Part shown: positions 1 through 64,000 of the stretch, in pieces
Position numbering within the stretch: position 1 is the first letter of the stretch
How the letters are laid out: each line of letters opens with the position of its first letter
Source of the DNA: an uncultured Clostridia bacterium
GTDB lineage: Bacteria > Bacillota > Clostridia > UBA1381 > UMGS1253
Reading direction: 5' to 3'
Length of the DNA stretch: 64,000 nucleotides
Assembly: GCA_934457145.1 (NCBI GenBank)
Contig: CAKSHP010000004.1
Location: 37,026 to 101,025 of the forward strand
Program-made: the position numbers and the translations under genes
Notes under the pieces: model-generated
Databases searched by the model: none
What the model was told of the DNA's origin: nothing
Seen by the model: only the letters and a program-made list of their open reading frames with translations

Positions 1-1
1 C

Positions 2-1507
2 GTTAAAAAAGGCGATATTTTTGTTGTGCGCCCGGGAGAAAAAATCCCGACCGACGGAGAGGTCATCGAGGGCATAAGCTCTGTCGACGAATCGGCGCTT
101 ACGGGCGAGAGTATACCGGCCGATAAAGAACCCGGAAAAAACGTATTCGGCGCAACGATTAATGTATCGGGATTTATAAAGTGCCGCGCGCAGAAAGTCG
201 GGGAGGACACCGCGCTTTCGCAGATTATAAAAATGGTAAGCGACGCGTCTGCCTCAAAAGCTCCGATTGCAAAAGCGGCAGATAAGGTGTCGGCTGTGTT
301 TGTGCCGGCAGTGCTTTTGATTGCGCTTGTTTGCGCATCCGTGTGGCTTATGCTCGGAAAAGGCGCGGGTTTTGCCCTTGCAAGAGCAATTTCCGTTCTG
401 GTTATAAGCTGCCCTTGTGCGTTAGGCCTTGCAACTCCTGTTGCAATAATGGTCGGAAGCGGTGTCGGAGCGAAAAACTTTATTTTGTTTAAAACGGCAT
501 CATCTCTGGAGGAAACGGGAAAAATAAATGTTGCGGTGTTTGACAAAACCGGCACAATAACAAAAGGCGAACCGAAAGTTACGGATATTAAACCGCTTTC
601 GGGAACAAACGAAAAAGAACTGTTGGAGTATGCATATGCGCTTGAGTCAAAAAGCGAACATCCTTTGGCAAAAGCAATTTGCGCCGAGGCAGAAAAGCAA
701 AAACTTTTTGCAAAACCGACAAATGACTTTAAAATTTTTGCCGGAAACGGACTTAGCGGCGTTTGCGAAAATCATAAAATAGAAGGAGGAAATCTGACAT
801 TTATCGAAAAAAATGCAGAAAATTGTCACGAAGCCAAAATGCATGTTAACGAAATTTCCATGCAGGGCAAAACACCGATGGTTTTTGCAAAAGACGGCAA
901 AGTAATGGGAATTATTGCGGTTTCCGATACTATAAAGGAAGACAGCCGCAGCGCGGTAAACGAGCTTAAAAACATGAAAATTAAAGTTGTTATGCTGACA
1001 GGCGATAACGAAAACACTGCGCGCGCAATAGCAAAACAAGCCGGAATTGACGAAGTGATTGCAAATGTTTTGCCGAATGAAAAGGAAAAGGCTGTACAGA
1101 GCCTGAAAAAAGACGGCAAAGTTTTAATGGTCGGCGACGGAATTAACGACGCACCCGCCCTTACAAGCGCAGACGTCGGAATGGCAATAGGCGCAGGAAC
1201 CGACATTGCAATCGACAGCGCCGATGTGGTCTTAATGAAAAGCAGAATTTCAGATGTTGCCGCCGCCATAAAACTCAGCCGCGCAACGCTTAGAAACATA
1301 CATGAGAATTTGTTTTGGGCGTTTATATATAATGTCATAGGTATTCCGCTTGCCGCCGGCGTATGGATTTATGCTTTCGGCTGGAAACTTAACCCGATGT
1401 TTGCCGCGGCAGCAATGAGTCTGTCAAGCTTCTGTGTTGTTGTAAATGCACTGCGACTGAATTTTGTTAAGTTAAACAATAAAAAATCTAATAAAATTAA
1501 GGCATAA
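2..1507 (+). CDS. copA: Cu(I)-type (P1B) heavy-metal translocating P-type ATPase, C-terminal ~500 aa; the 5' end lies upstream of the window
   Basis: The frame is open from nt 2 ([19 protein letters not shown]), so the GTG at 26 is a window-edge artefact. Motifs read in the translation: [11 protein letters not shown] (CPC, TM6), DKTGTIT (phosphorylation site), GDGINDAP (hinge), [11 protein letters not shown] and MSLSS (TM7/TM8, Cu-pump type). Confidence 0.85.
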
Positions 1508-1539
1508 TACTTTATTTTATTAATTTGTTTGTTTTGCTG

Positions 1540-1568
1540 TTGACAAACGAAAGCAAATGTGTTATTAT
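1540..1568 (+). promoter_or_regulatory. sigma-A-type promoter (TTGACA-17 nt-TATTAT)
   Basis: TTGACA at 1540-1545, a 17-nt spacer, then TATTAT at 1563-1568. It lies 33 nt after the copA stop and upstream of the leader ORF, terminator and aroF. Confidence 0.6.
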
Positions 1569-1626
1569 TTTTACAGTAAATTTTAAGCACAGTATCTTAA
1601 AGGTGCTTTATGAAAGGAAAAAAATA

Positions 1627-1719
1627 ATGACAAAATTCGTCTTTACAGCAAAATATTACTTTTACTTTTATTTTACATTAAAAAATAAGAGTTGTTTTGT
1701 TGCGGAAAAGAGTTTATAA
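1627..1719 (+). CDS. Candidate 30-codon leader peptide rich in Phe/Tyr (MTKFVFTAKYYFYFYFTLKNKSCFVAEKSL)
   Basis: ATG at 1627 lies 8 nt after AAAGGA. Seven consecutive aromatic codons (TAT TAC TTT TAC TTT TAT TTT) occupy 1654-1674. The stop is at 1717-1719, 22 nt before a terminator hairpin, all upstream of DAHP synthase. It may be a chance ORF in T-rich low-complexity DNA. Confidence 0.4.
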   Translation: MTKFVFTAKYYFYFYFTLKNKSCFVAEKSL

Positions 1720-1740
1720 AAGTAATTTTGTTATATTATA

Positions 1741-1773
1741 AACCTTGTGGCTGAACAGCTGCAAGGTTTTTTT
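1741..1773 (+). terminator. Rho-independent terminator / attenuator hairpin
   Basis: AACCTTG(1741-1747)...CAAGGTT(1762-1768) with extra inner pairs, followed by TTTTTTT. Confidence 0.75.
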
Positions 1774-1878
1774 GATTTTACAAACAAACCCGGGTGTGTA
1801 AAATCAAACTGATATTTTAACATGCTTAAAATTTATAAAAATGATAATGAATTTTAAAATAAACAGGGGGCTTTCAAA

Positions 1879-2889
1879 ATGGTAATCGTATTAAAACAAA
1901 ACGCAAACAAAGAACAGGTTGAAGATTTGGTGATGTGGCTTCATTCACACAACGTTGTTGTACATCCCACGGTTGGCGAATACCAAACGATTTTGGGGCT
2001 TGTAGGAGATACAAAAGCAATAGATATCGACATGATCAACGGTCTTGACGTTGTTGAAACGGTAAAACGCATAAGCGAGCCTTTCAAAAGCGCAAACCGC
2101 AAATTCCATCCTCAGGACACTGTTGTCGATATTCACGGCATAAAAATCGGCGGCGGCAATTTTCAGATTATTGCAGGACCTTGCTCTATTGAAACTGAAG
2201 AGCAGATAACAGGCATTGCCGAAGATGTTAAAAAATCAGGCGCAAAGCTTCTGCGCGGCGGCGCATTCAAGCCGAGAACCTCGCCGTACGCTTTCCAGGG
2301 ACTTCGAAACGAAGGCTTAAAGCTTTTGATTGAGGCAAAAAAGAAAACCGGTATGCCGATTGTCACAGAAATTATGGACGCATCGCATATCGACCTTTTC
2401 GACGAGGTTGACGTTATTCAGGTCGGCGCAAGAAATATGCAGAATTTCGAACTTTTAAAGAAACTCGGCAAATTAAACAAGCCGATACTTTTAAAAAGAG
2501 GCTTGGCAAACACGATTGAAGAGCTTTTGATGAGTGCGGAATACATCATGGCCGGCGGAAATGAAAACGTTATCCTTTGCGAAAGAGGAATAAGAACCTT
2601 TGAAACATACACGAGAAACACCCTTGATTTATCAGCGGTTCCGCTTTTAAAAGAACTTACGCATCTGCCGGTTGTTGTCGATCCGAGCCATGCAACCGGA
2701 ATTGCGCGCCTTGTTGAACCGATGGCAATGGCAGCCGCAGCAGCCGGTGCCGACGGACTTATGATAGAGGTTCACAACAATCCCGAAAAAGCTCTTTGCG
2801 ACGGTCCTCAGTCTATAACTCCGGCTCAGTTTGACCGTATCGTGAAAAAGGTGAAACAAATTCGTGAAGTTGTTAAAAAAGATGATTAA
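1879..2889 (+). CDS. aroF: 3-deoxy-7-phosphoheptulonate (DAHP) synthase, type I-beta with an N-terminal ferredoxin-like regulatory domain
   Basis: 336 aa. A ~70-aa N-terminal extension (as in the Thermotoga-type enzyme) precedes the core, which has IAGPCSIE, KPRTSPYAFQGL and VVVDPSHA motifs. RBS ACAGGGGG. Confidence 0.9.
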   Translation: MVIVLKQNANKEQVEDLVMWLHSHNVVVHPTVGEYQTILGLVGDTKAIDIDMINGLDVVETVKRISEPFKSANRKFHPQDTVVDIHGIKIGGGNFQIIAGPCSIETEEQITGIAEDVKKSGAKLLRGGAFKPRTSPYAFQGLRNEGLKLLIEAKKKTGMPIVTEIMDASHIDLFDEVDVIQVGARNMQNFELLKKLGKLNKPILLKRGLANTIEELLMSAEYIMAGGNENVILCERGIRTFETYTRNTLDLSAVPLLKELTHLPVVVDPSHATGIARLVEPMAMAAAAAGADGLMIEVHNNPEKALCDGPQSITPAQFDRIVKKVKQIREVVKKDD

Positions 2890-2904
2890 ATTTTCAAAAA
2901 AACA

Positions 2905-2933
2905 TTGACAAACATGGGTATTTTGTGTATAAT
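2905..2933 (+). promoter_or_regulatory. Consensus sigma-A promoter (TTGACA-17-TATAAT)
   Basis: TTGACA at 2905-2910 and TATAAT at 2928-2933, upstream of the oxidoreductase gene. Confidence 0.7.
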
Positions 2934-3041
2934 CAGTCTTGAGATGTTTAAAAAACGTTTTAAGCGGAGCAATTGTGCTTCTCTTTAGATTTTTGTTAAA
3001 AGTTTTTATAAAATTTTTATATTAAAAAGGAGTAGATTGAA

Positions 3042-4223
3042 ATGGCAGAGAAAAAAACTGTTGATGAGATGCTTGATTTCAATGTCGGAGCAGCAGCTGA
3101 CGAAATTGATACAAGCAAAAAGTTAAGAATCGGTATTATCGGTACCGGTTGGATTGCTGATGCACATATTGCGCAGTACAAGAAAATGCCCGATGTTGAA
3201 ATTGTTGCAGGTGCTGATTTAATCCCCGGCAAAGCAGAGGCATTCTTTAAAAAACATGAAGTTGAAGGCGTAAAATGCTATTTGAGCCACAAAGAAATGC
3301 TCGACGACGAGAGCCTTAAGCTCGACGGCGTAAGCATTTGTACATATAACATGACTCATGCTGAGTGCGCAATTTATGCACTTGATAAGGGTATTAACGT
3401 TCTTTTGGAAAAACCGATGTGCGTAACATTGGAGGAAGGTATTGAAATTCTTAAAGCTGAAAAGAGAAGCGGCAAAGTTCTTTCAATCGGCTTCCAGCCC
3501 AGATTTGATCCGAACATGAAGATGGTTAAAGAAATCGTTGAATCCGGTGTGCTCGGTCAGATTTATTATATCCAGACAGGCGGCGGACGCCGTCGCGGTA
3601 TTCCTACTCCTTTCGGTACAACATTTATCGAAAAAGAAACAGGCGGTATCGGTGCTTTAGGTGACATAGGATGCTATTCTCTGGATATGCTTTTAAATGC
3701 TATCGGTTATCCGAAGCCCTTAACAGTAACAGGATACACATCCGATTTCTTCGGTAAAGATCCTAACTATATCGGCTACAAACTCTCAGGTCATCCGGAA
3801 TATTATAAAAAATTCGGTGTAGATGACTTTGCAGCAGGTTTTGTTCGTCTGGAAGGCGGAATTATATTAGACTTCCGTATTGCTTGGGCAATGAACATAG
3901 ACACAGCCGGCGATGCATTAATCCTCGGTACAAAAGCAGGTCTGCGTATTCCTTCAACAGAGTGCTGGAACGGTTCAATCGGCGGTCCGCTTAAGATTTA
4001 CAGCGAAGTTGGCGGCGAGCAGGTTGTAACTGAAATTCCTATGAAAGAAAGCAACGTTCCGTGCTTTGAAGTTAAGATTCGTTCTTTCCTTGATGCTATC
4101 AAAAACGGCGGCACAGCTCCTGTTCCCGCAAGCCAGATTATTTACAACCAGGCTATTTTGTCAGGTATTAAAAAATCTGCTGATTTGGGTAAGGAAATTG
4201 AAATTGAAATCCCCGAAGTTTAA
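3042..4223 (+). CDS. Gfo/Idh/MocA family NAD(P)-dependent oxidoreductase
   Basis: 393 aa. Has the Rossmann motif IGIIGTGWIA and an LLEKPM (EKP) motif. RBS AAAGGAG. Appears monocistronic, sitting between a consensus promoter and a terminator. Confidence 0.85.
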   Translation: MAEKKTVDEMLDFNVGAAADEIDTSKKLRIGIIGTGWIADAHIAQYKKMPDVEIVAGADLIPGKAEAFFKKHEVEGVKCYLSHKEMLDDESLKLDGVSICTYNMTHAECAIYALDKGINVLLEKPMCVTLEEGIEILKAEKRSGKVLSIGFQPRFDPNMKMVKEIVESGVLGQIYYIQTGGGRRRGIPTPFGTTFIEKETGGIGALGDIGCYSLDMLLNAIGYPKPLTVTGYTSDFFGKDPNYIGYKLSGHPEYYKKFGVDDFAAGFVRLEGGIILDFRIAWAMNIDTAGDALILGTKAGLRIPSTECWNGSIGGPLKIYSEVGGEQVVTEIPMKESNVPCFEVKIRSFLDAIKNGGTAPVPASQIIYNQAILSGIKKSADLGKEIEIEIPEV

Positions 4224-4250
4224 TTATAACCGGTTACAAAATGTAATCTG

Positions 4251-4297
4251 AAAAAAGGGCTGCAGTGAAATGTTTTATTTTGCTGCAGCCCCTTTTG
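4251..4297 (+). terminator. Rho-independent terminator
   Basis: GGGCTGCAG (4257-4265) ... CTGCAGCCC (4283-4291), then CTTTTG. Confidence 0.8.
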
Positions 4298-4425
4298 AAA
4301 CTTAAAAACAATAGTGCGCAATCGAAAGCAATTTTTTTCTTGCTTTTGGTTACGCGAATGTGCATATTTGTATACAACTACTTTTATCCGTATCTTAACT
4401 AAAAGTATGTTAAAATAAAGTCGAG

Positions 4426-5505
4426 GTGAGCGAAGTGAAAAAAAGAAGATACAGCATTTTAAAAGACACGCTGGTTTGCGTTTTTATAATGGCGATGTGT
4501 TTTGCGCTTTGTTTGGTTTTGCAAAATATTTTTGATAAAAATTCGCTTATACCGTCTATCTTCATTTTAGGAGCTTTTTTAACCTCGGTAGTAACATATG
4601 GCTATGTTTACGGAATTGTGTTTTCTGTTATAAGTGTGCTGGCGGTTAATTTTGCATTCACTTTTCCGTATTTTAAATTAAACTTTACCATGCCGCAAAA
4701 CATTGTTTCAACCGTTATAATGATTGCAATAACGCTTATTACCTGCGGTCTTACTTCAAAGCTTAAATATCAGGAGGCAATAAAAGCGGAAAGCGAAAGG
4801 GAAAAAACAAGAGCGGATTTATTTCGCGCCGTGTCACACGATTTACGAACTCCGCTTACAACTATTTACGGCTCAAGTACAGCGCTTTTAGAAACAGAAA
4901 ATGAATTTACCGAAGAACAGAAAATAAAAATGCTTAAAAGCATCAAGCAAGAATCACTCTGGCTTTTTCGCATGGTAGAAAACTTGCTATCGGTCACAAG
5001 GCTCGATAACGGAAACGTAAAAATAATAAAAACGCCGACAGTGCTTGACGAACTTATTGACTCGGTTATTTTAAAATTTCATAAGCGTTGTCCCGGGCAG
5101 AACGTTGATATTGATATTCCTGATTATTTTGTCAGCATACCGATGGATGCAATCCTTATAGAACAGGTTATAATGAATATTTTAGAAAACGCCGTACAGC
5201 ATGCAAAAGGCATGGATAAGCTGAGCCTTAAGGTTTCGGTTGTGCAAAATAAAGCGGTTTTTGAAATTGCGGATAACGGAAGCGGAATCCCCGAAGAAAA
5301 ACTAAAAACAATTTTTGGCGGATGTTATACAGGAGATGATGTTTCGTATGACTGCAAAAGAAGCAATGCGGGCATAGGGCTTGCTGTGTGCTCAACCATA
5401 ATAAAAGCTCACGGCGGAAAAATAAGCGTAAAAAACCGCAAAAGCGGCGGTGCAGTTTTTAAATTCAGTCTGGATGTTGGAGATGTTGGAGATGATTTGC
5501 AATAA
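4426..5505 (+). CDS. Sensor histidine kinase with a KdpD-type membrane (DUF4118-like) module and no KdpD N-terminal sensor domain
   Basis: 359 aa. N-terminal TM helices, then the H-box FRAVSHDLRTPLT, the N-box NILENAVQH, and the G-boxes DNGSGIP and AGIGLAVC. The start is GTG 4426 or the in-frame GTG 4435 (RBS GAGGTGA). Confidence 0.85.
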   Translation: MSEVKKRRYSILKDTLVCVFIMAMCFALCLVLQNIFDKNSLIPSIFILGAFLTSVVTYGYVYGIVFSVISVLAVNFAFTFPYFKLNFTMPQNIVSTVIMIAITLITCGLTSKLKYQEAIKAESEREKTRADLFRAVSHDLRTPLTTIYGSSTALLETENEFTEEQKIKMLKSIKQESLWLFRMVENLLSVTRLDNGNVKIIKTPTVLDELIDSVILKFHKRCPGQNVDIDIPDYFVSIPMDAILIEQVIMNILENAVQHAKGMDKLSLKVSVVQNKAVFEIADNGSGIPEEKLKTIFGGCYTGDDVSYDCKRSNAGIGLAVCSTIIKAHGGKISVKNRKSGGAVFKFSLDVGDVGDDLQ

Positions 5506-6211
5506 ATATAAAATCCTTGTTGTCGAAGATGACGAGGCAATAAACGACCTTTTAACAACGCTGCTCGGCGCCGCAGGATATCAAACGATTTGCGCATATA
5601 CCTGTAAAAATGCTCAGATGCTTTATACCTCACACAAACCGGATTTGATTATATTGGATCTCGGGCTTCCGGATGCGGACGGAACCGTGTTTTTAAAGAA
5701 AATAAGAAGTGAGTTTTTAACTCCTGTAATAGTTTTGTCTGCAAGAACCGACGAAAAAGAAAAGGTCAACGCGCTTGATGCAGGCGCCAATGACTACATA
5801 ACAAAGCCGTTCGGCACAAACGAACTGCTTGCCAGAGTGCGCTCAACTCTCAGAACTGCCGCGCATGCAGCAGACGGACTTAAGTTCCCCGGAAACAAAT
5901 TTAATCTTTGCGGCCTTGTGATAGATTACGATGCAAGGCGCGTGTTTTTAGACGAAAATGAAATAAAGTTAACCCAAACGGAATATAACATTATTGCGCT
6001 TTTGTCAAAACATTCCGGCAAAGTGCTCACATATTCAAACATTATCCGTGAAATCTGGGGATATAATGATTTAAACAGCACAAAAAAACTTCAGGTTAAT
6101 ATGGTAAACATAAGAAAAAAATTAGGCGCCGTGCCGGGAAAACAAAACTATATCGTAAATGAACTCGGTGTGGGCTACAGAATGTGTGAAAAAGATGATT
6201 TTGAAAATTAA
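5492..6211 (+). CDS. OmpR/PhoB-family (KdpE-like) response regulator
   Basis: Receiver domain (KILVVEDDE, LIILDLGLPD, ITKPF) plus a winged helix (LTQTEYNIIALL, GVGYRM). The ATG at 5492 overlaps the kinase stop (5503-5505). Upstream in-frame starts at 5450/5474/5483 cannot be excluded. Confidence 0.9.
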   Translation: MICNKYKILVVEDDEAINDLLTTLLGAAGYQTICAYTCKNAQMLYTSHKPDLIILDLGLPDADGTVFLKKIRSEFLTPVIVLSARTDEKEKVNALDAGANDYITKPFGTNELLARVRSTLRTAAHAADGLKFPGNKFNLCGLVIDYDARRVFLDENEIKLTQTEYNIIALLSKHSGKVLTYSNIIREIWGYNDLNSTKKLQVNMVNIRKKLGAVPGKQNYIVNELGVGYRMCEKDDFEN

Positions 6212-6220
6212 ATAAAGCGT

Positions 6221-6260
6221 AAAAGACGGCAGAAACTATTTTGTGTTTCTGCCGTCTTTT
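6221..6260. terminator. Bidirectional terminator between convergent genes
   Basis: AAAAGACGGCAGAAAC ... GTTTCTGCCGTCTTTT. Confidence 0.8.
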
Positions 6261-6285
6261 ACTTTTATAATCAAATTTTGCGATT

Positions 6286-8034
6286 TTACTCGGCTATACA
6301 GTATTTTTGACGATAATCTCCGTACAGCTTGTCAAATTCGGGATTGCCGCTTTTGACATTGCGCAGCGACTCATGAACATTCATATTGTTGTCTTTTGCA
6401 TCTATTATACAAACGGCAATGTTTGAACAGTGGTCTGCAACTCGCTCTAAATTGTTTAATAAATCAGCCCACACAAAACCGGCTTCAATTGAACAGCTGC
6501 CGTGTCTTAAACGTGCAATGTGACTGTTTCGCATAGAGGCTTTTAAAGAATCGATAACCTGTTCAAGCGGTTCAACCTTTTTTGCCGCAGAAACATCGTT
6601 TGACACAAATGCATTGTATGATATCGTAAGAATTTCAGACACTGCGCTGCATAAAATCTCAAGCTCTTTTTTTGCCTTTTGTGTAAACTCAATTTTCTTT
6701 TCAAAAAGCTCTTCCGACGACTGCGTTATGTTTATGCTGTGGTCGCTGATTCGTTCAAAATCGCCGATTGCCTTTAACAGCTTAGAAACCGTTGCGCTGT
6801 CGGCATCGCTTATCTGATGCCCGCTGAGCTTAACAAGATATGTTCCCAAAATGTCTTCATAGTGGTCAACATTTTCTTCTGTCTTATATATTTCCTCAGC
6901 TGTTTTTTTATCATATTTATTTAAAACGTTAAGGCTCTTTTTTAAAGAGGTTACCGACTGTTTTGCCATTTCGCAGCAAAGATTAACGCATCTTTCAAGT
7001 GCTATCGGCGGAGCGGCAAGAAGTCTTTCGTCAAGCTCGGGAGTAACCTCTTTTTTGTTTGAGTCGGGAACAAGCTTTATTGCAAGCTTTTCTAAAAAAG
7101 ACGACATCGGCAAAAGAATGATTGTGCAGGCAATATTAAAAAGCGAGTGGGAAAACGCAATACCGAAAAGCGTTGCAGACTCATTTAAAATTGCCGGTTT
7201 AAGCACAGCCGATATAATACCGAAAACCGAAAGCCATATAATTGTGCCTATAACGTTAAACGATAAGTGAACAACAGCAGCTCTCTTAGCATTTTTATTT
7301 GTGCCGAAAGAGGAAAGAATTGCCGTTATACATGTACCGATGTTTTGTCCCATAATAATCGGAATTGCAGCCCCGTAAGACACTTTCCCAGTCACGGACA
7401 GCGCCTGTAAAATGCCTACAGATGCCGAACTCGACTGGATTACAGCCGTTAACAGCGCACCGGCCAAAACGCCTAAAACCGGATTTTTAAACATTATAAA
7501 CATGTTCTTAAAAGCTTCAACATCTGCAAGCCCCGAAACTGCCCCGGACATTGTTTCCATTCCGAACATTAAAGTTGCAAAACCCAAAAGAATTGTGCCG
7601 CTGTCTTTCTTTTTGCTTGTTTTGGCAAACATCAAAAGTCCGGTTCCTATCAGTGCAAGAACAGGCGTAAAAGACGAGGGCTTTAAAAGCTGTACAAAAT
7701 AATTGTCAGAAGAAATTCCGCCTAAACTCAATATCCATGCGGTAACTGTGGTGCCGATGTTTGCGCCCATAATAACGGATATCGACTGTCTCAGCGTCAT
7801 AATTCCCGAGTTTACAAACCCAACAACCATAACCGTTGTGGCAGACGAACTTTGTATAATGCTTGTCACGCCAAGACCGGTTAAAAAGCCTGTCATTTTA
7901 TTTTTTGTAAGCTTTCCCAAAATAGTTTTTAATCCGCCGCCGGCTCTTCTTTCCAAAGCGTCGCCCATAACGCTCATTCCGAATAAAAACAGGCAAAGTC
8001 CTCCGATTAAAGTTAAAACTTCAAAAATTGTCAT
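6286..8034 (-). CDS. Na+/phosphate cotransporter family protein with C-terminal PhoU-like domains
   Basis: About 582 aa. Duplicated transporter repeats (GANIGTTVTAW and GQNIGTCITA) and a helical PhoU-like C-terminal half. The ATG at 8034 sits 5 nt after GAGGTG, so the ORF-track GTG at 8040 overlaps the RBS. Confidence 0.85.
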   Translation of the reverse strand: MTIFEVLTLIGGLCLFLFGMSVMGDALERRAGGGLKTILGKLTKNKMTGFLTGLGVTSIIQSSSATTVMVVGFVNSGIMTLRQSISVIMGANIGTTVTAWILSLGGISSDNYFVQLLKPSSFTPVLALIGTGLLMFAKTSKKKDSGTILLGFATLMFGMETMSGAVSGLADVEAFKNMFIMFKNPVLGVLAGALLTAVIQSSSASVGILQALSVTGKVSYGAAIPIIMGQNIGTCITAILSSFGTNKNAKRAAVVHLSFNVIGTIIWLSVFGIISAVLKPAILNESATLFGIAFSHSLFNIACTIILLPMSSFLEKLAIKLVPDSNKKEVTPELDERLLAAPPIALERCVNLCCEMAKQSVTSLKKSLNVLNKYDKKTAEEIYKTEENVDHYEDILGTYLVKLSGHQISDADSATVSKLLKAIGDFERISDHSINITQSSEELFEKKIEFTQKAKKELEILCSAVSEILTISYNAFVSNDVSAAKKVEPLEQVIDSLKASMRNSHIARLRHGSCSIEAGFVWADLLNNLERVADHCSNIAVCIIDAKDNNMNVHESLRNVKSGNPEFDKLYGDYRQKYCIAE

Positions 8035-8081
8035 AAACACACCTCATATGTAAGATTTATTATAATTATATTACTTTGTAA

Positions 8082-8217
8082 AAAGTCTTGCAAAGGCTTG
8101 CTTTGCAAGACTTTGTGCGTTTATTATAGCACAAATAGAAATGTTTGTACTATAAGATTATTTATATCATGAATAAAAATGCTTGCTTGCAAGACTTTAT
8201 GCATTTATTATATCATA
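8082..8217. repeat. Perfect 14-bp-arm palindrome plus a duplicated ~38-bp segment in the divergent intergenic region
   Basis: AAAGTCTTGCAAAG (8082-8095) / CTTTGCAAGACTTT (8101-8114). GCTTGCTTTGCAAGACTTTGTGCGTTTATTATAGCACA (8096-8133) recurs as GCTTGCTTGCAAGACTTTATGCATTTATTATATCATA (8181-8217). Confidence 0.7.
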
Positions 8218-8319
8218 TAAAAAGTTAAGATGCGGTTAAGATTTATTTGTGTGTATACTTTTTATAAAATACGGCAAAAATAGCAATAAATATGTTTGTT
8301 AACAGGAAAGGGGATAGCT

Positions 8320-9387
8320 ATGAAAAGAGTTTCGCTGTCATCGGGATTTTGCTTTGTGGCTGTCAGCATCGGTATCGGAAGCTTTTTTGCCGCCCATGTA
8401 TGCGCTAAATATATGCAAACAAGCTTTTGGGCAGGAGTTGTTTTGGCGGGTGTTTTATGTATTGCTGTTTTGGCGGTTATAAAAAAGTACGAAAACTCTG
8501 CCGGCTCTGGCGGAATTTGCGCCGTATTAAAAAACAAAGCCGCACTGAGTCTCACAAAAGCTTTAATAAGCTTATTCTTTTTTGTGCTCAGCGTTATTTT
8601 GTGTGCACACTTTTCGTATATAATAAAAACATGGGTATTGTCAGATGTAAATATATATTTTATAAGCGCGGGGCTGTGCTTTGCAATGTTTTTATCGCTT
8701 TTTAAGGGCAGCGGCAGTCTTTTTAAAACGGTTGCAATGCTGTGTGTGTTTGCGGCGGCGCTGATAATAGTATTAAGAATTGTTATAATATTTAAATCCG
8801 ATACAGACAAGCTTTTTCCTCTTCTTGAACAACAGCGGCTGGGCGTTGGCTTTTTAAAAACAACGTTTGTAATGTTTGGAATATTTTGCTCGGCGGCTCT
8901 TTGTGTGTATGTTTTTGATAAAAAGATAAATCCTTCGGTTTGGAGCGTCGGAATAACTGTCGGAGTTTTGATGTTTTTGCTTATAACAGCATCGTGTATT
9001 GTTCTTTTGGGAGCGGAGCAGACCGCGCTTTCGTATGACGCTATGGTGCTTGCGATGAAAAGAAGTCAGGTGTTTGGCAGGGGCGATATTTTGTTTTTCG
9101 GTGTGTGGGCATTTTTTATGATAAGTGCTTTTTGCATGGTGTCAAATGCGGCGCTGGCTGTTATTAAAAATAATGACACAGAAGAAAAAATGCCGTTTGC
9201 GGCAAATTTTATAGATGCGCTTTTAGTGTTTTTATTATCTTCATTTATATCAGATAAAATTAATATAAACAAAATCCTTATTGCGGTTTTGTTTGCCGGC
9301 GGCGCGGGAGTGCTTTGCTTTGTCGCACTGCAATGCTTTATATGTTCTTTAAAACAAGGAAAACCGGAGGAAAAACATGAAGCCTAA
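8320..9387 (+). CDS. Spore germinant receptor subunit B (GerAB/GerKB-type integral membrane protein)
   Basis: About 355 aa and polytopic (around 10 hydrophobic segments). It is the first gene of a B-C-A cluster. The ATG at 8320 follows GGAAAGGGG, and the ORF-track TTG at 8296 is probably too early. Confidence 0.6.
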   Translation: MKRVSLSSGFCFVAVSIGIGSFFAAHVCAKYMQTSFWAGVVLAGVLCIAVLAVIKKYENSAGSGGICAVLKNKAALSLTKALISLFFFVLSVILCAHFSYIIKTWVLSDVNIYFISAGLCFAMFLSLFKGSGSLFKTVAMLCVFAAALIIVLRIVIIFKSDTDKLFPLLEQQRLGVGFLKTTFVMFGIFCSAALCVYVFDKKINPSVWSVGITVGVLMFLLITASCIVLLGAEQTALSYDAMVLAMKRSQVFGRGDILFFGVWAFFMISAFCMVSNAALAVIKNNDTEEKMPFAANFIDALLVFLLSSFISDKININKILIAVLFAGGAGVLCFVALQCFICSLKQGKPEEKHEA

Positions 9388-10399
9388 GATTTTATTTTCC
9401 GCACTTGTGTGCCTGGCTGTGCCGTTTCTTTGCGGATGCAGCACGTCGCAGCTTGAAAACACGGATATTTTAACAACATACTATGCCGATAAAAACAGCG
9501 ATACCATAACGCTCGGCGGTGGTGTCGCAAATGTGCGCACTTTATCCGACTCCATGGCAGATAATCCGGTAAGCCTTATCCATGCCGAAGGTTCTTCTTT
9601 GTCAAAAGCGGAAGACCGCCTTATCAAAAGCGCCGACCACCCTTTGTTTTTCGGAGGAATAAGAGCGCTTATAATCGGCGACGGCTTTGCCGAAGAGGGC
9701 ATAGGCGAGCTTATCGAAAGCATTAAAGATGATTACAAGCTAAGAAGCGAAAGCATGTTTTTTATAACAAATTCCGAACCCGAAAAAATTGTTATCCATA
9801 AAGCAATAAACGATTTCACGGGCGGGTTTGGTGCAGAAAGCCTGCTTGATGCTCTTAATGAGGAAGGTAAAATTTTTTGTTCAACGATTGCGGATGTTTT
9901 TGAAATGATGAGCGTTAAAAAGGTCGGACTTGCGGCGGCGAGCGTGGATGTTAAAAATGAAATTTTAAGCTTTGACGGCTACGGTATATTTGACGGAGAA
10001 AAAATGATCGAAACAACAAGCGGCGATGTGTCAAACGGAATTAATATGTTTTTAAACAATAAATGTAAATTTGATTTTTATATAGACGAAAAAAAATATA
10101 CAGCCGAAAAGATAAAACAGAAAAAAGAGGCATTTTTAAACGGTGATAATTTGTTTTTTGATATTGGCTTTGAATTTGAGCTTGAAAATAAAACAAATGA
10201 TGAAAAAGTAAAAAAACAAATTAAAGAAGAGCTTATAAAATATGCAAACGCATCATATGACGAAGCACGCCTGCTCGGCTGTGACTTTCTTAACTTATAC
10301 AGAATTTATCAAAAAAAATACAGATACGAATTTGAAAACGCCGATTATAAAAGCCAGTTGCAAAACTCAAGTGCAAATATATATGTAAGCTTAAAATAA
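9377..10399 (+). CDS. Spore germinant receptor subunit C (Ger(x)C-family lipoprotein)
   Basis: 340 aa. Signal peptide with the lipobox PFLCG-C. It overlaps the B gene by 11 nt, has RBS GGAGG, and sits between the B and A subunits. Confidence 0.7.
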   Translation: MKPKILFSALVCLAVPFLCGCSTSQLENTDILTTYYADKNSDTITLGGGVANVRTLSDSMADNPVSLIHAEGSSLSKAEDRLIKSADHPLFFGGIRALIIGDGFAEEGIGELIESIKDDYKLRSESMFFITNSEPEKIVIHKAINDFTGGFGAESLLDALNEEGKIFCSTIADVFEMMSVKKVGLAAASVDVKNEILSFDGYGIFDGEKMIETTSGDVSNGINMFLNNKCKFDFYIDEKKYTAEKIKQKKEAFLNGDNLFFDIGFEFELENKTNDEKVKKQIKEELIKYANASYDEARLLGCDFLNLYRIYQKKYRYEFENADYKSQLQNSSANIYVSLK

Positions 10400-10420
10400 A
10401 ACGGCTCGGAGGTTGAAATT

Positions 10421-11854
10421 TTGAACAACGTCAGGAAAACGGCAAAAGAAATGGCAGAAAAATACAATATGGTGGCACGCGAAATCGAAAACAATTCAAA
10501 CTATGCGTGCGTTTTATATGTAAAACAGCTAAACAATACAGAAATGCTCACAAGAAGCGTTATATCTCCGGTTATGAAGTATTTTGCGGAGGGCAAAAAG
10601 GACTTAACCGATGCAAAGAAAATCGCAAATTCCGTGATATGCAGCGAAGAAATAAAAATTCTTGAAAACGAAAGCGACTTAAAAGACGAAGTTTTAAACG
10701 GTATGTGCGCGCTTTTAACTCAGGAAGCGCCGCCGATAATAATAAATCTGAAAAAAGTTGAAAAAACATCGCCCTCGCAGGCAGATATAAACTACTCTAT
10801 CCGCGGCGCCAAAGATTCGTTTACCGAAAATTTAGACACAAACGTTTCTCTTATACGCTACAGAATAAAAGACGAAAGCTTAAAGCTCGACACCGTAAAA
10901 ATCGGCAGACGAACAAAAACAACAGTGCTTATAGGTTATATAGAAAATATCGCAAACACAAAATATGTAAAAACAATTAAAGAACGCCTAAAAAAAATAG
11001 ATATCGACGGGATAAACGAGGCGGGAAAGCTTTTGTGGTTTTTAAACGATAAGCCGTATTCGTTTTTTCCGCAGGCGGGAATGGAGCAGCGTTCTGATAA
11101 TGCATGCACAGCCATGCTCGACGGTAAAGTGGTTGTTATTTGCGAGGGGAGCGGAATTGCCCTTATTTTGCCGAAGGTTTTTTCAGAGTTTATTTTCGGC
11201 GGCGACGAAGAAAGCGAAAATATTTATTTTTCGCTTTTTTCAAGAATTGTGCGCATTGGCGCAATTTTGATTTCGCTTTTTATAACTCCGTTTTATATGG
11301 CGGCAATGCTGCATCACGGCGAAGCGCTTCAAACTGCCTATGCAATGGTGCTTGCGTCGGGCAGGGCAGGAGTGATGTTTGATGTTGTGGCAGAGGCGTT
11401 TTTAATGGAAATGTTTGTTGAAATACTGCGCGAAGCATTAATCCGCGCACCGAAAAGCATAGGTTCTTCAATAGGTATAGTGGGCGGTATCGTTGTTGGC
11501 TCTGCAATAGTTGATGCAAAAATCTTTTCGCCGATGATTTTAATTATTGTTTCAATGTCGCTTTTAAGTTCGTTTGTTATGCCGGATATTTCAATTTCAA
11601 ATGCATTTCGGATAATAAAATTTTTGTTTATGCTCTGCGCGTGGGCATTCGGAATTGTGGGGCTTGTGTGCGGTGCGTTTATAATGGTTTTGTCAATAGT
11701 TTCCGACACAAGCATCAAAACGCCGTATATGGCGCCGTTTGCGCCGTTTGAGTTAAACGACAGCTTAAGTACGCTTTATTCAAATAAAAGGCTTGCAATT
11801 TTAAGACCGAAATATCTGCACACAAAAGCGAAAATCAAACGCCGTCCTTTATAA
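10421..11854 (+). CDS. Spore germinant receptor subunit A (GerA/GerKA family)
   Basis: 477 aa. A soluble N-terminal domain (VSLIRYRIKD region) is followed by a C-terminal ~5-TM block. TTG start after GGAGGT. Confidence 0.8.
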   Translation: MNNVRKTAKEMAEKYNMVAREIENNSNYACVLYVKQLNNTEMLTRSVISPVMKYFAEGKKDLTDAKKIANSVICSEEIKILENESDLKDEVLNGMCALLTQEAPPIIINLKKVEKTSPSQADINYSIRGAKDSFTENLDTNVSLIRYRIKDESLKLDTVKIGRRTKTTVLIGYIENIANTKYVKTIKERLKKIDIDGINEAGKLLWFLNDKPYSFFPQAGMEQRSDNACTAMLDGKVVVICEGSGIALILPKVFSEFIFGGDEESENIYFSLFSRIVRIGAILISLFITPFYMAAMLHHGEALQTAYAMVLASGRAGVMFDVVAEAFLMEMFVEILREALIRAPKSIGSSIGIVGGIVVGSAIVDAKIFSPMILIIVSMSLLSSFVMPDISISNAFRIIKFLFMLCAWAFGIVGLVCGAFIMVLSIVSDTSIKTPYMAPFAPFELNDSLSTLYSNKRLAILRPKYLHTKAKIKRRPL

Positions 11855-11873
11855 AACATTTAGCTTTTGTACT

Positions 11874-11909
11874 AAAAAAATCCGCCTCAAAATTTTGAGA
11901 CGGATTTTT
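11874..11909. terminator. Bidirectional terminator (ger operon / uppP)
   Basis: AAAAAAATCCGCCTCAAAATTTTGAGACGGATTTTT. Confidence 0.8.
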
Positions 11910-11915
11910 AATGAA

Positions 11916-12749
11916 TTATACGATGTATTTAAATATCCAGTATAAAATAACTATCAAACCTAAAATTATTCTGTACACGCCGAATGCCGAAAAGCTGTGT
12001 TTTTTAATATATCCGACAAGGAATTTAATTGCAATAACCGACATTACAAATGCGCTTACAAGTCCGAAAACAAGTATGTAAATCTCAGATGCGGAAAACA
12101 TAAATCCAAACTTAAACAGTTTTAACAGGCTTGCGCCGAACATAACCGGAATTGCCAGAAAGAACGTAAACTCCGCCGCCAGTGTGCGCGACATTCCGAT
12201 TAAAATTCCGCCGAGAATTGTTGCGCCCGAGCGCGATGTACCGGGAATGAGCGCTGCAAGAAGCTGAAAAATTCCTATTATAAAAGCCGTTTTGTATGTA
12301 ATTTTGTTCATATTGTTAATTTTGGGAATTTTATTTTTATTTTTTTTCTCGATTAAAATAAATAAAACACCATAAACTATAAGAGCAATTGCAACGGTCT
12401 GAAAATTGTAAAAATATTCATCAATCTGATCGTTAAACAAAAGACCTATAACCGCCGCCGGTATGCAGGCAAAAATAATTTTAAGCCACATTGAAAAAAT
12501 ATCTTTGTCAAACACAATTTTTTTGTCTTTGATTTGAAAAGGTATGAGCTTTTTAAAATATAAAACAACAACGGCAAGTATCGCGCCGAATTGAATAACA
12601 ACCAAAAACATTTCCATGAAAGCATCGGAAACATTCATTTTTAAAAATTCGTTTACCAGTATCATATGCCCTGTGCTGCTTATCGGAAGCCATTCGGTTA
12701 TGCCCTCGACAATACCTAAAATAATGGATTTGATAATCTCTGTAATCAA
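11916..12749 (-). CDS. uppP: Undecaprenyl-diphosphate phosphatase
   Basis: 277 aa polytopic protein with the BacA/UppP signatures EWLPISSTGH and PGTSRSGATI. TTG start after AAGGAGG. Confidence 0.93.
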   Translation of the reverse strand: MITEIIKSIILGIVEGITEWLPISSTGHMILVNEFLKMNVSDAFMEMFLVVIQFGAILAVVVLYFKKLIPFQIKDKKIVFDKDIFSMWLKIIFACIPAAVIGLLFNDQIDEYFYNFQTVAIALIVYGVLFILIEKKNKNKIPKINNMNKITYKTAFIIGIFQLLAALIPGTSRSGATILGGILIGMSRTLAAEFTFFLAIPVMFGASLLKLFKFGFMFSASEIYILVFGLVSAFVMSVIAIKFLVGYIKKHSFSAFGVYRIILGLIVILYWIFKYIV

Positions 12750-12887
12750 TTAAAAAACCTCCTTAAAAATCATTAAACACACAACCTACATTATACTATT
12801 ATCTATATGTAAATGTCAATGATTTATATTCAAAATATATTGTTAAAAAATAAAAGGCGTACATAAAAAGCAAAGGTGTGAATAACT

Positions 12888-14147
12888 ATGGAAAAAATAA
12901 TAGTAAAAAAATCCGATCCGCTGTGCGGCAGCGTTAAAATAAACGGTGCAAAAAATGCCGCACTTCCGATAATTGCAGCAACGCTTTTGTGCAGGGAAAA
13001 GTGTGTTATTAAAAATGTTGCTCCGTTATCTGATATTAATGTTATGAAAAAGCTGCTTGAACATATGGGAGCCGAGGTAAATTATGAAAACAACGTTTTT
13101 ACGGTTGACGCAAAAAAAATAAAAAACTGCGAGGCGCCCTATGAGCTTGTTTCAAAAATGCGCGCGTCGTTTCTGGTTATGGGTCCTCTTTTGGCAAGGT
13201 GCGGCAAAGTCACGATAAGTATGCCGGGAGGGTGTCCGATAGGGGTGCGCCCGGTGGACTTGCATTTAAAAGGATTTAAAATTTTGGGCGCACAGATAAA
13301 ACATTCTCACGGGTTTATCTGCGCTTCGGCAAAACAGCTTACGGGCGGAAAAATCTATCTTGATTTTCCGAGCGTCGGAGCAACGGAAAATATAATAATG
13401 GCGTCTGTTCTTGCAAAGGGAACAACGGTTATCGAAAACTGCGCCTGTGAACCTGAAATTATTGATTTGATAGGCTTTTTAAACAAAATGGGTGCAAATA
13501 TAACCTATGACAAAGCAAAATGCATCAAAATCAAAGGTGTTGAAACTTTAAACGGCTGTGAGTACAGCGTTATTCCCGACAGAATAGAGGCAGGAACCTT
13601 TATGATTGCTGCCGCGCTCACTCACGGCGACGTTACGGTTGAGGGAGTGTGCAGCGAGCATTTAAAGCCCGTTTTGGCAAAACTTCGGGAAATGGGGGCG
13701 GTCGTTGAAGAAAAGAAAAACTGTGTGCGTGTAAAAGCCGATGGAAAGCTTAAGGCAACCGACGTAAAAACTCTGCCGTTTCCGGGGTTTCCGACGGATA
13801 TGCAGGCGCAGATGGCTGTGCTTTTGGCAAACACGCTCGGAACATCGGTTGTTGTTGAAACGGTGTTTGAAAACAGATTTTTATATGTTTCAGAACTTAA
13901 CCGCATGGGCGCAAATATAAAAATAGACGGAAGAAGCGCAATTGTTGAAGGAGTGTCACATATGACGGGAGCAAAAGTAAATGCAACAGATTTGCGTGCG
14001 GGAGCGGCGCTTGTTTTGGCAGGGCTTGTAGCAAAGGGCGATACAGAAATAGGCGAAATTGAATATATCGACCGCGGCTATTGCGGTTTGATTGAAAAAC
14101 TGCAAAGTCTTGGTGCAGATATAAGCAAAATAACAACAAAAGAATAA
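12888..14147 (+). CDS. murA: UDP-N-acetylglucosamine 1-carboxyvinyltransferase
   Basis: 419 aa with GAKNAALPI and the active-site loop MPGGCPIGVRPVDLH. Confidence 0.95.
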   Translation: MEKIIVKKSDPLCGSVKINGAKNAALPIIAATLLCREKCVIKNVAPLSDINVMKKLLEHMGAEVNYENNVFTVDAKKIKNCEAPYELVSKMRASFLVMGPLLARCGKVTISMPGGCPIGVRPVDLHLKGFKILGAQIKHSHGFICASAKQLTGGKIYLDFPSVGATENIIMASVLAKGTTVIENCACEPEIIDLIGFLNKMGANITYDKAKCIKIKGVETLNGCEYSVIPDRIEAGTFMIAAALTHGDVTVEGVCSEHLKPVLAKLREMGAVVEEKKNCVRVKADGKLKATDVKTLPFPGFPTDMQAQMAVLLANTLGTSVVVETVFENRFLYVSELNRMGANIKIDGRSAIVEGVSHMTGAKVNATDLRAGAALVLAGLVAKGDTEIGEIEYIDRGYCGLIEKLQSLGADISKITTKE

Positions 14148-14175
14148 AAATAAATAAGTTTTTGCAAAAATATTG

Positions 14176-14204
14176 TTGACTTATAAAACCATCGGTGCTA
14201 TAAT
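14176..14204 (+). promoter_or_regulatory. sigma-A promoter (TTGACT-17-TATAAT)
   Basis: TTGACT at 14176-14181 and TATAAT at 14199-14204, ahead of the 1176-aa ORF. Confidence 0.6.
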
Positions 14205-14231
14205 AAAAATATAAGAATTCTATTTGGAGGT

Positions 14232-17200
14232 ATGAAAATGAAAAAGAAAATTCAAAAAGTGCTGACGGCTTTCGTGGCAATGTGCGTGCTTGTAACGAGC
14301 GTCGGCATAAGCGCCGTTTTTGCAAAAACGGATGAGTACACTGTTTTGGACGTTTCAAAAAAAACGTCTGTAACGCAGGCGTTTGAGAAATTCAGCGCAA
14401 ACACGAAAACCGTTAAAGAAGGCAGCAAGTACAGCGCAATGTGGAAAACGAGCGACATCGCTGTTGCAACGCTTCCTCTGCCTAAGGATATAACTCCTTA
14501 CACAGAGCTTAAATTCAGCGTTTATTCGGAAATCGACTGCACGCTTCATATCAGAATAAACAGCGAAGACCAAACTTCTGAGGGAACTGATTATTACGGC
14601 AAAATGTATAATTTAAAAAAGGGCTGGCAGGACTTGTCGATTAATATCGGTTCGGATCTTAAGAAAAACAGAACTCCGAGAGGCTATAACGATGTTGACA
14701 ATTTGACTTTTTCGGCCCAGGGCTGGGGACAGACAAATGACTATTCAAAAATGACTCTTTATTTTGACAGCATTTTTCTTGTAAACAATCCGTCATACCA
14801 GAAGCTCACAGCTGAGGAGCCGGCAGCTGGCGAAACAATTGAAAAGAACATCGGAGATAAAGTTTTTGTAAACCGCACGTTTGATGAAGAAGGCATGCAG
14901 CCGCTCGACGGGCTTAGCGACGTTTTAAAAACAGGCAACACGGTCACAGCTGCCGAAAAGGACGGCAATAAATATCTGCTTTTTAATGCCGGCGGCAGCG
15001 AGAATTTTTACATAGAGCAAACCTTTAAATCAACGTCAACCGCTTTTGTGGTTGAAATGGATATCGCAACCGACACAGGTATGGAGGCAAGTGTTCAGTA
15101 TAAGGACAAAGCAAGAAAAACAGGTGAATTGATTACAATTTACGGCTATGATATCAGAATAAACAAACAGCCGGTTGCAACATTGAAAAAAGGAAAATGG
15201 ACAAATGTCAAAATTGTATTTGATATTTTAAAAAGAACGGAAACTGTTTATATAGATGACAAGCCTGTAAAAGAAAATGAAAGCTACAGCTCCGACTCCA
15301 AACTCGGCTTGCCGATACTCATGAGATTTTTTATGGGAGTTAACAGCAAGGGAGTAAATGCTATGCTTGATAACTTTAAAGTTTATGAGGGCGATAAGGT
15401 AAGAGATATCGGCGAAACACAGGCAGTCGCGGAAGAAAAGGCAGTTGTCGGCGAAGATGTTGAAATGAAGTGGCCGTCTGTTAAAGATATCGGCGGCGGT
15501 GCGGCCTTAATGCTTAATTTGCCTGATGCATATGCAAAAGGAAAACTTACAAAAATTGACGAACAAAACGACGCCGTTGTGCCGGTTGTAAAAAATGACC
15601 GCACTTTGGTACCTGTGCGTTTTATAGCAGAAAGCTTTGATGCTGATGTTTCATGGAATCAGGCAGAAAGCAAAGCAACCGTTGTTATGGGCGGCAAAAA
15701 AATAGAAATGGTTCTGGGCAAAAGCGAAATTGTTATAGACGGTGTATCGCAGATGTTGGATGTTGCGCCGGAAGTTATAAACGACAGAACGTTTTTACCG
15801 CTAAGAGCCCTGGTTGAAGCAATAGGCAAAAATGTTTTGTGGGATTCGAGAGGGCTTATCGTTATAACAGAGCCTGATATTGTGCTTGACAGCGAAAAAG
15901 ATGTTAAGCTTTCAACAATGCTTATAGGATACCTTAAAACGAAAAAGGAAGTGTCAAACTATAACTTAGATCCTGTGTTTACTCAGGAAATTATAGATTT
16001 GGCATGCAAAGCCGAACCCGGATACTTTACAGCGGCAAACGGCAACGCAAGAACAGGCGAGTACGGCGCAAATGCGCTTTACTATCTCTCTTTAATAACA
16101 AGATTTGATCCGTCTGCAAAGTCAAGCAGCGGACAATCGGTAAAAGATGCTGCGCTTATTCAGTTAAGAAGTCTTATAAAGGGCGGAAACGAACCCTTTG
16201 CCTGCACGGGCTGCTACTGGAGCCATGCTGTTGTTGCTTCGTCATTTGTGCTTATTAAAAACACTCCCGAGCTTTACAACGAGCTTACAGACGAAGAAAA
16301 AGCAAGAATGGATACGCTCATGGGCGCTCTTGCAATTGCGGGAAACTGGGGATATAACGATTTAAACAATTACAAAACAGGACCTGACCTTTTAGGCAAC
16401 TTCGGTAAAAGCTATAACCCGAACTACAGAAACACTTATCTTTCGGCAGTGCTTTCGGCATCAATGTATTTCGGAGCAGACGAGCTTGACAAAATTTTCA
16501 CCGGTTTTGATTATGATGAATATATGAAAAAGCTTGAAACCTATGGCTATACAAACATTATCAACCGCTGGAAAAACGCCGGAAAAGAGTTAATGGAAAA
16601 CGGCGGTGCATGCAAGCTTGTCGGCGGTGTGGATGATCGTTTTCAGTCCGGGCAGGACGGAGGATCCGGCGCAGGCGTTAAGATAGCGTTTAAATATAAC
16701 GGCATGGGCGCAGGCGACTGGGTAGGCCTTTTTGAAAATCTTGTTGATTTTACTTACTCATACAAAGTAATAAATTCGTTCGGAGTTGAAGGCGAAAAGG
16801 ATTATGCCTATATTATCTCCGGCGCAAAATCGCCGTATACCGGGCAAATGGGCATGATGAAAGAGTTTGCCGGAAGCGATGCAAACGGCAAGAGAAGCCG
16901 TCCGTCATATTGCTACGACAGCTTTATGATACTTGCAACCGTTACGGCTAATATGAAAATGTTCGGCGGTTGGGATTCTTCAACCGAAAAGATGAGATTT
17001 TTAGACAACCGTATGTATGTCGGCAATGAGGACTTTATCTTTAAAATTTCCGAAGGATATATGGGACATTCGAGAGGTTCAAGCTCTGCTGAATATGAAT
17101 ACACAACCGAGCCTAGAGGCTACAGATTTACCAAAGACATTTGGAGAAATTTCGACATGATGGGAAATGAAAAGGTAACTATTAAAACAATGTCTGATTT

Positions 17201-17762
17201 AAAGGGACTTGATCCTGTTGAGCCGGCAGAACCGAAAGACAATATAACCGAACCGCCCGCCGGAGCATATGTGTCAAAAACATACACAGACAATGCACCG
17301 ACTGACAGCTTCTATGCTCTTGATAATGGATATAAAAAAGCTGAAATGGAGTTTGATGTTGTTTTAGGCGATAATGTTTCAGACAGCGCATATAACTGCG
17401 TAATAGCTTTTGACAAAGCAAAGGAAGGCGCAAAATGGGCAGACTTTAACATGGCTGTTCAGTTTAAAGACGGCACAATAAACGTTATGAACAAAGATAA
17501 ATACCAGGAAGGAAAAATGAGAACTGCTTCAAACTACAGATATCATTTCAAAGTTTTATTCGATACTGAAAAGCAGACCTACAGCGTGTGGGCAGCGCAG
17601 ACTTATCCTGATAATAAAACAGACAGCGTATGCCTTGCGGAGAATGCTTCGTTCAGAGTTTCTGCCGGAGGAATAGACGCAGTAAGCAGCATTTGCGTTT
17701 TACAAAACAATGGTTCTTCTTCGGGACTTTGGGTTGAAAATTTAAAGGTAACGCAAAAATAA
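14232..17762 (+). CDS. Large secreted multidomain protein: beta-sandwich module, LamG-like module, copper-amine-oxidase-N-like stalk, and a ~600-aa C-terminal region of unknown family
   Basis: 1176 aa with a signal peptide (VGISAVFA/KT). The stalk repeats are DRTLVPVRFIAESFDADVSW and DRTFLPLRALVEAIG. The first ~550 aa are collinear with the 34210-38418 protein (for example LDNFKVYEGDKVRDI vs LDNYKIYEGNTLRDI). The second ATG, at 14238, is better spaced from GGAGGT. Confidence 0.6.
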   Translation: MKMKKKIQKVLTAFVAMCVLVTSVGISAVFAKTDEYTVLDVSKKTSVTQAFEKFSANTKTVKEGSKYSAMWKTSDIAVATLPLPKDITPYTELKFSVYSEIDCTLHIRINSEDQTSEGTDYYGKMYNLKKGWQDLSINIGSDLKKNRTPRGYNDVDNLTFSAQGWGQTNDYSKMTLYFDSIFLVNNPSYQKLTAEEPAAGETIEKNIGDKVFVNRTFDEEGMQPLDGLSDVLKTGNTVTAAEKDGNKYLLFNAGGSENFYIEQTFKSTSTAFVVEMDIATDTGMEASVQYKDKARKTGELITIYGYDIRINKQPVATLKKGKWTNVKIVFDILKRTETVYIDDKPVKENESYSSDSKLGLPILMRFFMGVNSKGVNAMLDNFKVYEGDKVRDIGETQAVAEEKAVVGEDVEMKWPSVKDIGGGAALMLNLPDAYAKGKLTKIDEQNDAVVPVVKNDRTLVPVRFIAESFDADVSWNQAESKATVVMGGKKIEMVLGKSEIVIDGVSQMLDVAPEVINDRTFLPLRALVEAIGKNVLWDSRGLIVITEPDIVLDSEKDVKLSTMLIGYLKTKKEVSNYNLDPVFTQEIIDLACKAEPGYFTAANGNARTGEYGANALYYLSLITRFDPSAKSSSGQSVKDAALIQLRSLIKGGNEPFACTGCYWSHAVVASSFVLIKNTPELYNELTDEEKARMDTLMGALAIAGNWGYNDLNNYKTGPDLLGNFGKSYNPNYRNTYLSAVLSASMYFGADELDKIFTGFDYDEYMKKLETYGYTNIINRWKNAGKELMENGGACKLVGGVDDRFQSGQDGGSGAGVKIAFKYNGMGAGDWVGLFENLVDFTYSYKVINSFGVEGEKDYAYIISGAKSPYTGQMGMMKEFAGSDANGKRSRPSYCYDSFMILATVTANMKMFGGWDSSTEKMRFLDNRMYVGNEDFIFKISEGYMGHSRGSSSAEYEYTTEPRGYRFTKDIWRNFDMMGNEKVTIKTMSDLKGLDPVEPAEPKDNITEPPAGAYVSKTYTDNAPTDSFYALDNGYKKAEMEFDVVLGDNVSDSAYNCVIAFDKAKEGAKWADFNMAVQFKDGTINVMNKDKYQEGKMRTASNYRYHFKVLFDTEKQTYSVWAAQTYPDNKTDSVCLAENASFRVSAGGIDAVSSICVLQNNGSSSGLWVENLKVTQK

Positions 17763-17780
17763 ATAAAAAAATAAGCAATA

Positions 17781-17817
17781 AAAAATCCGCCGATTTTTTA
17801 ATCGGCGGATTTTTTTA
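17781..17817. terminator. Bidirectional terminator
   Basis: AAAAATCCGCCGATTTTTTAATCGGCGGATTTTTTT. It overlaps the stop codon of the minus-strand ACT gene. Confidence 0.85.
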
Positions 17818-18279
17818 TTTTATTGTTTGTTTAATCAGCCTGCATGCAAACTCGCAGTAATGGTTATCTGTTATAATCAGAAATTCATTTTTTGCGCAAA
17901 TAACAAATCTCACGGGAATATCATGGTTTTTTAAAATTGTGAGAACGCTTGTAAACAGCGTGCGGGTCTGGTCTTTAAAAATGTTAAATACCCTGAATTT
18001 CACATTGGTGCAGTTTATGCTAAATGATATTCTGGAGTAAAATTTTTTAAGCATTGTGCTGATTTTTAAAAGCTTATCTATGTCGCATCCCTCAACCGTA
18101 AACGTTAAGCATGCGCCTTTGCTTGAAACGGGCGGGCTTGCAATAATATCAATGCTCACATCGTTTTCGCAAAGCAGATTTATTATATCTGCAAGCACAT
18201 AGCTGTCAGAGGGGAGAAAGGTTATTGTAACTAAAATAATATCTTCTGTGCATGATAAATCCGGGAAGTTTTCTTCCAT
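17815..18279 (-). CDS. Stand-alone tandem ACT-domain protein resembling the aspartokinase regulatory (beta) region
   Basis: 154 aa. The first half, LVTITFLPSDSYVLADIINLLCENDVSIDIIASPPVSSKGACLTFTVEGCD, follows the aspartokinase ACT1 pattern (..inVDmI.Q..s..g..disFTv). A second ACT-like half follows. RBS GGTGA. It lies directly downstream of dapB. Confidence 0.55.
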   Translation of the reverse strand: MEENFPDLSCTEDIILVTITFLPSDSYVLADIINLLCENDVSIDIIASPPVSSKGACLTFTVEGCDIDKLLKISTMLKKFYSRISFSINCTNVKFRVFNIFKDQTRTLFTSVLTILKNHDIPVRFVICAKNEFLIITDNHYCEFACRLIKQTIK

Positions 18280-18301
18280 ATATTATCACCGCCGATTTAG
18301 T

Positions 18302-19063
18302 TTACATAATACTTTCAACAAGATTGTTCATATTGTACATACCGGGCTTTTTATCTTTCAGAAACATAGCTGCTTTTACAGCGCCGACAGCAAAGATTTC
18401 CTTTGATGCAGCATGGTGTTTAAGCTCTATAACTTCATCATTGCCGGCAAAGATCACTTCGTGTTCGCCGACGATTGTACCGCCGCGTACAGCGTGAAGT
18501 CCGATTTCGGATTTGCTTCTCTTTTTCCTTGAGGAATGTCTGTCGTATACGTAGCACGGCTTTTCGCTTAGTGTGTCGCTTATTGCGTCTGCAATGGCAA
18601 GCGCCGTTCCGCTCGGTGCGTCAATTTTTTGGTTATGGTGCTTTTCTATTATTTCTATATCAAAGCTGCCCTCCAAAAGCTTTGCCGCGCGTTTTGCAAG
18701 ATCAATTATAAGATTGATTCCAAGGCTCATGTTTGCGCTGAAAAACACAGCTATATCAGATGCCGCATCGTTTAGCATAAGCTTTTGGGCATCCGAAAGT
18801 CCCGTTGTTGCAATCACGGCTCCGAGCTTTTTTTGCTTTGCATAGCATAACAAATCTTCAAGACAATTAGGATGCGAAAAATCGATAATAACATCAGCCG
18901 TCTCGCGGATTTCAAAAGGGGAGGAGTATACAGGATAGCCGTTTGGAGTGTTTTGGTTAATGTCAACTCCGGCAACTATGCATATATCCGGTGTATCTTC
19001 TGCAATTTTGGTTACAACGCGGCCCATTTTTCCGTTACAGCCGTTTAAAATTACTTTTGTCAT
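18302..19063 (-). CDS. dapB: 4-hydroxy-tetrahydrodipicolinate reductase
   Basis: Motifs GCNGKMG and EKHHNQKIDAPSGTA. The ATG at 19063 sits 6 nt after AAGGTGA, and the ORF-track GTG at 19072 overlaps that RBS. Confidence 0.93.
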   Translation of the reverse strand: MTKVILNGCNGKMGRVVTKIAEDTPDICIVAGVDINQNTPNGYPVYSSPFEIRETADVIIDFSHPNCLEDLLCYAKQKKLGAVIATTGLSDAQKLMLNDAASDIAVFFSANMSLGINLIIDLAKRAAKLLEGSFDIEIIEKHHNQKIDAPSGTALAIADAISDTLSEKPCYVYDRHSSRKKRSKSEIGLHAVRGGTIVGEHEVIFAGNDEVIELKHHAASKEIFAVGAVKAAMFLKDKKPGMYNMNNLVESIM

Positions 19064-19081
19064 TTGTATCACCTTTAAAAA

Positions 19082-19978
19082 TTATTTTACAACTTTAAGT
19101 CCGTAATCTTTTAATGCCTGCCTTACTTTTTGTGCGTTAGCTTCTTCAAGGTCGCAAAGCGGCATACGAAGATCGCCGACATTCATTCCGAGCATATTCA
19201 TAGCGTTTTTAATCGGGATGGGGTTCACCTCAATAAACAGCTTGTCGCAAAGATCCATCATATTAAGCTGCATTTTCATTGCTTTTTTAACGTTGCCGCT
19301 TAAATAAGCCTCGCATAAGTCATGCACATCCTCGGGGATTATGTTTGCCACTACCGATATAACGCCCAAACCGCCTACCGACATAGCCGGAACTATCATA
19401 TCGTCGTTACCGGAATAAATTGAAAGCTCGGGAACTTTTGCCGCAACATGGGAAAGATATGCTATATCTCCGCTCGCTTCCTTTATACCGACAATGTTGT
19501 CAATCTTTGCAAGCTTTTGCAGCGTTTCAATTGAAATGCTGAGCTTCGTGCGTCCGGGAACGTTATATAAAATTATAGGCGTTTTAACGCTTTCGGCAAT
19601 TGCCTTATAGTGAAGATATAATCCCTTCTGGCTTGTTTTGTTGTAATAAGGAGTTACAAGCAAAAGTCCGTCCACGCCAACGCTTTCGCAGAATTTGCAA
19701 AGCTCTATTGCGTGCGGAGTGTCGTTTGAGCCGGCGCCCGCAATAACGGGTATTCTTCCTGCGGCTTTTTTTGCAGTGTATTCAACAGCTGCCTTGTGCT
19801 CGGGATCGGGCATTGTAGACGCTTCGCCCGTTGTTCCGCAAATAACAATGCAGTCTGTTTTGTGAGCAATATGATATTCGATAAGCTCGCCGAGCTTATC
19901 ATAGTCAACTCCGTCTTTTGTAAAGGGTGTGATTATTGCAACACCGGAACCGGTAAAAACTATTGGCTTCTTTTCCAT
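19082..19978 (-). CDS. dapA: 4-hydroxy-tetrahydrodipicolinate synthase
   Basis: 298 aa with CGTTGE and the Schiff-base Lys context IVGIKEASGD. RBS AAAGGAGAG. Confidence 0.95.
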   Translation of the reverse strand: MEKKPIVFTGSGVAIITPFTKDGVDYDKLGELIEYHIAHKTDCIVICGTTGEASTMPDPEHKAAVEYTAKKAAGRIPVIAGAGSNDTPHAIELCKFCESVGVDGLLLVTPYYNKTSQKGLYLHYKAIAESVKTPIILYNVPGRTKLSISIETLQKLAKIDNIVGIKEASGDIAYLSHVAAKVPELSIYSGNDDMIVPAMSVGGLGVISVVANIIPEDVHDLCEAYLSGNVKKAMKMQLNMMDLCDKLFIEVNPIPIKNAMNMLGMNVGDLRMPLCDLEEANAQKVRQALKDYGLKVVK

Positions 19979-20047
19979 AATAGTACGCTCTCCTTTATTT
20001 TTTGAATTAAAAAATGTCTTATTATATAATATGCATTTAATATGCTA

Positions 20048-22225
20048 TTAGTTATCATTTATAACAACTTTAAATGTGTTGTCTGTATTTTTGCTCAGCT
20101 TCTGATAGGATGTGTTTGTTTTTCCGTCTTTTTTAACGGTAATTTTATATTCTCCGTAAAAACCGCGAAGCAAAAACTTGCCGCTTTCGTTCGTTTTGCC
20201 GCTTTCGTTTGTCCAGAGCGTGTCAAACACGGTTTTAATATATGCCGCGCCCGACGGTTTTAAGGTGTAGTCTTTATAAAAGAGCGGCGCATCGTTTTCC
20301 CAGTGCGCAGAGTCTGTAAAGCCCCACATCATAAACCCTTTTACGTTCGGACGGCTGTAGCAGGCAAGAATTATGTCTTTTGTAAAATCCGCCTGTAGCT
20401 CTTTGTCCGGACACTGAAAATCAAATTCCGTGATTTTAATGTCACAGCCGAGAGCCGAGTAGTAGTCTAACAGCTCTGTAAAATCGCTCATATCTGCCGC
20501 AGTGTTAAAGTGGCACTGAAGTCCTATGCCTTCTATCGGCGCGCCAAGCTGTTTTGCATGTTTAACAAAATCATAAAACTTTTGCGCATTCGGTGATTTT
20601 ATTGTAGTGACCGTGTTTTCGTTAAGATACAAAACGGCGTTCGGATCGGCCTTTTTTGCTTCCTTAAACCATTTTACAAGCGTCATATCGCCTAAAACGT
20701 CACGCATGTAACGGTTTTGCAAAACTTCGTTTGCAACATCCCAATCGCTCACTTTTCCGAGCGTTGCAGATCCGATATTTTTTATATGCAAAAGCGTTTC
20801 GCCCTCCATTTTCTGAGGATTGGAGGCTTTATAGCCGTTAAAGCTTTCGGGAAGCTTATCTTCTCTGTCCCAAACCATTGTATGAGCGCGCAAATCCTTA
20901 AATCCCATTTTGTTAAGATTGTCAAGCGCGTCTAACGCTCTTTGGGGATTTGCCTGAAAGTTCGGGCGTTTTAGTGCATTTTCCAAAACAGCGCTGTTAA
21001 AAAACAGAGAAAGATATTTTTTATAGTCATCATATTTTTCGTCTGAAGAATTAATATAATCCGCCTTAACCGCCGTTCCGAAATCAAATTCATGATTTGT
21101 CATTTCGACCGTTACCTCAGCGTCGGGTATCGGGTTTGAATTTGAATCGGTAACCGAAATAACCATATCAGACTTGCGGTTTTTTTCAATATCCGCCATA
21201 ACCGATTTTCGCCAGTCGGAGCTTTCTTCTCTTCCTTCGTATGAAGATGAGCATGACGGAAGATCCGAAAAGGAAAGATTGTTGTATCGGGTAAGCGCAA
21301 AATCTTTTATTTCAATATTTTGTTTTAAGTATCCCAGACGGATGTTAAACTGCGATTTGCCTTTTTCAAAATCCATTGTGACATTATAGGGAAGGTAGAT
21401 TGTGTTCCATTTTCCGTCGGGTACAATCGGATATTCCTGTGACACAGCTTTTTTATAGCTGCCGGAGTTTTGCTCATGAACAAGTCCGATACGCGCCTTG
21501 CTGTCCTCGCAGGAAAGCGCGCGAACTTTAAAAGAGCAAAGCATTATATCGCCCTTTTTAAAGCTGAAGTCTTTTAGTGTAAAGCAAAACTGACAATTAT
21601 ACGGATTTTCAAAGTTTTCGCTTACATCGGCGAAAGCAATACCGTTTTTAAAAGAATATGAAACACCGTTTGAGCGAATGGAGCATGATTTAAAGCTGTC
21701 GCTTGTTAAAATGCTTTCTCCGCCGGATAAAAGCGCAAACTTTTCATCGGCTGATTTTTCGTTTTGAGCGCCGGAAGGTTCGGTGTTTATAATAACTTGT
21801 TTTAAACTGGCATCATAGCTTACATCTGCGTCAAACGATTCTGCCACAAATCTTAGCGGAACAAAGGTCTGATTTTCTTTAAGCAGTGCAGGTTTTGTTA
21901 ATAAAACTTCCTTATTATTCTTTTTTGCAAAACTGTTTCCGATTTGAAGCTCAATCATATCGGAGTTTTTAGTTGCAATAACGCTGTTTGTTTTGCCGTA
22001 CCAAAAAACCTGAGCTCCGAGCGCACTGAAAATATCGCGCAGCGGAACAAGCGTGGTGTCTTCTGAAATAAACGGCTTCTCTGCGGTAAACTGTATGGGT
22101 TTTGAATTTATAATTACCGTCGGAGAAATGCTTTTTAAATCGTTTTTATCATTGGCAAAACCGCATACCGGTAAAAGCATGATTATAAAACTTAAAAGAA
22201 AAAGTGTTAAAATGCGTTTTTGCAT
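20048..22225 (-). CDS. Secreted GH10-like glycoside hydrolase (xylanase family) with an N-terminal copper-amine-oxidase-N-like stalk and a CBM-like module
   Basis: 725 aa with a signal peptide. Stalk motif VPLRFVAESFDADVSYD. GH10 signatures: LRAHTMVW, WDVANE (acid/base Glu), IKITEFD (nucleophile Glu) and GFMMWGFTDSAHW. Confidence 0.8.
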   Translation of the reverse strand: MQKRILTLFLLSFIIMLLPVCGFANDKNDLKSISPTVIINSKPIQFTAEKPFISEDTTLVPLRDIFSALGAQVFWYGKTNSVIATKNSDMIELQIGNSFAKKNNKEVLLTKPALLKENQTFVPLRFVAESFDADVSYDASLKQVIINTEPSGAQNEKSADEKFALLSGGESILTSDSFKSCSIRSNGVSYSFKNGIAFADVSENFENPYNCQFCFTLKDFSFKKGDIMLCSFKVRALSCEDSKARIGLVHEQNSGSYKKAVSQEYPIVPDGKWNTIYLPYNVTMDFEKGKSQFNIRLGYLKQNIEIKDFALTRYNNLSFSDLPSCSSSYEGREESSDWRKSVMADIEKNRKSDMVISVTDSNSNPIPDAEVTVEMTNHEFDFGTAVKADYINSSDEKYDDYKKYLSLFFNSAVLENALKRPNFQANPQRALDALDNLNKMGFKDLRAHTMVWDREDKLPESFNGYKASNPQKMEGETLLHIKNIGSATLGKVSDWDVANEVLQNRYMRDVLGDMTLVKWFKEAKKADPNAVLYLNENTVTTIKSPNAQKFYDFVKHAKQLGAPIEGIGLQCHFNTAADMSDFTELLDYYSALGCDIKITEFDFQCPDKELQADFTKDIILACYSRPNVKGFMMWGFTDSAHWENDAPLFYKDYTLKPSGAAYIKTVFDTLWTNESGKTNESGKFLLRGFYGEYKITVKKDGKTNTSYQKLSKNTDNTFKVVINDN

Positions 22226-22252
22226 AATAGCATAAATTCCTTTCAGAAAGTA

Positions 22253-23335
22253 TTAATCAAGATAACCCTTTGCTGCCAGAAGCTCTGCCATTAAAACAGC
22301 GCCGCCGGCAGCGCCGCGGAGCGTGTTGTGCGAAAGGCACACAAACTTTATATCATAAACCTTGTCTTCTCTTAATCTGCCGACAGACACTGCCATTCCG
22401 TTTTCAAGATTGCGGTCAAGCTTTGCCTGAGGACGGTTGTTTTCTTCAAAATAATGCAAAAACTGCTTCGGAGCCGAAGGAAGCCCGAGTTTTTGCGGTT
22501 CGCCCGAAAATGCGCTCCAGTCGGCTTTTATCTGCTCAATTGAAGGCTTATTTTCAAAACGAACAAAAACTGCCGCCGTGTGTCCGTCCGAAACGGGAAC
22601 GCGCAGACACTGAGCCGTGATGGAAGGGGAGGAGGCGTCAACTATTTTGCCGCCTTCTATTTTGCCCCAGATTTTCATCGGCTCAACTTCGCTTTTTTCT
22701 TCTTCACCGCCGATATAAGGAATAACATTATCTAAAATTTCAGGGAAAGTTTTAAAGGTTTTGCCGGCACCCGAGATTGCCTGGTATGTGCAGGCAACAA
22801 CCTCTTTTATGCCGTATTTTAAAAGCGGATGAAGCGCAGGAACATAACTTTGAAGCGAGCAGTTTGATTTAACTGCTATAAAGCCGCGCTTTGTGCCAAG
22901 ACGCTTTCTTTGCGAGTCTATAATTTCGGCATGACCGGGATTTATTTCGGGAATAATCATCGGCACATCGTCTGTATGACGGTGCGCTGAGTTGTTTGAA
23001 ATAACGGGACACTCAAGCTTTGCATAGGCTTCTTCAAGCGCGCGGATTTCGTCTTTTTTCATATCTACCGCGCAAAAAACAAAGTCAACTTCCTTTGCTA
23101 TTTTTTCTTTGTCGGCAACGGCGTCCAAAACAACCATGTCTTTTATGTTTTCCGGAATATCTTCGCTCATTGCCCATCTTGAGCCGACCGCTTCTTTATA
23201 TGTTTTATTTGCGCTTCTTTGAGAAGCTGCAAGCATTTTCACATGAAACCAGGGATGATTGTTTAAAAGCGTTATAAATCTTTGACCGACCATTCCCGTT
23301 GCGCCTATAACAGCGACGTTAAAACTTTTTTCCAT
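22253..23335 (-). CDS. asd: Aspartate-semialdehyde dehydrogenase
   Basis: 361 aa counted from MEKSFNVAVIGATGMVGQRF. Has an active-site Cys in KSNCSLQ and LSHNTLRGAAGG. The 110-codon upstream extension in the ORF track covers the lysine riboswitch and is not coding. Confidence 0.92.
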   Translation of the reverse strand: MEKSFNVAVIGATGMVGQRFITLLNNHPWFHVKMLAASQRSANKTYKEAVGSRWAMSEDIPENIKDMVVLDAVADKEKIAKEVDFVFCAVDMKKDEIRALEEAYAKLECPVISNNSAHRHTDDVPMIIPEINPGHAEIIDSQRKRLGTKRGFIAVKSNCSLQSYVPALHPLLKYGIKEVVACTYQAISGAGKTFKTFPEILDNVIPYIGGEEEKSEVEPMKIWGKIEGGKIVDASSPSITAQCLRVPVSDGHTAAVFVRFENKPSIEQIKADWSAFSGEPQKLGLPSAPKQFLHYFEENNRPQAKLDRNLENGMAVSVGRLREDKVYDIKFVCLSHNTLRGAAGGAVLMAELLAAKGYLD

Positions 23336-23384
23336 AAATATATACCCCCAAAAATAATTTAAAAATAAAATACACTGCCGGCAT

Positions 23385-23670
23385 AAAAAAAGCAACGACA
23401 TAAAAACCAAAACTCGGTTTAGAAAAGCCGTTGCATATTTTCCATATGTGTATAGCATTCGTATACAAATAAATTGCAATAGCTCTCCACTGCCGGAAAA
23501 ACAAATTAGCTCTCCACCAACCAACGCAGTGACAGACACACGGCTGTTAATCCGTATATCCAGACACAAAACCCGCGGAAAATTTTGTTCTTCGGCGATT
23601 TTTCCTTTCGCACAGCGTAATTGACCACCGCAAGCCTGATACTGCATTACTGATAAAAACCGCACCTCTA
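23385..23670 (-). promoter_or_regulatory. Lysine riboswitch (L-box) with terminator-type expression platform
   Basis: The minus strand reads TAGAGGTGCG...CAGTAATGC...GCGAAAGGAAAAATCGCCGAAG...TCTGG...ACAGCCGTGTGTCTGTCACTG...GGTGGAGAGCT. These are the conserved L-box blocks as I recall them from B. subtilis lysC and the T. maritima aptamer. A hairpin GCAACG...CGTTGC plus T7 (23385-23434) lies before the asd RBS. Confidence 0.85.
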
Positions 23671-24047
23671 TTTATTAATATAATACCATTAATATAGCTT
23701 TGTGTCAAATATTTTTTTTAAAAACAAATATTTTTTTCGTTATATTTATTTAAAAGAAAAAAAGGGTATTAAAATTAACTAAAAAATAAAACTCTAAATA
23801 CATACGATTGTAGAAAATATCGGAATTTATGTGTTATAAAATTTAACAAAACGGGAAAGCATATATATGAAAGCAATGATAAAAAGATGCTTTTGCGTCC
23901 GTCCGGGGCAGATTGCGATTTTAAAGCTGAAAATTTTTGAAATCAAAAAGGCGGCGCGCGAAAATCTTCTTTTTTTTGTGCTGTGCAAAAGAAGACTTTT
24001 ATTTATCAGTGTTTATGCCGGTGCACAGCGGCGGAAAGGAGATTTTT

Positions 24048-25064
24048 ATGAATTATAAAAAAATAAAAACGTCAACAGTTTGTTTTGAAAATCCGCCGCT
24101 TATATTAAACAGCGCCGCTGTTGCGGGGACAAAAGAGGGCAAAGGCCCTTTAAAAAACTGCTATGATATGATTGCAGATGATGATTTGTGCGGTGAAAAA
24201 ACATGGGAAAAAGCAGAAAGCAGACTCCAAAAATATGCGCTCTCGGCAGTTTTAAAAAAAGCAAATATGTCGGAAAAACAAATTGATTATATATTTGCGG
24301 GCGACTTATTAAATCAGTGCTGCGGAACACACTATGCGCAAAAGGAAAGCAATATATCATTTTTCGGACTGTACGGAGCGTGTTCGACAATGGCGCAAAG
24401 CCTGATACTTTCGGCAATGGCTGTGGACGGCGGATTTGCAAAATACTGCATTGCGCAAACGTCAAGCCATTTTTGCTCATCTGAAAAGCAATACAGATTT
24501 CCTTTAGAATACGGCGGACAAAGACCGCCCACGTCTCAGTGGACGGTGACCGGTTCGGGAGCGGCAATCGTGAGCGAAAACGGCGCGGGAAACTGCATAA
24601 CTTATGCAACTGTCGGAAAAATTATTGATTTGGGAATAAACGATGCAAACAATATGGGAGCGGCAATGGCTCCCGCAGCGGCGGATACAATTGTGACTCA
24701 TTTTAACGACACTGGAAGAACTCCCGATTACTATGACTTGATTTTAACGGGCGATCTTGCAAAGGTGGGCAGCGATATAACCAAAAGTCTTGTTTTGCAA
24801 AACGGATATGATATTTCAAAAAATTATGACGATTGCGGAAATCTGGTTTTTTATAAAGAAAAACAGGACGTTCACTCGGGCGCAAGCGGCTGCGGTTGCA
24901 GCGCAATAGTTTTGTGTTCGTATATTTTAAACCGCATGAATATGGGAGAGTTAAAAAGGGTGCTCTTTGTTGGAACGGGAGCGCTTATGAGTCCTTTAAA
25001 TCTTTTGCAGGGCGACAGCATACCGGCTATTGCCCATGCGGTGAGTATAGAGAAAATATGTTAA
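24048..25064 (+). CDS. spoVAD: Stage V sporulation protein AD
   Basis: 338 aa from the ATG at 24048 (RBS GGAAAGGAG). It looks like a thiolase-like protein, with the typical N-terminus FENPPLILNSAAVAGTKEGKGPL. The upstream ORF-track extension lacks an RBS. Confidence 0.85.
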   Translation: MNYKKIKTSTVCFENPPLILNSAAVAGTKEGKGPLKNCYDMIADDDLCGEKTWEKAESRLQKYALSAVLKKANMSEKQIDYIFAGDLLNQCCGTHYAQKESNISFFGLYGACSTMAQSLILSAMAVDGGFAKYCIAQTSSHFCSSEKQYRFPLEYGGQRPPTSQWTVTGSGAAIVSENGAGNCITYATVGKIIDLGINDANNMGAAMAPAAADTIVTHFNDTGRTPDYYDLILTGDLAKVGSDITKSLVLQNGYDISKNYDDCGNLVFYKEKQDVHSGASGCGCSAIVLCSYILNRMNMGELKRVLFVGTGALMSPLNLLQGDSIPAIAHAVSIEKIC

Positions 25065-25081
25065 GCCGGAGGGTGTGAAAA

Positions 25082-25444
25082 ATGGATTTTTTTATGTATG
25101 TTAAGGCTTTTGCCGTAGGAGGAGCTATATGCGTTATAGGTCAGATTTTAATTGATTTAACAAAGCTTACTCCCGCAAGAATATTGGTTTGCTTTGTGTC
25201 GGCCGGAGTTATTTTAACGGTGTGCGGAGTTTATGAATATATAGCAGACTTTGCGGGTGCCGGGGCAACCGTTCCGATTGTCGGCTTTGGCTACACTTTG
25301 GGAAAGGGCGTTGTAAAGGGATTGCAGCAAAGCGGCATTTTGGGAGTGTTTACGGGCGGAGTGAGCGCAGCGGCGGGCGGTATTGCAGCGTCTGTAATTT
25401 TCGGATATATAATAGCTTTGATGTTCAGTCCGAAAGCAAAATAA
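25082..25444 (+). CDS. spoVAE: Stage V sporulation protein AE (SpoVAEB type)
   Basis: 120 aa. Motifs AFAVGGAICVIGQ, DFAGAGATVPIVGFG and the C-terminal FSPKAK match the SpoVAEB pattern rather than SpoVAC. Confidence 0.85.
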   Translation: MDFFMYVKAFAVGGAICVIGQILIDLTKLTPARILVCFVSAGVILTVCGVYEYIADFAGAGATVPIVGFGYTLGKGVVKGLQQSGILGVFTGGVSAAAGGIAASVIFGYIIALMFSPKAK

Positions 25445-25482
25445 TTAAATAAAGTATGAAAAGTACGAAAAGTTTTAAAGGG

Positions 25483-25520
25483 GCGCAAACAGTTTTATTT
25501 TGCTGTTTGCGCGCTTTTTT
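25483..25520 (+). terminator. Rho-independent terminator after spoVAE
   Basis: GCGCAAACAG ... CTGTTTGCGC followed by GCTTTTTTG. Confidence 0.85.
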
Positions 25521-25649
25521 GCATATAGATTTTGCATGCATATAAAGAAGAAATATAAAAAATATTAAAAAATTTTCTTATTTGATTGATTTTTCTTATT
25601 ATTTAATGTATAATATTATACTGTAGGTAAAAAATTAAAAAATTGGAGT

Positions 25650-26168
25650 GTGGATATGGTAAATAATATTATCAGCTTTTTTCAAAACAGCTGTCCGCCC
25701 TGGCTTTGCATTTTTATTATTTCAATGATACCTATTGTTGAGCTGAGAGGCGCAATTCCGGTTGCAATGCTCGCTATGGGGATGCCGTGGTACAGTGCGT
25801 TTCTGATTGCGGTTGCGGGAAATATTATACCGATACCGTTTATAATCTGGTTTATAAGACCTGTATTTAACTGGATGAAAAAGTTTAAATTTTTTAAAGG
25901 TATTGTAGCGTGGCAGGAAAGAAAAATTGAAAAAGGCGCAGATAAGGTTATTAAAAACGTAAGGCTCGGGCTTTTTGCATTTGTTGCGGTTCCGCTGCCG
26001 GGAACAGGTGCATGGACGGGTTCCATGATAGCAAGTTTTTTAAATTTAAACAATAAAAAAGCCTTTTTGCCGGTTGCATGCGGAGTTATCATGGCAGGAG
26101 TTTTGATAACGGCAATCTGTATGCTTATTTTAAGCGGCGTAAAGGGACTTGAATGGATGATAGGATAA
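25650..26168 (+). CDS. Small membrane protein, putative small multidrug export-like (COG2426-like)
   Basis: 172 aa with 4-5 TM helices and the motif [13 protein letters not shown]. The family assignment is from memory only. The ATG at 25656 is an alternative start. Confidence 0.5.
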
Positions 26169-26193
26169 AATAAAGAAAAGGGGAATAATACAA

Positions 26194-27369
26194 ATGAGAA
26201 AATTGTTTACATCCGAATCGGTTACGGAAGGACATCCGGACAAAATATCGGATTTAATATCAGACGCAATACTCGACGCGATTATAGCCAAAGATCCGAT
26301 GGCGCGCGTTGCCTGTGAGGTGACGGTGACAACCGGTTTGGTTTTGGTTGTCGGCGAGATCAGCACGAGTGCGGAAGTTGATATTCAAAGCATCGTCAGA
26401 AAAACAATAAAAGACACGGGCTATGACAGGGCAAAATTCGGTTTTGACTGCGATACATGCGCTGTTATTACGGCGCTTGACAAGCAGTCGGCAGATATTG
26501 CGCTCGGAGTTGACAATTCTTTGGAAACAAAAGCCGGCGAAATGTCTATGGAAAACGGAGCGGGCGATCAGGGAATGATGTTCGGTTATGCATGCAATGA
26601 AACGGACACATTAATGCCTATGCCGATTTATTACGCACATAAGCTTGCAAGAAAGCTTACAGAAGTAAGAAAAAACGGCACTCTTTCATATCTTCGCCCG
26701 GACGGAAAAACTCAAGTAACCGTTGAATACGAAAACGATAAGCCACAAAGAATTGACACGGTTGTTGTTTCGAGCCAGCACAATGAAAAAACCGAACTTG
26801 AAACAATAAGAAAAGACATAATTGAAAAGGTTATAAAGCCTGTTTTGCCTTCAAATCTTATAGACGATAACACAAAGTATTATATAAATCCGACAGGAAG
26901 ATTTGTTATCGGCGGTCCTCAGGGAGATTCGGGTCACACGGGAAGAAAACTGATAGTTGATACATACGGCGGAGTCGGCAGACACGGAGGCGGAGCTTTT
27001 TCGGGAAAGGATCCGACAAAGGTCGACAGAAGCGCTGCGTATGCTGCAAGATACGTTGCAAAAAATATCGTGGCAGCGAAACTGGCAGACAGATGCGAAA
27101 TTCAGATTGCGTATGCAATAGGCGTTGCAAAACCGGTGTCGGTGCTTGTTGAAACGTTCGGAACGGCAAAGGTTGATGAAAAGGTTATTTCCGAGCTTGT
27201 GTTAAAGCATTTTGATTTAAGACCGACTTCCATTATAAATGATCTTGATTTGCGCCGCCCGATTTATACCCAGACGGCAGCCTACGGTCATATGGGAAGA
27301 GATGATATTTCTCTCCCGTGGGAAAAGACGGATAAAGCCGAAATTTTAAGAAAAGAAGCCGGACTTTAA
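26194..27369 (+). CDS. metK: S-adenosylmethionine synthetase
   Basis: 391 aa with [18 protein letters not shown] and [19 protein letters not shown]. Confidence 0.97.
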
Positions 27370-27407
27370 TAAAAATACAAAAAAACGCCGGAAAAATAAA
27401 AAAAGTG

Positions 27408-27436
27408 TTGACATATAAAGCATTTTATGTTATTAT
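27408..27436 (+). promoter_or_regulatory. sigma-A promoter (TTGACA-17-TATTAT) for rplU-rpmA
   Basis: TTGACA at 27408-27413 and TATTAT at 27431-27436. Confidence 0.65.
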
Positions 27437-27528
27437 ATTTTAGTAACCGCATAATAACGGCTTTTTAAGTCTGCGCATATAGCGCAGCGCCTAAATTAGC
27501 GTGACTTCATAATGGGAGGTGTATTTTA
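27437..27528 (+). promoter_or_regulatory. Structured 5' leader of rplU (possible L21-leader-type autoregulatory element)
   Basis: Hairpin CTGCGC-ATATA-GCGCAG at about 27469-27486, between the promoter and the RBS GGGAGGTG. The position is as expected for the Firmicute L21 leader. I cannot verify the covariance model by eye. Confidence 0.35.
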
Positions 27529-27837
27529 ATGTATGCAATTATTGAAACAGGCGGAAAGCAGTACAAAGTAGCTGAAGGTGATGTTATATTTGTTGAAAAG
27601 CTTGATGCCGAAGTTGATGCAAGCTATACTTTTAATAAGGTTTTAGCTATCGGCGGAGACGAGTTCAAAGCAGGCGATCCCGTTGTTTCGGGAGCAAGCG
27701 TAACGGCTAAAGTGTTAAAGCAGGGTAAAGAAAAGAAAATTATCGTGTTTAAATACAAAGCAAAGAAGAACTACCGCAGAAAGCAAGGTCACAGACAGCC
27801 TTATACAAAGCTTCAGATTGAAAAAATCAACGGTTAA
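27529..27837 (+). CDS. rplU: 50S ribosomal protein L21
   Basis: 102 aa, starting [14 protein letters not shown]. Confidence 0.97.
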
Positions 27838-27874
27838 TTAAATAATTTGGTTATGAAAGCAGAGGTGTTAATAC

Positions 27875-28129
27875 ATGGCACATAAGAAAGGTATGGGATC
27901 GACCAAAAACGGTCGTGACAGTGAGTCCAAGAGATTAGGTGTTAAAAGAGCTGATGGTCAGTTTGTTACAGCAGGTAACATTTTGGTAAGACAGCGCGGC
28001 ACAAAAATTCATCCCGGTAATAACGTTGCTATCGGAAGTGACGATACATTATTTGCCTTGATTGACGGAACGGTTAAATTCGAAAGAAAAGGTAAAGACA
28101 AAAAACAGTGCAGCGTTTATTCCGCATAA
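27875..28129 (+). CDS. rpmA: 50S ribosomal protein L27 (no N-terminal pro-peptide)
   Basis: 84 aa, starting [24 protein letters not shown]. Confidence 0.97.
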
Positions 28130-28133
28130 AAAT

Positions 28134-28165
28134 AAGACTCTCAGATTTTTGTCTGAGAGTTTTTA
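28134..28165 (+). terminator. Rho-independent terminator after rpmA
   Basis: GACTCTCAGA-TTTTTG-TCTGAGAGT followed by TTTT. Confidence 0.8.
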
Positions 28166-28268
28166 TTATATAGCGTAATGTTTTTACGCTGTATAATAAA
28201 AACTAAATAAATATTAAAACATCATTTAAGATAAATATATGCCAAAAAGGCTGGAAACGGAGAAGTTT

Positions 28269-29546
28269 ATGTTTTTTGATACAGCGAAAATTTATGTAAA
28301 GGCCGGCAACGGCGGAAACGGCGCAGTTTCGTTTCACAGGGAAAAATATGTTGCCGCAGGCGGCCCGGACGGAGGCGACGGCGGCAAAGGCGGAAGCATA
28401 ATTTTTGAAACCGACAGCTCGGTATCAACGCTTGCGCCGTTCAGATATAAAAGAAAATATGTTGCGCCGAACGGAAGCGACGGCGGAGCCGGCAGATGCT
28501 TTGGAAAAGACGGGGAGGATCTTGTTATAAAAGTTCCGTCCGGCACTCTTATTTACGATGCTGTCACAAACAGGCTTTTAGCCGACATGACGCCTCCCAA
28601 CAATAAAGTTGTTTTGTTTAAAGGCGGAAACGGTGGCTGGGGCAACACTCATTTTGCCACACCCACAAGACAGGTTCCCCGATTTGCAAAGCCCGGTCTT
28701 AAAGGCGAGGAAAGAGAGCTTAAGTTAGAGCTTAAGCTTATAGCGGACGTTGGACTTTTAGGTTTTCCCAATGTCGGAAAATCAACGCTTTTGTCCTGTG
28801 TAACATCGGCAAAACCGAAAATTGCAAACTATCATTTCACAACTCTTGAACCGAACCTCGGCGTTGTTGAGATGAAAAATCTCGGCGCTCAGGGAAGCTT
28901 TGTTATAGCAGATATCCCCGGACTTATTGAAGGTGCAAGCGAAGGCGTCGGCTTGGGACATGACTTTTTGCGCCATGTTGAAAGAACGCGGCTTTTGATA
29001 CACGTGGTCGACGTTTCGGGAATTGAGGGAAGAAATCCGATAGAAGATTTTGACGCAATAAATAAAGAACTTTTTAATTATAATGAGGTTTTAGCTTCAA
29101 GACCGCAGATTGTTGCAGCAAATAAAACGGATATTATAACGGATGAAAAATTATACAAAGACTTTTTAGAGGAAATGCAAAAGCGCTCCGTTGAAGTGTT
29201 TGAAATTTCCGCGGCAACGAAAAAAGGCGTAAAAGAGCTTATGAACTACACAGCAGAAAAGCTTGCCGCGCTGCCTCCGGTTGAAATATTTGAGCCGGAC
29301 GCAGTGCTTGAAGAAGTAACGGATTTACCGCTGTTTGAAATAAAGAAAGACAATAATGTGTATACGGTTGAGGGAAGCTTTATAGAAAATCTGGTTTGCT
29401 CAACAAATATGTCGGATGATGAATCGTTTAATTATTTCCAGCGCACGCTCAGAAAAAAAGGCATTATAGAAGCGCTTGAAAAAGCGGGCATAAAAGAGGG
29501 CGACACTGTGAGAATGTATGATTTGGAATTTGATTTTGTATTCTGA
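28269..29546 (+). CDS. obg: GTPase Obg/CgtA
   Basis: Starts at MFFDTAKIYVKAGNGGNG (RBS GGAGAAG). Has a Gly-rich Obg fold, G1 GFPNVGKST, G3 DIPGLIEGA, G4 NKTD, and a C-terminal OCT domain. Confidence 0.95.
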   Translation: MFFDTAKIYVKAGNGGNGAVSFHREKYVAAGGPDGGDGGKGGSIIFETDSSVSTLAPFRYKRKYVAPNGSDGGAGRCFGKDGEDLVIKVPSGTLIYDAVTNRLLADMTPPNNKVVLFKGGNGGWGNTHFATPTRQVPRFAKPGLKGEERELKLELKLIADVGLLGFPNVGKSTLLSCVTSAKPKIANYHFTTLEPNLGVVEMKNLGAQGSFVIADIPGLIEGASEGVGLGHDFLRHVERTRLLIHVVDVSGIEGRNPIEDFDAINKELFNYNEVLASRPQIVAANKTDIITDEKLYKDFLEEMQKRSVEVFEISAATKKGVKELMNYTAEKLAALPPVEIFEPDAVLEEVTDLPLFEIKKDNNVYTVEGSFIENLVCSTNMSDDESFNYFQRTLRKKGIIEALEKAGIKEGDTVRMYDLEFDFVF

Positions 29547-29574
29547 TTTTAAATAAAAGAAGGAGTAATATTAT

Positions 29575-29868
29575 ATGTTAAGCGGAAAACAAAGGGCATA
29601 TCTTCGAAAGCTTGCAAACAAGACAGAGCCTATTTTTCAGATAGGAAAAAACGGACTTAAAGAAAATATTGCAGACGAGCTTATAAAGGCGCTGGAGGCA
29701 AGAGAGCTTATAAAAATTCATTTGCTCGACACCTCATTTTTAGATACGAAACAAACCTGTAACGAGCTTGCAAGCCTTACGGGGGCAGAGCCTGTTGCGG
29801 CAATCGGTTCAAAGATTGTGCTTTATAAAGAATCGGAAAATAAAAAAACTATCATACTTCCGAAATAA
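29575..29868 (+). CDS. yhbY: Ribosome-assembly RNA-binding protein YhbY (CRM domain)
   Basis: 97 aa, with LSGKQRAYLRKLAN...IFQIGKNGL. Confidence 0.88.
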   Translation: MLSGKQRAYLRKLANKTEPIFQIGKNGLKENIADELIKALEARELIKIHLLDTSFLDTKQTCNELASLTGAEPVAAIGSKIVLYKESENKKTIILPK

Positions 29869-29887
29869 CTTTTAAAAGGAGATTTTT

Positions 29888-30493
29888 ATGGCGCTTATCG
29901 GCTTGCTCGGCGGCACATTCGATCCCATACACAACGCTCATATATCTATGGGAATTGCCGTAAAAAAACAAATGAATTTGGATAAAGTTATATATATACC
30001 GACCGGAAATCCGCCCCATAAATCAAGCGTTAAAACAAGCGCGGAGCACAGGCTTAATATGGTGCGCCTTGCAATAAAGAATATTGATTTTTTTGAAGCG
30101 TCCGACTATGAGGTCAACAAAAAAACATACAGCTACAGTGTTGAAACTCTGACGCACTTTAAAAATGAAAATCCAAAAGATGAGTATGTTTTTATAGTGG
30201 GCGAGGATTCTTTGGATTATATCGATAAATGGTATAAACCCGATGTGCTTTTAAAACTGTGCCGTTTTGCGGTTGTCGGAAGAGGCGGATTTAAAAGCGA
30301 TATACCCAAAAAAATCGAAAGCTTAAAAGAAAAATACGGCGCCGATATAGAGTTTGTTAAGATGAGCGAAAAAAATATTTCGTCAAGCATGATACGGGAG
30401 CTCATAGGAGAAAATAAAGATGTGTCGGATTTGATAGACGGCAGCGTTTTAAAATATATAAAGGATAATGCGCTATATGCGCAAAGTTTATAA
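29888..30493 (+). CDS. nadD: Nicotinate-nucleotide adenylyltransferase
   Basis: 201 aa, with GGTFDPIHNAH and ISSSMIR. Confidence 0.92.
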   Translation: MALIGLLGGTFDPIHNAHISMGIAVKKQMNLDKVIYIPTGNPPHKSSVKTSAEHRLNMVRLAIKNIDFFEASDYEVNKKTYSYSVETLTHFKNENPKDEYVFIVGEDSLDYIDKWYKPDVLLKLCRFAVVGRGGFKSDIPKKIESLKEKYGADIEFVKMSEKNISSSMIRELIGENKDVSDLIDGSVLKYIKDNALYAQSL

Positions 30494-30495
30494 AA

Positions 30496-31077
30496 ATGCA
30501 GATTAACGAAATGAAAGAAAAACTAAAAAAAACTTTAAAGCCTAAGCGCTATAAACATTCGATAGGCGTTATGGAAACGGCGGTAAAAATGGCAAAGCGT
30601 TTTAATGCCGATGAAACAAAGGCCATGCTTTGCGGACTTTTGCATGACTGCGCAAAGTATATGAGTCCGGAGGAGGGCTATGAATTCTGCAAAGAAAATA
30701 ACATCGAATTAGACGAAGTGAGCAAAGCAAATTATTCAATTGTTCATCAGTACATAGGCGCTTATCTTGCAAAAAGCGAATACGGTGTGTGCGATAAAGA
30801 GGTTTTAAGCGCAATTGCATGCCACACGACGGGCAAAGAAAATATGAGCACGCTCGATAAAATTCTGTGCCTTGCAGACATGATTGAGCCGACGAGAAAA
30901 GAAAATCCGTATGACGGGCTTTTCGAGCTTGAAAAGCTTTGCTTTGAGGATTTGGACAAGGCATTTGTTTTCGGTTTTGATTTATGCATAAAACATGTTA
31001 TTGACAAAAAAGAGCTTTTGCATATAGATTCGATCCGCGCAAGAAACGATGTGTTAAAAAAAATGAAAAAATTTTGA
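30496..31077 (+). CDS. yqeK: HD-domain phosphohydrolase YqeK (bis(5'-nucleosyl)-tetraphosphatase type)
   Basis: 193 aa with the HD motif LLHDCAK, in the conserved position after nadD. Confidence 0.85.
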   Translation: MQINEMKEKLKKTLKPKRYKHSIGVMETAVKMAKRFNADETKAMLCGLLHDCAKYMSPEEGYEFCKENNIELDEVSKANYSIVHQYIGAYLAKSEYGVCDKEVLSAIACHTTGKENMSTLDKILCLADMIEPTRKENPYDGLFELEKLCFEDLDKAFVFGFDLCIKHVIDKKELLHIDSIRARNDVLKKMKKF

Positions 31078-31153
31078 TAAAACCCTTGAAATATGACGAA
31101 AATTTAGGTATTATATAATAAGATACAGATATTTTATGGTTTGGAGGCAGGGT

Positions 31154-31528
31154 ATGGAACTCGAAAAAAAGGTGGAACTTATTGTTAATTGTTATGATGA
31201 CAAAAAGGCGCATGATATTGTTGCCATGGAAGTAGGCGAGCTTACGAGCGTGGCAGACTATTTTGTTATAGGAAGTGCACCGTCGTCAACACAGGTTAAA
31301 GCTATTGCCGATGAAATAGAAGAAAAAATGGAAAAAGCGGGATTTCGCGCAGTTCACCGCGAAGGCTATAACAGCGCTATGTGGATACTTTTGGACTATT
31401 CGGATATCGTTTGCCACATTTTTAACGATGAAACGCGCAAATTTTATGATATTGAAAGACTTTGGTCAGATGCAAAAAAGCTTGACATAGAAAAACTAAT
31501 TCAAAGGGAGGACAAAAACCTTGACTAA
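31154..31528 (+). CDS. rsfS: Ribosomal silencing factor RsfS
   Basis: ATG at 31154 after GGAGGCAGGG. Motifs [19 protein letters not shown] and [14 protein letters not shown]. Confidence 0.88.
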
Positions 31529-33935
31529 ATATAACTTTGATGAAATTGAAAAAAAGTGGCAGAAAAAATGGTATGAAGAAGAAACTTTTAAAGCAACAAA
31601 CGACTTTTCAAAACCCAAATTTTATGCCCTTGTAGAGTTTCCGTATCCGTCCGGACAGGGACTTCACGTCGGACATCCGAGAGGATATACGGCGCTTGAT
31701 ATTGTTTCAAGAAAAAGACGTTTGCAGGGGTATAACGTTTTATATCCCATGGGCTGGGACGCATTCGGACTTCCGACCGAAAACTATGCGATGAAAAACC
31801 ATATTCATCCTAAAAAGGTTACGGAAGACAACGTCCGCCATTTTAAACAGCAGCTTCAAAGACTCGGCTTTTCATTTGACTGGTCAAGAGAAATAAACAC
31901 AACCGATCCGAATTATTATCACTGGACACAGTGGATATTTTTGCAGCTTTTCAACAAAGGTCTTGCATATAAACAGGAAATGCCTATAAACTGGTGCACG
32001 GGCTGTAAGGTCGGACTTTCGAACGAAGAAGTTGTTGACGGTGTGTGCGAGCGCTGCGGCAGCGAAGTTGTTCAGAAAAGAAAGAGCCAGTGGATGCTTA
32101 AAATAACGGAATATGCGCAAAAGCTTATAGACGATCTGGACGGACTTGACTATATAGAAAAAGTTAAAATTCAGCAGAAAAACTGGATAGGCCGTTCGGA
32201 GGGCGCAGAGGTAACGTTTAAAATAGATAATACGGATGACGCCCTTGTTGTTTACACAACAAGATGCGACACGCTTTTCGGCGCAACATATGTTGTTATG
32301 TCGCCCGAGCATCCTTATATAGATAAATGGAAAGATAAAATCGAAAACTTTGACGAGATTGAAAACTACCGCAGGGAAGCCGCAAGAAAGAGCGAATTTG
32401 AAAGAACAGAGCTTGCAAAGGACAAAACGGGTGTGTGCATAAAAGGAGTTTATGCAATAAATCCGGTAAACAACGAAAAGCTCCCCGTGTGGATTTCGGA
32501 TTATGTACTTATGACATACGGAACAGGCGCTATTATGGCAGTTCCGGCGCATGATACAAGAGACTGGGAATTTGCAAAAAAATTCAATTTACCTATTATA
32601 GAGGTTGTCGGCGGAGGCAAAGACGTGCAGCAGGAAGCCTACACAGATGTTGCCGACGGAGTTATGGTTAATTCGGGATTTTTAACCGGCATGAAGGTTA
32701 AAGACGCAATCAAAACCATGATTGAGTACCTTGAAAAAGAGGGCATAGGCAAAAGAAAAGTAAATTACAAACTGCGCGACTGGGTATTTTCGCGTCAGAG
32801 ATACTGGGGCGAGCCTGTTCCGCTGGTACATTGCGACAAGTGCGGCTGGGTATCGATAGGAGAGGAAAACCTTCCGCTTACATTGCCGGATATAAAAGAC
32901 TTTGAACCGACAGATGACGGCGAATCGCCGCTTGCAAAAATGACTTCGTGGATCAACACAACCTGTCCGAAGTGCGGCGGGGCAGCAGTCCGCGAAACTG
33001 ATACTATGCCTCAGTGGGCAGGTTCATCATGGTACTTTTTACGCTATATCGATCCTAAGTGCGACACAGAGCTGGCGCGCAAGGAGCTTTTGAAGTACTG
33101 GCTGCCTGTTGACTGGTATAACGGCGGTATGGAGCACACAACGCTTCACCTTCTCTATTCGCGTTTTTGGCACAAGTTTTTATATGATATAGGCGTTGTG
33201 CCGACAAAAGAACCATATCAGAAGAGAACATCACACGGAATGATACTCGGTGCAAACAACGAAAAAATGTCTAAATCGAGAGGAAATGTTGTAAATCCGG
33301 ACGATGTTGTGGCTCAGTTCGGTGCAGATACATTTAGAACCTATGAAATGTTTATCGGTGCGTTTGACCAGGCAACACCGTGGTCGGAGCAGGGCGTTAA
33401 AGGCTGCTACAAATTCCTTGAAAGAGTTTGGAATCTGCAAAACATTGTAACCGATGACGAGGGCTACAGCAAAGACATGGAAAGCTCAATGCACAAGGCT
33501 ATTAAAAAAGTCGGCGAAGATATAGAGAGAATGAAGTTTAACACGGCTATTGCGGCTCTTATGTCTCTCGTTAACGACTTTACAAAAAAAGCATCGGTAA
33601 CAAAAGGCGAATTAAAAACATTTATCATGCTTTTAAATCCGACAGCACCGCATATTACCGAGGAAATATGGCAAAACTTAGGGTTTGAGGGTGATATTGC
33701 ACATTCATCATGGCCTGAGTATGACGAGTCAAAAACCGTTGACGATAAAACTGAAATAGTTTTGCAGGTAAACGGCAAAATTAAAGATAAGATAATGGTT
33801 GATGCAAATGCCGGCAAAGACGAAACGGAAAAAGCCGCAATGGCAAGCGAAAAGATAGCGTCTGCAATCGACGGCAAGCAGATTGTTAAAAAGATTGTTG
33901 TTCCGGGCAGACTTGTCAACATCGTTGTAAGGTAA
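31521..33935 (+). CDS. leuS: Leucine--tRNA ligase
   Basis: 804 aa with HVGH (HIGH) and KMSKS motifs. TTG start after AAGGGAGG, overlapping the rsfS stop. Confidence 0.97.
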
Positions 33936-34014
33936 AAATTTTGAAAAAGATTAATAAACTGTCTCGCATTTAAAACTGTTTTATGCACATTATAAATGTG
34001 CGAGGTGTTTTAAG

Positions 34015-34149
34015 TTGAAAAAGAATGATAAAGAAAAGAAAAACGAAAAGGACGAAAAAGGCGGCAAGCGGGACAGCCGGGGCGTATATATTCCCACGCA
34101 TGAGGAAGTTGTACGCAAAAGAATTTGGTCACAAATTCATCAGCTGTAA
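34015..34149 (+). CDS. Candidate small basic protein, 44 aa (MKKNDKEKKNEKDEKGGKRDSRGVYIPTHEEVVRKRIWSQIHQL)
   Basis: TTG start 7 nt after GAGGTG. The stop TAA at 34147-34149 is followed within 10 nt by a strong terminator. It falls below the 60-aa cutoff of the ORF track. No family recognised. Confidence 0.4.
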   Translation: MKKNDKEKKNEKDEKGGKRDSRGVYIPTHEEVVRKRIWSQIHQL

Positions 34150-34159
34150 ATTAAAAGTA

Positions 34160-34205
34160 CTGCGGCGAAGTGATTTTTTATCACTTTGCCGCAGCTTCTT
34201 TTTTA
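34160..34205. terminator. Bidirectional terminator
   Basis: CTGCGGCGAAGTGAT-TTTTT-ATCACTTTGCCGCAG followed by a CTTCTTTTTT tract. It also serves the convergent 1402-aa gene. Confidence 0.85.
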
Positions 34206-34209
34206 GATT

Positions 34210-37200
34210 TTATTTTTGAAGAGCCGCAAACTCGGTAACAGAGTTCCAGGAGTTTTCGGTGTTTTGATATCCTGTGTATCTCACATAGCGCACGTTTTGC
34301 GTTTCGGCAAAATCAAAAATCTGCATACCGCCGGTAAGCGCTGTTTGTGTTTTGGGGATAACTGTTTTAAAGTTTGTGTTGTCATTTGAAACGGATATTT
34401 CAAAATTATATTGCCTTGAAAGCGAATTCATAACGGCAATCGCAACTGCGTTTACGGGCTTTGCGCTGCCCAAATCCAAAGTTACCCATTGTCCGTCGCC
34501 GGAGGCTGCCCAGCGTGACTGATCGTCTGTGTTATTATCAGACACTGCCGAGGCTGGGTGGTCTTCCTGAGGCTGCTCGCTTGCAAAATGCGCGGCAACC
34601 TGCAAACGTTTAAATCCGCTTACATCCGAAAGCCTTGGCAAAATCTTTGTTTTCACGATATATGTTTTCTTATACGGCAAAGAAGAGTCTTTAAAAGAAG
34701 TTTCGATTATTGTGTCATCACCGAAATTTTGCGCTTCGGATATTTTATATGAAATATTGTCCTTTGCCGAAACGCTTACCTTTGGTATATCGGTGCTGTC
34801 CGACGTTTTGGTAACGCTGTAAACGGTGCGATCGGAAGCAAAGTTTTCACAAGGCGCGCCGTTTATATATATCATGTCAAGCTCGGGCAGAGAAAAACTT
34901 TCGGTTTCGCCGTCCGGAATTGTCCAGTCGGATATAGGTATGTTTTCTATTTTAGTATTTGCATTCGGATCATCGAGTGCAATATATTTGCATGAAACGT
35001 ATATGCTGCCCGAAGCTGTTGCTTTAAGGCAGAGCTTTTTGTATGCCGAATTTGAAGCCTGACCGGAATAGACGGGCGTTGTCGGCAGAGGAGAAGCGTC
35101 AGCAACGTAAAATTCATAATCCGGGATATTTGAATCAATCATAAATTTTACTTGCTTTCCCTCGTTTGTAAGTATTGCCGTGTGTTTGTCTACAATTTGT
35201 ATGTCGCCTTTTGCGTGAGCAAACCAATAAAACACGCTGTTATCTTTTTTTAGGGTTATTTCATCTCTTATCGTTGCGCTTCTGCGGTCGTCGGAGAGCA
35301 TAAAGCCGCGTATTGCCGATGAGGCATTGTCTTTGTATGCCGGAGTTAAATCGCAGACGGAATATGCGCCGCGGGGCTTTGAAACAAGCGTTGTCACGGG
35401 TGAAAATGCTTTTGAAGGAGTTTGCCCGGCAGAAGAGTCGGGATTTATAACATACAGGTTATGTCCTTCGGGGCGCTGGCGGTAGTAGTGTTTGTCGGCA
35501 TCATGATAGCCTTTCAGCGAATATGAATCGCCGCCTATGTCGTGTGCCCAGCGAACGCCGTCTATATCAACAACAAATGTGCCGCAGTCTAAGTGCGAGT
35601 GGTTTACCTGTGCGTTGCCGGCGTGATATGAAAGCCAGGCCGAGTTTTTATCAGCCGTGTTTTCGCGCATTGAAACAAACTCAACACCGCGGAAATAATA
35701 ATCTTTAAAAACATTTGCGGTTTTGTCTTTGCAATCGGGATTATACCATAAAATATCAAGCGGCGTGGGGGAGTATGTTTTTAAATCTTCATAGCGCACC
35801 GCCGCAATATTGATATCGTTAAACTTTTTTGCAAACCAAAACAAAGTATCGGTATTAAGCGGCGAATATGAGCTGTCGTGGAAATTATTTATTCCTGTCG
35901 GTCCGTTTGATGCAATTGCATAATACGGTGCATTTGAAAGCCCGGGAGCGCGCGAAAGTCCGAAATCCGTTGAAAAACATGTGTCAAGAGTGGAGATGGT
36001 GTTTGCAAGATAGCTTGCCGCATATGTAAAATACATTGTTCCCTCCATCCAGGCTCCGTCGGGGTAAAAGCTTTGCATCATAGATTCAATATCGCGCAGC
36101 GCAATCTGAATTATTTTGCTGCAAAGCCCGGGATTTTTGTCAAACACGGCGAGCGCACCCATAACAGCCGAACCGTTGCAGACTATGTTCCAGTTTGTTT
36201 CATTGCCGCCAAACCACCAGCCGTAGTCGCTTTTTTTATAATACACGTCATAGTAGCAGTTAAGCGAAAGATTAATTATCGCATCTTCCATTACCTTTTT
36301 CTGATTGTCATTTAAATAATCATAGAGCCAGTCATAGCCTATAGCAAACGCACAAGTCATTTCCGCAACGTCAAGAAAATGCGACGGACACCAGTCGGGA
36401 AATTTTGCGGCCGCATTATACACCTTAAATAGATTATCTGCATATTTTTTATCGTTTGTCAGAAGATATGCCATGCCGAGAAGCTTTGATCTTTCATACA
36501 CATCGCGCGAAGTGTATAAAAGTTCGCCGCTTGAAACATCGTATACGGGCAGGCTCTTTTTTAGCGTTTCGTCTGCGGAGGAAAGAAGGTTTTGTTTCCA
36601 TATTTTTGCGCTCTCGTCTTTTTTGCAGTTTTCTAAAACGCTTTTTATATCCGAATTTGAAAGCATAATCCGGGGATGCGAAATTTGTTTTTCGCTAAGC
36701 ATATTTGTTATTTGCAAATCTGTTGGTCTGTCGTATAAAAGATAATTGCTTATTGCCTTAAATTCGCCCTCGGACGCGTTAAATTCGTTATCGCCTATAA
36801 CTATAACGCCCAAATCGTGCCATGTCACGCTTTTGTTTAAAATCTGTTCGCAAAGGGCGCGCAGCGGAAGAAAGGCTCTGTTGTTTTTAATTTCTGCCGC
36901 AATGTCTGAGGTGTATGTGCTGCCGTCTGGCAGAATTATATCTTTGCTGCCGGTTTTTATTTTAGCCTTGCCGTCTATTGTTATTGTTTGAGTTTCGAAA
37001 TTATAGTCAACATCGCATCCGAAAGCCTCCGACACCGCGCGGACGGGAATAAGGGTTCGGTTGTCTTTTATATAAGCGCCGCCGTAGGTCTGGTGTTTTT
37101 CACTATTATAGTAAATATAATTTGAATAAATGCTTAAAGCAACATTGTTTTTCAAAAGCGACACTGCCTGTTTGTCCGATAAATCAATTGCGGGTGCGTC

Positions 37201-38418
37201 TTGTGCGTTGGTGTTTTCCAAAATATCGCGAAGAGTGTTTCCCTCATATATTTTGTAGTTATCTAAAATAATGTTTGCACCGCTTTGCGAGGGAAACATA
37301 TAAAACCTGAAAAGCGACATAGATGTCGGGCCGGACGAAAGAGGCGCCGCATTGCCAAGCTGTTTTTTGTTTAAATAAGGCGTTACCGTGTTTTCCAGAA
37401 GGTCGTATAAAAGCGCAATATTTGTTGTTTTTGAATTATTGTCAAGCTGAACGCTTTCTCCGTTTGAAAACTTTACAGTGCCGTTTTCAAACGACATACC
37501 GCCGAAAAACGAGTTTGAAAAATAGTCTTTACACTGTATTTCGCCTTTATACATTACATTTTTGTAACCAAGGTCAAATTCAAACACCATATATCTTTTT
37601 GCTTTGAATTCAAAATCTATGTGGCATGCGGAAGAATCATCTTGTGAAACAGCTTTTATATATCCGTTTGAATTTGAAAATTCAAGGGCAATTTTATTTG
37701 TTTTTTCATATATTTTAAGTCCGTTTTTTATATTTGTGTCTTTGCTGTTATAATCGTTTGAATAAAAAATTTCATCGCCGACAGTTTCGGTATCGCCTAA
37801 AATATCTGAAATGTTTTCGCGTTCGGCGGGGGTGGTGTCCGTGGCGCCGGCAATTGAAGTGGGGGAGCCTTTTAAACAGATTTGATCTATATAACACACT
37901 GCTCCCGGAGCAAAAGATGAGCGCCAGCCCGATGAGCGAAACGTTATGCTTGAAATTTTATTAAATCCTATGGGGTTTCTTGCCCGGGTTAAATCCTCGT
38001 ATTTAAATGAAAAATCGTTCCACTTTTTTGCCTCAAGCTCAAGGGAGGCATAGTAGTAGTCTGCGTCGGCGGTTGCCGGGTTATCGCTTTCAAGTATCAT
38101 AACGATTTTTGCGTTCTCGTCAGAGTTTAAGTAAACGGAAAATTCAATTTCGCTGTGTTTTGAAAAGTCCTCTGAAGAAGGAATAAATTTTGCGCAGTTT
38201 TTTTCGCCCGCCACAACTGCGGATAAATCCCACTTTGCGCTGTACTTTGCGGTGTTTTTGATTTTTTTGTCGGCTTCAAGTCCCGCTTTTGAAATTGCCG
38301 ATGTGTTTTTCATGTCAACAACAATTGTTTTTTCATCATTTTCGGCAAATGCGTTAATATTTGCAAAAGACAAAAGAATTGCCGCCGATATTATAATTGA
38401 TAGTATTTTTTTTAACAT
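34210..38418 (-). CDS. Large secreted heparinase II/III-like (polysaccharide lyase-type) protein with an N-terminal beta-sandwich + LamG-like + copper-amine-oxidase-N-like modules and a C-terminal F5/8 type C (discoidin/CBM32-like) domain
   Basis: 1402 aa with a signal peptide (ANINAFA/EN). Stalk motifs NRTLIPVRAVSEAFGCDVDY and NRAFLPLRALCEQI. The heparinase II/III signature is NHSHLDCGTFVVDIDGVRWAHDIGGD. The C-terminus has SRWAASGDGQWVTLDLGSAKPVNAVAIAV...YNFEISVSND. Confidence 0.75.
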   Translation of the reverse strand: MLKKILSIIISAAILLSFANINAFAENDEKTIVVDMKNTSAISKAGLEADKKIKNTAKYSAKWDLSAVVAGEKNCAKFIPSSEDFSKHSEIEFSVYLNSDENAKIVMILESDNPATADADYYYASLELEAKKWNDFSFKYEDLTRARNPIGFNKISSITFRSSGWRSSFAPGAVCYIDQICLKGSPTSIAGATDTTPAERENISDILGDTETVGDEIFYSNDYNSKDTNIKNGLKIYEKTNKIALEFSNSNGYIKAVSQDDSSACHIDFEFKAKRYMVFEFDLGYKNVMYKGEIQCKDYFSNSFFGGMSFENGTVKFSNGESVQLDNNSKTTNIALLYDLLENTVTPYLNKKQLGNAAPLSSGPTSMSLFRFYMFPSQSGANIILDNYKIYEGNTLRDILENTNAQDAPAIDLSDKQAVSLLKNNVALSIYSNYIYYNSEKHQTYGGAYIKDNRTLIPVRAVSEAFGCDVDYNFETQTITIDGKAKIKTGSKDIILPDGSTYTSDIAAEIKNNRAFLPLRALCEQILNKSVTWHDLGVIVIGDNEFNASEGEFKAISNYLLYDRPTDLQITNMLSEKQISHPRIMLSNSDIKSVLENCKKDESAKIWKQNLLSSADETLKKSLPVYDVSSGELLYTSRDVYERSKLLGMAYLLTNDKKYADNLFKVYNAAAKFPDWCPSHFLDVAEMTCAFAIGYDWLYDYLNDNQKKVMEDAIINLSLNCYYDVYYKKSDYGWWFGGNETNWNIVCNGSAVMGALAVFDKNPGLCSKIIQIALRDIESMMQSFYPDGAWMEGTMYFTYAASYLANTISTLDTCFSTDFGLSRAPGLSNAPYYAIASNGPTGINNFHDSSYSPLNTDTLFWFAKKFNDINIAAVRYEDLKTYSPTPLDILWYNPDCKDKTANVFKDYYFRGVEFVSMRENTADKNSAWLSYHAGNAQVNHSHLDCGTFVVDIDGVRWAHDIGGDSYSLKGYHDADKHYYRQRPEGHNLYVINPDSSAGQTPSKAFSPVTTLVSKPRGAYSVCDLTPAYKDNASSAIRGFMLSDDRRSATIRDEITLKKDNSVFYWFAHAKGDIQIVDKHTAILTNEGKQVKFMIDSNIPDYEFYVADASPLPTTPVYSGQASNSAYKKLCLKATASGSIYVSCKYIALDDPNANTKIENIPISDWTIPDGETESFSLPELDMIYINGAPCENFASDRTVYSVTKTSDSTDIPKVSVSAKDNISYKISEAQNFGDDTIIETSFKDSSLPYKKTYIVKTKILPRLSDVSGFKRLQVAAHFASEQPQEDHPASAVSDNNTDDQSRWAASGDGQWVTLDLGSAKPVNAVAIAVMNSLSRQYNFEISVSNDNTNFKTVIPKTQTALTGGMQIFDFAETQNVRYVRYTGYQNTENSWNSVTEFAALQK

Positions 38419-38584
38419 GTGTCCGTCCTCCGGGTATAATTGATTTTGTTATTTTAAGTATAGCATCAAAGCAAATTTTCGTCAATTTATATACGGCGTA
38501 AAGATAATTTTTGGCTACAAGCTCTTAAATTTTTGCAAAAAAAATAAATGCCTTAACTGAATAAGACATTTATTTTTATAAAAT

Positions 38585-39133
38585 TTATTTATTTTTTGCT
38601 ATTGACTTTTTTGTTATCGAAGAAAGCTTTCTTGAAACATAAAAATTATAAATCATAAGGAGTACGAACACAACCGCAACAATAATGCTTACAAGCCTAA
38701 AATTAAAATATATGTTTCGAAAAGGCTCTGTAATTTTTCTTATAATTCCGGAGGTGGACTCTATCGGCAAAAATATCGTCAGATACTTATGCAAATTCAC
38801 TATAAACGTGCCGATTGCAAAACCAAGCAGCATATGCGCATGATTTTTAACCAGCGACTTTTTTTCGGGATTTTTAACCTTTGCGGCCGCAAAGTAAAAT
38901 GCAGCGGAAGAAATCAAAAACACAAAAAACAGCACTATTAAAACAGTCCATGTCGGTTTAATAACCATTGTGTTTGTGCCCCGAAATCCGGTTGAAAATC
39001 TGTAAAAAATGAAAAGCAGCACAAAAGCCGTCAGTGTATATACAAAGTTAAGAACAATTCTGTTGCTCAGTTTTTCTTCATATCTTTCTTTTTCCTCAAT
39101 ACTTTTTATGTTTTTGAGATCTATTTTAAACAT
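38585..39133 (-). CDS. Hypothetical membrane protein (about 4 TM)
   Basis: 182 aa with a strong RBS (AAGGAGG) and four hydrophobic segments. No family recognised. Confidence 0.6.
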   Translation of the reverse strand: MFKIDLKNIKSIEEKERYEEKLSNRIVLNFVYTLTAFVLLFIFYRFSTGFRGTNTMVIKPTWTVLIVLFFVFLISSAAFYFAAAKVKNPEKKSLVKNHAHMLLGFAIGTFIVNLHKYLTIFLPIESTSGIIRKITEPFRNIYFNFRLVSIIVAVVFVLLMIYNFYVSRKLSSITKKSIAKNK

Positions 39134-39200
39134 TATTAAAAATTCCTCCTTAAGTGCAGTATATACAGTATATCACAAAAAAAATCGTTTGTCAAAAAAA

Positions 39201-39941
39201 TTATTTGTCAAATTCGTAATTAAGCATGGAAATGACCGCCGTTGAGGCAGTTTCCGTGCGGAGAATTCTTGTGCCGAGGGTTATTGTTTTTATGCCGAGG
39301 CGGTTGATGTAATCAATTTCACTGTCTGATATTCCGCCTTCGGGACCGATTAAAAACGCTGCATTTTCAATGCTTTTTTGCATTTTTAGATTTGTAAGAT
39401 ATGATTTTAAAGTTAAATTTTTTTCGTTTTCATAGCAAACAAAACAAGCGTCATAATTTTTTAAACGTTCTGCCGATTCGTTAAATGAGAGTGGCAGATT
39501 AATTTTGGGAATTATGCCGCGCATTGACTGTTTTGCGGCTGCCTCGCTCACGGCTTGCCAGCGGTCTGTTTTCTTTTTGGCATCTGCCTCGTTTTCAAGG
39601 CGGACAACGCATCTTGACATTATAACGGGATATATCTCATATGCTCCAAGCTCAACGCATTTTTGAATAATATAATCCATTTTAGAAGCCTTTGGCAGCG
39701 CCTGAAACACGCTTATTTTAATGCCTTCCTCGGATTTTGAAGTTTCTTTTGATAAAATATCCAATAAAACCTCCGACTTTGAAATATCCGATATACGGCA
39801 AAGGTAATCGGTTTTATTCATATCGCACACGGTGAGCGTGTCGCCCGTGTTCATGCGAAGCACTTTAAAAATGTGGCGCGCGTCGTCGCCGGTTATTTTT
39901 ATTTTATTATCTGAAATGTTATTGCAAAAAAACTTAGGCAT
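39201..39941 (-). CDS. rsmE: 16S rRNA (uracil1498-N3)-methyltransferase
   Basis: 246 aa with a PUA-like N-terminus and the C-terminal SPOUT motif LIGPEGGISDSE. It follows prmA, as in many Firmicutes. Confidence 0.85.
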   Translation of the reverse strand: MPKFFCNNISDNKIKITGDDARHIFKVLRMNTGDTLTVCDMNKTDYLCRISDISKSEVLLDILSKETSKSEEGIKISVFQALPKASKMDYIIQKCVELGAYEIYPVIMSRCVVRLENEADAKKKTDRWQAVSEAAAKQSMRGIIPKINLPLSFNESAERLKNYDACFVCYENEKNLTLKSYLTNLKMQKSIENAAFLIGPEGGISDSEIDYINRLGIKTITLGTRILRTETASTAVISMLNYEFDK

Positions 39942-39976
39942 AATAAAACGTCGGCCTTTCTGAAAACTTTTTTAAA

Positions 39977-40942
39977 TTACATTGCGGTAATTGATGCCCA
40001 TTCGCCCTTTTCCTGTATTGATAAAATTTTATATCCCGCATTTTGCAAAGCTGATTTAACATCTGCTATACGCTCTAAAATTATGCCGGAGCAGATAAAG
40101 TGTCCGCCGTCTTTTAAAACGCTTTTTGCCATGGGGGCAAGAGCAATTATAACATCTGCAACTATGTTTGCCAGAATAATATCATATTTTTCTTCTGACA
40201 AGAGATTTTTTATTTTGCTGTCGGTTAAAATATTTCCTGCGGCAGTTTTATATTTTGATATGTCAATGTTATTTTTTGCGGCATTTTCGGCTGCAATCTT
40301 TGCTGCGTTGGGATCAATGTCTATTGCAAGTGCATGGTCTGCGCCCAAAAGCATTGCAATAATCGAAAGTATGCCGCTGCCGCACCCGAGGTCTAAAACA
40401 GCGTCGCCATTTTTGATATATTTTTCTAAATTTTCAAGACAAAGCTGCGTGCTTTGATGAGTGCCTGTTCCGAAGCTCATGCCGGGGTTTATTGTAAACA
40501 CGGTTTTGCCTTCGGTGTTTTCGGCTTTTTCCCATTCGGGAACAATCATAATCTTTTCGCCGACGGTGAGCGGTTTATAATATTTTTTCCAGTTTTCCGA
40601 CCAGTCCTGTTCTGCAAGAGAGTCGCTTTTAATTGAAAGACTGCCGAAAAAATCTTCGCTATCGTCTGCTTTTAATTCGCCGAGCGCCGCGTTTATCATT
40701 GCAAGCTGTTCATGTCCGGAGGCATTGTCTGTTATATAAACTTTAACATATGTCGGAGAGGATTTTCTGAAAAGAAGCGAATCGTCAACATAGTCCCAAT
40801 ACTGCTTGCTGTTTTCCAAAAAATCGTTAAAATCGCCGGAGTCTTCAATTTCAAGCCCGGTTATGCCTATAGAATACATTTTCGCGCAAAGCGCCTCTAT
40901 TGCCTGAGGTTTTGTGTTTATTGAAAGTCTGAGCCAATTCAT
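39977..40942 (-). CDS. prmA: Ribosomal protein L11 methyltransferase
   Basis: 321 aa with GTGTHQSTQLCL and the SAM motif VLDLGCGSGILSI. Confidence 0.9.
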   Translation of the reverse strand: MNWLRLSINTKPQAIEALCAKMYSIGITGLEIEDSGDFNDFLENSKQYWDYVDDSLLFRKSSPTYVKVYITDNASGHEQLAMINAALGELKADDSEDFFGSLSIKSDSLAEQDWSENWKKYYKPLTVGEKIMIVPEWEKAENTEGKTVFTINPGMSFGTGTHQSTQLCLENLEKYIKNGDAVLDLGCGSGILSIIAMLLGADHALAIDIDPNAAKIAAENAAKNNIDISKYKTAAGNILTDSKIKNLLSEEKYDIILANIVADVIIALAPMAKSVLKDGGHFICSGIILERIADVKSALQNAGYKILSIQEKGEWASITAM

Positions 40943-40965
40943 AGTTTGTTAAACCTTTCGTGTAA

Positions 40966-42105
40966 TTATTTATGTGATTTGTAAAGTCCTAAAAGCTTAA
41001 AGTAGCCGGCTTGTTTTTCAAGCGTGGTTAAAAGCTTTAGTGTATTTTCGGTGCCGCCGTTTATTTCAAAGTCGACAAAGAAATTGAATTTGCTTAAATT
41101 GTCCGTCACGGGGCGGGATTCAAGCTTTAAAAGATTTATATTGCTGTTTGCAAATATCGAAAGATAGTTTGAAAGCGCTCCGTAGGTATGCGAAAGACCG
41201 AAAACAACGGAAACCTTATCAGGCTTAAACACAGAGGTTTTATCCTTTGAAACAATAATAAATCTTGTTGTGTTTGCGCTGCTGTTTGAAATATCTTTTT
41301 TTATTATTTCAAGATTATATGCCGTTTTTGCGCCGATGGATGCAATTGCCGCAACGGTTTTATCTTTTTTATCGCTGACCGTTTTTGCGCTCAGCGCAGT
41401 GTTTAAACATGGAGTTGTTTTGCAGTTTTCAAGTTTTGAAAGAAAATTTGAACACTGATAAAGCGCCTGGGGATGCGATATCACTTCGCGTATATCTTCT
41501 AAAGACGCGCCTTCGCAGCCTAAAAGCAAATGGTCGATTTTCAAATTATACTCGCCGACGATAAATAAATCGTATTTTAAAAGAAGGTCAAAAACCTCGC
41601 TTACCATGCCGGTTGAAAAATTCTCCAAAGGAAGCACACCGTATTTGCATTTTTCGGAGTTTACGGCTTTAAAAACGTCTTCAAAAGTGGATTCGGCGCA
41701 TAAATTCGCGTCACTGCCGAAAAAGGATTTTGTCGCCTGCTGGCTGTTTGCTCCGTTAATTCCCTGAAAGGCAATTTTTTCGTTTGTGGTCGCGGTTAAA
41801 TGAGCGGTCTGGCTTTGAGAAAGCTTTCTTTGATATTCTTTTGAATAGAGCATCATATCGTTTAAAAGCTTCACTGCCCAGTCGCAGTAGTTTTTGTTTT
41901 TTACCAAAGATTTAACGCCCTCAAGCTTTTGAGCCTCTCTTTTTGCGTCAAAAACGGGAAGCGAGTTTTTTATTTTATAGTCTGCAACCTCTTTTGAAAG
42001 GTCCATGCGTTTTTCAAAAAGTTCTATTATTTTTTTATCGGTATCGTTTATATCGTCTCTTACAACGCTTAAATCTCGCATATTAAAATCGGTAAGTCCT
42101 TTCAT
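40966..42105 (-). CDS. pheA: Bifunctional chorismate mutase / prephenate dehydratase
   Basis: 379 aa. An N-terminal type II chorismate mutase helix region (IDDTDKKIIELFEKRMDLS context) is followed by PDT motifs TTRFIIVS and ESRP, and a C-terminal ACT domain. Confidence 0.9.
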   Translation of the reverse strand: MKGLTDFNMRDLSVVRDDINDTDKKIIELFEKRMDLSKEVADYKIKNSLPVFDAKREAQKLEGVKSLVKNKNYCDWAVKLLNDMMLYSKEYQRKLSQSQTAHLTATTNEKIAFQGINGANSQQATKSFFGSDANLCAESTFEDVFKAVNSEKCKYGVLPLENFSTGMVSEVFDLLLKYDLFIVGEYNLKIDHLLLGCEGASLEDIREVISHPQALYQCSNFLSKLENCKTTPCLNTALSAKTVSDKKDKTVAAIASIGAKTAYNLEIIKKDISNSSANTTRFIIVSKDKTSVFKPDKVSVVFGLSHTYGALSNYLSIFANSNINLLKLESRPVTDNLSKFNFFVDFEINGGTENTLKLLTTLEKQAGYFKLLGLYKSHK

Positions 42106-42229
42106 TAAAATAATACTTATATAGTATAAACAAAACGAACCGATATGTCAATACAAAAGTTGAGCTTAAAGGACAAAAAAAGCAAAAGTTTTAAAAAAAT
42201 TAACAAATAGCGCTTTATTTTATTATGAT

Positions 42230-43012
42230 TTATTGCAAAAGAAAGTTTTTTCGTTTATATTCGCCGGGAGTTGCGTTGAGAAATTTTTTAAAAACGCGGT
42301 CAAAATAATATGCTGAAGAAAATCCGCACATAGAAGCAATTTTTGAAACGCCGAAATTGCTGCTTATTAAAAGCTGTTTTGCCAAATTCAGCCGAAGCGA
42401 GGTTATAAATTTTACGGGCGTTGTGTGGTATACGGCAAAGAATGTGCGCCTGAAATGCCCTTCGCTCATGTTAGCGGCATCGGCTAAATATTTTACGGTT
42501 AAAGAAGGGTCGGTATAGTTTAAATTGATAATTTTAACGGCTGCTTCAAGCTGTTTTTTTCTTATCGAGGGAATATAGCTGCATATTGAAGAAAAAACAA
42601 TTTTTGAATATATATCATAAAGTATGGATTTGCAGAGTATTTTGTCTGAAAAATTTCCGATTGTCCAGAGATTTAAAAACCGGTAAAATAAATTTTCGGT
42701 TTGGCTTTGGTTTTTGTAAACCGCATTTTCCATAACGGCATTTTTAAATTCAAACAAGAAATCTATAAATATAAAGCTGTAATCCGAAACGGTCACTTCT
42801 ATATCATAAGTGCTTTTATAAGCAAGATAGATTATATCTCCCGGCTCAATAAAATAGTCTTTGCCCGAAAATGTGTATTTTGCACTGCCCGATAAAACAT
42901 ATACGAAACAGTCGCTCTTTCGCTCGCTGCAGTGCGGAGCGGAAACGGGAAAGGTTGCTTTTGTTACCGAGAGGATTTTTTGTATGTTTAATTCGCTGTT
43001 TGTTATCTTCAT
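42230..43012 (-). CDS. AraC-family transcriptional regulator (cupin sensor + HTH), divergent from the glycyl-radical enzyme gene
   Basis: About 260 aa from the ATG at 43012 (RBS GGTGA). It has a cupin-like N-half and a C-terminal AraC HTH (GFSSAYYFDRVFKKFLNATPGEYR). Confidence 0.85.
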   Translation of the reverse strand: MKITNSELNIQKILSVTKATFPVSAPHCSERKSDCFVYVLSGSAKYTFSGKDYFIEPGDIIYLAYKSTYDIEVTVSDYSFIFIDFLFEFKNAVMENAVYKNQSQTENLFYRFLNLWTIGNFSDKILCKSILYDIYSKIVFSSICSYIPSIRKKQLEAAVKIINLNYTDPSLTVKYLADAANMSEGHFRRTFFAVYHTTPVKFITSLRLNLAKQLLISSNFGVSKIASMCGFSSAYYFDRVFKKFLNATPGEYKRKNFLLQ

Positions 43013-43122
43013 TTTTATCACCGAAATTATTTTATAATATTGAAAACCAAAAATCAAGGAAAAACAAAAAAATATGTTTGAAATGTATTATTTTGCTGTT
43101 TTGTGTATTTACAAAATACAAA

Positions 43123-43182
43123 GCAAATGATATTATATTTACGCAAATGATATTATATTTACGCAAATGATATTATATTTAC
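43123..43182 (+). repeat. Three perfect tandem copies of a 20-bp unit (GCAAATGATATTATATTTAC) immediately upstream of the GRE RBS
   Basis: The copies are at 43123-43142, 43143-43162 and 43163-43182, followed by GGAGG (43183-43187) and the ATG at 43195. Each unit contains an extended -10-like TGATATTAT. Confidence 0.95.
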
Positions 43183-43194
43183 GGAGGCGGTAAA

Positions 43195-45354
43195 ATGTTT
43201 GGTGAATTTGAAAAGTATAAATCAAATTTTAAAAATCAAGACGAAAAAAATAACGGACGCTTTGGCGAAGATGAAAAAACGCTTCGGCAAAACATTAGAA
43301 AAATAATAAACGAAAACTCTTCGGTTGCCGGGGCAAAGAAAGAGGCGATAAGATATATTTTATTAAATGCAAATGTCGATATAGCGGAAGAGGATATTTT
43401 TGCCGACAAAATCGAACATTTTGACATTATGAAAGATTTTCTAAACGAACGCATAGAACTTTTGAAACAAAAAGACGAAAGAAAAACCGCAGAAAAACAA
43501 AAACTGCTGGAGGATACCGGCTGTATCACGGCGGGATTTGATTTCGGGCATATCGGACCGGACTGGGACTTTTTAATGCAAAACGGAATTTCAAAAACGA
43601 TAGAGCGGCTTAAAGAGTTTAAACAAAAAAACAAAGATAAAAAAGAGTTTTATGATAGGTGCATAACCGTGTATGAAGCGATACAGTCGCTTTTTTATAA
43701 AATGGCAAAATGCGGCGAAAGCTTAAAAACAAAAAACGGCAGCTTTATTTCAGAAAACCTTAAAAGTCTTGCAAAAAATCCGCCGAAAACTCTTGTGCAG
43801 GCTATGAATCTTAGTTTGCTGATGTATGAAATATTAACAAATTTAGATAACACAACAGTGCGCTCGCTCGGCGGTTTGGATCATTTGTATTATCCGTTTT
43901 ACAAATCCGATCTTGAAAGCAAGCGTTTTACGGAAAAACAGCTTCGAAAATTTACGCGCCTGTTTTTAAAAAAACTCAGCGAAAAAAAAGCGATTGCGAA
44001 TATGCCGTTTTATATATGTTCGGCAGACCAAAACGGAAACGACATGACCAATCCTTATACAAAAGTTTTGATACAGGAGTATTTATCGCTTGATATATAC
44101 GATCCGAAATTTCATGTTATGTATCACAAAAATATTGATAAAGACATACCCGAGATGATTTTAAAAGCGATACGGGACGGAAAAAACAGCTTTGTTTTTA
44201 TAAATTCAGATACGGCGAAAAATGCGCTTGAAAAAATAGGGATAAGCAAAGAAGATGCAAAAAGAATAACCGTTTACGGCTGTTATGAAACGGCTGCCGA
44301 GGGCTGCGAAGTTGCCGCAACGTGCGGAGGATATGTTAATCTGGCAAAAGCAGTTGAGCTTGCAATGTTTAACGGCTGCGATGTTTTATCAAAAAAACAG
44401 ATAGCAATAAAAACAGGGGAAGATTTTGAAAGCTTTGATGAATTTTACGGAGCGGTTAAAAAGCAGATTGAATTTATGACAAACGCCGCAATGGATATAA
44501 ATACCGCATACGAAAAAGGATATGACAAGGTTTTTTCTTCGCCCGTGCTGTCTGCAACATACAAATGCAGCGTGCAGAGCGGAACCGATTTATATTTGGG
44601 CGGTGCAAAGTATAACAATACTTCAATTGTCGGCGCCGGAATTGCAACTCTTGTTGACAGCCTGGCTGCCGTGCGAAAGATTGTTTTTGAAGAAAAAAAG
44701 GTTACGCTCAGCGAGCTTAAAGAAATTCTTAAATCCGACTGGAAAGAAAGAGAAGACCTTTGCAATTACTGTTTAACAAAGCTTTCAAAATACGGAAACG
44801 ATTGCAGCGAGGCAGATATTTACGCTTGTGAAATAACAGAATTTTTCTCACGTCTCGTAAACGGCAAAAAGAACGGGCGCGGCGGAGTTTTTCGCAGCGG
44901 TTTGTTTTCTGTTGATATGAGGTTTGGTTTCGGCAAAAAACTTTGTGCAACGCCGAACGGAAGAAAAAGCGGCGAGCCGATTTCAAAAAATGCCGCGCCT
45001 TCGGACGGAGCGGACAAAAACGGCGTAACAGCATATTTAAACTCTATGCTGAAAATGGATTTTTCAAACTTTCCGGACGGATGCGTTGCAGATGTTGTTT
45101 TGCACTGTTCATCTGTTGAGGGAGATGACGGCATGCAGGCGTTTTTTGGGCTTTTGTATTCGTTTATGAAACGCGGAGGATTTGCAGTTCATTTTAATGT
45201 TTTAAGTCCGCAAAAGTTAAAAAAGGCGCAAAAAGAACCCGAAAAGTATAAAAATCTGCAAATCAGACTGTGCGGCTGGAATGTGCGCTTTACAGATTTG
45301 AGCAAAGAAGAACAGGACAGATTTATTTTGCAGTCGGAAAATGCTTATAATTAA
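43195..45354 (+). CDS. Glycyl-radical enzyme (PFL-like superfamily), short and divergent, substrate unknown
   Basis: 719 aa. The C-terminal glycyl-radical loop is QIRLCGWNVRFTDLSKEEQDRFI (compare PflB RVSGYAVRFNSLTKEQQ). The catalytic loop is VYGCYETAAEG (single Cys, Glu at +2). Confidence 0.85.
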   Translation: MFGEFEKYKSNFKNQDEKNNGRFGEDEKTLRQNIRKIINENSSVAGAKKEAIRYILLNANVDIAEEDIFADKIEHFDIMKDFLNERIELLKQKDERKTAEKQKLLEDTGCITAGFDFGHIGPDWDFLMQNGISKTIERLKEFKQKNKDKKEFYDRCITVYEAIQSLFYKMAKCGESLKTKNGSFISENLKSLAKNPPKTLVQAMNLSLLMYEILTNLDNTTVRSLGGLDHLYYPFYKSDLESKRFTEKQLRKFTRLFLKKLSEKKAIANMPFYICSADQNGNDMTNPYTKVLIQEYLSLDIYDPKFHVMYHKNIDKDIPEMILKAIRDGKNSFVFINSDTAKNALEKIGISKEDAKRITVYGCYETAAEGCEVAATCGGYVNLAKAVELAMFNGCDVLSKKQIAIKTGEDFESFDEFYGAVKKQIEFMTNAAMDINTAYEKGYDKVFSSPVLSATYKCSVQSGTDLYLGGAKYNNTSIVGAGIATLVDSLAAVRKIVFEEKKVTLSELKEILKSDWKEREDLCNYCLTKLSKYGNDCSEADIYACEITEFFSRLVNGKKNGRGGVFRSGLFSVDMRFGFGKKLCATPNGRKSGEPISKNAAPSDGADKNGVTAYLNSMLKMDFSNFPDGCVADVVLHCSSVEGDDGMQAFFGLLYSFMKRGGFAVHFNVLSPQKLKKAQKEPEKYKNLQIRLCGWNVRFTDLSKEEQDRFILQSENAYN

Positions 45355-45371
45355 GAGAAAGGACAATCGTT

Positions 45372-46247
45372 ATGATATTTGATATAAAGAGGTTTGCCGT
45401 TCATGACGGCAACGGAATACGGACAACAGTGTTTTTTAAAGGGTGTCCTTTAAAGTGCGTTTGGTGTCATAATCCGGAGGGGATAGGCTTTAAAAGCCAG
45501 ACGGCATACTATGAGGATAAATGCGTCCGCTGCGGCAGCTGTGTTTCGGTGTGTAAAAACGGCGCGCAAAAAATAGTTGACGGAAAGCATGTGTTTGAAA
45601 GAGAGAGGTGCACAGGCTGCGCAGAATGCGAAAAAGTCTGTCCGCAGGGAGCAATAAAGGTTTACGGGAAAAACATGATGGCAGAAGAAGTTGAAAAAAT
45701 TGTTTTAAAAGACAAAGATTTTTATGAAAGCTCCGGCGGAGGAGTTACGCTTTCGGGCGGAGAATGTTTAATGCAGCCTGAATTTTGCAAAGATATTTTA
45801 AAAAGATTAAAAGAAAAAAATATTAACACAGCCGTTGACACATGCGGATTTGTTTCAAGAGAAGCGATAGATAAGGTTATTGATTATACGGATATGTTTT
45901 TGTATGATATAAAAGCCTTTGACGAAGACGTGCATATAAAATGCTGCGGACATTCAAACAAAATTATACTGGACAATCTTTTATATATTAATTCAAGAAA
46001 CATAAAAACCGAAATACGCATACCATATGTTTATGGGTTTAATGATAATCAGACAGATAAAATATTTAAGTTTTTATCGGATTTAAAATGCATAAGTGCG
46101 GTGAAGATTTTGCCGTATCATAATTATGCGGGCTCAAAATATAAAGCTTTAAACATGGAAAATACGCTTCCCGAAATGACTGACGCAGCCGGGCAGATAG
46201 AAAAAGCAAGAAAAAAAGCAAGCTCATACGGGCTTTTATGCAAATAA
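45372..46247 (+). CDS. Glycyl-radical enzyme activating protein (radical SAM, with two auxiliary 4Fe-4S motifs)
   Basis: 291 aa with GCPLKCVWCHNPE (CxxxCxxC) plus CVRCGSCVSVC and CTGCAECEKVCP. Confidence 0.9.
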   Translation: MIFDIKRFAVHDGNGIRTTVFFKGCPLKCVWCHNPEGIGFKSQTAYYEDKCVRCGSCVSVCKNGAQKIVDGKHVFERERCTGCAECEKVCPQGAIKVYGKNMMAEEVEKIVLKDKDFYESSGGGVTLSGGECLMQPEFCKDILKRLKEKNINTAVDTCGFVSREAIDKVIDYTDMFLYDIKAFDEDVHIKCCGHSNKIILDNLLYINSRNIKTEIRIPYVYGFNDNQTDKIFKFLSDLKCISAVKILPYHNYAGSKYKALNMENTLPEMTDAAGQIEKARKKASSYGLLCK

Positions 46248-46258
46248 AAATGCTGTGT

Positions 46259-46299
46259 AAAAAACGAACGTCTGGCATTCGCCCTGCGTTCGTTTTTTT
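46259..46299 (+). terminator. Rho-independent terminator after the activase gene
   Basis: AAAAACGAACG ... CGTTCGTTTTTTT. Confidence 0.8.
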
Positions 46300-46309
46300 A
46301 ATAAAAATC

Positions 46310-46338
46310 TTGACATTTTAATATAGCGGTCATATAAT
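46310..46338 (+). promoter_or_regulatory. Consensus sigma-A promoter (TTGACA-17-TATAAT)
   Basis: TTGACA at 46310-46315 and TATAAT at 46333-46338. The -10 box ends 1 nt before the ORF-track ATG (46340), which argues for the downstream start at 46385. Confidence 0.6.
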
Positions 46339-46384
46339 TATGAAAAAGACGGCTACAGGAAAGAAAAAAGTGGGGAATGTTGAT

Positions 46385-47197
46385 ATGTTTGAAGATATTT
46401 ATCCCTTTTGCGCGGAAAATGAAAGTCCGTTTGAGATAAGCCTTTGCGGAATATCATATTGCGACGGCAGCTATAAAATAGAGCGGAAAAAATCCGACAT
46501 AAACGTGATAGAATATATCGTTTCGGGAAACGGCAGAGTAAATGAAAATAAAAATGCTTTTAATGCCGGAGAGGGCGATGTCTATTTTTTAAAGCACGGC
46601 AGAGATCACCTTTATTTTTCTGACGCGGACAACCCGTGGGTTAAAATATGGTTTAATTTTAAGGGCGAATTTGCCGATGCGGTAACGAGGTGTTATAATC
46701 TTGAAAACTGCGCGCATTTTCATGCTCCGCAGCTTAGAGATGATTTTGAAGAAGTTATAAAAATGGCAAAAACCGAAACGAAAACAGAGGAGTTTTTCGA
46801 AAAATCGGCGGCAATATTTTTAAAAATTGCGCAAAAGCTTTCAAAACTGAAAAACGAAGAAACAAATAAAAAATCGCAGGTTGCGCAGCTTTTGAAAAAC
46901 AAAATCGATAACAGCGCGGACATTAACAGGCCTTTTGAAGATATACTAAAAGAGCTTTTTTGTTCAAAATGCCATGCAATAAGAGAGTTTAGAAAAGCAT
47001 ACAATATAACGCCGTATGCCTATATTTTAAACAAAAAATTCGAAACCGCAAAAATGCTTTTAACAAACACGGCGCTGCCTGTGGGAGCTATTGCCGAAAA
47101 GCTCGGATTTTGCGATTTACAGTATTTTTGCGTGAGCTTTAAAAAGAGGTTTTCTGTAACGCCGACGGACTATCGAAAAAACAAAACGGAAAAATAA
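46385..47197 (+). CDS. AraC-family transcriptional regulator (cupin + HTH)
   Basis: About 270 aa from MFEDIYPF (RBS GTGGGGA). Has a cupin-like N-half and a C-terminal HTH (GFCDLQYFCVSFKKRFSVTPTDYR). The in-frame ATG at 46340 is an alternative start. Confidence 0.85.
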   Translation: MFEDIYPFCAENESPFEISLCGISYCDGSYKIERKKSDINVIEYIVSGNGRVNENKNAFNAGEGDVYFLKHGRDHLYFSDADNPWVKIWFNFKGEFADAVTRCYNLENCAHFHAPQLRDDFEEVIKMAKTETKTEEFFEKSAAIFLKIAQKLSKLKNEETNKKSQVAQLLKNKIDNSADINRPFEDILKELFCSKCHAIREFRKAYNITPYAYILNKKFETAKMLLTNTALPVGAIAEKLGFCDLQYFCVSFKKRFSVTPTDYRKNKTEK

Positions 47198-47288
47198 AAT
47201 TAAAAAAATATTTGACAAACGGCGAAAAATATAGTAATGTAAAAAGGTGTATTGTTATATAACGATAAACGGGAAGGGGTATGAATGA

Positions 47289-48479
47289 ATGCCTCAGACA
47301 GATGATGAAAGAAAAATTTTATGGATATGGCTTAAAGATATTTTTAAGTTTTCCGATGTAAAGGTGTTTAGCCTTGTTGAAATTTTCGGCTCGGCAGAAA
47401 ATATTTATAAGGCAGACAGCAATGATTTTAAAAATATCAAAGGACTTTTGCAAAAAGAAATTAATATGCTTTGCGCAAAAGATTTAAGCCGGGCTCAAAA
47501 GACATATGAAAACGCATTAAAATCGGGCACAGACATTATATTAATGCAAGAGGACAGATATCCGTATCTTCTTAAGCAGATTTATCAGCCGCCGCCGGTT
47601 TTGTATGTAAAAGGCAATATAGAATGTGTAAAAGACAGGCTTGTAATTGCCGGCGTCGGAACGAGAAAATGCGATGATATATCTGCAAAAATAATGACAA
47701 ATATCGCATGCGATCTTGCAAAGGCAGGAATAGTTATAGTAAGCGGTATGGCAAAAGGAATTGACTCTGCGGCACACCGCGGCGCTCTGGCAGCCGGCGG
47801 AATAACCGCCGCAGTTTTAGGCACGGCAATAGACAAAATTTATCCGGCCGAAAACCGCGAGCTTTATTATAATATAATAGAAAGCGGCGGAGCGGTAATA
47901 TCAGAGCATCCGCCCGGATACTACGGCTTTAAGTCCGACTTTGTGCTAAGAAACCGAATAATAGCCGGTCTGTCGCACGGAGTGCTGGTATGCAGAGCGC
48001 CTGTGGCAAGCGGAAGCTTAACAACAGCGCGCGCGGCATTGGATTTCGGGCGCGACACATTTTGCGTTCCGGGAGACGCAACAGCTGAGAACGAAGGCTC
48101 GAACCGACTTATAATGGACGGATGCGCAAAAATGATTTTGTCTGCAAAAGACATTATAGAAGAGTATGCGCAAAGCGGCGTATATTACAATTTTTCACCG
48201 GAAAAAATAAAAGAACAGGAAATAAAAAAATTGCAGCCTTTAGATGATAAAGCGGATAAAATTCAAATCTTTGAGAAAAACAAAGAGGAAGGAAAGTATG
48301 AAGCTTTGGATGAAAATCAAAGAAAAGTGGTCATGTATGTAAAGGATAAAAGAATTTTATCAGAGGATATCTGCCAGGCGCTTGGCATGGATGCAAAGGT
48401 GTTGTCGGCAATGATTACAGAGCTTGAAATTGACGATATTTTAACAAACGACAACGGATACATTTCTTTAAATATATAA
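47289..48479 (+). CDS. dprA: DNA-processing protein A
   Basis: 396 aa with a Rossmann-like DprA core containing VSGMAKGIDSAAHRGAL. Confidence 0.9.
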   Translation: MPQTDDERKILWIWLKDIFKFSDVKVFSLVEIFGSAENIYKADSNDFKNIKGLLQKEINMLCAKDLSRAQKTYENALKSGTDIILMQEDRYPYLLKQIYQPPPVLYVKGNIECVKDRLVIAGVGTRKCDDISAKIMTNIACDLAKAGIVIVSGMAKGIDSAAHRGALAAGGITAAVLGTAIDKIYPAENRELYYNIIESGGAVISEHPPGYYGFKSDFVLRNRIIAGLSHGVLVCRAPVASGSLTTARAALDFGRDTFCVPGDATAENEGSNRLIMDGCAKMILSAKDIIEEYAQSGVYYNFSPEKIKEQEIKKLQPLDDKADKIQIFEKNKEEGKYEALDENQRKVVMYVKDKRILSEDICQALGMDAKVLSAMITELEIDDILTNDNGYISLNI

Positions 48480-48504
48480 GCAAAACATATATGGAGGGGT
48501 TAAA

Positions 48505-50598
48505 ATGGCAAAAAAGCTTGTTATAGTGGAGTCGCCGTCGAAGGCGGAAACAATAAAAAAATATCTCGGCACAGGGTATAATGTGTCGGCGTCTATGGGA
48601 CATATTATCGATTTGCCGAAAAGCAGTCTCGGTATTGACGTTGATGCCGACTTTGAACCGAAATATATCACTATAAGAGGAAAGGGCGATTTGCTTACAA
48701 AACTTAAAAAAGAAGCAAAAGCTGCCGATAAAGTGTTTTTGGCAACAGACCCTGACCGCGAGGGAGAGGCTATAAGCTGGCATCTTGCATCGGCGCTTAA
48801 TATTGATAAAGAACAGCAGGTGCGCGTTTGTTTTAACGAAATCACGAAAACCGCCGTTCAAAAAGCAATAAAGCAGCCGAGAAAAATAAACGAGGATTTG
48901 GTTGACGCACAGCAGGCGCGCCGCGTACTTGACAGAATAGTGGGTTATAAAATAAGCCCTATTCTCTGGAAGAAAATAAAAAAAGGACTCAGCGCCGGCA
49001 GAGTACAGAGTGTGGCGGCAAGGCTTATATGCGACAGAGAAGACGAAATCGAAGCGTTCACGCCGAGAGAATACTGGTCAATCGGCGCAACGCTTGTTGA
49101 GCCTAAAAGCAAAAAGGAGTTTAAAGCTTCTTTTTACGGAACAAAAAAAGAAAAAATCGAACCCGAAACGCAGGCTCAGGCAGATGATATAATAAAGAAT
49201 TTAGACGGCGCGCAATATGTTGTTGAAAGCATAAAAACAACTCTGTCAAAAAGAAATCCACAGTCTCCGTTTACAACCTCTACAATGCAGCAGGAGGCTT
49301 CAAGAAAGATAAACTTTCAGTCTAAAAAAACAATGCAGATTGCGCAGAACCTGTATGAAGGCGTGACGGTTAAAGGGTATGGAAAAATAGGTCTTATATC
49401 CTATATGCGTACCGACTCCATACGAATTGCCGACGAGGCGCTTGCAGCAGTCAGAGATTATATAACATCCGAATACGGCAAAAATTATCTTCCGGATAAG
49501 GCAAGAGTGTTTAAATCAAAAAAGACTGCTCAGGACGCGCACGAAGCGATAAGACCGACAAACGTGTCGATTACGCCGGAAAGCGTGAAAGGTCAGATAA
49601 CAAACGACCAGTACAAGCTCTATAAGCTGATTTGGGAAAGGTTTGTTGCCTGCCAGATGGAAAACGCATCTATTGAAAATGTTGCATGTGATATAAGCGC
49701 AAAGGATTATTTGTTTAAAGCAAGCGGCTCAAGAGTGGTTTTTGACGGATATATGAAAATTTATATTGAAGGAAGCGACTCAAAAGAGGAAAAACAAAAG
49801 ATGCTGCCAAAGCTTGAAGAAAAGCAAAGCGTTGATTTAAAAGAGCTTGAAGGAAAACAGCACTTTACTCAGCCGCCCGCAAGATACACAGAAGCGACGC
49901 TTATAAAGGCGCTTGAAGAGGACGGCATAGGCAGACCTTCGACGTATATGCCGACTATCACAACCATACTTGCAAGAGGTTATGTTGCAAGAGAGAAAAA
50001 AAGCTTTATTCCGACGGAGCTCGGACGAATTACAACCGAGCTTTTGAAAAAGAATTTTGAAAATATTGTTGATGTTGACTTCACGGCGAACATGGAAGAA
50101 CAGTTAGACGAGGTTGAAGACGGAAAAATAGAGTGGAAAAGCGTTATACGAAAGTTTTATGATCCGTTTATCCGTGAAGTGAATAAGGCCGAAGAAGAAG
50201 TTGGCAAAATTGAAATTGCGCCTGAGGTTTCAGATGTCGCATGCGAAAAATGCGGACGCATGATGGTATATAAAATGGGCAGATACGGGAAATTTCTTGC
50301 GTGTCCCGGGTATCCCGAATGTAAAAACGCAAAGGCAATCAGAATTGAAACCGGGGTAAAATGCCCGAAATGCGGCGGAGAAATTCTTCAAAAGAAAAGC
50401 AAAGCCGGACGGGTTTATTTCGGCTGCGAAAACAACACGAAATGCGATTTTATGACATGGGATATGCCGCTTAAAGATAAAAAGTGTCCGAAATGCGGCG
50501 GGCCGCTGTTTAAAAAGAATGCAAGAGGCGGCGGAAAAACGGTTTGCGTAAAAGAAGGATGCGGATATGAGACAGGCGGTAAGACTAATGAAAAATAA
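48505..50598 (+). CDS. topA: DNA topoisomerase I
   Basis: 697 aa with TOPRIM motifs ([17 protein letters not shown]), an active-site Tyr region (SYMRTDS), and C-terminal Cys4 zinc ribbons (CEKCG..CPGYPEC, CPKCGG). Confidence 0.97.
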
Positions 50599-51913
50599 TG
50601 AAGTTAAAGTTATCGGAGCGGGGCTTGCGGGCTGTGAGGCGGCATGGCAGCTGGCAAACCGGGGCATAAAGGTTAAGCTTTATGAAATGAAGCCTGTTTA
50701 CCGCTCGCCGGCTCATAAAACGGATGATTTTGCCGAGCTTGTGTGCAGCAATTCTTTAAGAAGCGACCAGACGGCAAATGCCGTGGGGCTTTTAAAAGAG
50801 GAAATGCGTATGTTAAATTCTCTTATAATAAGCTGTGCGGATGAAACAAGAGTGCCGGCAGGCGGCGCGCTGGCAGTTGACCGTGACGGTTTTTCAAAGC
50901 TTGTAACAAAAAAGATACATGACCATGAAAATATAGAGGTTATTTCAAAAAAGATTTCCAAAATTGATACTTTGGAAAACACGATTGTTGCCGCAGGACC
51001 TCTTTGCGCCGATGAGCTTGCGCAAAATATTAAAGAGCTGACGGAAAAAAGCGGCGGGTGTTTGCATTTTTTTGATGCGGCGGCGCCAATCGTAACAAAA
51101 GAGAGCATTGATATGACAAAGGCGTTTTTTGCTGCAAGATATGACAGAGGAACGCCCGATTATATAAACTGTCCCATGACAAAAGAAGAATATGAAACGT
51201 TTTATAACGAGCTTATAAATGCAAAGGAGGCGCCGGTGCATGAATTTGAAAACTTTAAGGTTTTTGAAGGCTGTATGCCGGTTGAGGTTATGGCAAAAAG
51301 GGGACATGACACCCTTCTTTACGGACCTTTAAAGCCTGTTGGGCTAACGAATCCCAAAACCGGTAAGGATGATTGCTTTGCCGTTGTTCAGCTTCGTCAG
51401 GACAACAAAGACGCAAGCCTGTATAACATTGTCGGCTTTCAAACGCATCTTAAATTCGGGGAGCAAAAAAGAGTGTTTTCATTAATACCGGGGCTTGAAA
51501 ATGCGGAATTTGTGCGCTACGGCGTTATGCACAGAAACACTTTTATAAACTCGCCGAAGCTTTTAAATAAATACTATCAGTCAAACGATTATGAAAATCT
51601 GTTCTTTGCGGGCCAGATTACAGGTGTTGAAGGATATGTAGAGTCGGCAGCGTCGGGACTTTTGAGCGCGATAAACATGGCAAGAAGAATTTCGGGCAAA
51701 GAAATGGTTGACTTTACAAAAGCGACGGCGATAGGCGCTTTGGCAAATTATATAAGCAATGTTACAGTCGAAAAGTTTCAGCCGATGAACGTTAATTTCG
51801 GTATAATGGAAAAACTCGGCGATAAGGTGCGCAAAAAACGCGAAAGATATGAAAAAATTTCAGAAAAGGCAATAAAAAAACTAAGCGAAATAATAAAATC
51901 AAAGGAAGTGTAG
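50588..51913 (+). CDS. trmFO: Methylenetetrahydrofolate--tRNA-(uracil54-C5)-methyltransferase TrmFO
   Basis: Starts at [23 protein letters not shown], with the ATG overlapping the end of topA. It is in the conserved dprA-topA-trmFO order. Confidence 0.92.
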
Positions 51914-51917
51914 TAAA

Positions 51918-52898
51918 ATGCTGTATCTGATGAAAATGCAGCCCGTTTTTAAACAGTATATCTGGGGCGGCACGGGATTTAAAGATAAGTTTGGAATGCA
52001 AACCGGAACCGACACGGCAAGCGAGGCATGGATGGTGTCGGCAAATAAAAACGGCAAAAGCATTATTGCAAACGGAGATTTAAAAAACAAAACAATCGAT
52101 GAGGCATATGAAAGCCTTAAAGAAAAGCTTGCCGGCGATGAAATTTATAAAAAATACGGAATGCATTTTCCGCTGCTTGTTAAGTTTTTAGACTGCGCAG
52201 ACAAATTATCCGTTCAGGTTCATCCTGATGATAAATATGCGATGGAAAACGAAAACACGCGCTTTGGAAAAACCGAAATGTGGTATATATTAGACGCAAA
52301 GGAAAACGCAAAGCTTATATACGGATTTAATAAAGACGTTACAAAACAGGAGTTTGAAGAGGCAATTGAAAAAGGAAGCCTGAGCGATATTTTAAATTAC
52401 GTAAGTGTTAAAGCGGGAGATACTTTTTATATTAAATCGGGCACGCTTCATGCTCTTTTAGACGGCCTTATGGTGGCTGAAATTCAGCAAAATTCAGACA
52501 CGACATACCGCGTTTACGATTATGACAGAAAAGATAAAAACGGAAATAAAAGAGAGCTGCATATTAAAAAATCCTTAGACGTTACAAGCCTTGAAAGCTC
52601 GAAGGGAAAAGAACATGTTAAAACAAGCGAAACTTTGGATGCAAACGGCAATAAAAAAACGCATCTGGTTGAATGCGAATGTTTTAACACGGATAAATAC
52701 GAAATAAAAGAAAAAGCAGAATTTTCCTCGCTTGAAAGCAGTTTTGATATATTGATTTTTACAAAAGGGGAAGCAAAGGTAGTATGCGAATTTAACGAAG
52801 TTTCGGTTAAAGCGGGCGAATGCATACTCGTTCCGGCATATTTGGGAAAATATTTTGTTAAAGGAAACTGCGAGCTTTTAAAAAGCTATGCAAAATAA
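51918..52898 (+). CDS. manA: Class I mannose-6-phosphate isomerase (cupin)
   Basis: 326 aa with KFLDCADKLSVQVHPDD, GKTEMWYIL and a later H in GTLHAL. Confidence 0.8.
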   Translation: MLYLMKMQPVFKQYIWGGTGFKDKFGMQTGTDTASEAWMVSANKNGKSIIANGDLKNKTIDEAYESLKEKLAGDEIYKKYGMHFPLLVKFLDCADKLSVQVHPDDKYAMENENTRFGKTEMWYILDAKENAKLIYGFNKDVTKQEFEEAIEKGSLSDILNYVSVKAGDTFYIKSGTLHALLDGLMVAEIQQNSDTTYRVYDYDRKDKNGNKRELHIKKSLDVTSLESSKGKEHVKTSETLDANGNKKTHLVECECFNTDKYEIKEKAEFSSLESSFDILIFTKGEAKVVCEFNEVSVKAGECILVPAYLGKYFVKGNCELLKSYAK

Positions 52899-52920
52899 TA
52901 AAAAATAATAATGGTTTATA

Positions 52921-52957
52921 AAAAGATACCGGCAAAAAATGCGGTATCTTTTTTTGT
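52921..52957 (+). terminator. Rho-independent terminator after manA
   Basis: AGATACCG-GCAAAAAAT-GCGGTATCT (8-bp stem AGATACCG/CGGTATCT) followed by TTTTTTT. Confidence 0.85.
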
Positions 52958-53038
52958 ATCGTAACGAAAAAAATAATTTTGCATATTATGCTTTTAGAAG
53001 CGTGACACATAAATAAAAATATAGAAGGTGATTTGTTA

Positions 53039-53287
53039 ATGAATAATGATATTTGCGATATGACGCAGCTTAAAGCCGGACAGAGTGCGGTTGTTGAATG
53101 TATTGATATATATACAAACATGCGGCGCAGACTTTTAGACATCGGCTTGGTGTGCGGAACAAAGATAGAGTGTGTGCTGAAAAGTCCGGCAAAGGATCCT
53201 GCGGCATATAAAATACGCGGAGCGGTTATTGCTATCAGAAATGACGATGCAAAAAAAATTAAATGCAAAATAAAATTTCCGGGGTGA
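53039..53287 (+). CDS. feoA: Ferrous iron transport protein A
   Basis: 82 aa from the ATG at 53039 (RBS GAAGGTG). FeoA pattern: LKAGQSAVVECI...RRRLLDIGLVCGTKIE...IRGAVIAIRNDDAKKI. Confidence 0.85.
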   Translation: MNNDICDMTQLKAGQSAVVECIDIYTNMRRRLLDIGLVCGTKIECVLKSPAKDPAAYKIRGAVIAIRNDDAKKIKCKIKFPG

Positions 53288-53291
53288 TTGT

Positions 53292-55409
53292 ATGGGGCTT
53301 ATGGCTAAATCCGTTGGGAAAAACGTTTTGGACACAAAATGCAAACCACAAAAGAAAAACGAAAAAATAATAGCGCTTGCAGGCAATCCGAACGTCGGCA
53401 AAAGCACAGTCTTTAACGCACTTACCGGACTTCATCAGCACACGGGAAACTGGCCGGGGAAAACGGTCGGAAATGCACAGGGAAAAGTTGAATTCGACGG
53501 TGAGGAATATATTATATACGATCTTCCGGGAACATATTCTCTTATGGCTCATTCAAAGGAAGAAGAGGCTGCAAGAGATTTTATCTGCTTTGAAAAGCCC
53601 GATGCTGTTGCTGTGGTGTGCGACGCGTCGTGTCTTGAAAGAAATTTGAATTTAGTATTACAGACAATTGAAATAACAAAAAATGTTGTTGTGTGTGTAA
53701 ATTTAATGGATGAGGCGAAAAGAAAGGGAATAAGCGTTAATACAAATAAGCTGTCGAAACTGCTCGGTGTGCCGGTGGTTGCGATGTGTGCAAAAAAGAA
53801 AATAGGATTAAATCAAATGTTAAGGCAGATTAAAAACGTTTTAAAAAGGGACAGTAAAGAAACGTTTGAAATATCATACGGCGAAGATGTTAAAAAAGCG
53901 GCGAAAACGGTTTGCGCCTCGCTCGGCGATATAAAAATAAACAAAAATTGGCTTGCGCTCCGCCTTTTGGAGGGTGATGCGCAAAATATTTCAAATATAG
54001 AAAAATACATAGGCGTTTCGCTTTCGGATAATGATAATATAAAAAGTGCAGTACAAAACGCAAAACAGTTTTTAAAAGCGGATGAGTCCTTTTCGGATAA
54101 AATTGTTGAAAAAATCGTTTTCGAAGCAGAAAACATATTTAAACAAACCGTGAAAACCGATAATAAAAAATATAATGATTTTGATAAAAAAACGGATAAA
54201 ATTTTAACAGGCAGATTAACGGGTATACCCGTTATGATTGCGCTTTTGGCGGTTGTGTTTTGGATAACGGTATTCGGTGCAAATATTATATCCGATTTTT
54301 TGTCGGAAGCTTTTTTAATATGCGAAAGATTTATTTTAAGTTTTTTTGAGGGGCTGAATGTTTCGCCCGTTATATACAAACCGATTGTTTTCGGGATATA
54401 TCGGGTGAGCGCATGGGTTGTTTCGGTTATGCTTCCGCCGATGGCTATATTTTTTCCGCTTTTTACGCTGCTTGAGGATTTGGGGTATCTGCCAAGGGTT
54501 GCCTTTAATCTTGACCACTCTTTTAAAAAGTGCTGTGCATGCGGAAAACAGGCGCTGACCACCTGTATGGGATTTGGCTGCAATGCATGCGGAGTTGTGG
54601 GATGCAGAATAATAGATTCGCCAAGAGAGCGCCTTATTGCAATTATAACAAACAACTTTGTTCCGTGCAACGGAAGAATACCGCTGCTTATTATGATTGC
54701 CGCAATGTTTTTTTCGCCAAACGGCGGACTTGGCGGCGCGCTTGTGTGTGCACTGGCGCTGACGGGCGCTGTGGTTTTGGGAATTGCGGCAACGTTTTTG
54801 GCATCAAAAATATTGTCTGAAACAATTTTAAAAGGCGAAGCCTCGTCTTTTACGCTGGAGCTTCCGCCGTATCGAAAACCGCAGATAGGAAAAATTTTTT
54901 TACGCTCGGTTTTTGACAGAACGTTGTTTGTTTTGGGCAGAGCGGTTATGGTTGCGGCGCCTGCGGGGCTTGTGATATGGATTCTGGCAAACACGGCAGC
55001 CAATGGCAGACCGCTTCTTATACAGATAAGCGGATTTTTAGACCCGTTTGCAAAAATTCTTGGTTTTGACGGAGCTGTTTTGCTTGCGTTTATATTGGGA
55101 TTTCCGGCAAACGAACTTGTTATTCCGCTTATAATGATGATATATATGGCATCGTCGGAACTTATGCAGATTCCCGATTTGCTTATGCTTAAGGATTTGT
55201 TTTTAAAAAACGGCTGGAACGGCTGCACGGCTGTGTGTGTTATGCTTTTTTCTCTTATGCACTGGCCCTGCTCGACAACGATGCTCACCGTAAAAAAAGA
55301 AACGCAAAGTTTAAAATGGAGCGCGGCGGCGTTTTTGGTGCCGACTCTTTTCGGAATGGCAATATGTGCATTATTTAATTTTGCAGTTAAAATTTTAGGG
55401 TTATATTAA
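53292..55409 (+). CDS. feoB: Ferrous iron transport protein B
   Basis: 705 aa. The N-terminal G domain has GNPNVGKST and DLPGTYS, followed by a polytopic permease domain. Confidence 0.95.
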   Translation: MGLMAKSVGKNVLDTKCKPQKKNEKIIALAGNPNVGKSTVFNALTGLHQHTGNWPGKTVGNAQGKVEFDGEEYIIYDLPGTYSLMAHSKEEEAARDFICFEKPDAVAVVCDASCLERNLNLVLQTIEITKNVVVCVNLMDEAKRKGISVNTNKLSKLLGVPVVAMCAKKKIGLNQMLRQIKNVLKRDSKETFEISYGEDVKKAAKTVCASLGDIKINKNWLALRLLEGDAQNISNIEKYIGVSLSDNDNIKSAVQNAKQFLKADESFSDKIVEKIVFEAENIFKQTVKTDNKKYNDFDKKTDKILTGRLTGIPVMIALLAVVFWITVFGANIISDFLSEAFLICERFILSFFEGLNVSPVIYKPIVFGIYRVSAWVVSVMLPPMAIFFPLFTLLEDLGYLPRVAFNLDHSFKKCCACGKQALTTCMGFGCNACGVVGCRIIDSPRERLIAIITNNFVPCNGRIPLLIMIAAMFFSPNGGLGGALVCALALTGAVVLGIAATFLASKILSETILKGEASSFTLELPPYRKPQIGKIFLRSVFDRTLFVLGRAVMVAAPAGLVIWILANTAANGRPLLIQISGFLDPFAKILGFDGAVLLAFILGFPANELVIPLIMMIYMASSELMQIPDLLMLKDLFLKNGWNGCTAVCVMLFSLMHWPCSTTMLTVKKETQSLKWSAAAFLVPTLFGMAICALFNFAVKILGLY

Positions 55410-55453
55410 TTGAAAATGCGGAAAAAATAATCCTAAAAGGAGATGATTTAATT

Positions 55454-55885
55454 ATGAGTACGGACACGGTCGAGCTTTTAAAAGAATGCAATGCGGGAGT
55501 GAAGATGGGAGTTTGCGCAATTGAAGACGTTGAAGACAACGTTTCGGATAAAAGCTTTAAAAAAGTTCTTTCTCAAAACAAAAAAGAGCATCAGGATATC
55601 GGCAGCGAAATCCATGAAATTTTAAACAGTATGGATGAGGCGGGAAAAGAGCCGAATGTTATGGCTAAAGGAATGAGCTGGATAAAAACAAATGTGAAGA
55701 TTTCGTTAGACGACAGCGACAACACTATTGCAGATCTTATAACGGACGGCTGCAACATGGGGGTAAAGTCATTAAACAAATATTTAAATCAGTATAAAGC
55801 GGCAGACGAACAGTCGAAAAAAATTGCAAAAAAACTTATTGATTTGGAGCATGACTTAACGATTAATATAAGAAAGTATCTTTAA
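55454..55885 (+). CDS. Hypothetical helical protein with an internal two-fold repeat
   Basis: 143 aa with RBS AAAGGAG. The two halves share CN-x-GVK ... KK-[VL]-[LI] ... EH-x-D. No family confidently recognised. Confidence 0.55.
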   Translation: MSTDTVELLKECNAGVKMGVCAIEDVEDNVSDKSFKKVLSQNKKEHQDIGSEIHEILNSMDEAGKEPNVMAKGMSWIKTNVKISLDDSDNTIADLITDGCNMGVKSLNKYLNQYKAADEQSKKIAKKLIDLEHDLTINIRKYL

Positions 55886-55902
55886 AATTTTAGCAAAAGT
55901 GC

Positions 55903-55952
55903 AAAAAAGGGCTGTTAAAAAGTCAATTGATTTTTTAACAGCCCCTCTTTTT
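55903..55952. terminator. Bidirectional terminator
   Basis: AAAAAAGGGCTGTTAAAAA ... TTTTTAACAGCCCCTCTTTTT. Confidence 0.85.
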
Positions 55953-55957
55953 AAAAT

Positions 55958-57049
55958 TTATTTTTCAATTGCATTTTTTAAAACCGGATACAAAGCATCT
56001 GCCCAGGCTGTGCATCCTGTGGAGTTGGGGTGTCCGCCGTATTTTGCAATATGCAAAAGCTCTTTGCTTTGGCTTAAAACGTCCGAGGTGTCAAAAATAC
56101 CTATGCATTTAGGAGCAATGACGGTTTTTATGTATTCGTTTACATTTTTCCAGATATCAATTTTTTCGCCTGTATAGTCAAACGGAGGCACTGTCTGGAT
56201 AAACACTTTAACGCCCGCAGCCGTCAGCTTGTCTGTGATATTTAAAAGATCGTTTTTAATCTGATTTTCGCTTCTGCCCTGAAGAATATCGTTAACGCCG
56301 TAGCACACGACAACAACGTCGTTTTGCTTTGCTTTAAAAAGCCATGCGCTGTCTGAGGCGGCATCCTGAGCGCGTCCGAAACCGAGGCCTAAATTCCAAT
56401 ATGCATACAAAAAGCCTAACTTTTTTGCAACCTTATAGTTCCAGTGCTCATAAGAATTTATGTCGGTTCCGATTCCCTGAGTGATAGAGTCGCCTAAAAA
56501 TGCAATTTTAAGCTTTGCATCTCTTTTGCAGCCGAGCATTGACAAAAACGGCATATGTTTGCAAGGCTCCCAGGCTCCGTCTTTTAAAATAAATGTTGGT
56601 ATCAGGCTTTCTTCGTGGCAAAAAAACTCTTTTGCGCTGAAGCTTATCTGAATGCATATATAGTCTGTGCTGTTTGCACAAAGCTTTAAAGGATCGCTTG
56701 CAAAAAATTCTCCGGGCATAACTTCTTTTTGATCTTTGCCTGAAAACGTTACCGGAAAAAAGCGGATGTCATCTGTCATATGATCTGCACAGCATGTGCT
56801 GCACACTCCGGCAGACAAAGAATGTATCGTCCAGCCGCCGCATATTAAATTGCAGTGGCTTAATTTGCCGTCTGAAAATGTGCTGTCGGCTATGTTTGAA
56901 AATAAAAACGAATATTCGTATTCGCCGCCGTTATTTACTTTATAAAATAATCTTCCCGTTTTTATCTCGTTTTCGTTTTCGCTTTTAACAAGCATTTGAT
57001 TGCCGCTTCCGGCAGATGTGTTTGAAACAAAATTTTTAAAATATTCCAT
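55958..57049 (-). CDS. SGNH/GDSL-family hydrolase with an N-terminal ~170-aa extra domain
   Basis: 363 aa. Block I is IAFLGDSITQG, block III is VVCYGVNDI, and block V has a His in KYGGHPNSTG. It is divergent from the dlt-like operon. Confidence 0.8.
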   Translation of the reverse strand: MEYFKNFVSNTSAGSGNQMLVKSENENEIKTGRLFYKVNNGGEYEYSFLFSNIADSTFSDGKLSHCNLICGGWTIHSLSAGVCSTCCADHMTDDIRFFPVTFSGKDQKEVMPGEFFASDPLKLCANSTDYICIQISFSAKEFFCHEESLIPTFILKDGAWEPCKHMPFLSMLGCKRDAKLKIAFLGDSITQGIGTDINSYEHWNYKVAKKLGFLYAYWNLGLGFGRAQDAASDSAWLFKAKQNDVVVVCYGVNDILQGRSENQIKNDLLNITDKLTAAGVKVFIQTVPPFDYTGEKIDIWKNVNEYIKTVIAPKCIGIFDTSDVLSQSKELLHIAKYGGHPNSTGCTAWADALYPVLKNAIEK

Positions 57050-57156
57050 TTTTATCAGCTCCGCATTTTTTTATTTATATTTTAACCTATTTGTAAAGAA
57101 AAATCAATAGTTTGTAAAAATAAATGCCGCTTTAATCAAATTTTAGCCTTAAGGCA

Positions 57157-57185
57157 TTGACAAAACATAGTTTAAACTGTATAAT
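57157..57185 (+). promoter_or_regulatory. Consensus sigma-A promoter (TTGACA-17-TATAAT) of the dlt-like operon
   Basis: TTGACA at 57157-57162 and TATAAT at 57180-57185. Confidence 0.7.
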
Positions 57186-57268
57186 TGTTAATATGTGAAA
57201 ATGGAAAAATTATAAAATTTATACGGTTTAAAAATTGTTTTTAATAAATTTGAAAGGTTGATGTTTCG

Positions 57269-58801
57269 GTGTATAACTCGGCAGTGTGCCTTCTTGATGA
57301 GGCTTGTAGAAAATATCCGGATAAAACGGCTGTTATTGATGAAAACGGAAAGATAACGTTTTTGCAGCTTAAAGAAAAGGCAATGAGGGTTGCTTCGTAT
57401 TTGGAAAAAGAAAAAAACGCTTCAAAAGCTCCCGTTGTTGTTTATATGAAAAAGAGCATTGATTGCATAGTTTCGTTTATGGCTGTTTTATACAGCGGCA
57501 GGGCATATGTTCCGGTTGCGGGTGATATGCCGTTTGAAAGAGTCAGAAAAATTACGGATAATTTAAATCCTTCGTTTATCATTGCAGACTCGCAGCGTTT
57601 AGAGATATTAAATCAAAACGGTGCTGCAAATAATGCAGTTTTGTTTGAAACTGCCGCCGGGTTTGAAAGTGACGAAGAAAAAATAAAAAATATACAGCAA
57701 AAGGTTATCGATACAGATCCGATATACATAATGTATACGTCGGGTTCAACGGGAGATCCCAAAGGCGTAACGGTTTCGCACAAGGGCGTTATAGACTATG
57801 TTACATGGACAAAAACCACATTCGGCTTTAATGAAAACGATATTTTCGGAAATCAGGCGCCGTTTTATTTTGACAACTCTATTTTTGATATTTACGGCTG
57901 TCTGATAACAGGGGCAACTATGGTTATAATCCCGGAGGTGCTTTTTAATTTTCAAAACAAGCTTCCCGAATACGTTGAAGAAATGAAAATAACGGTTATT
58001 TTCTGGGTTCCGACTATTTTGATAAATGTTGCAAATGCGGGCGCGCTTGATGAGTGCCGTATGACGCATCTTAAAAAGGTTCTTTTCTGCGGAGAGGTTA
58101 TGCCAAACACTCAGCTTAATATCTGGAGAGAGCACTATCCCGACTTAATGTATGCAAATTTGTACGGACCGACGGAAATTACGGACGTGTGCACATATTA
58201 TATAGTTGACAGAGAGTTTGAAAACAGCGAGCCTCTGCCTATAGGACGCGCATGCAAAAATATGAGAACATATATAATAACCGAAAGCGGAAAGCTTGCA
58301 AAAACAAATGAAACGGGCGAGCTTTGCATAGCCGGCACGGGCGTGGCGCTTGGATATTATAACAACAAAGAAATAACAGACAAAGCCTTTATACAAAATC
58401 CGTTTAATCCGTATTATTCGGAGAGGCTTTACAGAACAGGCGATCTGGCTTATGAAAACGAAGAGGGACTTTTGATGTATGTCGGGCGCATGGATTCGCA
58501 GATAAAAATAAACGGAAACAGAGTTGAGCTTGGCGAAATTGAAAATGCGGCTATGTGCATAGAAGGCGTTTCAAGAGCCTGTGCCGCACTTGACAGCAAT
58601 AAAAACGCGATTGCGCTGTTTATTGAGGCGGCCGGCGAATATAAACTGCGCCATGTGAACAACGAATTAAAAAAGCATATCCCAAAATACATGCTTCCTG
58701 GCGAGCTTTTTGTGTTAGAAAAATTTCCGCACACTTCAAACGATAAAATAGACAGGGTATCTTTAAAAAAGCTGCTCTGCGGAAAAGACGGTGAAAAATA
58801 A
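57269..58801 (+). CDS. Stand-alone amino-acid adenylating enzyme, DltA-like (ligase 1 of 3)
   Basis: 510 aa with a GTG start. Core motifs present: YIMYTSGSTGDPKGV, FYFDNS, NLYGPTE, GELCIAGTGVALGYY, YRTGDLAY, GRMDSQIKINGNRVELGEIE and SNDKIDR. No C, T or TE domains. Confidence 0.88.
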   Translation: MYNSAVCLLDEACRKYPDKTAVIDENGKITFLQLKEKAMRVASYLEKEKNASKAPVVVYMKKSIDCIVSFMAVLYSGRAYVPVAGDMPFERVRKITDNLNPSFIIADSQRLEILNQNGAANNAVLFETAAGFESDEEKIKNIQQKVIDTDPIYIMYTSGSTGDPKGVTVSHKGVIDYVTWTKTTFGFNENDIFGNQAPFYFDNSIFDIYGCLITGATMVIIPEVLFNFQNKLPEYVEEMKITVIFWVPTILINVANAGALDECRMTHLKKVLFCGEVMPNTQLNIWREHYPDLMYANLYGPTEITDVCTYYIVDREFENSEPLPIGRACKNMRTYIITESGKLAKTNETGELCIAGTGVALGYYNNKEITDKAFIQNPFNPYYSERLYRTGDLAYENEEGLLMYVGRMDSQIKINGNRVELGEIENAAMCIEGVSRACAALDSNKNAIALFIEAAGEYKLRHVNNELKKHIPKYMLPGELFVLEKFPHTSNDKIDRVSLKKLLCGKDGEK

Positions 58802-60336
58802 TGAACTCAGTTTTGACGCTTATAGAAGAAACAATAAAGAAATTTCCGAAAAACATTGCAATTGATGATGAAAAAACAGCTATGACATATGAGCAGCTTT
58901 ATAACTCATATAACTGTATTGCGCAGGCTATCATATCAAAATCTTCGGGCGAGGTAAAGCGTCCGGTTTTGGTATATCTGCCGAAAAGCGCAAAATCAGT
59001 GGTTTCATTTATGGGAGCGCTTGCAAGCGCGAATATGTATGTTCCGGCAGATTATAAAACGCCGCTTGAAAGACTTTCGGCAATGATTGATAATTTAAGT
59101 CCGATAATGATTATAACCGATGAAGCCGGAAAGGACACGCTTTCGTCTTTCGGTATAACAAAAGATGTGTGCGTTTATGACGAGCTTTTAAAAACAAAAG
59201 CCGATTTAGAAGAAATTGAGGAATATAAAAATTATGTTATAGACACGGATCCGGCATATGTTATGTATACTTCCGGTTCGACAGGCGTTCCGAAAGGCGT
59301 TGTTATTGCACACAGAGGAATTATAAACTATGCGCTTTGGCTTATCGACGAATTTAAGATAAACGAGAAATCGGTTTTGGGGCTTCAGTCGGGTTTTCAT
59401 TTTGACAACTCCGTGTTTGATATATATACAAGCTTTTTTACGGGCGCAAAGATGGTTATAATTCCGGAAATACTTTTTATGTATCCGGGACAGCTTATAG
59501 AGTTTATGCAAAAAAAAGAAATAACAACAATCTTTTGGGTGCCGACGGTTATGATAAACGTTGCAAATTCGCAGGCTTTGGAAAATGCAAGTTTGCCAAA
59601 CCTTAAAACTGTTGTTTTTGCAGGCGAGGTAATGCCTAACAAACAGTTAAACATATGGAGAAAAAATTTAAAGGACTGTGTGTATGCGAATTTGTACGGG
59701 CCGACGGAAATCACGGTTGACTGCACATATTATATAGTTGACAGAAAATTTGAAAACAGCGATCCGTTGCCCATAGGAAAAAGCGTTCCGAACAACCGCG
59801 TGCTGATTTTAAATGAGCAAAACAAGCTTTGTGAGCCTTATGAACACGGCGAGCTGTGTGTTGCGGGATGCGGTGTGGCGCTCGGATATTATAATAATAA
59901 AGAGCTTACCGACAAGGTGTTTGTGCAAAATCCGCTCAACGATAAATATAAAGAAATAATTTACCGCACCGGAGATATTGCATATAAAGACGATGAGGGG
60001 CTTATTATGTATGTCGGCAGACGCGATAACCAGTTTAAGCTCAGGGGAAACAGAATAGAGCTCGGAGATATTGAAAATGCCGCATCGTGTGTTTCGTATG
60101 TTAAAAAATCGTGTGCGCTGTTTGACAGCGAAAACGAAAAAATTATTTTGGTTATAGAGTCGGATGAGGCAGTTAATTTAAGAAAGCTGAATTTGCTTTT
60201 GGCAAAGTATCTGCCAAAATATATGCTTCCCGGACAGCTTGAAATAACAGATAATATGCCGGTTACGCCGAATAACAAAATCGACCGAAAGGCGCTTTAT
60301 GCAAAATACACGAATTTGGGTGACAAAAAATGTTAA
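58801..60336 (+). CDS. Stand-alone amino-acid adenylating enzyme, DltA-like (ligase 2 of 3)
   Basis: 511 aa. Its ATG shares the A of the ligase-1 TAA stop (TAATG). It has the same full motif set (YVMYTSGSTGVPKGV, FHFDNS, NLYGPTE, YRTGDIAY, GRRDNQFKLRGNRIELGDIE, NNKIDR). Confidence 0.88.
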   Translation: MNSVLTLIEETIKKFPKNIAIDDEKTAMTYEQLYNSYNCIAQAIISKSSGEVKRPVLVYLPKSAKSVVSFMGALASANMYVPADYKTPLERLSAMIDNLSPIMIITDEAGKDTLSSFGITKDVCVYDELLKTKADLEEIEEYKNYVIDTDPAYVMYTSGSTGVPKGVVIAHRGIINYALWLIDEFKINEKSVLGLQSGFHFDNSVFDIYTSFFTGAKMVIIPEILFMYPGQLIEFMQKKEITTIFWVPTVMINVANSQALENASLPNLKTVVFAGEVMPNKQLNIWRKNLKDCVYANLYGPTEITVDCTYYIVDRKFENSDPLPIGKSVPNNRVLILNEQNKLCEPYEHGELCVAGCGVALGYYNNKELTDKVFVQNPLNDKYKEIIYRTGDIAYKDDEGLIMYVGRRDNQFKLRGNRIELGDIENAASCVSYVKKSCALFDSENEKIILVIESDEAVNLRKLNLLLAKYLPKYMLPGQLEITDNMPVTPNNKIDRKALYAKYTNLGDKKC

Positions 60337-61838
60337 ATAAAAGAAACACGGCGGTTTGCTTTTTGGAAGAAACAGCAAAAAAATATCCGGATAATATTGC
60401 CGTTGACGAAATAGGAAAGCTTTGCACGTTTGAAGATTTGTATAAAAAGAGCCGTGCGGCGGCGAGCGCAATTTTGAAAATGAATATAAAAAAGCAAAAT
60501 ATTGCCGTTATGCTGCCGAAAGGGGCAAACGCAATGTGCGCTTTTTTTGCCATACTCTACAGCGGAAAAACCTATGTGCCGCTTGATTACAACGATGCAG
60601 ACACAAGGCTTTTTACGATTATTGCGGCGGTTGACTGCGATTTGGTTATAACCGACGAAAATAATATTTCAAAATTTAAAGACGCGGGAATAAATGCCGT
60701 TTTGTACAGCGAAACGGAAAAATGCGAAATTGACGATGATGCTATTTATAATGCGCTTGAAACAGTATGCGACCTTGACAGCGCATACATAATGCACACA
60801 TCAGGCTCGACGGGCGTTCCGAAAGGCGTTGTTGTGTCGCACAGGGCGATAATTGATTTTACAAACTGGGCGGTAAAGCTTATGAAGCTTGATGAAACAA
60901 GCGTTATAGGATTGCAGTCGCCGTTTCATTTTGACGCATCCGTGTTTGATATATATGTGTGTATTGCAACAGGGGCAAAGCTTGCGCTGCTGCCGGATGT
61001 GTTGGTTAAATTTCCGGCAAAAATCCCTGAATTTATAGAAGAAAAGAAAGTTACCTGCATATTTTGGGTTCCGGGAATTTTAGCCGATATTGCAAATTCG
61101 GGCGCGCTTGAAAAATATGAGATGCCGTCACTAAAAATGTTTACGTTTGTCGGCGAAGTTATGCCGACAAGACAGTTTAACATGTGGTATAATAAAAATA
61201 AAAACAGAACATATATAAATCTTTACGGGCCGACGGAGGCGACCGTTGCGTGCACGGCGTATAAAATAAAAAAAGCTTTGCAGGACAGTGAGCCGATACC
61301 GATAGGCAGAGCGGGAGCAAACAAGCGGATTTTGATTATAAATGAAGAAGGTCGCGAGGCAAACGTCGGAGAGACAGGCGAGATTTGTATACTGGGCAGC
61401 TGCCTTGCTTTCGGGTACTACGGCAGAAAAGAAGAAACAAACAATGTGTTTGTGCAGAATCCGGCGAACATGGCATACCGCGAAATGATGTATAAAACCG
61501 GAGATTTCGGATATGTGAGCGAAAGCGGAGACATTATTTTTTCCGGCAGACGCGACAGTCAGGTTAAAATTCACGGCATAAGAGTGGAGCTTGGGGATAT
61601 TGAAAACGCTGCCTGCTGCATAGACGGTATTGAAAAGGCAAGCACCGTGCTGAAAGATGAAAAAATAACGCTGTTTTTGCAAACAAAAAAAAGCTTTAAC
61701 AAAAGGCAGTTTAATTTGCTTTTAAAAGAACATGTTCCGAAGTATATGCTGCCGGATGCTGTAGTGTGTCTTAATCAGTTTCCTTTAAACAAAAACGGAA
61801 AGACAGACAAAAAAAGACTTATAAGCGAAAATTATTAA
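60330..61838 (+). CDS. Stand-alone amino-acid adenylating enzyme, DltA-like (ligase 3 of 3)
   Basis: 502 aa, overlapping ligase 2 by 7 nt. Motifs: YIMHTSGSTGVPKGV, FHFDAS, NLYGPTEATVA, YKTGDFGY, GRRDSQVKIHGIRVELGDIE and KNGKTDK. Confidence 0.88.
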   Translation: MLNKRNTAVCFLEETAKKYPDNIAVDEIGKLCTFEDLYKKSRAAASAILKMNIKKQNIAVMLPKGANAMCAFFAILYSGKTYVPLDYNDADTRLFTIIAAVDCDLVITDENNISKFKDAGINAVLYSETEKCEIDDDAIYNALETVCDLDSAYIMHTSGSTGVPKGVVVSHRAIIDFTNWAVKLMKLDETSVIGLQSPFHFDASVFDIYVCIATGAKLALLPDVLVKFPAKIPEFIEEKKVTCIFWVPGILADIANSGALEKYEMPSLKMFTFVGEVMPTRQFNMWYNKNKNRTYINLYGPTEATVACTAYKIKKALQDSEPIPIGRAGANKRILIINEEGREANVGETGEICILGSCLAFGYYGRKEETNNVFVQNPANMAYREMMYKTGDFGYVSESGDIIFSGRRDSQVKIHGIRVELGDIENAACCIDGIEKASTVLKDEKITLFLQTKKSFNKRQFNLLLKEHVPKYMLPDAVVCLNQFPLNKNGKTDKKRLISENY

Positions 61839-61921
61839 CGCAAAGCGTGTAATTTTAACGTTTTTTATGTGTCCGGATAAAAAGCGATATTAATATTTAC
61901 GGACGGAAAGGCGAATTTGAA

Positions 61922-62170
61922 ATGAACAATATTGAAGAAAAAATTGAAAATTACATCAGAGAAACGTTTGACATAGGCGATGATCCCGAATTTTCAAACG
62001 ATATACATTTGTTTGACAGCGGATTTGTTGATTCATTGGGTGCGGTTGATATTGTTATGTTTGTGGAAAACGAATTTAACATTAAAATCACGCAGAAGGA
62101 TATAACTCTTTATCCTATGAACACTGTAAATGAAATTGCGGCTGTGGTAAAAAGCAAGCTTGAAGGTTAA
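61922..62170 (+). CDS. DltC-like acyl/aminoacyl carrier protein
   Basis: 82 aa with a phosphopantetheine-attachment context, LFDSGFVDSLGAVDIVMFVE. RBS GGAAAGG. Confidence 0.85.
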   Translation: MNNIEEKIENYIRETFDIGDDPEFSNDIHLFDSGFVDSLGAVDIVMFVENEFNIKITQKDITLYPMNTVNEIAAVVKSKLEG

Positions 62171-62193
62171 TATAAAATTATCGGAGAAATATA

Positions 62194-63342
62194 ATGTGGT
62201 TTTTACAAGAAGATATGCTTTTAAAGCTTCTTTTGTGTACTGCGGTTTTTATTTTTGGGATTTATGCGTTTGAAAAGCTTAAGATAAAACAGCATTTTAA
62301 AATTTTCAGCGCGCTTTTAAGCGCGGCGCTGATGTTTAGTTATTCAAAAGAGCTTGGACTGATTTACACAGCATACGTACTGCTCAGTTATGCTATGATT
62401 GTGATAATGCGGAAAATTAAAAAATGCAGAAAAGGTTTTTTTGTTGTTTTCTGCATTTTATTTGCGCTGCCGTTTTTTGCGTACAGAATAACGCCTGTTA
62501 AGAATTATTTCGGCTTTACGATAGTGCTTATCGGATTTGCATATAATATGCTAAAGGCAATCGATGCGCTTTTTTACACATACTATACTGATGAAAAAAT
62601 AGAATTTACAGACTATGCAAACTTTATTTTGTTTTTCCCCGTGTTTACATCGGGACCGATATTTCGCTACCGTGATTTTCACAAAGCCTTTGAAAACATT
62701 AAACCGCTGACGGCGGCATCTATGGAATACGGAATCAAACGCTTTATTTTGGGCATGTTTAAAAAGGTGGTTCTGATTACGCTTTTGAATATGGTTTTTG
62801 AAAAGCTTACGGCAATTGAACAGTATCACTTTTATCAAAGCATTGCAACGATAGCTTTGGCATATCTTATTTTGTATCTTGATTTGTCGGGATACAGCGA
62901 TATGGCGATAGGAATCGGAAGACTCACGTCTATGGAGGTGCCGGAAAACTTTAAACAGCCGTGGAGCGCTGCAAGCTTTACGCAGTTTTGGCGAAAGTGG
63001 CACGTTACATTAAGCGACTGGATACGCGAACACATCTTTGTTGTTGTGCAGGGAAAAAGGTTAAACAAGTATCAGTCGGCGCTTATCGGATTTGTGACAA
63101 TGATTGTTATGAGCCTGTGGCATGAGTTTACGCTGATAACTCTTATAGGCGGAATATATATGGGTTTGTTTTTGGTTATTGAAAACATTTTTTCGCTGTC
63201 AACGTTTAATGTCAGAAAAGAAAAAAAATATAAATATGTTTTGCGCTGCTTTTTGGTAAACTTTTTCTTTGCGGTAAATGCGCTGACCTTTTCGCTCGAT
63301 ATATCGAAAGTGGTTGATATTTTGAAAGGATTGGTAAGGTGA
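62194..63342 (+). CDS. MBOAT-family membrane O-acyltransferase (DltB/AlgI-like)
   Basis: 382 aa and polytopic, with FTQFWRKWHVTLSDWIREHIF and the conserved His context SLWHEF. Confidence 0.88.
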   Translation: MWFLQEDMLLKLLLCTAVFIFGIYAFEKLKIKQHFKIFSALLSAALMFSYSKELGLIYTAYVLLSYAMIVIMRKIKKCRKGFFVVFCILFALPFFAYRITPVKNYFGFTIVLIGFAYNMLKAIDALFYTYYTDEKIEFTDYANFILFFPVFTSGPIFRYRDFHKAFENIKPLTAASMEYGIKRFILGMFKKVVLITLLNMVFEKLTAIEQYHFYQSIATIALAYLILYLDLSGYSDMAIGIGRLTSMEVPENFKQPWSAASFTQFWRKWHVTLSDWIREHIFVVVQGKRLNKYQSALIGFVTMIVMSLWHEFTLITLIGGIYMGLFLVIENIFSLSTFNVRKEKKYKYVLRCFLVNFFFAVNALTFSLDISKVVDILKGLVR

Positions 63343-63343
63343 T

Positions 63344-64000
63344 ATGAAAAAGAATGTTAGATTTACCGGATTTGTTTTTGTGCTTATAGCTGTTTGGATT
63401 ATTTCAGACGTTTTTTTAACGTTTACCGATCCGGTTTCCCACTCGGCATATTTTCCGAAAAACGATTTTGAAATTACAAAAATGAAGCACCCGGAAAAGG
63501 TTTGGGACAAGGTGTTTTACGGAAGCTCGGTTGTGGTTAATTCGTATATTGAAGAAGAAAGCGGGAGCGGATATTATAACCTTGGAATAAGCTACGGAAC
63601 AGTGTCTGATATTTATGAGATGATTGAAAAAAAATATATAACTGTCGGCAGCGAGCTGGTTATAGGCTTAAACGATGTGACCTTTGTTGACTGGCTTGAC
63701 ACAAACCCGACCTATCCGTGGCACAAAAAGTGGTATCAGCATTATGTATATTTCAGAAGAGATAATATATGCCCGTTTTTAAAAGACGCATTTTCAAATG
63801 TAATGGCAAAGAAAAATCCGTTTGCAGAGCCTTTGTATACAAATCCGGGAAAGCTTTATGTTTACGGCGCGCTTTCTGATGAAGAGCTTGAAAAAAGCAA
63901 CGAATCAATGCTTGAAAGGTTCGGAGGCTGCACGGTTGATAAAGATTGCAGAAAAAATTTTGCGGATTTGGAAAAGCTTATAAAAATATGCAAAAAGAAA
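63344..64000 (+). CDS. Membrane-anchored DltD-like (SGNH-fold) protein, 3' end beyond the window
   Basis: The frame is open for 219 codons to the window edge, which is why it is absent from the ORF track. It has an N-terminal TM anchor (FTGFVFVLIAVWIISDVFL) followed by VFYGSSVV (a GSS-type block I). It starts 1 nt after the MBOAT stop. Confidence 0.55.
   Translation, partial: MKKNVRFTGFVFVLIAVWIISDVFLTFTDPVSHSAYFPKNDFEITKMKHPEKVWDKVFYGSSVVVNSYIEEESGSGYYNLGISYGTVSDIYEMIEKKYITVGSELVIGLNDVTFVDWLDTNPTYPWHKKWYQHYVYFRRDNICPFLKDAFSNVMAKKNPFAEPLYTNPGKLYVYGALSDEELEKSNESMLERFGGCTVDKDCRKNFADLEKLIKICKKK

Follow-up and report, generated by a model that had tools for sequence, protein, structure and literature searches.

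A compact glycyl radical enzyme and its activase form an AraC-associated operon in an uncultured gut Clostridia bacterium, with a possible carbohydrate-derived substrate

The gene for an oxygen-sensitive glycyl radical enzyme (GRE) and an activase gene form an intact two-gene operon under regulator control in an uncultured Clostridia bacterium, and sequence comparisons place the GRE in a large, distinct, and previously uncharacterized branch of compact GREs. On balance we favor reading the locus as a self-contained inducible operon, in which a compact GRE with its activase, under AraC control, would cleave a C-O bond in a carbohydrate-derived molecule. The operon lies in the window, the whole 64,000-nucleotide stretch of contig CAKSHP010000004.1 that was analyzed, together with the following features:

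40966-42105, minus strand: pheA (CM_2+PDT+ACT), a neighboring gene
42230-43012, minus strand: AraC-family regulator gene, 260 aa, divergent from the GRE gene (HTH_18, 6.5e-21)
43074-43092, plus strand: candidate AraC operator ATGTTTGAAATGTATTATT (family consensus ATGTTYGAAAAGTAATAAT)
43108-43136, plus strand: promoter-like site of the GRE operon (-35 TTTACA, 17-nt spacer, extended -10 TGaTATTAT)
43123-43182, plus strand: 20-bp tandem repeat, three perfect copies of GCAAATGATATTATATTTAC (TRF)
43195-45354, plus strand: GRE gene, 719 aa, with the ribosome-binding site GGAGG at 43183-43187
45372-46247, plus strand: activase gene, 291 aa, its first base 17 nt past the GRE stop codon
46259-46298, plus strand: intrinsic terminator hairpin at the end of the GRE-activase operon (RNA folding and U-tract)
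46385-47197, plus strand: second AraC-family gene, listed for exclusion and probably outside the GRE module
47289-48479, plus strand: dprA, a neighboring gene

An ORF check gives the GRE and activase the same lengths and coordinates as a sequence-only reading of this DNA had, and the location between pheA and dprA is likewise borne out by ORF and Pfam inspection. Neither a transporter nor a microcompartment or dehydrogenase gene was found by that inspection among the immediate neighbors of the pair. The absence of pathway partners that had been claimed is true of the window and of the whole family: among 91 family loci, the activase and an upstream AraC gene are the only recurring partners, with no conserved pathway partners besides. 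The core inference of a small-molecule-induced GRE is also supported.

The GRE is predicted to be functional, as indicated by its Pfam domains, the family membership of its activase, a confident fold, and conserved catalytic residues. It matches PFL-like (PF02901, 5e-91) and Gly_radical (PF01228, 3.3e-20), and like other PFL-like GREs (IPR004184) it has a ten-stranded barrel fold, a mid-protein Cys loop, and a partner radical-SAM activase encoded close by. The AlphaFold2 model (pLDDT 93.3, pTM 0.92) matches solved GRE barrels with TM scores of 0.85 to 0.89 (Foldseek), and the protein is 19 to 27% identical to solved GREs (glycerol dehydratase [GD], YbiW, HypD, PflD, and PflB). The radical glycine, Gly694, lies in the motif IRLCGWNVRFTDLSKEEQ, which starts at residue 690 and includes Cys693-Gly-Trp695-Asn696. 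The thiyl loop VYGCYETAAEG starts at residue 360 and contains the CXE motif as G-C363-Y-E365, with Cys363 as the thiyl residue and Glu365 as the CXE glutamate, in agreement with the single Cys and Glu at +2 recognized at the outset. Gly694, Cys363, Glu365, and His119 are invariant in a 55-sequence family alignment and are present in 120, 121, 115, and 119, respectively, of 121 representatives in a wider set. The sequence-only reading had allowed that misaligned catalytic residues would indicate a decayed gene; here the Gly, Cys, and Glu all fall at the catalytic positions and vary little or not at all over the clade.

The Gly-loop fingerprint of PFL-like GREs is RVxG[FWY] (quoted in PMC11528403), and the window protein reads R-L-C-G-W. 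Position 2 is Val in 71 members of the set, Leu in 40, and Ile in 7, and since Arg, Gly, and the aromatic residue are kept, Leu for Val is a conservative deviation. An aminoacyl radical enzyme (AARE), in which Ala, Ser, or Thr replaces the radical Gly, is ruled out by the presence of Gly694; Ala takes this place in a single relative (P0268, 789 aa), which lies outside the compact clade.

The activase is predicted to be of the three-cluster radical-SAM type and dedicated to this GRE. Pfam reports Radical_SAM and two Fer4 stretches, and a CX3CX2C motif at residue 25 is accompanied by CX2CX2CX3C motifs at residues 51 and 80, which match the two extra ferredoxin-type clusters first read from the sequence. 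The protein passes TIGR02494, the model for activases with a ferredoxin-like insert (329 bits, cutoff 174), and is closest to the HypD activase model (322 bits). Activases are encoded at 68 of the 91 family loci and are adjacent to the GRE in 59 of the 91, with some loci having no adjacent activase.

Both AraC-family genes fit the AraC/XylS type by a C-terminal double helix-turn-helix domain (HTH_18; 5.5e-17 for the downstream gene). The sequence-only reading had described the operon as bracketed by two such genes; both are present, but only the upstream one is in the conserved module. This regulator accompanies the GRE across the family and has a conserved box. AraC genes occur at 65 of the 91 loci and adjoin the GRE in 53, the upstream proteins of other loci are 44 to 48% identical to this one, and the commonest architecture is AraC< GRE> AE>. 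Its sensor half has a weak, sub-threshold cupin match (Pfam), and solved relatives were found for the HTH domain only, with none for the sensor domain (residues 1 to 150). The candidate operator, ∼16 nt upstream of the -35 element, is likely bound by this regulator. Its core, GTTYGAAA, is present in 25/86 upstream regions on the sense strand versus 1/86 antisense, and at most of the loci that have it, TTTACA or TTGACA and a -10 element then lie at a similar distance. The promoter-like site has 10/12 consensus matches and the TG (consensus scan), and the promoter-operator spacing is kept at other family loci.

The operon ends in a stable hairpin (-22 kcal/mol, z = -5.5, 0/200 shuffles as stable) with a U-tract next to it. 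The second AraC gene lies 3′ of this terminator and has its own perfect sigma-70 promoter (46310-46338, TTGACA-17-TATAAT, 12/12) and an AraC_binding domain (1.2e-10). None of the other family loci has an orthologue of this gene (≤30% identity across most of the protein), and it is probably a separate, unrelated transcription unit.

The 20-bp repeat (TRF, 3.0 copies, 100% match) lies in the promoter and leader; the first copy contains the -10 element, and the two further copies lengthen the leader by 40 nt. It is unique in the window, where none is expected by chance, and is not present in the other 85 family upstream regions. A near-identical sister strain (L096) has two copies versus the three here.

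The GRE scores below every curated NCBIfam cutoff. The best match is TIGR01774 (PFL2-3, the formate C-acetyltransferase/glycerol dehydratase subfamily; 339 versus 678 bits), and the PFL2-3, HypD, and HpfG models give the top scores, with decarboxylase and PFL models far lower. The other scores and cutoffs are 294/1100 for HypD (NF043068), 279/1000 for HpfG, 249/1050 for CutC (TIGR04394), 245/1000 for HpsG, 244/1109 for the PflD type (NF007437), 167/1150 for HPAD, 158/1100 for IAD, and 80/994 for PFL (TIGR01255). Placed in a GRE phylogeny, as the sequence-only reading had proposed, the protein does not cluster with any characterized class; the compact clade is monophyletic and separate in 100/100 NJ bootstraps. 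The clade comprises ∼110 clusters at 50% identity, with representatives scoring 300 to 730 bits versus ∼240 for the best solved GRE, and its signatures are DFGH, RSLGG, GCYE, SKN, and R[VL]CGWN. A pattern scan of species-representative genomes gave 255 relatives, and the 80 kept are all from uncultured gut Clostridia, the only organisms in which the compact clade has so far been found.

The best match by sequence among solved structures is the B12-independent GD (DhaB1) of Clostridium butyricum (1R8W/1R9D; 5.6e-70, 27% identity, TMq 0.86). In the alignment, Cys363, Glu365, and His119 correspond to GD Cys433 (PflB Cys419), Glu435, and His164. At the GD locus, too, the gene directly downstream encodes an activase, and an AraC-type regulator is encoded upstream. 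Assignment as a B12-independent glycerol/diol dehydratase was rejected: the His164/Glu435 dyad is retained, but the diol-binding residues of the 1R9D structure, Ser282 and Asp447, are replaced by Val222 and Cys377. There are further differences in that GD His281 is replaced by Thr221, the Arg of the canonical SxGRxDQ is Gly227 in the window protein, where Arg223 is invariant, and the Gly loop is RLCGWN rather than RVAGYS. A 1,3-propanediol dehydrogenase gene is not adjacent at the window locus.

At position 377, at least 90% of the sequences in the family alignment have Cys, which is also the commonest residue there in the wider set (53/121), with Gly, Glu, Ala, Met, or Leu as alternatives between subgroups; Cys377 adjoins Thr376, which together with Tyr380 aligns with CutC Thr502 and Tyr506. 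Cys693 is present in 100/121 representatives and is Ala or Ser in all characterized PFL-like references. Arg223 is invariant and Lys305 near-invariant, and these and three other clade-specific charged residues (Asp116, Lys598, and Asp633) have no counterpart in known eliminases. With Cys377 in place of GD Asp447 and these charged residues, the active site appears to copy no known one, pocket-facing residues being assigned by alignment only.

YbiW and PflD of E. coli (8ID7, 8ID0, and 8YJO) resemble the window GRE in the CXE motif, the conserved His, and the fold (TMq 0.86), and pflD also has an AraC-type neighbor, yijO. They are, however, only 24 to 25% identical, all clade signature residues differ, and their loci contain PTS or sugar-phosphatase genes, whereas conserved partners are absent from the compact clade. 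They are the only characterized carbohydrate-acting GREs, with ring C-O cleavage following C2 H abstraction (PMC13450708). PFL2 of Archaeoglobus fulgidus (2F3O), a GRE of debated function (PMC13450708), gives the best structural match (E 3.2e-42, TMq 0.85) and the second best by sequence. It shares the Trp after the radical Gly (RVAGW) and has GCVE, but it is archaeal, 776 aa long, and 24% identical, and lacks the Cys before Gly and the other clade signatures. The window GRE also shares the CXE motif and its fold with the trans-4-hydroxy-L-proline dehydratase HypD and the choline TMA-lyase CutC (TMq 0.86 to 0.87). Asp287 of E. gilvus HypD, which probably corresponds to Asp278 of C. difficile HypD, aligns with Thr221, and the window locus has no P5C reductase or microcompartment genes nearby.

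The chemistry had been called unassigned, which stands in that no characterized class fits, but fusions and neighboring genes in the family point to a sugar-derived substrate. Four full-signature clade members are fused to a GH78 rhamnosidase, a GH2 mannosidase-like domain, a CE7 acetyl-xylan esterase, or a 3-keto-disaccharide hydrolase, and three of the four were checked and are single ORFs within glycan operons. The nearest neighbors (115 genes) include GH43 (four), GH2 (four), 3-keto-disaccharide hydrolase (three), SGL lactonase (three), GH78 (two), and GH5 (two), and in a rough control of 86 distal genes, no GH family has more than one member among the top 25 families listed. At one locus (L002) the start of the GRE gene shares 4 nt with an SGL lactonase gene, and at another (L009) the GRE module is flanked by sugar kinase, isomerase, and GH38 genes. 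We note, however, that the most frequent neighbor family accounts for at most 4 of the 115 flanking genes, that these genomes are generally rich in carbohydrate-active enzymes, and that the fusion subgroups share just 27 to 29% identity with the window protein and have other residues at the putative specificity sites 377 and 574. An SNF-family transporter (amino acid or amine type) adjoins the regulator at two related loci. We consider the chances that the substrate is carbohydrate-derived to be about even.

One alternative, which is unlikely, is a stand-alone decarboxylase resembling HPAD, PAD, IAD, or AAD, a GRE that would remove CO2 from an organic acid. A volatile or excreted product would make downstream pathway genes unnecessary, and the conserved module of regulator, GRE, and activase is as at decarboxylase loci, some loci having an adjoining SNF or MFS transporter. 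Arg223 and Lys305 could bind a carboxylate, and decarboxylases too have a Glu at +2 from the catalytic Cys (HPAD Glu505 and IAD Glu502; PMC13450708). However, the HPAD and IAD models score about half as high as the eliminase models, HPAD is near the bottom of the structural matches (TMq 0.79), the equivalent of GD His164 is kept, and glycosidase and esterase fusions with carbohydrate neighbors are unexpected for arylacetate decarboxylases.

It is doubtful that the extra cysteines, Cys377 in the substrate-contacting β6 stretch and Cys693, confer a chemistry new to PFL-like GREs, for example, a reductive or thiol-assisted one reminiscent of class III ribonucleotide reductase (RNR). Class III RNR Gly loops typically have a Cys just ahead of the radical Gly, and the prevalence of both cysteines and the loss of the GD Asp447 equivalent favor such a role. 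Yet Cys377 varies by subgroup and so behaves as a specificity rather than a catalytic residue, there is no conserved neighbor that could supply reductant (thioredoxin or formate-related genes), and the CXE glutamate and His suffice for known eliminase chemistry.

A variant pyruvate or 2-ketoacid formate-lyase is highly improbable. PflB shares the GRE fold and the Gly_radical domain, and in length (719 aa) the window protein comes closer to PflB (760 aa) than to the majority of eliminases. The PFL-like tail noted previously, GWNVRFTDLSKEEQDRFI, is indeed identical to PflB at 9/18 positions, but it matches PflD equally (9/18) and YbiW nearly so (8/18) and is thus not a specific PFL signature. 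Identity to PflB is the lowest of the references (19%), the TIGR01255 score is far below its cutoff, and the activase is not of the PflA type. In the alignment, His119, Gly362, and Tyr380 take the places of PflB Arg176, Cys418, and Arg435, and the lack of the Cys-Cys pair and the substrate arginines effectively refutes this reading.

The GRE is unusually short, as had been claimed, at 68 residues below C. butyricum GD (787 aa) and 46 below E. coli PflD (765 aa), but the accompanying claim that characterized eliminase-type GREs start at ∼790 aa does not hold, as CXE-type GREs start at 765 aa. The shortening consists of one 34-residue deletion (GD 96-129, pre-barrel helices) and seven trimmed segments, and relatives are likewise short (683 to 754 aa, n = 55; 652 to 775 aa over the clade in the tree). 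A decaying, deletion-shortened remnant, to which this length and the family loci without an adjacent activase might point, is refuted by conservation and scarcely credible, given that short length is a stable clade trait and that an intact ORF with a ribosome-binding site, invariant catalytic residues, a confident complete fold, an intact cognate activase, a terminator, a promoter, and a conserved operator are all there.

The reading we prefer, C-O cleavage by an inducible compact GRE, has CXE-type elimination or isomerization as its probable chemistry, since the CXE glutamate and the GD-type histidine are kept; the catalytic roles of both are described in a 2026 review (PMC13450708). The upstream AraC regulator probably senses the substrate and activates transcription from the ATGTTYGAAAAGTAATAAT box just upstream of the -35 element. 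The activase would put a radical on Gly694, from which it would move to Cys363; Glu365 would take a proton from a hydroxyl group, and His119 would donate a proton to a leaving group at the neighboring carbon. Cleavage of a C-O bond, or less likely of a C-N bond, would follow, by a dehydratase or ring-opening isomerase reaction as in GD, HypD, and YbiW/PflD. The likeliest substrate would be a sugar, a sugar acid or lactone, or an anhydro- or deoxy-sugar, and a product that enters ordinary metabolism would account for the lack of accompanying pathway genes. Strand repositioning makes bioinformatic prediction of GRE chemistry and substrates difficult (IslA structure paper, PMC8473560).

A bolder proposal, which we regard as a long shot, is that the compact clade consists of radical glycoside or ether lyases. 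Hydrogen abstraction at the sugar carbinol C2 or C3 and deprotonation by the CXE glutamate would expel an oxygen substituent from the neighboring carbon, which would explain the fusions to rhamnosidase, mannosidase, acetyl-esterase, and 3-keto-disaccharide-hydrolase domains. If so, these enzymes would cleave glycosidic, anhydro-ring, and ether C-O bonds beyond ordinary glycoside hydrolases and would extend the ring opening of YbiW and PflD to unphosphorylated glycans, constituting an unrecognized route of anaerobic glycan breakdown in uncultured gut Clostridia.

The GRE and its activase lie in tandem, and ORF, Pfam, and motif checks bear out the reading frames, lengths, loops, activase clusters, and flanking genes given in the sequence-only reading:

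43195-45354, plus strand: GRE, 719 aa, with GGAGG ahead of the start
45372-46247, plus strand: activase, 291 aa, beginning 17 nt past the GRE stop codon

The GRE has PFL-like (5e-91) and Gly_radical (3.3e-20) Pfam domains, with the thiyl loop VYGCYETAAEG beginning at residue 360 and the radical loop IRLCGWNVRFTDLSKEEQ at residue 690. The activase has a Radical_SAM domain and two Fer4 stretches, with a CX3CX2C cluster at its residue 25 and CX2CX2CX3C clusters at residues 51 and 80, and clears the curated activase model TIGR02494 (329 bits versus a cutoff of 174). The pair is flanked by pheA (CM_2, PDT, and ACT domains), two AraC-type genes, and dprA. Further downstream, two genes that appear from inspection of their translations alone to be topA (48505-50598, 697 aa) and trmFO (50567-51913, 448 aa) are co-oriented and overlap by 32 nt.

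The GRE falls below every NCBIfam GRE cutoff, and the curated models assign it to no characterized class.

Scores of the GRE against NCBIfam models
PFL2-3 broad subfamily: 339 bits, cutoff 678
HypD: 294 bits, cutoff 1100
HpfG: 279 bits, cutoff 1000
CutC: 249 bits, cutoff 1050
PflD type: 244 bits, cutoff 1109
HPAD: 167 bits, cutoff 1150
IAD: 158 bits, cutoff 1100
PFL: 80 bits, cutoff 994

Among solved structures, the best matches are glycerol dehydratase (GD) 1R8W (5.6e-70) and the A. fulgidus PFL2, with CutC and HypD next. An AlphaFold2 model that draws on 55 relatives has high confidence scores (pLDDT 93.3, pTM 0.92) and superposes nearly equally on all PFL2-type enzymes (TMq 0.85 to 0.89, 22 to 26% identity). 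Global identities to references taken from annotated records are similarly low: 27% to C. butyricum GD, 24% to E. gilvus HypD, and 25, 24, and 19% to E. coli YbiW, PflD, and PflB, respectively. A relationship to the aminoacyl radical enzymes was considered and rejected. A June 2026 review lists all characterized GRE classes, none of which corresponds to the window GRE (PMC13450708).

The relatives of this protein form a large group. A word-indexed search finds 333, and the 120 matches listed share 46 to 63% identity with the window GRE, save for one near-identical strain (99%), and are mostly ∼700 to 725 aa long; among the matches listed, the public protein names come down to a single JGI label, "formate C-acetyltransferase." Lengths in a 55-sequence alignment are 683 to 754 aa. 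Scanning a single genome per species with a sequence pattern finds 255 relatives, and all 80 that were kept are from uncultured gut Clostridia (Oscillospiraceae, Faecousia, Avilachnospira, Acutalibacteraceae, and Ruminococcaceae) in human, chicken, and ruminant samples. An exhaustive HMMER search covering 1.84 billion cluster representatives places ∼110 clusters (50% identity) in a continuous range from 300 to 730 bits, with the best characterized GRE at ∼240 bits. In a neighbor-joining tree (47 taxa, 722 columns, Poisson distance, PflB as root) this compact clade is monophyletic in 100/100 bootstrap replicates and includes no characterized GRE, which upholds the earlier inference of a GRE with unassigned chemistry.

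The clade also has its own signatures. These include Asp116 in DFGH (Gly in all references), Arg223 in RSLGG, Lys305, and Tyr364 (in GCYE), all three unlike every reference, and Cys693-Gly-Trp695-Asn696, where the references have Ala/Ser-Gly-Tyr-Ser/Ala. Ser597-Lys598-Asn599 and Asp633 are A/P-D/E-G and Asn, respectively, in the eliminase and isomerase references. The window GRE belongs to the largest subgroup, with Cys377 and Asp574, in which the canonical SxGRxDQ arginine is absent. The kind of enzyme is thus known, and the compact clade, with an architecture and motifs of its own, is undescribed in the curated models and in the searchable literature. Specialists are already aware that many GRE clades have no assigned function, and the existence of this one would not surprise them.

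The unusual shortness noted from the sequence is real and common to the clade. Relative to GD, the window GRE is missing 80 residues and has 11 added; the largest loss (GD 96-129) is in the helices ahead of the barrel, with smaller trims at GD 1-7, 78-81, 155-158, 194-198, 232-239, 322-330, and 340-343. Since the conserved GRE dimer interface is formed by the pre-barrel N-terminal helices (review PMC13450708), a changed oligomeric state is possible.

Neighbor clustering of 1,005 ORFs at 91 family loci, 60 of which are in the window's own subgroup, shows that only two other genes recur: an activase (68/91 loci, adjacent in 59) and an AraC gene (65/91, adjacent in 53). No other ORF cluster is present in more than 7 of these loci, and no Pfam family exceeds 4 of 115 flanking genes, in agreement with the earlier observation that pathway partners are lacking. 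The commonest layout is a divergent AraC gene, then the GRE and the activase (AraC< GRE> AE>). We note that some loci have no adjacent activase or AraC gene, and that several (GRE> AraC< GRE> AE> and GRE> GRE> AE>) apparently have two GRE ORFs, either true paralogues or split genes. At three loci (L004 to L006) the GRE is beside holin, amidase, and sortase genes.

The regulatory features around the pair are:

42230-43012, minus strand: upstream AraC gene
43074-43092: candidate operator box ATGTTYGAAAAGTAATAAT, upstream of the GRE promoter and shared with other family upstream regions
43108 (start of TTTACA) with an extended -10 at 43131-43136, plus strand: GRE promoter
43123-43182: tandem repeat of the 20-bp unit GCAAATGATATTATATTTAC in three perfect copies, between the -35 and the GRE RBS
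46259-46298, plus strand: strong intrinsic terminator directly after the activase (-22 kcal/mol, z = -5.5)
46310-46338, plus strand: sigma-70 promoter of the downstream AraC gene, perfect consensus TTGACA-17-TATAAT, immediately past the terminator
46385-47197, plus strand: downstream AraC gene

The two AraC genes had been read as bracketing a single module, and this stands for the upstream gene, whose product has 44 to 48% identity to regulators at other family loci. The downstream gene has no counterpart at those loci, follows a terminator, and has its own promoter, and is therefore a separate unit. The -10 of this promoter stops 1 nt short of the ATG at 46340, which favors a start of translation at the later ATG, 46385. 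The core of the box is present in 25/86 upstream regions in the sense orientation and 1/86 antisense, with a similarly spaced -35/-10 pair following in most; loci sharing it include L009, L011 to L018, L025, L026, L029, and L061. We infer from this pattern that the box is a putative operator of the co-conserved AraC regulator. Solved relatives of the upstream regulator cover its HTH domain and none covers its putative ligand-sensing domain, and Rfam finds no riboswitch in the GRE leader. Across the window Rfam gives a single match, to a lysine riboswitch (RF00168, 98 bits) at 23472-23678 on the minus strand.

The tandem repeat was considered as a family regulatory feature and ruled out, as no repeat of this type is present in the other 85 family upstream regions. 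A locus with a 99% identical GRE (L096) has two copies, and together these observations indicate a recent strain-level copy number variant. The extended -10 is located in the first copy, so that copy number alters the leader length and adds -10-like sites, and could modulate GRE expression.

Turning to the active site, Cys363, Glu365, and His119 of the window GRE align with GD Cys433, which carries the thiyl radical, Glu435, which deprotonates the substrate hydroxyl, and His164, which acts as an acid toward the hydroxyl that leaves (review PMC13450708). Thr376 and Tyr380 align with CutC Thr502 and Tyr506. GD Asp447, which we take to be a diol-binding residue, is replaced by Cys377. As judged by alignment, from which pocket membership is assigned and in which the facing of beta8 residues 571-576 is ambiguous, the eliminase/isomerase dyad is retained in an otherwise new pocket. 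GRE strands beta1, beta2, beta3, beta6, and beta8 touch the substrate (PMC8473560), and positions 221, 227, 273, 307, 377, 380, 571, 574, and 576 on these strands differ between clade subgroups, which suggests that several substrate specificities may be represented; repositioning of the strands makes bioinformatic prediction of GRE substrates difficult (PMC8473560). We also note that the CXE glutamate (two residues after the catalytic Cys) is replaced in a few subgroups, by Asn in P0217, P0237, P0241, and P0265 and by Asp in P0184 and P0218 (as GCNN, GCFN, GCYN, or GCWD), with Cys, Gly, and His119 retained, suggesting that the mechanism or proton relay may differ there.

In four compact-clade members, all bearing the full clade signature, the GRE forms the C-terminal part of a natural fusion to one of the following domains:

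P0227: GH78 alpha-L-rhamnosidase
P0257: GH2 mannosidase-like domain
P0259: CE7 acetyl-xylan esterase
P0269: 3-keto-disaccharide hydrolase

All three fusions checked (L098 5001-9530, which is GH78::GRE, L099 6001-8826, and L100 6001-9462) are single ORFs within glycan operons. One neighbors three GH92 genes, another is beside a GFO/IDH/MocA oxidoreductase, a GH42-like gene, and an esterase, and the remaining one is beside an arabinofuranosidase, a GFO/IDH/MocA oxidoreductase, and a GlcNAc-2-epimerase-like gene. No activase is present in the stretches covered at these three loci, and the fusion GREs have only 27 to 29% identity to the window protein. The 115 flanking genes include recurrent GH43 (4), GH2 (4), 3-keto-disaccharide hydrolase (3), SGL lactonase (3), GH78 (2), GH5 (2), and PfkB (2) families, whereas in a rough control of 86 genes at the same loci, a median of 6.8 kb from the GRE, no GH family turns up more than once among the top 25 families, to which the control is confined. 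At L002 the GRE start and an SGL lactonase gene overlap, sharing 4 nt, and at L009 the module lies among lyxose-isomerase-like, PfkB, GH38, and FGGY genes; two related loci, by contrast, have an SNF-family transporter. The fusions and neighbors are suggestive of a carbohydrate-derived substrate, as a lead rather than proof. Elsewhere in the window (34210-38418, minus strand) is a gene for a 1,402-aa protein with a signal-peptide-like N terminus; the identical gene in L096 has Cu_amine_oxidN1, DSE-like_N, heparinase II/III C-terminal (weak), and F5/F8 type C domains. The product is probably an enzyme secreted to act on polysaccharides, which would fit a glycan-degrading host.

The explanation that we favor, at somewhat better than even odds for the whole, is an AraC-activated operon for CXE-type C-O cleavage of a carbohydrate-derived small molecule. 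The AraC regulator would switch on the operon, and the activase would produce the Gly694 radical. Cys363 would then take a hydrogen from the carbinol carbon of the substrate, with Glu365 deprotonating the hydroxyl and His119 protonating the adjacent leaving group, so that the C-O bond would be broken by dehydration or ring-opening isomerization and the product would pass into common metabolism.

A stand-alone decarboxylase is unlikely; the GRE model is a poorer structural match to decarboxylases and X-succinate synthases than to PFL2-type enzymes. New chemistry using the clade-signature Cys693 together with Cys377 is, if anything, a slightly longer shot. A formate-lyase variant is highly improbable, because PflB Cys418, Arg176, and Arg435 are replaced by Gly362, His119, and Tyr380; the PFL-like component of the mixed signature proposed earlier also falls away, as the Gly-loop tail matches PflB at 9/18 positions but PflD equally (9/18) and YbiW at 8/18. 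A decayed gene can be dismissed with similar assurance, since the short length is a stable trait of the compact clade.

GREs of gut microbes catalyze some of the most consequential anaerobic reactions there, among them those that yield trimethylamine, p-cresol, skatole, and H2S precursors. The compact clade is large, monophyletic, and structurally compact, and its Gly loop and Cys loop have signatures of their own. As a target it is abundant, well delimited, and tractable in experiments, and a new functional lead comes with it. It offers a minimal two-gene operon for expression and the carbohydrate lead from the natural fusions, and the dedicated regulator with its candidate operator is a possible biosensor for the inducer. 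Once identified, the reaction would extend the known GRE functions by a new one and might expose a new step in anaerobic glycan or sugar catabolism.

Follow-up and report, generated by a model that had tools for sequence, protein, structure and literature searches.

The window, the whole 64-kb stretch of DNA that was analysed, comes from an uncultured spore-forming gut Clostridia bacterium. Towards its end, a perfect promoter is followed by genes for three adenylation enzymes and for relatives of the Dlt proteins. The features are given below. Genes past the end of the window were taken from L001, the same contig reaching further downstream.

57157..57185, + strand: sigma-70-type promoter, TTGACA-17 nt-TATAAT, 12/12 consensus matches
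57269..58801, + strand: ligase 1, class 1 adenylation enzyme, GTG start, 510 aa, AMP-binding and TIGR01733
58801..60336, + strand: ligase 2, class 2a adenylation enzyme, 511 aa, AMP-binding and TIGR01733
60330..61838, + strand: ligase 3, class 3 adenylation enzyme, 502 aa, AMP-binding and TIGR01733
61922..62170, + strand: single DltC-like carrier protein, 82 aa, Ser38 in VDSLG
62194..63342, + strand: DltB-like MBOAT, 382 aa, with WRKWHVTLSDW and SLWHEF
63344..64000, + strand, running off the window: DltD-like membrane-anchored SGNH protein (ORF6), 219 of 297 codons inside
L001 12041-12169 (window 64234-64362, outside the window): DltX-like 42-aa ORF, C-terminal FIYEGL
L001 12186-12647, outside the window: 4HBT hotdog thioesterase, last gene of the predicted operon

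The gene order is A-A-A-C-B-D-X and then the thioesterase, with ORF6 ending at L001 12044, equal to window position 64237. The promoter is the sole perfect consensus site within 56900-64000, and the next strong one on the + strand (11/12, L001 12672-12700) lies beyond the window, 3' of the thioesterase gene. Read from the DNA, ligases 1 and 2 share a 1-nt stop/start overlap, TAATG, and ligases 2 and 3 a 7-nt overlap, ATGTTAA, with GGGTGA upstream. The consensus promoter, the two overlaps and the ORF coordinates given in an earlier note on this DNA are thus confirmed. One gene caller placed the ligase 3 start 33 nt further on, at a TTG, but the overlapped ATG is better supported because the resulting N-terminus, TAVCFLEET, aligns with SAVCLLDEA of ligase 1 and because two related contigs were called with an identical 7-nt overlap. 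The eight genes are predicted to be one operon, since the perfect promoter is the only strong one until the thioesterase gene has ended, since the genes overlap or nearly abut, and since two relatives with MBOATs 79-81% identical keep the same eight genes despite different flanks.

All three ligases are hit by Pfam AMP-binding and score above the cut-off of TIGR01733, the amino acid adenylation domain model, the values for ligase 1 being E 3e-74 and 366.6 bits (cut-off 317). Motifs A3, A5, A7, A8 and the A10 lysine are all found. The only domains detected in the three proteins are AMP-binding and AMP-binding_C, with no condensation, thiolation or thioesterase domain; the Pfam, NCBIfam and motif searches therefore agree with the earlier account of complete adenylate-forming cores free of such domains. 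An NRPS assembly line was considered and rejected, there being no condensation domain, thioesterase (TE) domain or tailoring enzyme across the operon. The generic adenylation model is passed here as it is by stand-alone NRPS A enzymes with free carriers (type II loading, e.g. PltF/PltL), but in this operon the downstream partners are membrane proteins of acyl transfer in place of assembly-line modules.

Are the ligases DltA enzymes? DltA models are their second-best NCBIfam matches, and they are equally similar to DltA, at about 30% identity, and to NRPS A domains (LgrA, GrsA). The scores for ligases 1, 2 and 3 are 349.5, 308.1 and 319.7 bits with NF003417 (cut-off 476), and 331.3, 294.6 and 307.7 bits with TIGR01734 (cut-off 559.85). 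A DltA pocket consensus, DLM[TV]xCTVA, was derived from four aligned PDB DltA structures, and each ligase agrees with it at two or three of nine positions. With the curated cut-offs missed as well, a DltA identity was rejected.

The earlier note had proposed a neighbourhood survey for clusters of three ligases with a carrier, an MBOAT and a DltD-like protein. In all, 81 related loci were compared, and a one-genome-per-species collection yielded at least 207 proteins related to the MBOAT. Ligase, carrier, MBOAT and SGNH protein are linked in nearly all 81 loci. Among the 64 complete loci, all from gut and rumen Clostridia, a single ligase is encoded in 12, two in 45 and three in seven, so that 52 combine at least two ligases with only one carrier; over the whole set there is one carrier per locus, with ligases linked, in 79 cases. 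The two-ligase form occurs in cultured Intestinimonas massiliensis Marseille-P3064, Lachnospiraceae bacterium MD329, Flavonifractor sp. An306 and HCP28S3_F3.

Ligase 2 is 49% identical to ligase 1, and ligase 3 is 43% identical to either; judged by sequence, the three are old paralogues. Their pockets read DNFFLCLDVK, DNFFVALVDK and DAFFTVLVAK, respectively. Four ligase classes, 42-59% identical to one another, occur in the related loci, each with its own conserved pocket signature, a code that gives no substrate assignment:

class 1: DNFFxCLDV
class 2a: DNFFVALVD
class 2b: DNFFLAMDI
class 3: DAFF[TS][VI]LVA

None of the four has the DltA pocket. The codes are kept across dozens of species only 40-70% identical, and the core catalytic motifs are retained in most members of each class. 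Asp235 and Lys517, which serve in alpha-amino-acid binding, are present in all sequences but one (L081). The class 1 ligase is found in every related locus and retains the DltA-type cysteine at the enantiomer-selecting position. Class 3 is confined to the clade of the window: among 5.8 billion proteins its relatives form about 27 clusters with no less than 53% identity, after which identity drops to 48% or less.

Because the class-specific codes are conserved, none is DltA-like and the paralogues are old, the ligases are predicted to use different substrates; the analysis thus lends computational support to the multi-substrate system that the earlier note had envisaged. Plain D-alanylation would instead have all three ligases use D-Ala, the copies being there for dosage, regulation or differing conditions. 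The rank of the DltA models is compatible with this, as are the Leu299 and Cys301 of DltA retained in ligase 1, the Val330 and Ala331 retained in ligase 3, and the fact that carrier, MBOAT and SGNH protein are each encoded just once. Yet the shortfall against the DltA cut-offs, the few matching pocket positions and the separate conservation of class signatures across many species, in paralogues of such age, all point the other way, and ligase genes that are co-transcribed and translationally coupled make separate regulation impossible. We regard shared use of D-Ala as unlikely. No racemase is encoded nearby, so the use of D-amino acids finds no support there.

The ligases are followed by one 82-residue carrier and one MBOAT, as had been recognized, with DltC and DltB as best PDB matches. 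The carrier passes Pfam PP-binding (32.6 bits) and has Ser38 as phosphopantetheine site. Its best PDB sequence matches are DltC (4bpg, 7r49, 8jf2 and 6bug_A), although the two DltC models give it 36.0 bits where 68 are required and 29.7 where the cut-off is 52.35; its best NCBIfam match is a lipid-pathway ACP at 44.8 bits, far under the cut-off of 130. The MBOAT matches Pfam MBOAT (E 3e-22). Its sole NCBIfam match is TIGR04091, DltB (160.5 bits, cut-off 375), its sole PDB sequence matches are DltB (6bug and 8jem, E 1e-25), and the best fold match is again DltB (6bug_C, E 1e-10, TMq 0.71). His270 and His310 are invariant.

Some source annotations label homologues of the MBOAT 'alginate O-acetyltransferase AlgI'. 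This label would fit an enzyme of the AlgI/PatA type that uses acetyl- or acyl-CoA and sits beside adenylation genes by chance. Bacterial MBOATs that use acyl-CoA bear two extra helices and a fused FxYxxF tail (PMC12148441). The protein here has neither the extra C-terminal helices nor the motif, its C-terminus ending ...KGLVR, and it is DltB that the searches retrieve. Together with the linkage of ligases and carrier, this led us to reject membership of the acyl-CoA-dependent MBOAT-SGNH class, and we consider a CoA-type donor very improbable. The logic of MBOAT, acyl-Tyr shuttle and SGNH protein would nonetheless be common to the operon and to PatA/PatB and AlgI-type systems (PMC12148441), in which the donor is acetyl-CoA, ligase and carrier are absent and the motif is on the MBOAT; here the motif is on a microprotein and the donor would be a carrier.

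The ORF that runs off the window had been thought DltD-like, and the analysis supports this. The full-length protein (P0121, 297 aa) has a TM helix at residues 5-28 as N-terminal anchor, an SGNH fold and invariant G60, S62, N110, D272 and H275. With Pfam DltD it is borderline at 22.1 bits against a cut-off of 22.7, a value passed by its homologue P0135 (23.0), and with TIGR04092 (DltD) it scores 17 bits (cut-off 150). The AF2 model (pLDDT 91.7) matches SGNH folds including PatB and DltD (7dxm, 6o93 and 3bma; E about 1e-4, TMq 0.42-0.46).

The earlier note had seen no DltX-like ORF. That is true inside the window, but such an ORF lies downstream, past the window end, and with this DltX-type microprotein there is a candidate for each of the five Dlt roles. 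Its 42 residues begin with a basic stretch, continue with a single hydrophobic helix and end in GNGVFIYEGL. Across the family the consensus reads FFTGNGxFIYE[AG]F, in which G, G, F, Y and E do not vary (G-x-G-x-F-x-Y-E), the last residue of the motif being L or V, not F, in the clade of the window. Members are found in 61 of the 81 loci, directly 3' of ORF6 in 50, and no DltX-like ORF was found in some 14-20 loci. Pfam DltX gives no significant match to the family (best E 0.076, 2/15 members). The family motif fits FxYxxF, the motif with which DltX shuttles acyl groups (PMC12148441).

We consider it reasonably likely that the eight-gene operon encodes a Dlt-type carrier-dependent relay with three different loading enzymes, which would probably attach amino acids as esters to an envelope polymer outside the cytoplasm. 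Each ligase would form the aminoacyl-AMP of its own small alpha-amino acid and then thioesterify the aminoacyl group to phosphopantetheine on Ser38 of the single carrier. The DltB-like MBOAT, using His270 and His310, would pass the group across the membrane to Tyr39 of the microprotein (FIYEGL), from which the DltD-like SGNH protein (Ser62, Asn110, Asp272 and His275) would take it to esterify the acceptor. Gene content and order, motifs, folds and the separately conserved pocket codes are observed; the direction of transfer, the loading of a shared carrier, the use of different substrates and the kind of acceptor we infer. The hotdog thioesterase may clear mis-loaded carrier. With three different activating enzymes on a single carrier, several amino acids are probably added. 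Class 1, universal in the family and with the DltA-type cysteine, is probably the core activity, and classes 2a, 2b and 3 would be supplements that broaden the range of amino acids attached.

Might the amino acids be joined to one another? After a first aminoacyl group has been esterified to the acceptor, later ones could be added to its free amine, or to each other, to build a short di- or tri-aminoacyl appendage. Ligase order is fixed in all loci (class 1, class 2, class 3), and in about 20 related loci a GNAT gene between ligase 2 and the carrier gene hints at further N-modification. AlmEFG of Vibrio cholerae reportedly modifies lipid A with glycine or diglycine; there, a ligase resembling DltA and a carrier resembling DltC serve to decorate an envelope molecule with an amino acid that is not D-Ala. 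That system has one ligase, is not known to have an SGNH or DltX partner, is Gram-negative, and employs AlmG, an enzyme of lysophospholipid-acyltransferase type and not an MBOAT. Against stepwise assembly, the operon lacks a condensation domain or other amide-forming enzyme, and amide bond formation by an SGNH transferase is without precedent in the Dlt literature consulted (PMC12148441, PMC13653941). Such an appendage is improbable, and separate esters are preferred.

The acceptor requires consideration too. The 64-kb window holds no teichoic-acid genes, and neither it nor its contig extension holds LtaS-like, GT-C or FG-GAP genes; a membrane lipid, glycolipid or protein might thus be modified, to give aminoacyl lipids or a secreted product. 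The lipid-pathway ACP match of the carrier and a hotdog thioesterase of acyl-CoA type are in keeping with this. However, the combination of MBOAT, shuttle tyrosine and SGNH protein is so far known only for acylation of extracytoplasmic polymers (PMC12148441), and the OlsHI pathway, in which the enzyme is GH3-like, has no relation to this one (PMC12493201). Envelope genes are also linked in many related loci, namely an LtaS-like sulfatase with SLH domain in 14, a PMT_2 GT-C glycosyltransferase, sometimes fused to a DltX-like tail, in 11, and a large FG-GAP membrane protein in 51. On account of this linkage an envelope polymer is the favoured target, and a lipid or protein acceptor seems a minor possibility.

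Dlt normally attaches one amino acid, D-alanine, to cell-wall polymers, and is viewed as a one-ligase, one-amino-acid system. For each of the five roles of the Firmicutes DltX/A/B/C/D machinery for teichoic acid D-alanylation the operon has a candidate: besides the ligases, these are a small carrier whose serine lies in DS[LM]G, an MBOAT of about 380-415 residues to which no shuttle tail is fused, an SGNH protein anchored at its N-terminus, and a microprotein that spans the membrane once and ends in F-x-Y-x-x-hydrophobic. Among PDB structures, those of DltB, DltC and DltD rank first or close to it. The family differs in having one to three ligases instead of one, none with the DltA pocket code, in the order A-A-A-C-B-D-X as opposed to X-A-B-C-D, in an SGNH protein about 100 residues shorter (297 aa compared with about 390 for DltD), and, in the clade of the window, in the added hotdog thioesterase. 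As all parts fall under the curated DltA, DltB, DltC and DltD cut-offs, we describe the system as Dlt-like and not as Dlt. The earlier note knew of no characterized example of this architecture, and we likewise found no paper on a Dlt-like relay with three ligases.

In textbooks, Dlt-mediated D-alanylation is a determinant of Gram-positive surface charge, antimicrobial peptide resistance and host interaction. We see about an even chance that the present system is the first Dlt-type relay not dedicated to D-alanine, with interchangeable ligase classes loading different amino acids on one carrier. Decoration of the envelope with several amino acids by a Dlt relative would be a chemistry so far undescribed. 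The prediction is open to assay in vitro with three soluble enzymes and one small carrier, and cultured two-ligase strains exist. The acyl-shuttle mechanism of DltX would extend to a divergent family, with the shuttle tail fused to a GT-C glycosyltransferase-like protein in some genomes. Two or three ligases are the rule in this large family of gut and rumen Clostridia, and multiple ligases with their own conserved pockets lead us to predict envelope aminoacyl esters beyond or besides D-Ala, in organisms with a surface chemistry on which there has been essentially no work. If this is true, the DltB/DltX/DltD-like relay must tolerate several acyl groups, and abundant gut Clostridia (Flavonifractor, Intestinimonas, Oscillospiraceae and relatives) would carry a lineage-specific, mixed aminoacyl-ester surface.

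The ORF listing reproduced every coordinate of the earlier note exactly. On the 119.8 kb ENA scaffold of the MBOAT gene, which includes the window and is here called L001, the operon continues beyond the window end.

Genes of the operon in window coordinates (L001 position + 52193 = window position)
57269-58801, +, ligase 1, 510 aa
58801-60336, +, ligase 2, 511 aa
60330-61838, +, ligase 3, 502 aa
61922-62170, +, carrier, 82 aa
62194-63342, +, MBOAT, 382 aa
63344 to past the window end, +, ORF6, SGNH protein, 297 aa in full on L001
64234-64362 (L001 12041-12169), overlapping the end of ORF6 by 4 nt, microprotein, 42 aa, MSMKKKVFKILYDILIMAMYIAMVFLIMIFFTGNGVFIYEGL
64379-64840 (L001 12186-12647), 16 nt after the microprotein gene, 4HBT hotdog thioesterase, 153 aa

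The promoter proposed for the operon, TTGACA-17-TATAAT at 57157-57185, is the sole 12/12 match in the region, and the next strong promoter downstream occurs only beyond the thioesterase gene. The stop/start overlaps are also as described, TAATG between ligases 1 and 2, and ATGTTAA, with GGGTGA upstream, between ligases 2 and 3. For ligase 3, one gene caller places the start at a TTG that lies 33 nt downstream of the overlapped ATG. We favour the ATG since the added segment TAVCFLEET aligns with SAVCLLDEA at the N-terminus of ligase 1 and because the gene calls of two related contigs show an identical overlap of 7 nt. Two relatives, with MBOAT proteins 79% and 81% identical to that of the window, share all eight genes, in unchanged order, between different flanks, and the eight genes are therefore considered the conserved unit. 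Rfam recognised no leader RNA in 55000-64000, and no second dlt-like set was found within the window. The divergent GDSL/SGNH gene upstream (55958-57049, -) lies outside this unit. It was considered as a DltE-like esterase partner and rejected; the product has neither signal peptide nor transmembrane segment, and none of the 80 genome loci nor either of the two closest relatives has the gene.

The three proteins downstream of the ligases resemble Dlt components. The closest PDB matches of the carrier are DltC. Its top NCBIfam match, 'ACP for OlsHI', scores far under the cut-off and was discarded, the OlsH pathway being GH3-based (PMC12493201). DltB is the sole NCBIfam match of the MBOAT (160.5 bits against a cut-off of 375), the only PDB sequence match (6bug and 8jem, E 1e-25) and the best fold match of the AF2 model (pLDDT 77; E 1e-10, TMq 0.71), with HHAT and PORCN scoring worse by about five orders of magnitude. 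Both His270 and His310 are invariant. For ORF6 there are 321 homologues, every listed source name being 'hypothetical protein', and Gly60, Ser62, Asn110, Asp272 and His275, the full SGNH set, are invariant. ORF6 is borderline against Pfam DltD (22.1 bits, cut-off 22.7), while the homologue P0135 passes with 23.0. The AF2 model (pLDDT 91.7) displays an N-terminal transmembrane helix and an SGNH fold, for which the best fold matches include DltD (7dxm, 6o93, 3bma) and PatB. The family profile gave chance matches only against PDB sequences; the link to DltD rests on Pfam and fold.

The earlier note had seen no DltX-like ORF upstream, which is true of the window; such an ORF is nevertheless present downstream, past the window end. 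In the microprotein a basic N-terminus is followed by a single hydrophobic helix and by a C-terminus that is conserved, reading GNGVFIYEGL in this copy and FFTGNGxFIYE[AG]F as the family consensus, with G, G, F, Y and E invariant. In DltX the FxYxxF motif is an acyl shuttle, the tyrosine of which carries D-Ala from DltB to DltD (PMC12148441; PMC13653941). The C-terminal sequence of the microprotein fits a shuttle motif of this type; no C-terminal FxYxxF tail was found on the MBOAT. Pfam, DltX included, and NCBIfam searches with the microprotein gave nothing significant, and its profile matched no DltX chain among PDB sequences. A profile search places an ORF of this type in 61 of 81 loci, directly after ORF6 in 50; the other 11 matches are farther downstream or lie at the C-terminal end of a larger ORF. 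In nine loci (L014, L020, L026, L060, L061, L066, L071, L074 and L076, at about 11950-13600) the DltX-like helix and FIYEAF end a larger protein. These multi-pass proteins of 400-520 aa, from Flavonifractor, Intestinimonas and related loci, are related to PMT_2 (GT-C glycosyltransferase-like), encoded by separate genes in L004 and L009. Such a natural shuttle-GT-C fusion could be a pointer to the acceptor. Some 14-20 loci have no DltX-like ORF, and in these neither the MBOAT nor the SGNH protein bears a shuttle motif. Those lacking DltX (L046-L053, L056, L067-L069, L072, L073 and L077) are mostly from Ca. Ornithomonoglobus with ligase classes 1+2b, and in loci without the DltX-like ORF a DUF805 membrane protein follows the SGNH gene instead. 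The thioesterase, weakly YciA-like, is the last operon gene in the close clade only (L001, L082 12197-12658 and L083 7953-8423).

In each ligase Pfam AMP-binding is the sole passing domain, AMP-binding_C being sub-threshold in ligase 1 (22.0 against 24.5 bits), and all three score 345-367 bits with TIGR01733, generic amino-acid adenylation (cut-off 317). Their mutual identity is 43-49%. The ligases of related loci fall into classes 1, 2a, 2b and 3, with 42-59% identity between classes and about 30% to DltA. The ten Stachelhaus positions, for which we assume GrsA numbering, were located by motif, with the DltA sequences checked against PDB 3e7w, 3dhv, 7r27 and 7vhv.

Substrate pocket codes
DltA (four PDB structures): DLM[TV][MLF]CTVA
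Class 1 (every locus): DNFF[ALVSM]CLDVK
Class 2a: DNFFVALVDK
Class 2b: DNFFLAMDIK
Class 3: DAFF[TS][VI]LVAK

Variants in class 1 comprise Cys to Ala in several one-ligase loci and DVMY... in three distant loci; the pockets of the L082 and L083 ligases agree with the class codes. Core catalytic motifs are retained by most members in every class. With the exception of one sequence, every ligase has Asp235 and Lys517, which indicates alpha-amino-acid substrates, and the bulky Phe239, Phe278 and Leu322 suggest that the side chains of these are small. Class 1 keeps the DltA-type Cys at the corresponding pocket position. In the literature on B. cereus DltA, this Cys is reported to select D- over L-Ala. 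Comparison of the pockets with known specificity codes gave no convincing match. The one sequence without Asp235 is the single ligase of L081 (8215-9744, Gastranaerophilales), where Glu takes that position in the pocket EMLFMSIFIK. The second ligase of L029 (8184-9734) has another odd pocket, DSTKLGLDVK, and the two suggest further substrate diversity.

A search for MBOAT homologues at E <= 1e-10 returned 1705 sequences. A genome scan of a collection with one genome per species found at least 207 encoded MBOAT relatives, and 80 loci were examined. The hosts are nearly all gut or rumen Clostridia, including Oscillospiraceae, Flavonifractor, Intestinimonas massiliensis, Lachnospiraceae bacterium MD329, Ca. 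Avilachnospira and Ca. Ornithomonoglobus, together with one Gastranaerophilales. The arrangement of ligase(s), carrier, MBOAT and ORF6 is kept throughout, and no locus has a second carrier. Ligases were counted in the 64 loci whose upstream region is complete. Two ligases are present in 45 (1+2a in 19, 1+2b in 24, other in two), one in 12 (class 1 in 11, unclassified in one) and three in seven, all 1+2a+3, from the clade of the window. The three-ligase loci L002 and L004 have the order lig1-lig2-ACP-lig3. In many two-ligase loci a GNAT acetyltransferase, some 160 aa long, is encoded between ligase 2a and the carrier (L010 9251-9733 and equivalents in about 20 loci), a position taken by ligase 3 in most three-ligase loci; the GNAT protein may N-acetylate the aminoacyl group.

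Other genes near the operon were noted. Directly after it L001 encodes, at 12760-13839, a GTPase of the CobW type that carries a long tract rich in His and Asp (HDHEHHHDHEHHHDHDHDHDHEHDE...), and a second CobW-like gene follows at 13920-14900; the pair are probably metal chaperones with their own promoter. Within the window, 14232-17762 (+), 20048-22225 (-) and 34210-38418 (-) encode large proteins with a copper-amine-oxidase-N1-like domain, one with a GH10 xylanase domain and one with F5/8 type C domains, probably surface-displayed glycan degraders. In the segment 42230-47197, two AraC-type regulators bracket the genes for a glycyl-radical enzyme (43195-45354) and for the radical-SAM activase of this enzyme (45372-46247). 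The remaining genes are housekeeping and include SpoVAD, the presence of which marks the host as a spore-former.

How does this operon compare with Dlt? The predicted function is alike, but family membership fails or borders on every curated Dlt threshold, and the operon departs from Dlt in how many ligases it has, in their pocket codes, in the order of the genes, in the length of the SGNH protein and in having an extra thioesterase. Source annotations of the proteins and their homologues are restricted to 'amino acid adenylation domain-containing protein', 'hypothetical protein' and 'AlgI', and a full-text literature search turned up no account of a Dlt-like system or operon with several ligases.

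Neighbours in related loci may inform on the acceptor. Of 81 loci, 51 (L002 11076-14045, L004 5380-8451 and 49 others) encode, linked to the operon, a membrane protein with FG-GAP repeats that is about 990 aa long; its gene lies either upstream of ligase 1 or downstream of the microprotein. A PMT_2 GT-C protein is linked in 11, and 14 (L012 528-3137, L011 16734-19223 and 12 others) adjoin a gene for an LtaS-like membrane protein that has both a sulfatase domain and an SLH domain, which hints at a glycerol-phosphate-type polymer as acceptor. These accessory genes, and those for GNAT and DUF805, are absent from the window and L001. The most economical reading of the operon is a predicted Dlt-type relay. 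Several ligases would feed one shared carrier to give carrier-S-aminoacyl, from which the MBOAT would pass the group to the tyrosine of the microprotein, then to Ser62 of the SGNH protein and on to the acceptor, while the 4HBT thioesterase may edit the carrier. On the basis of the linkage of related loci to LtaS-like, PMT_2 GT-C and FG-GAP genes, that acceptor is probably an envelope glycopolymer.
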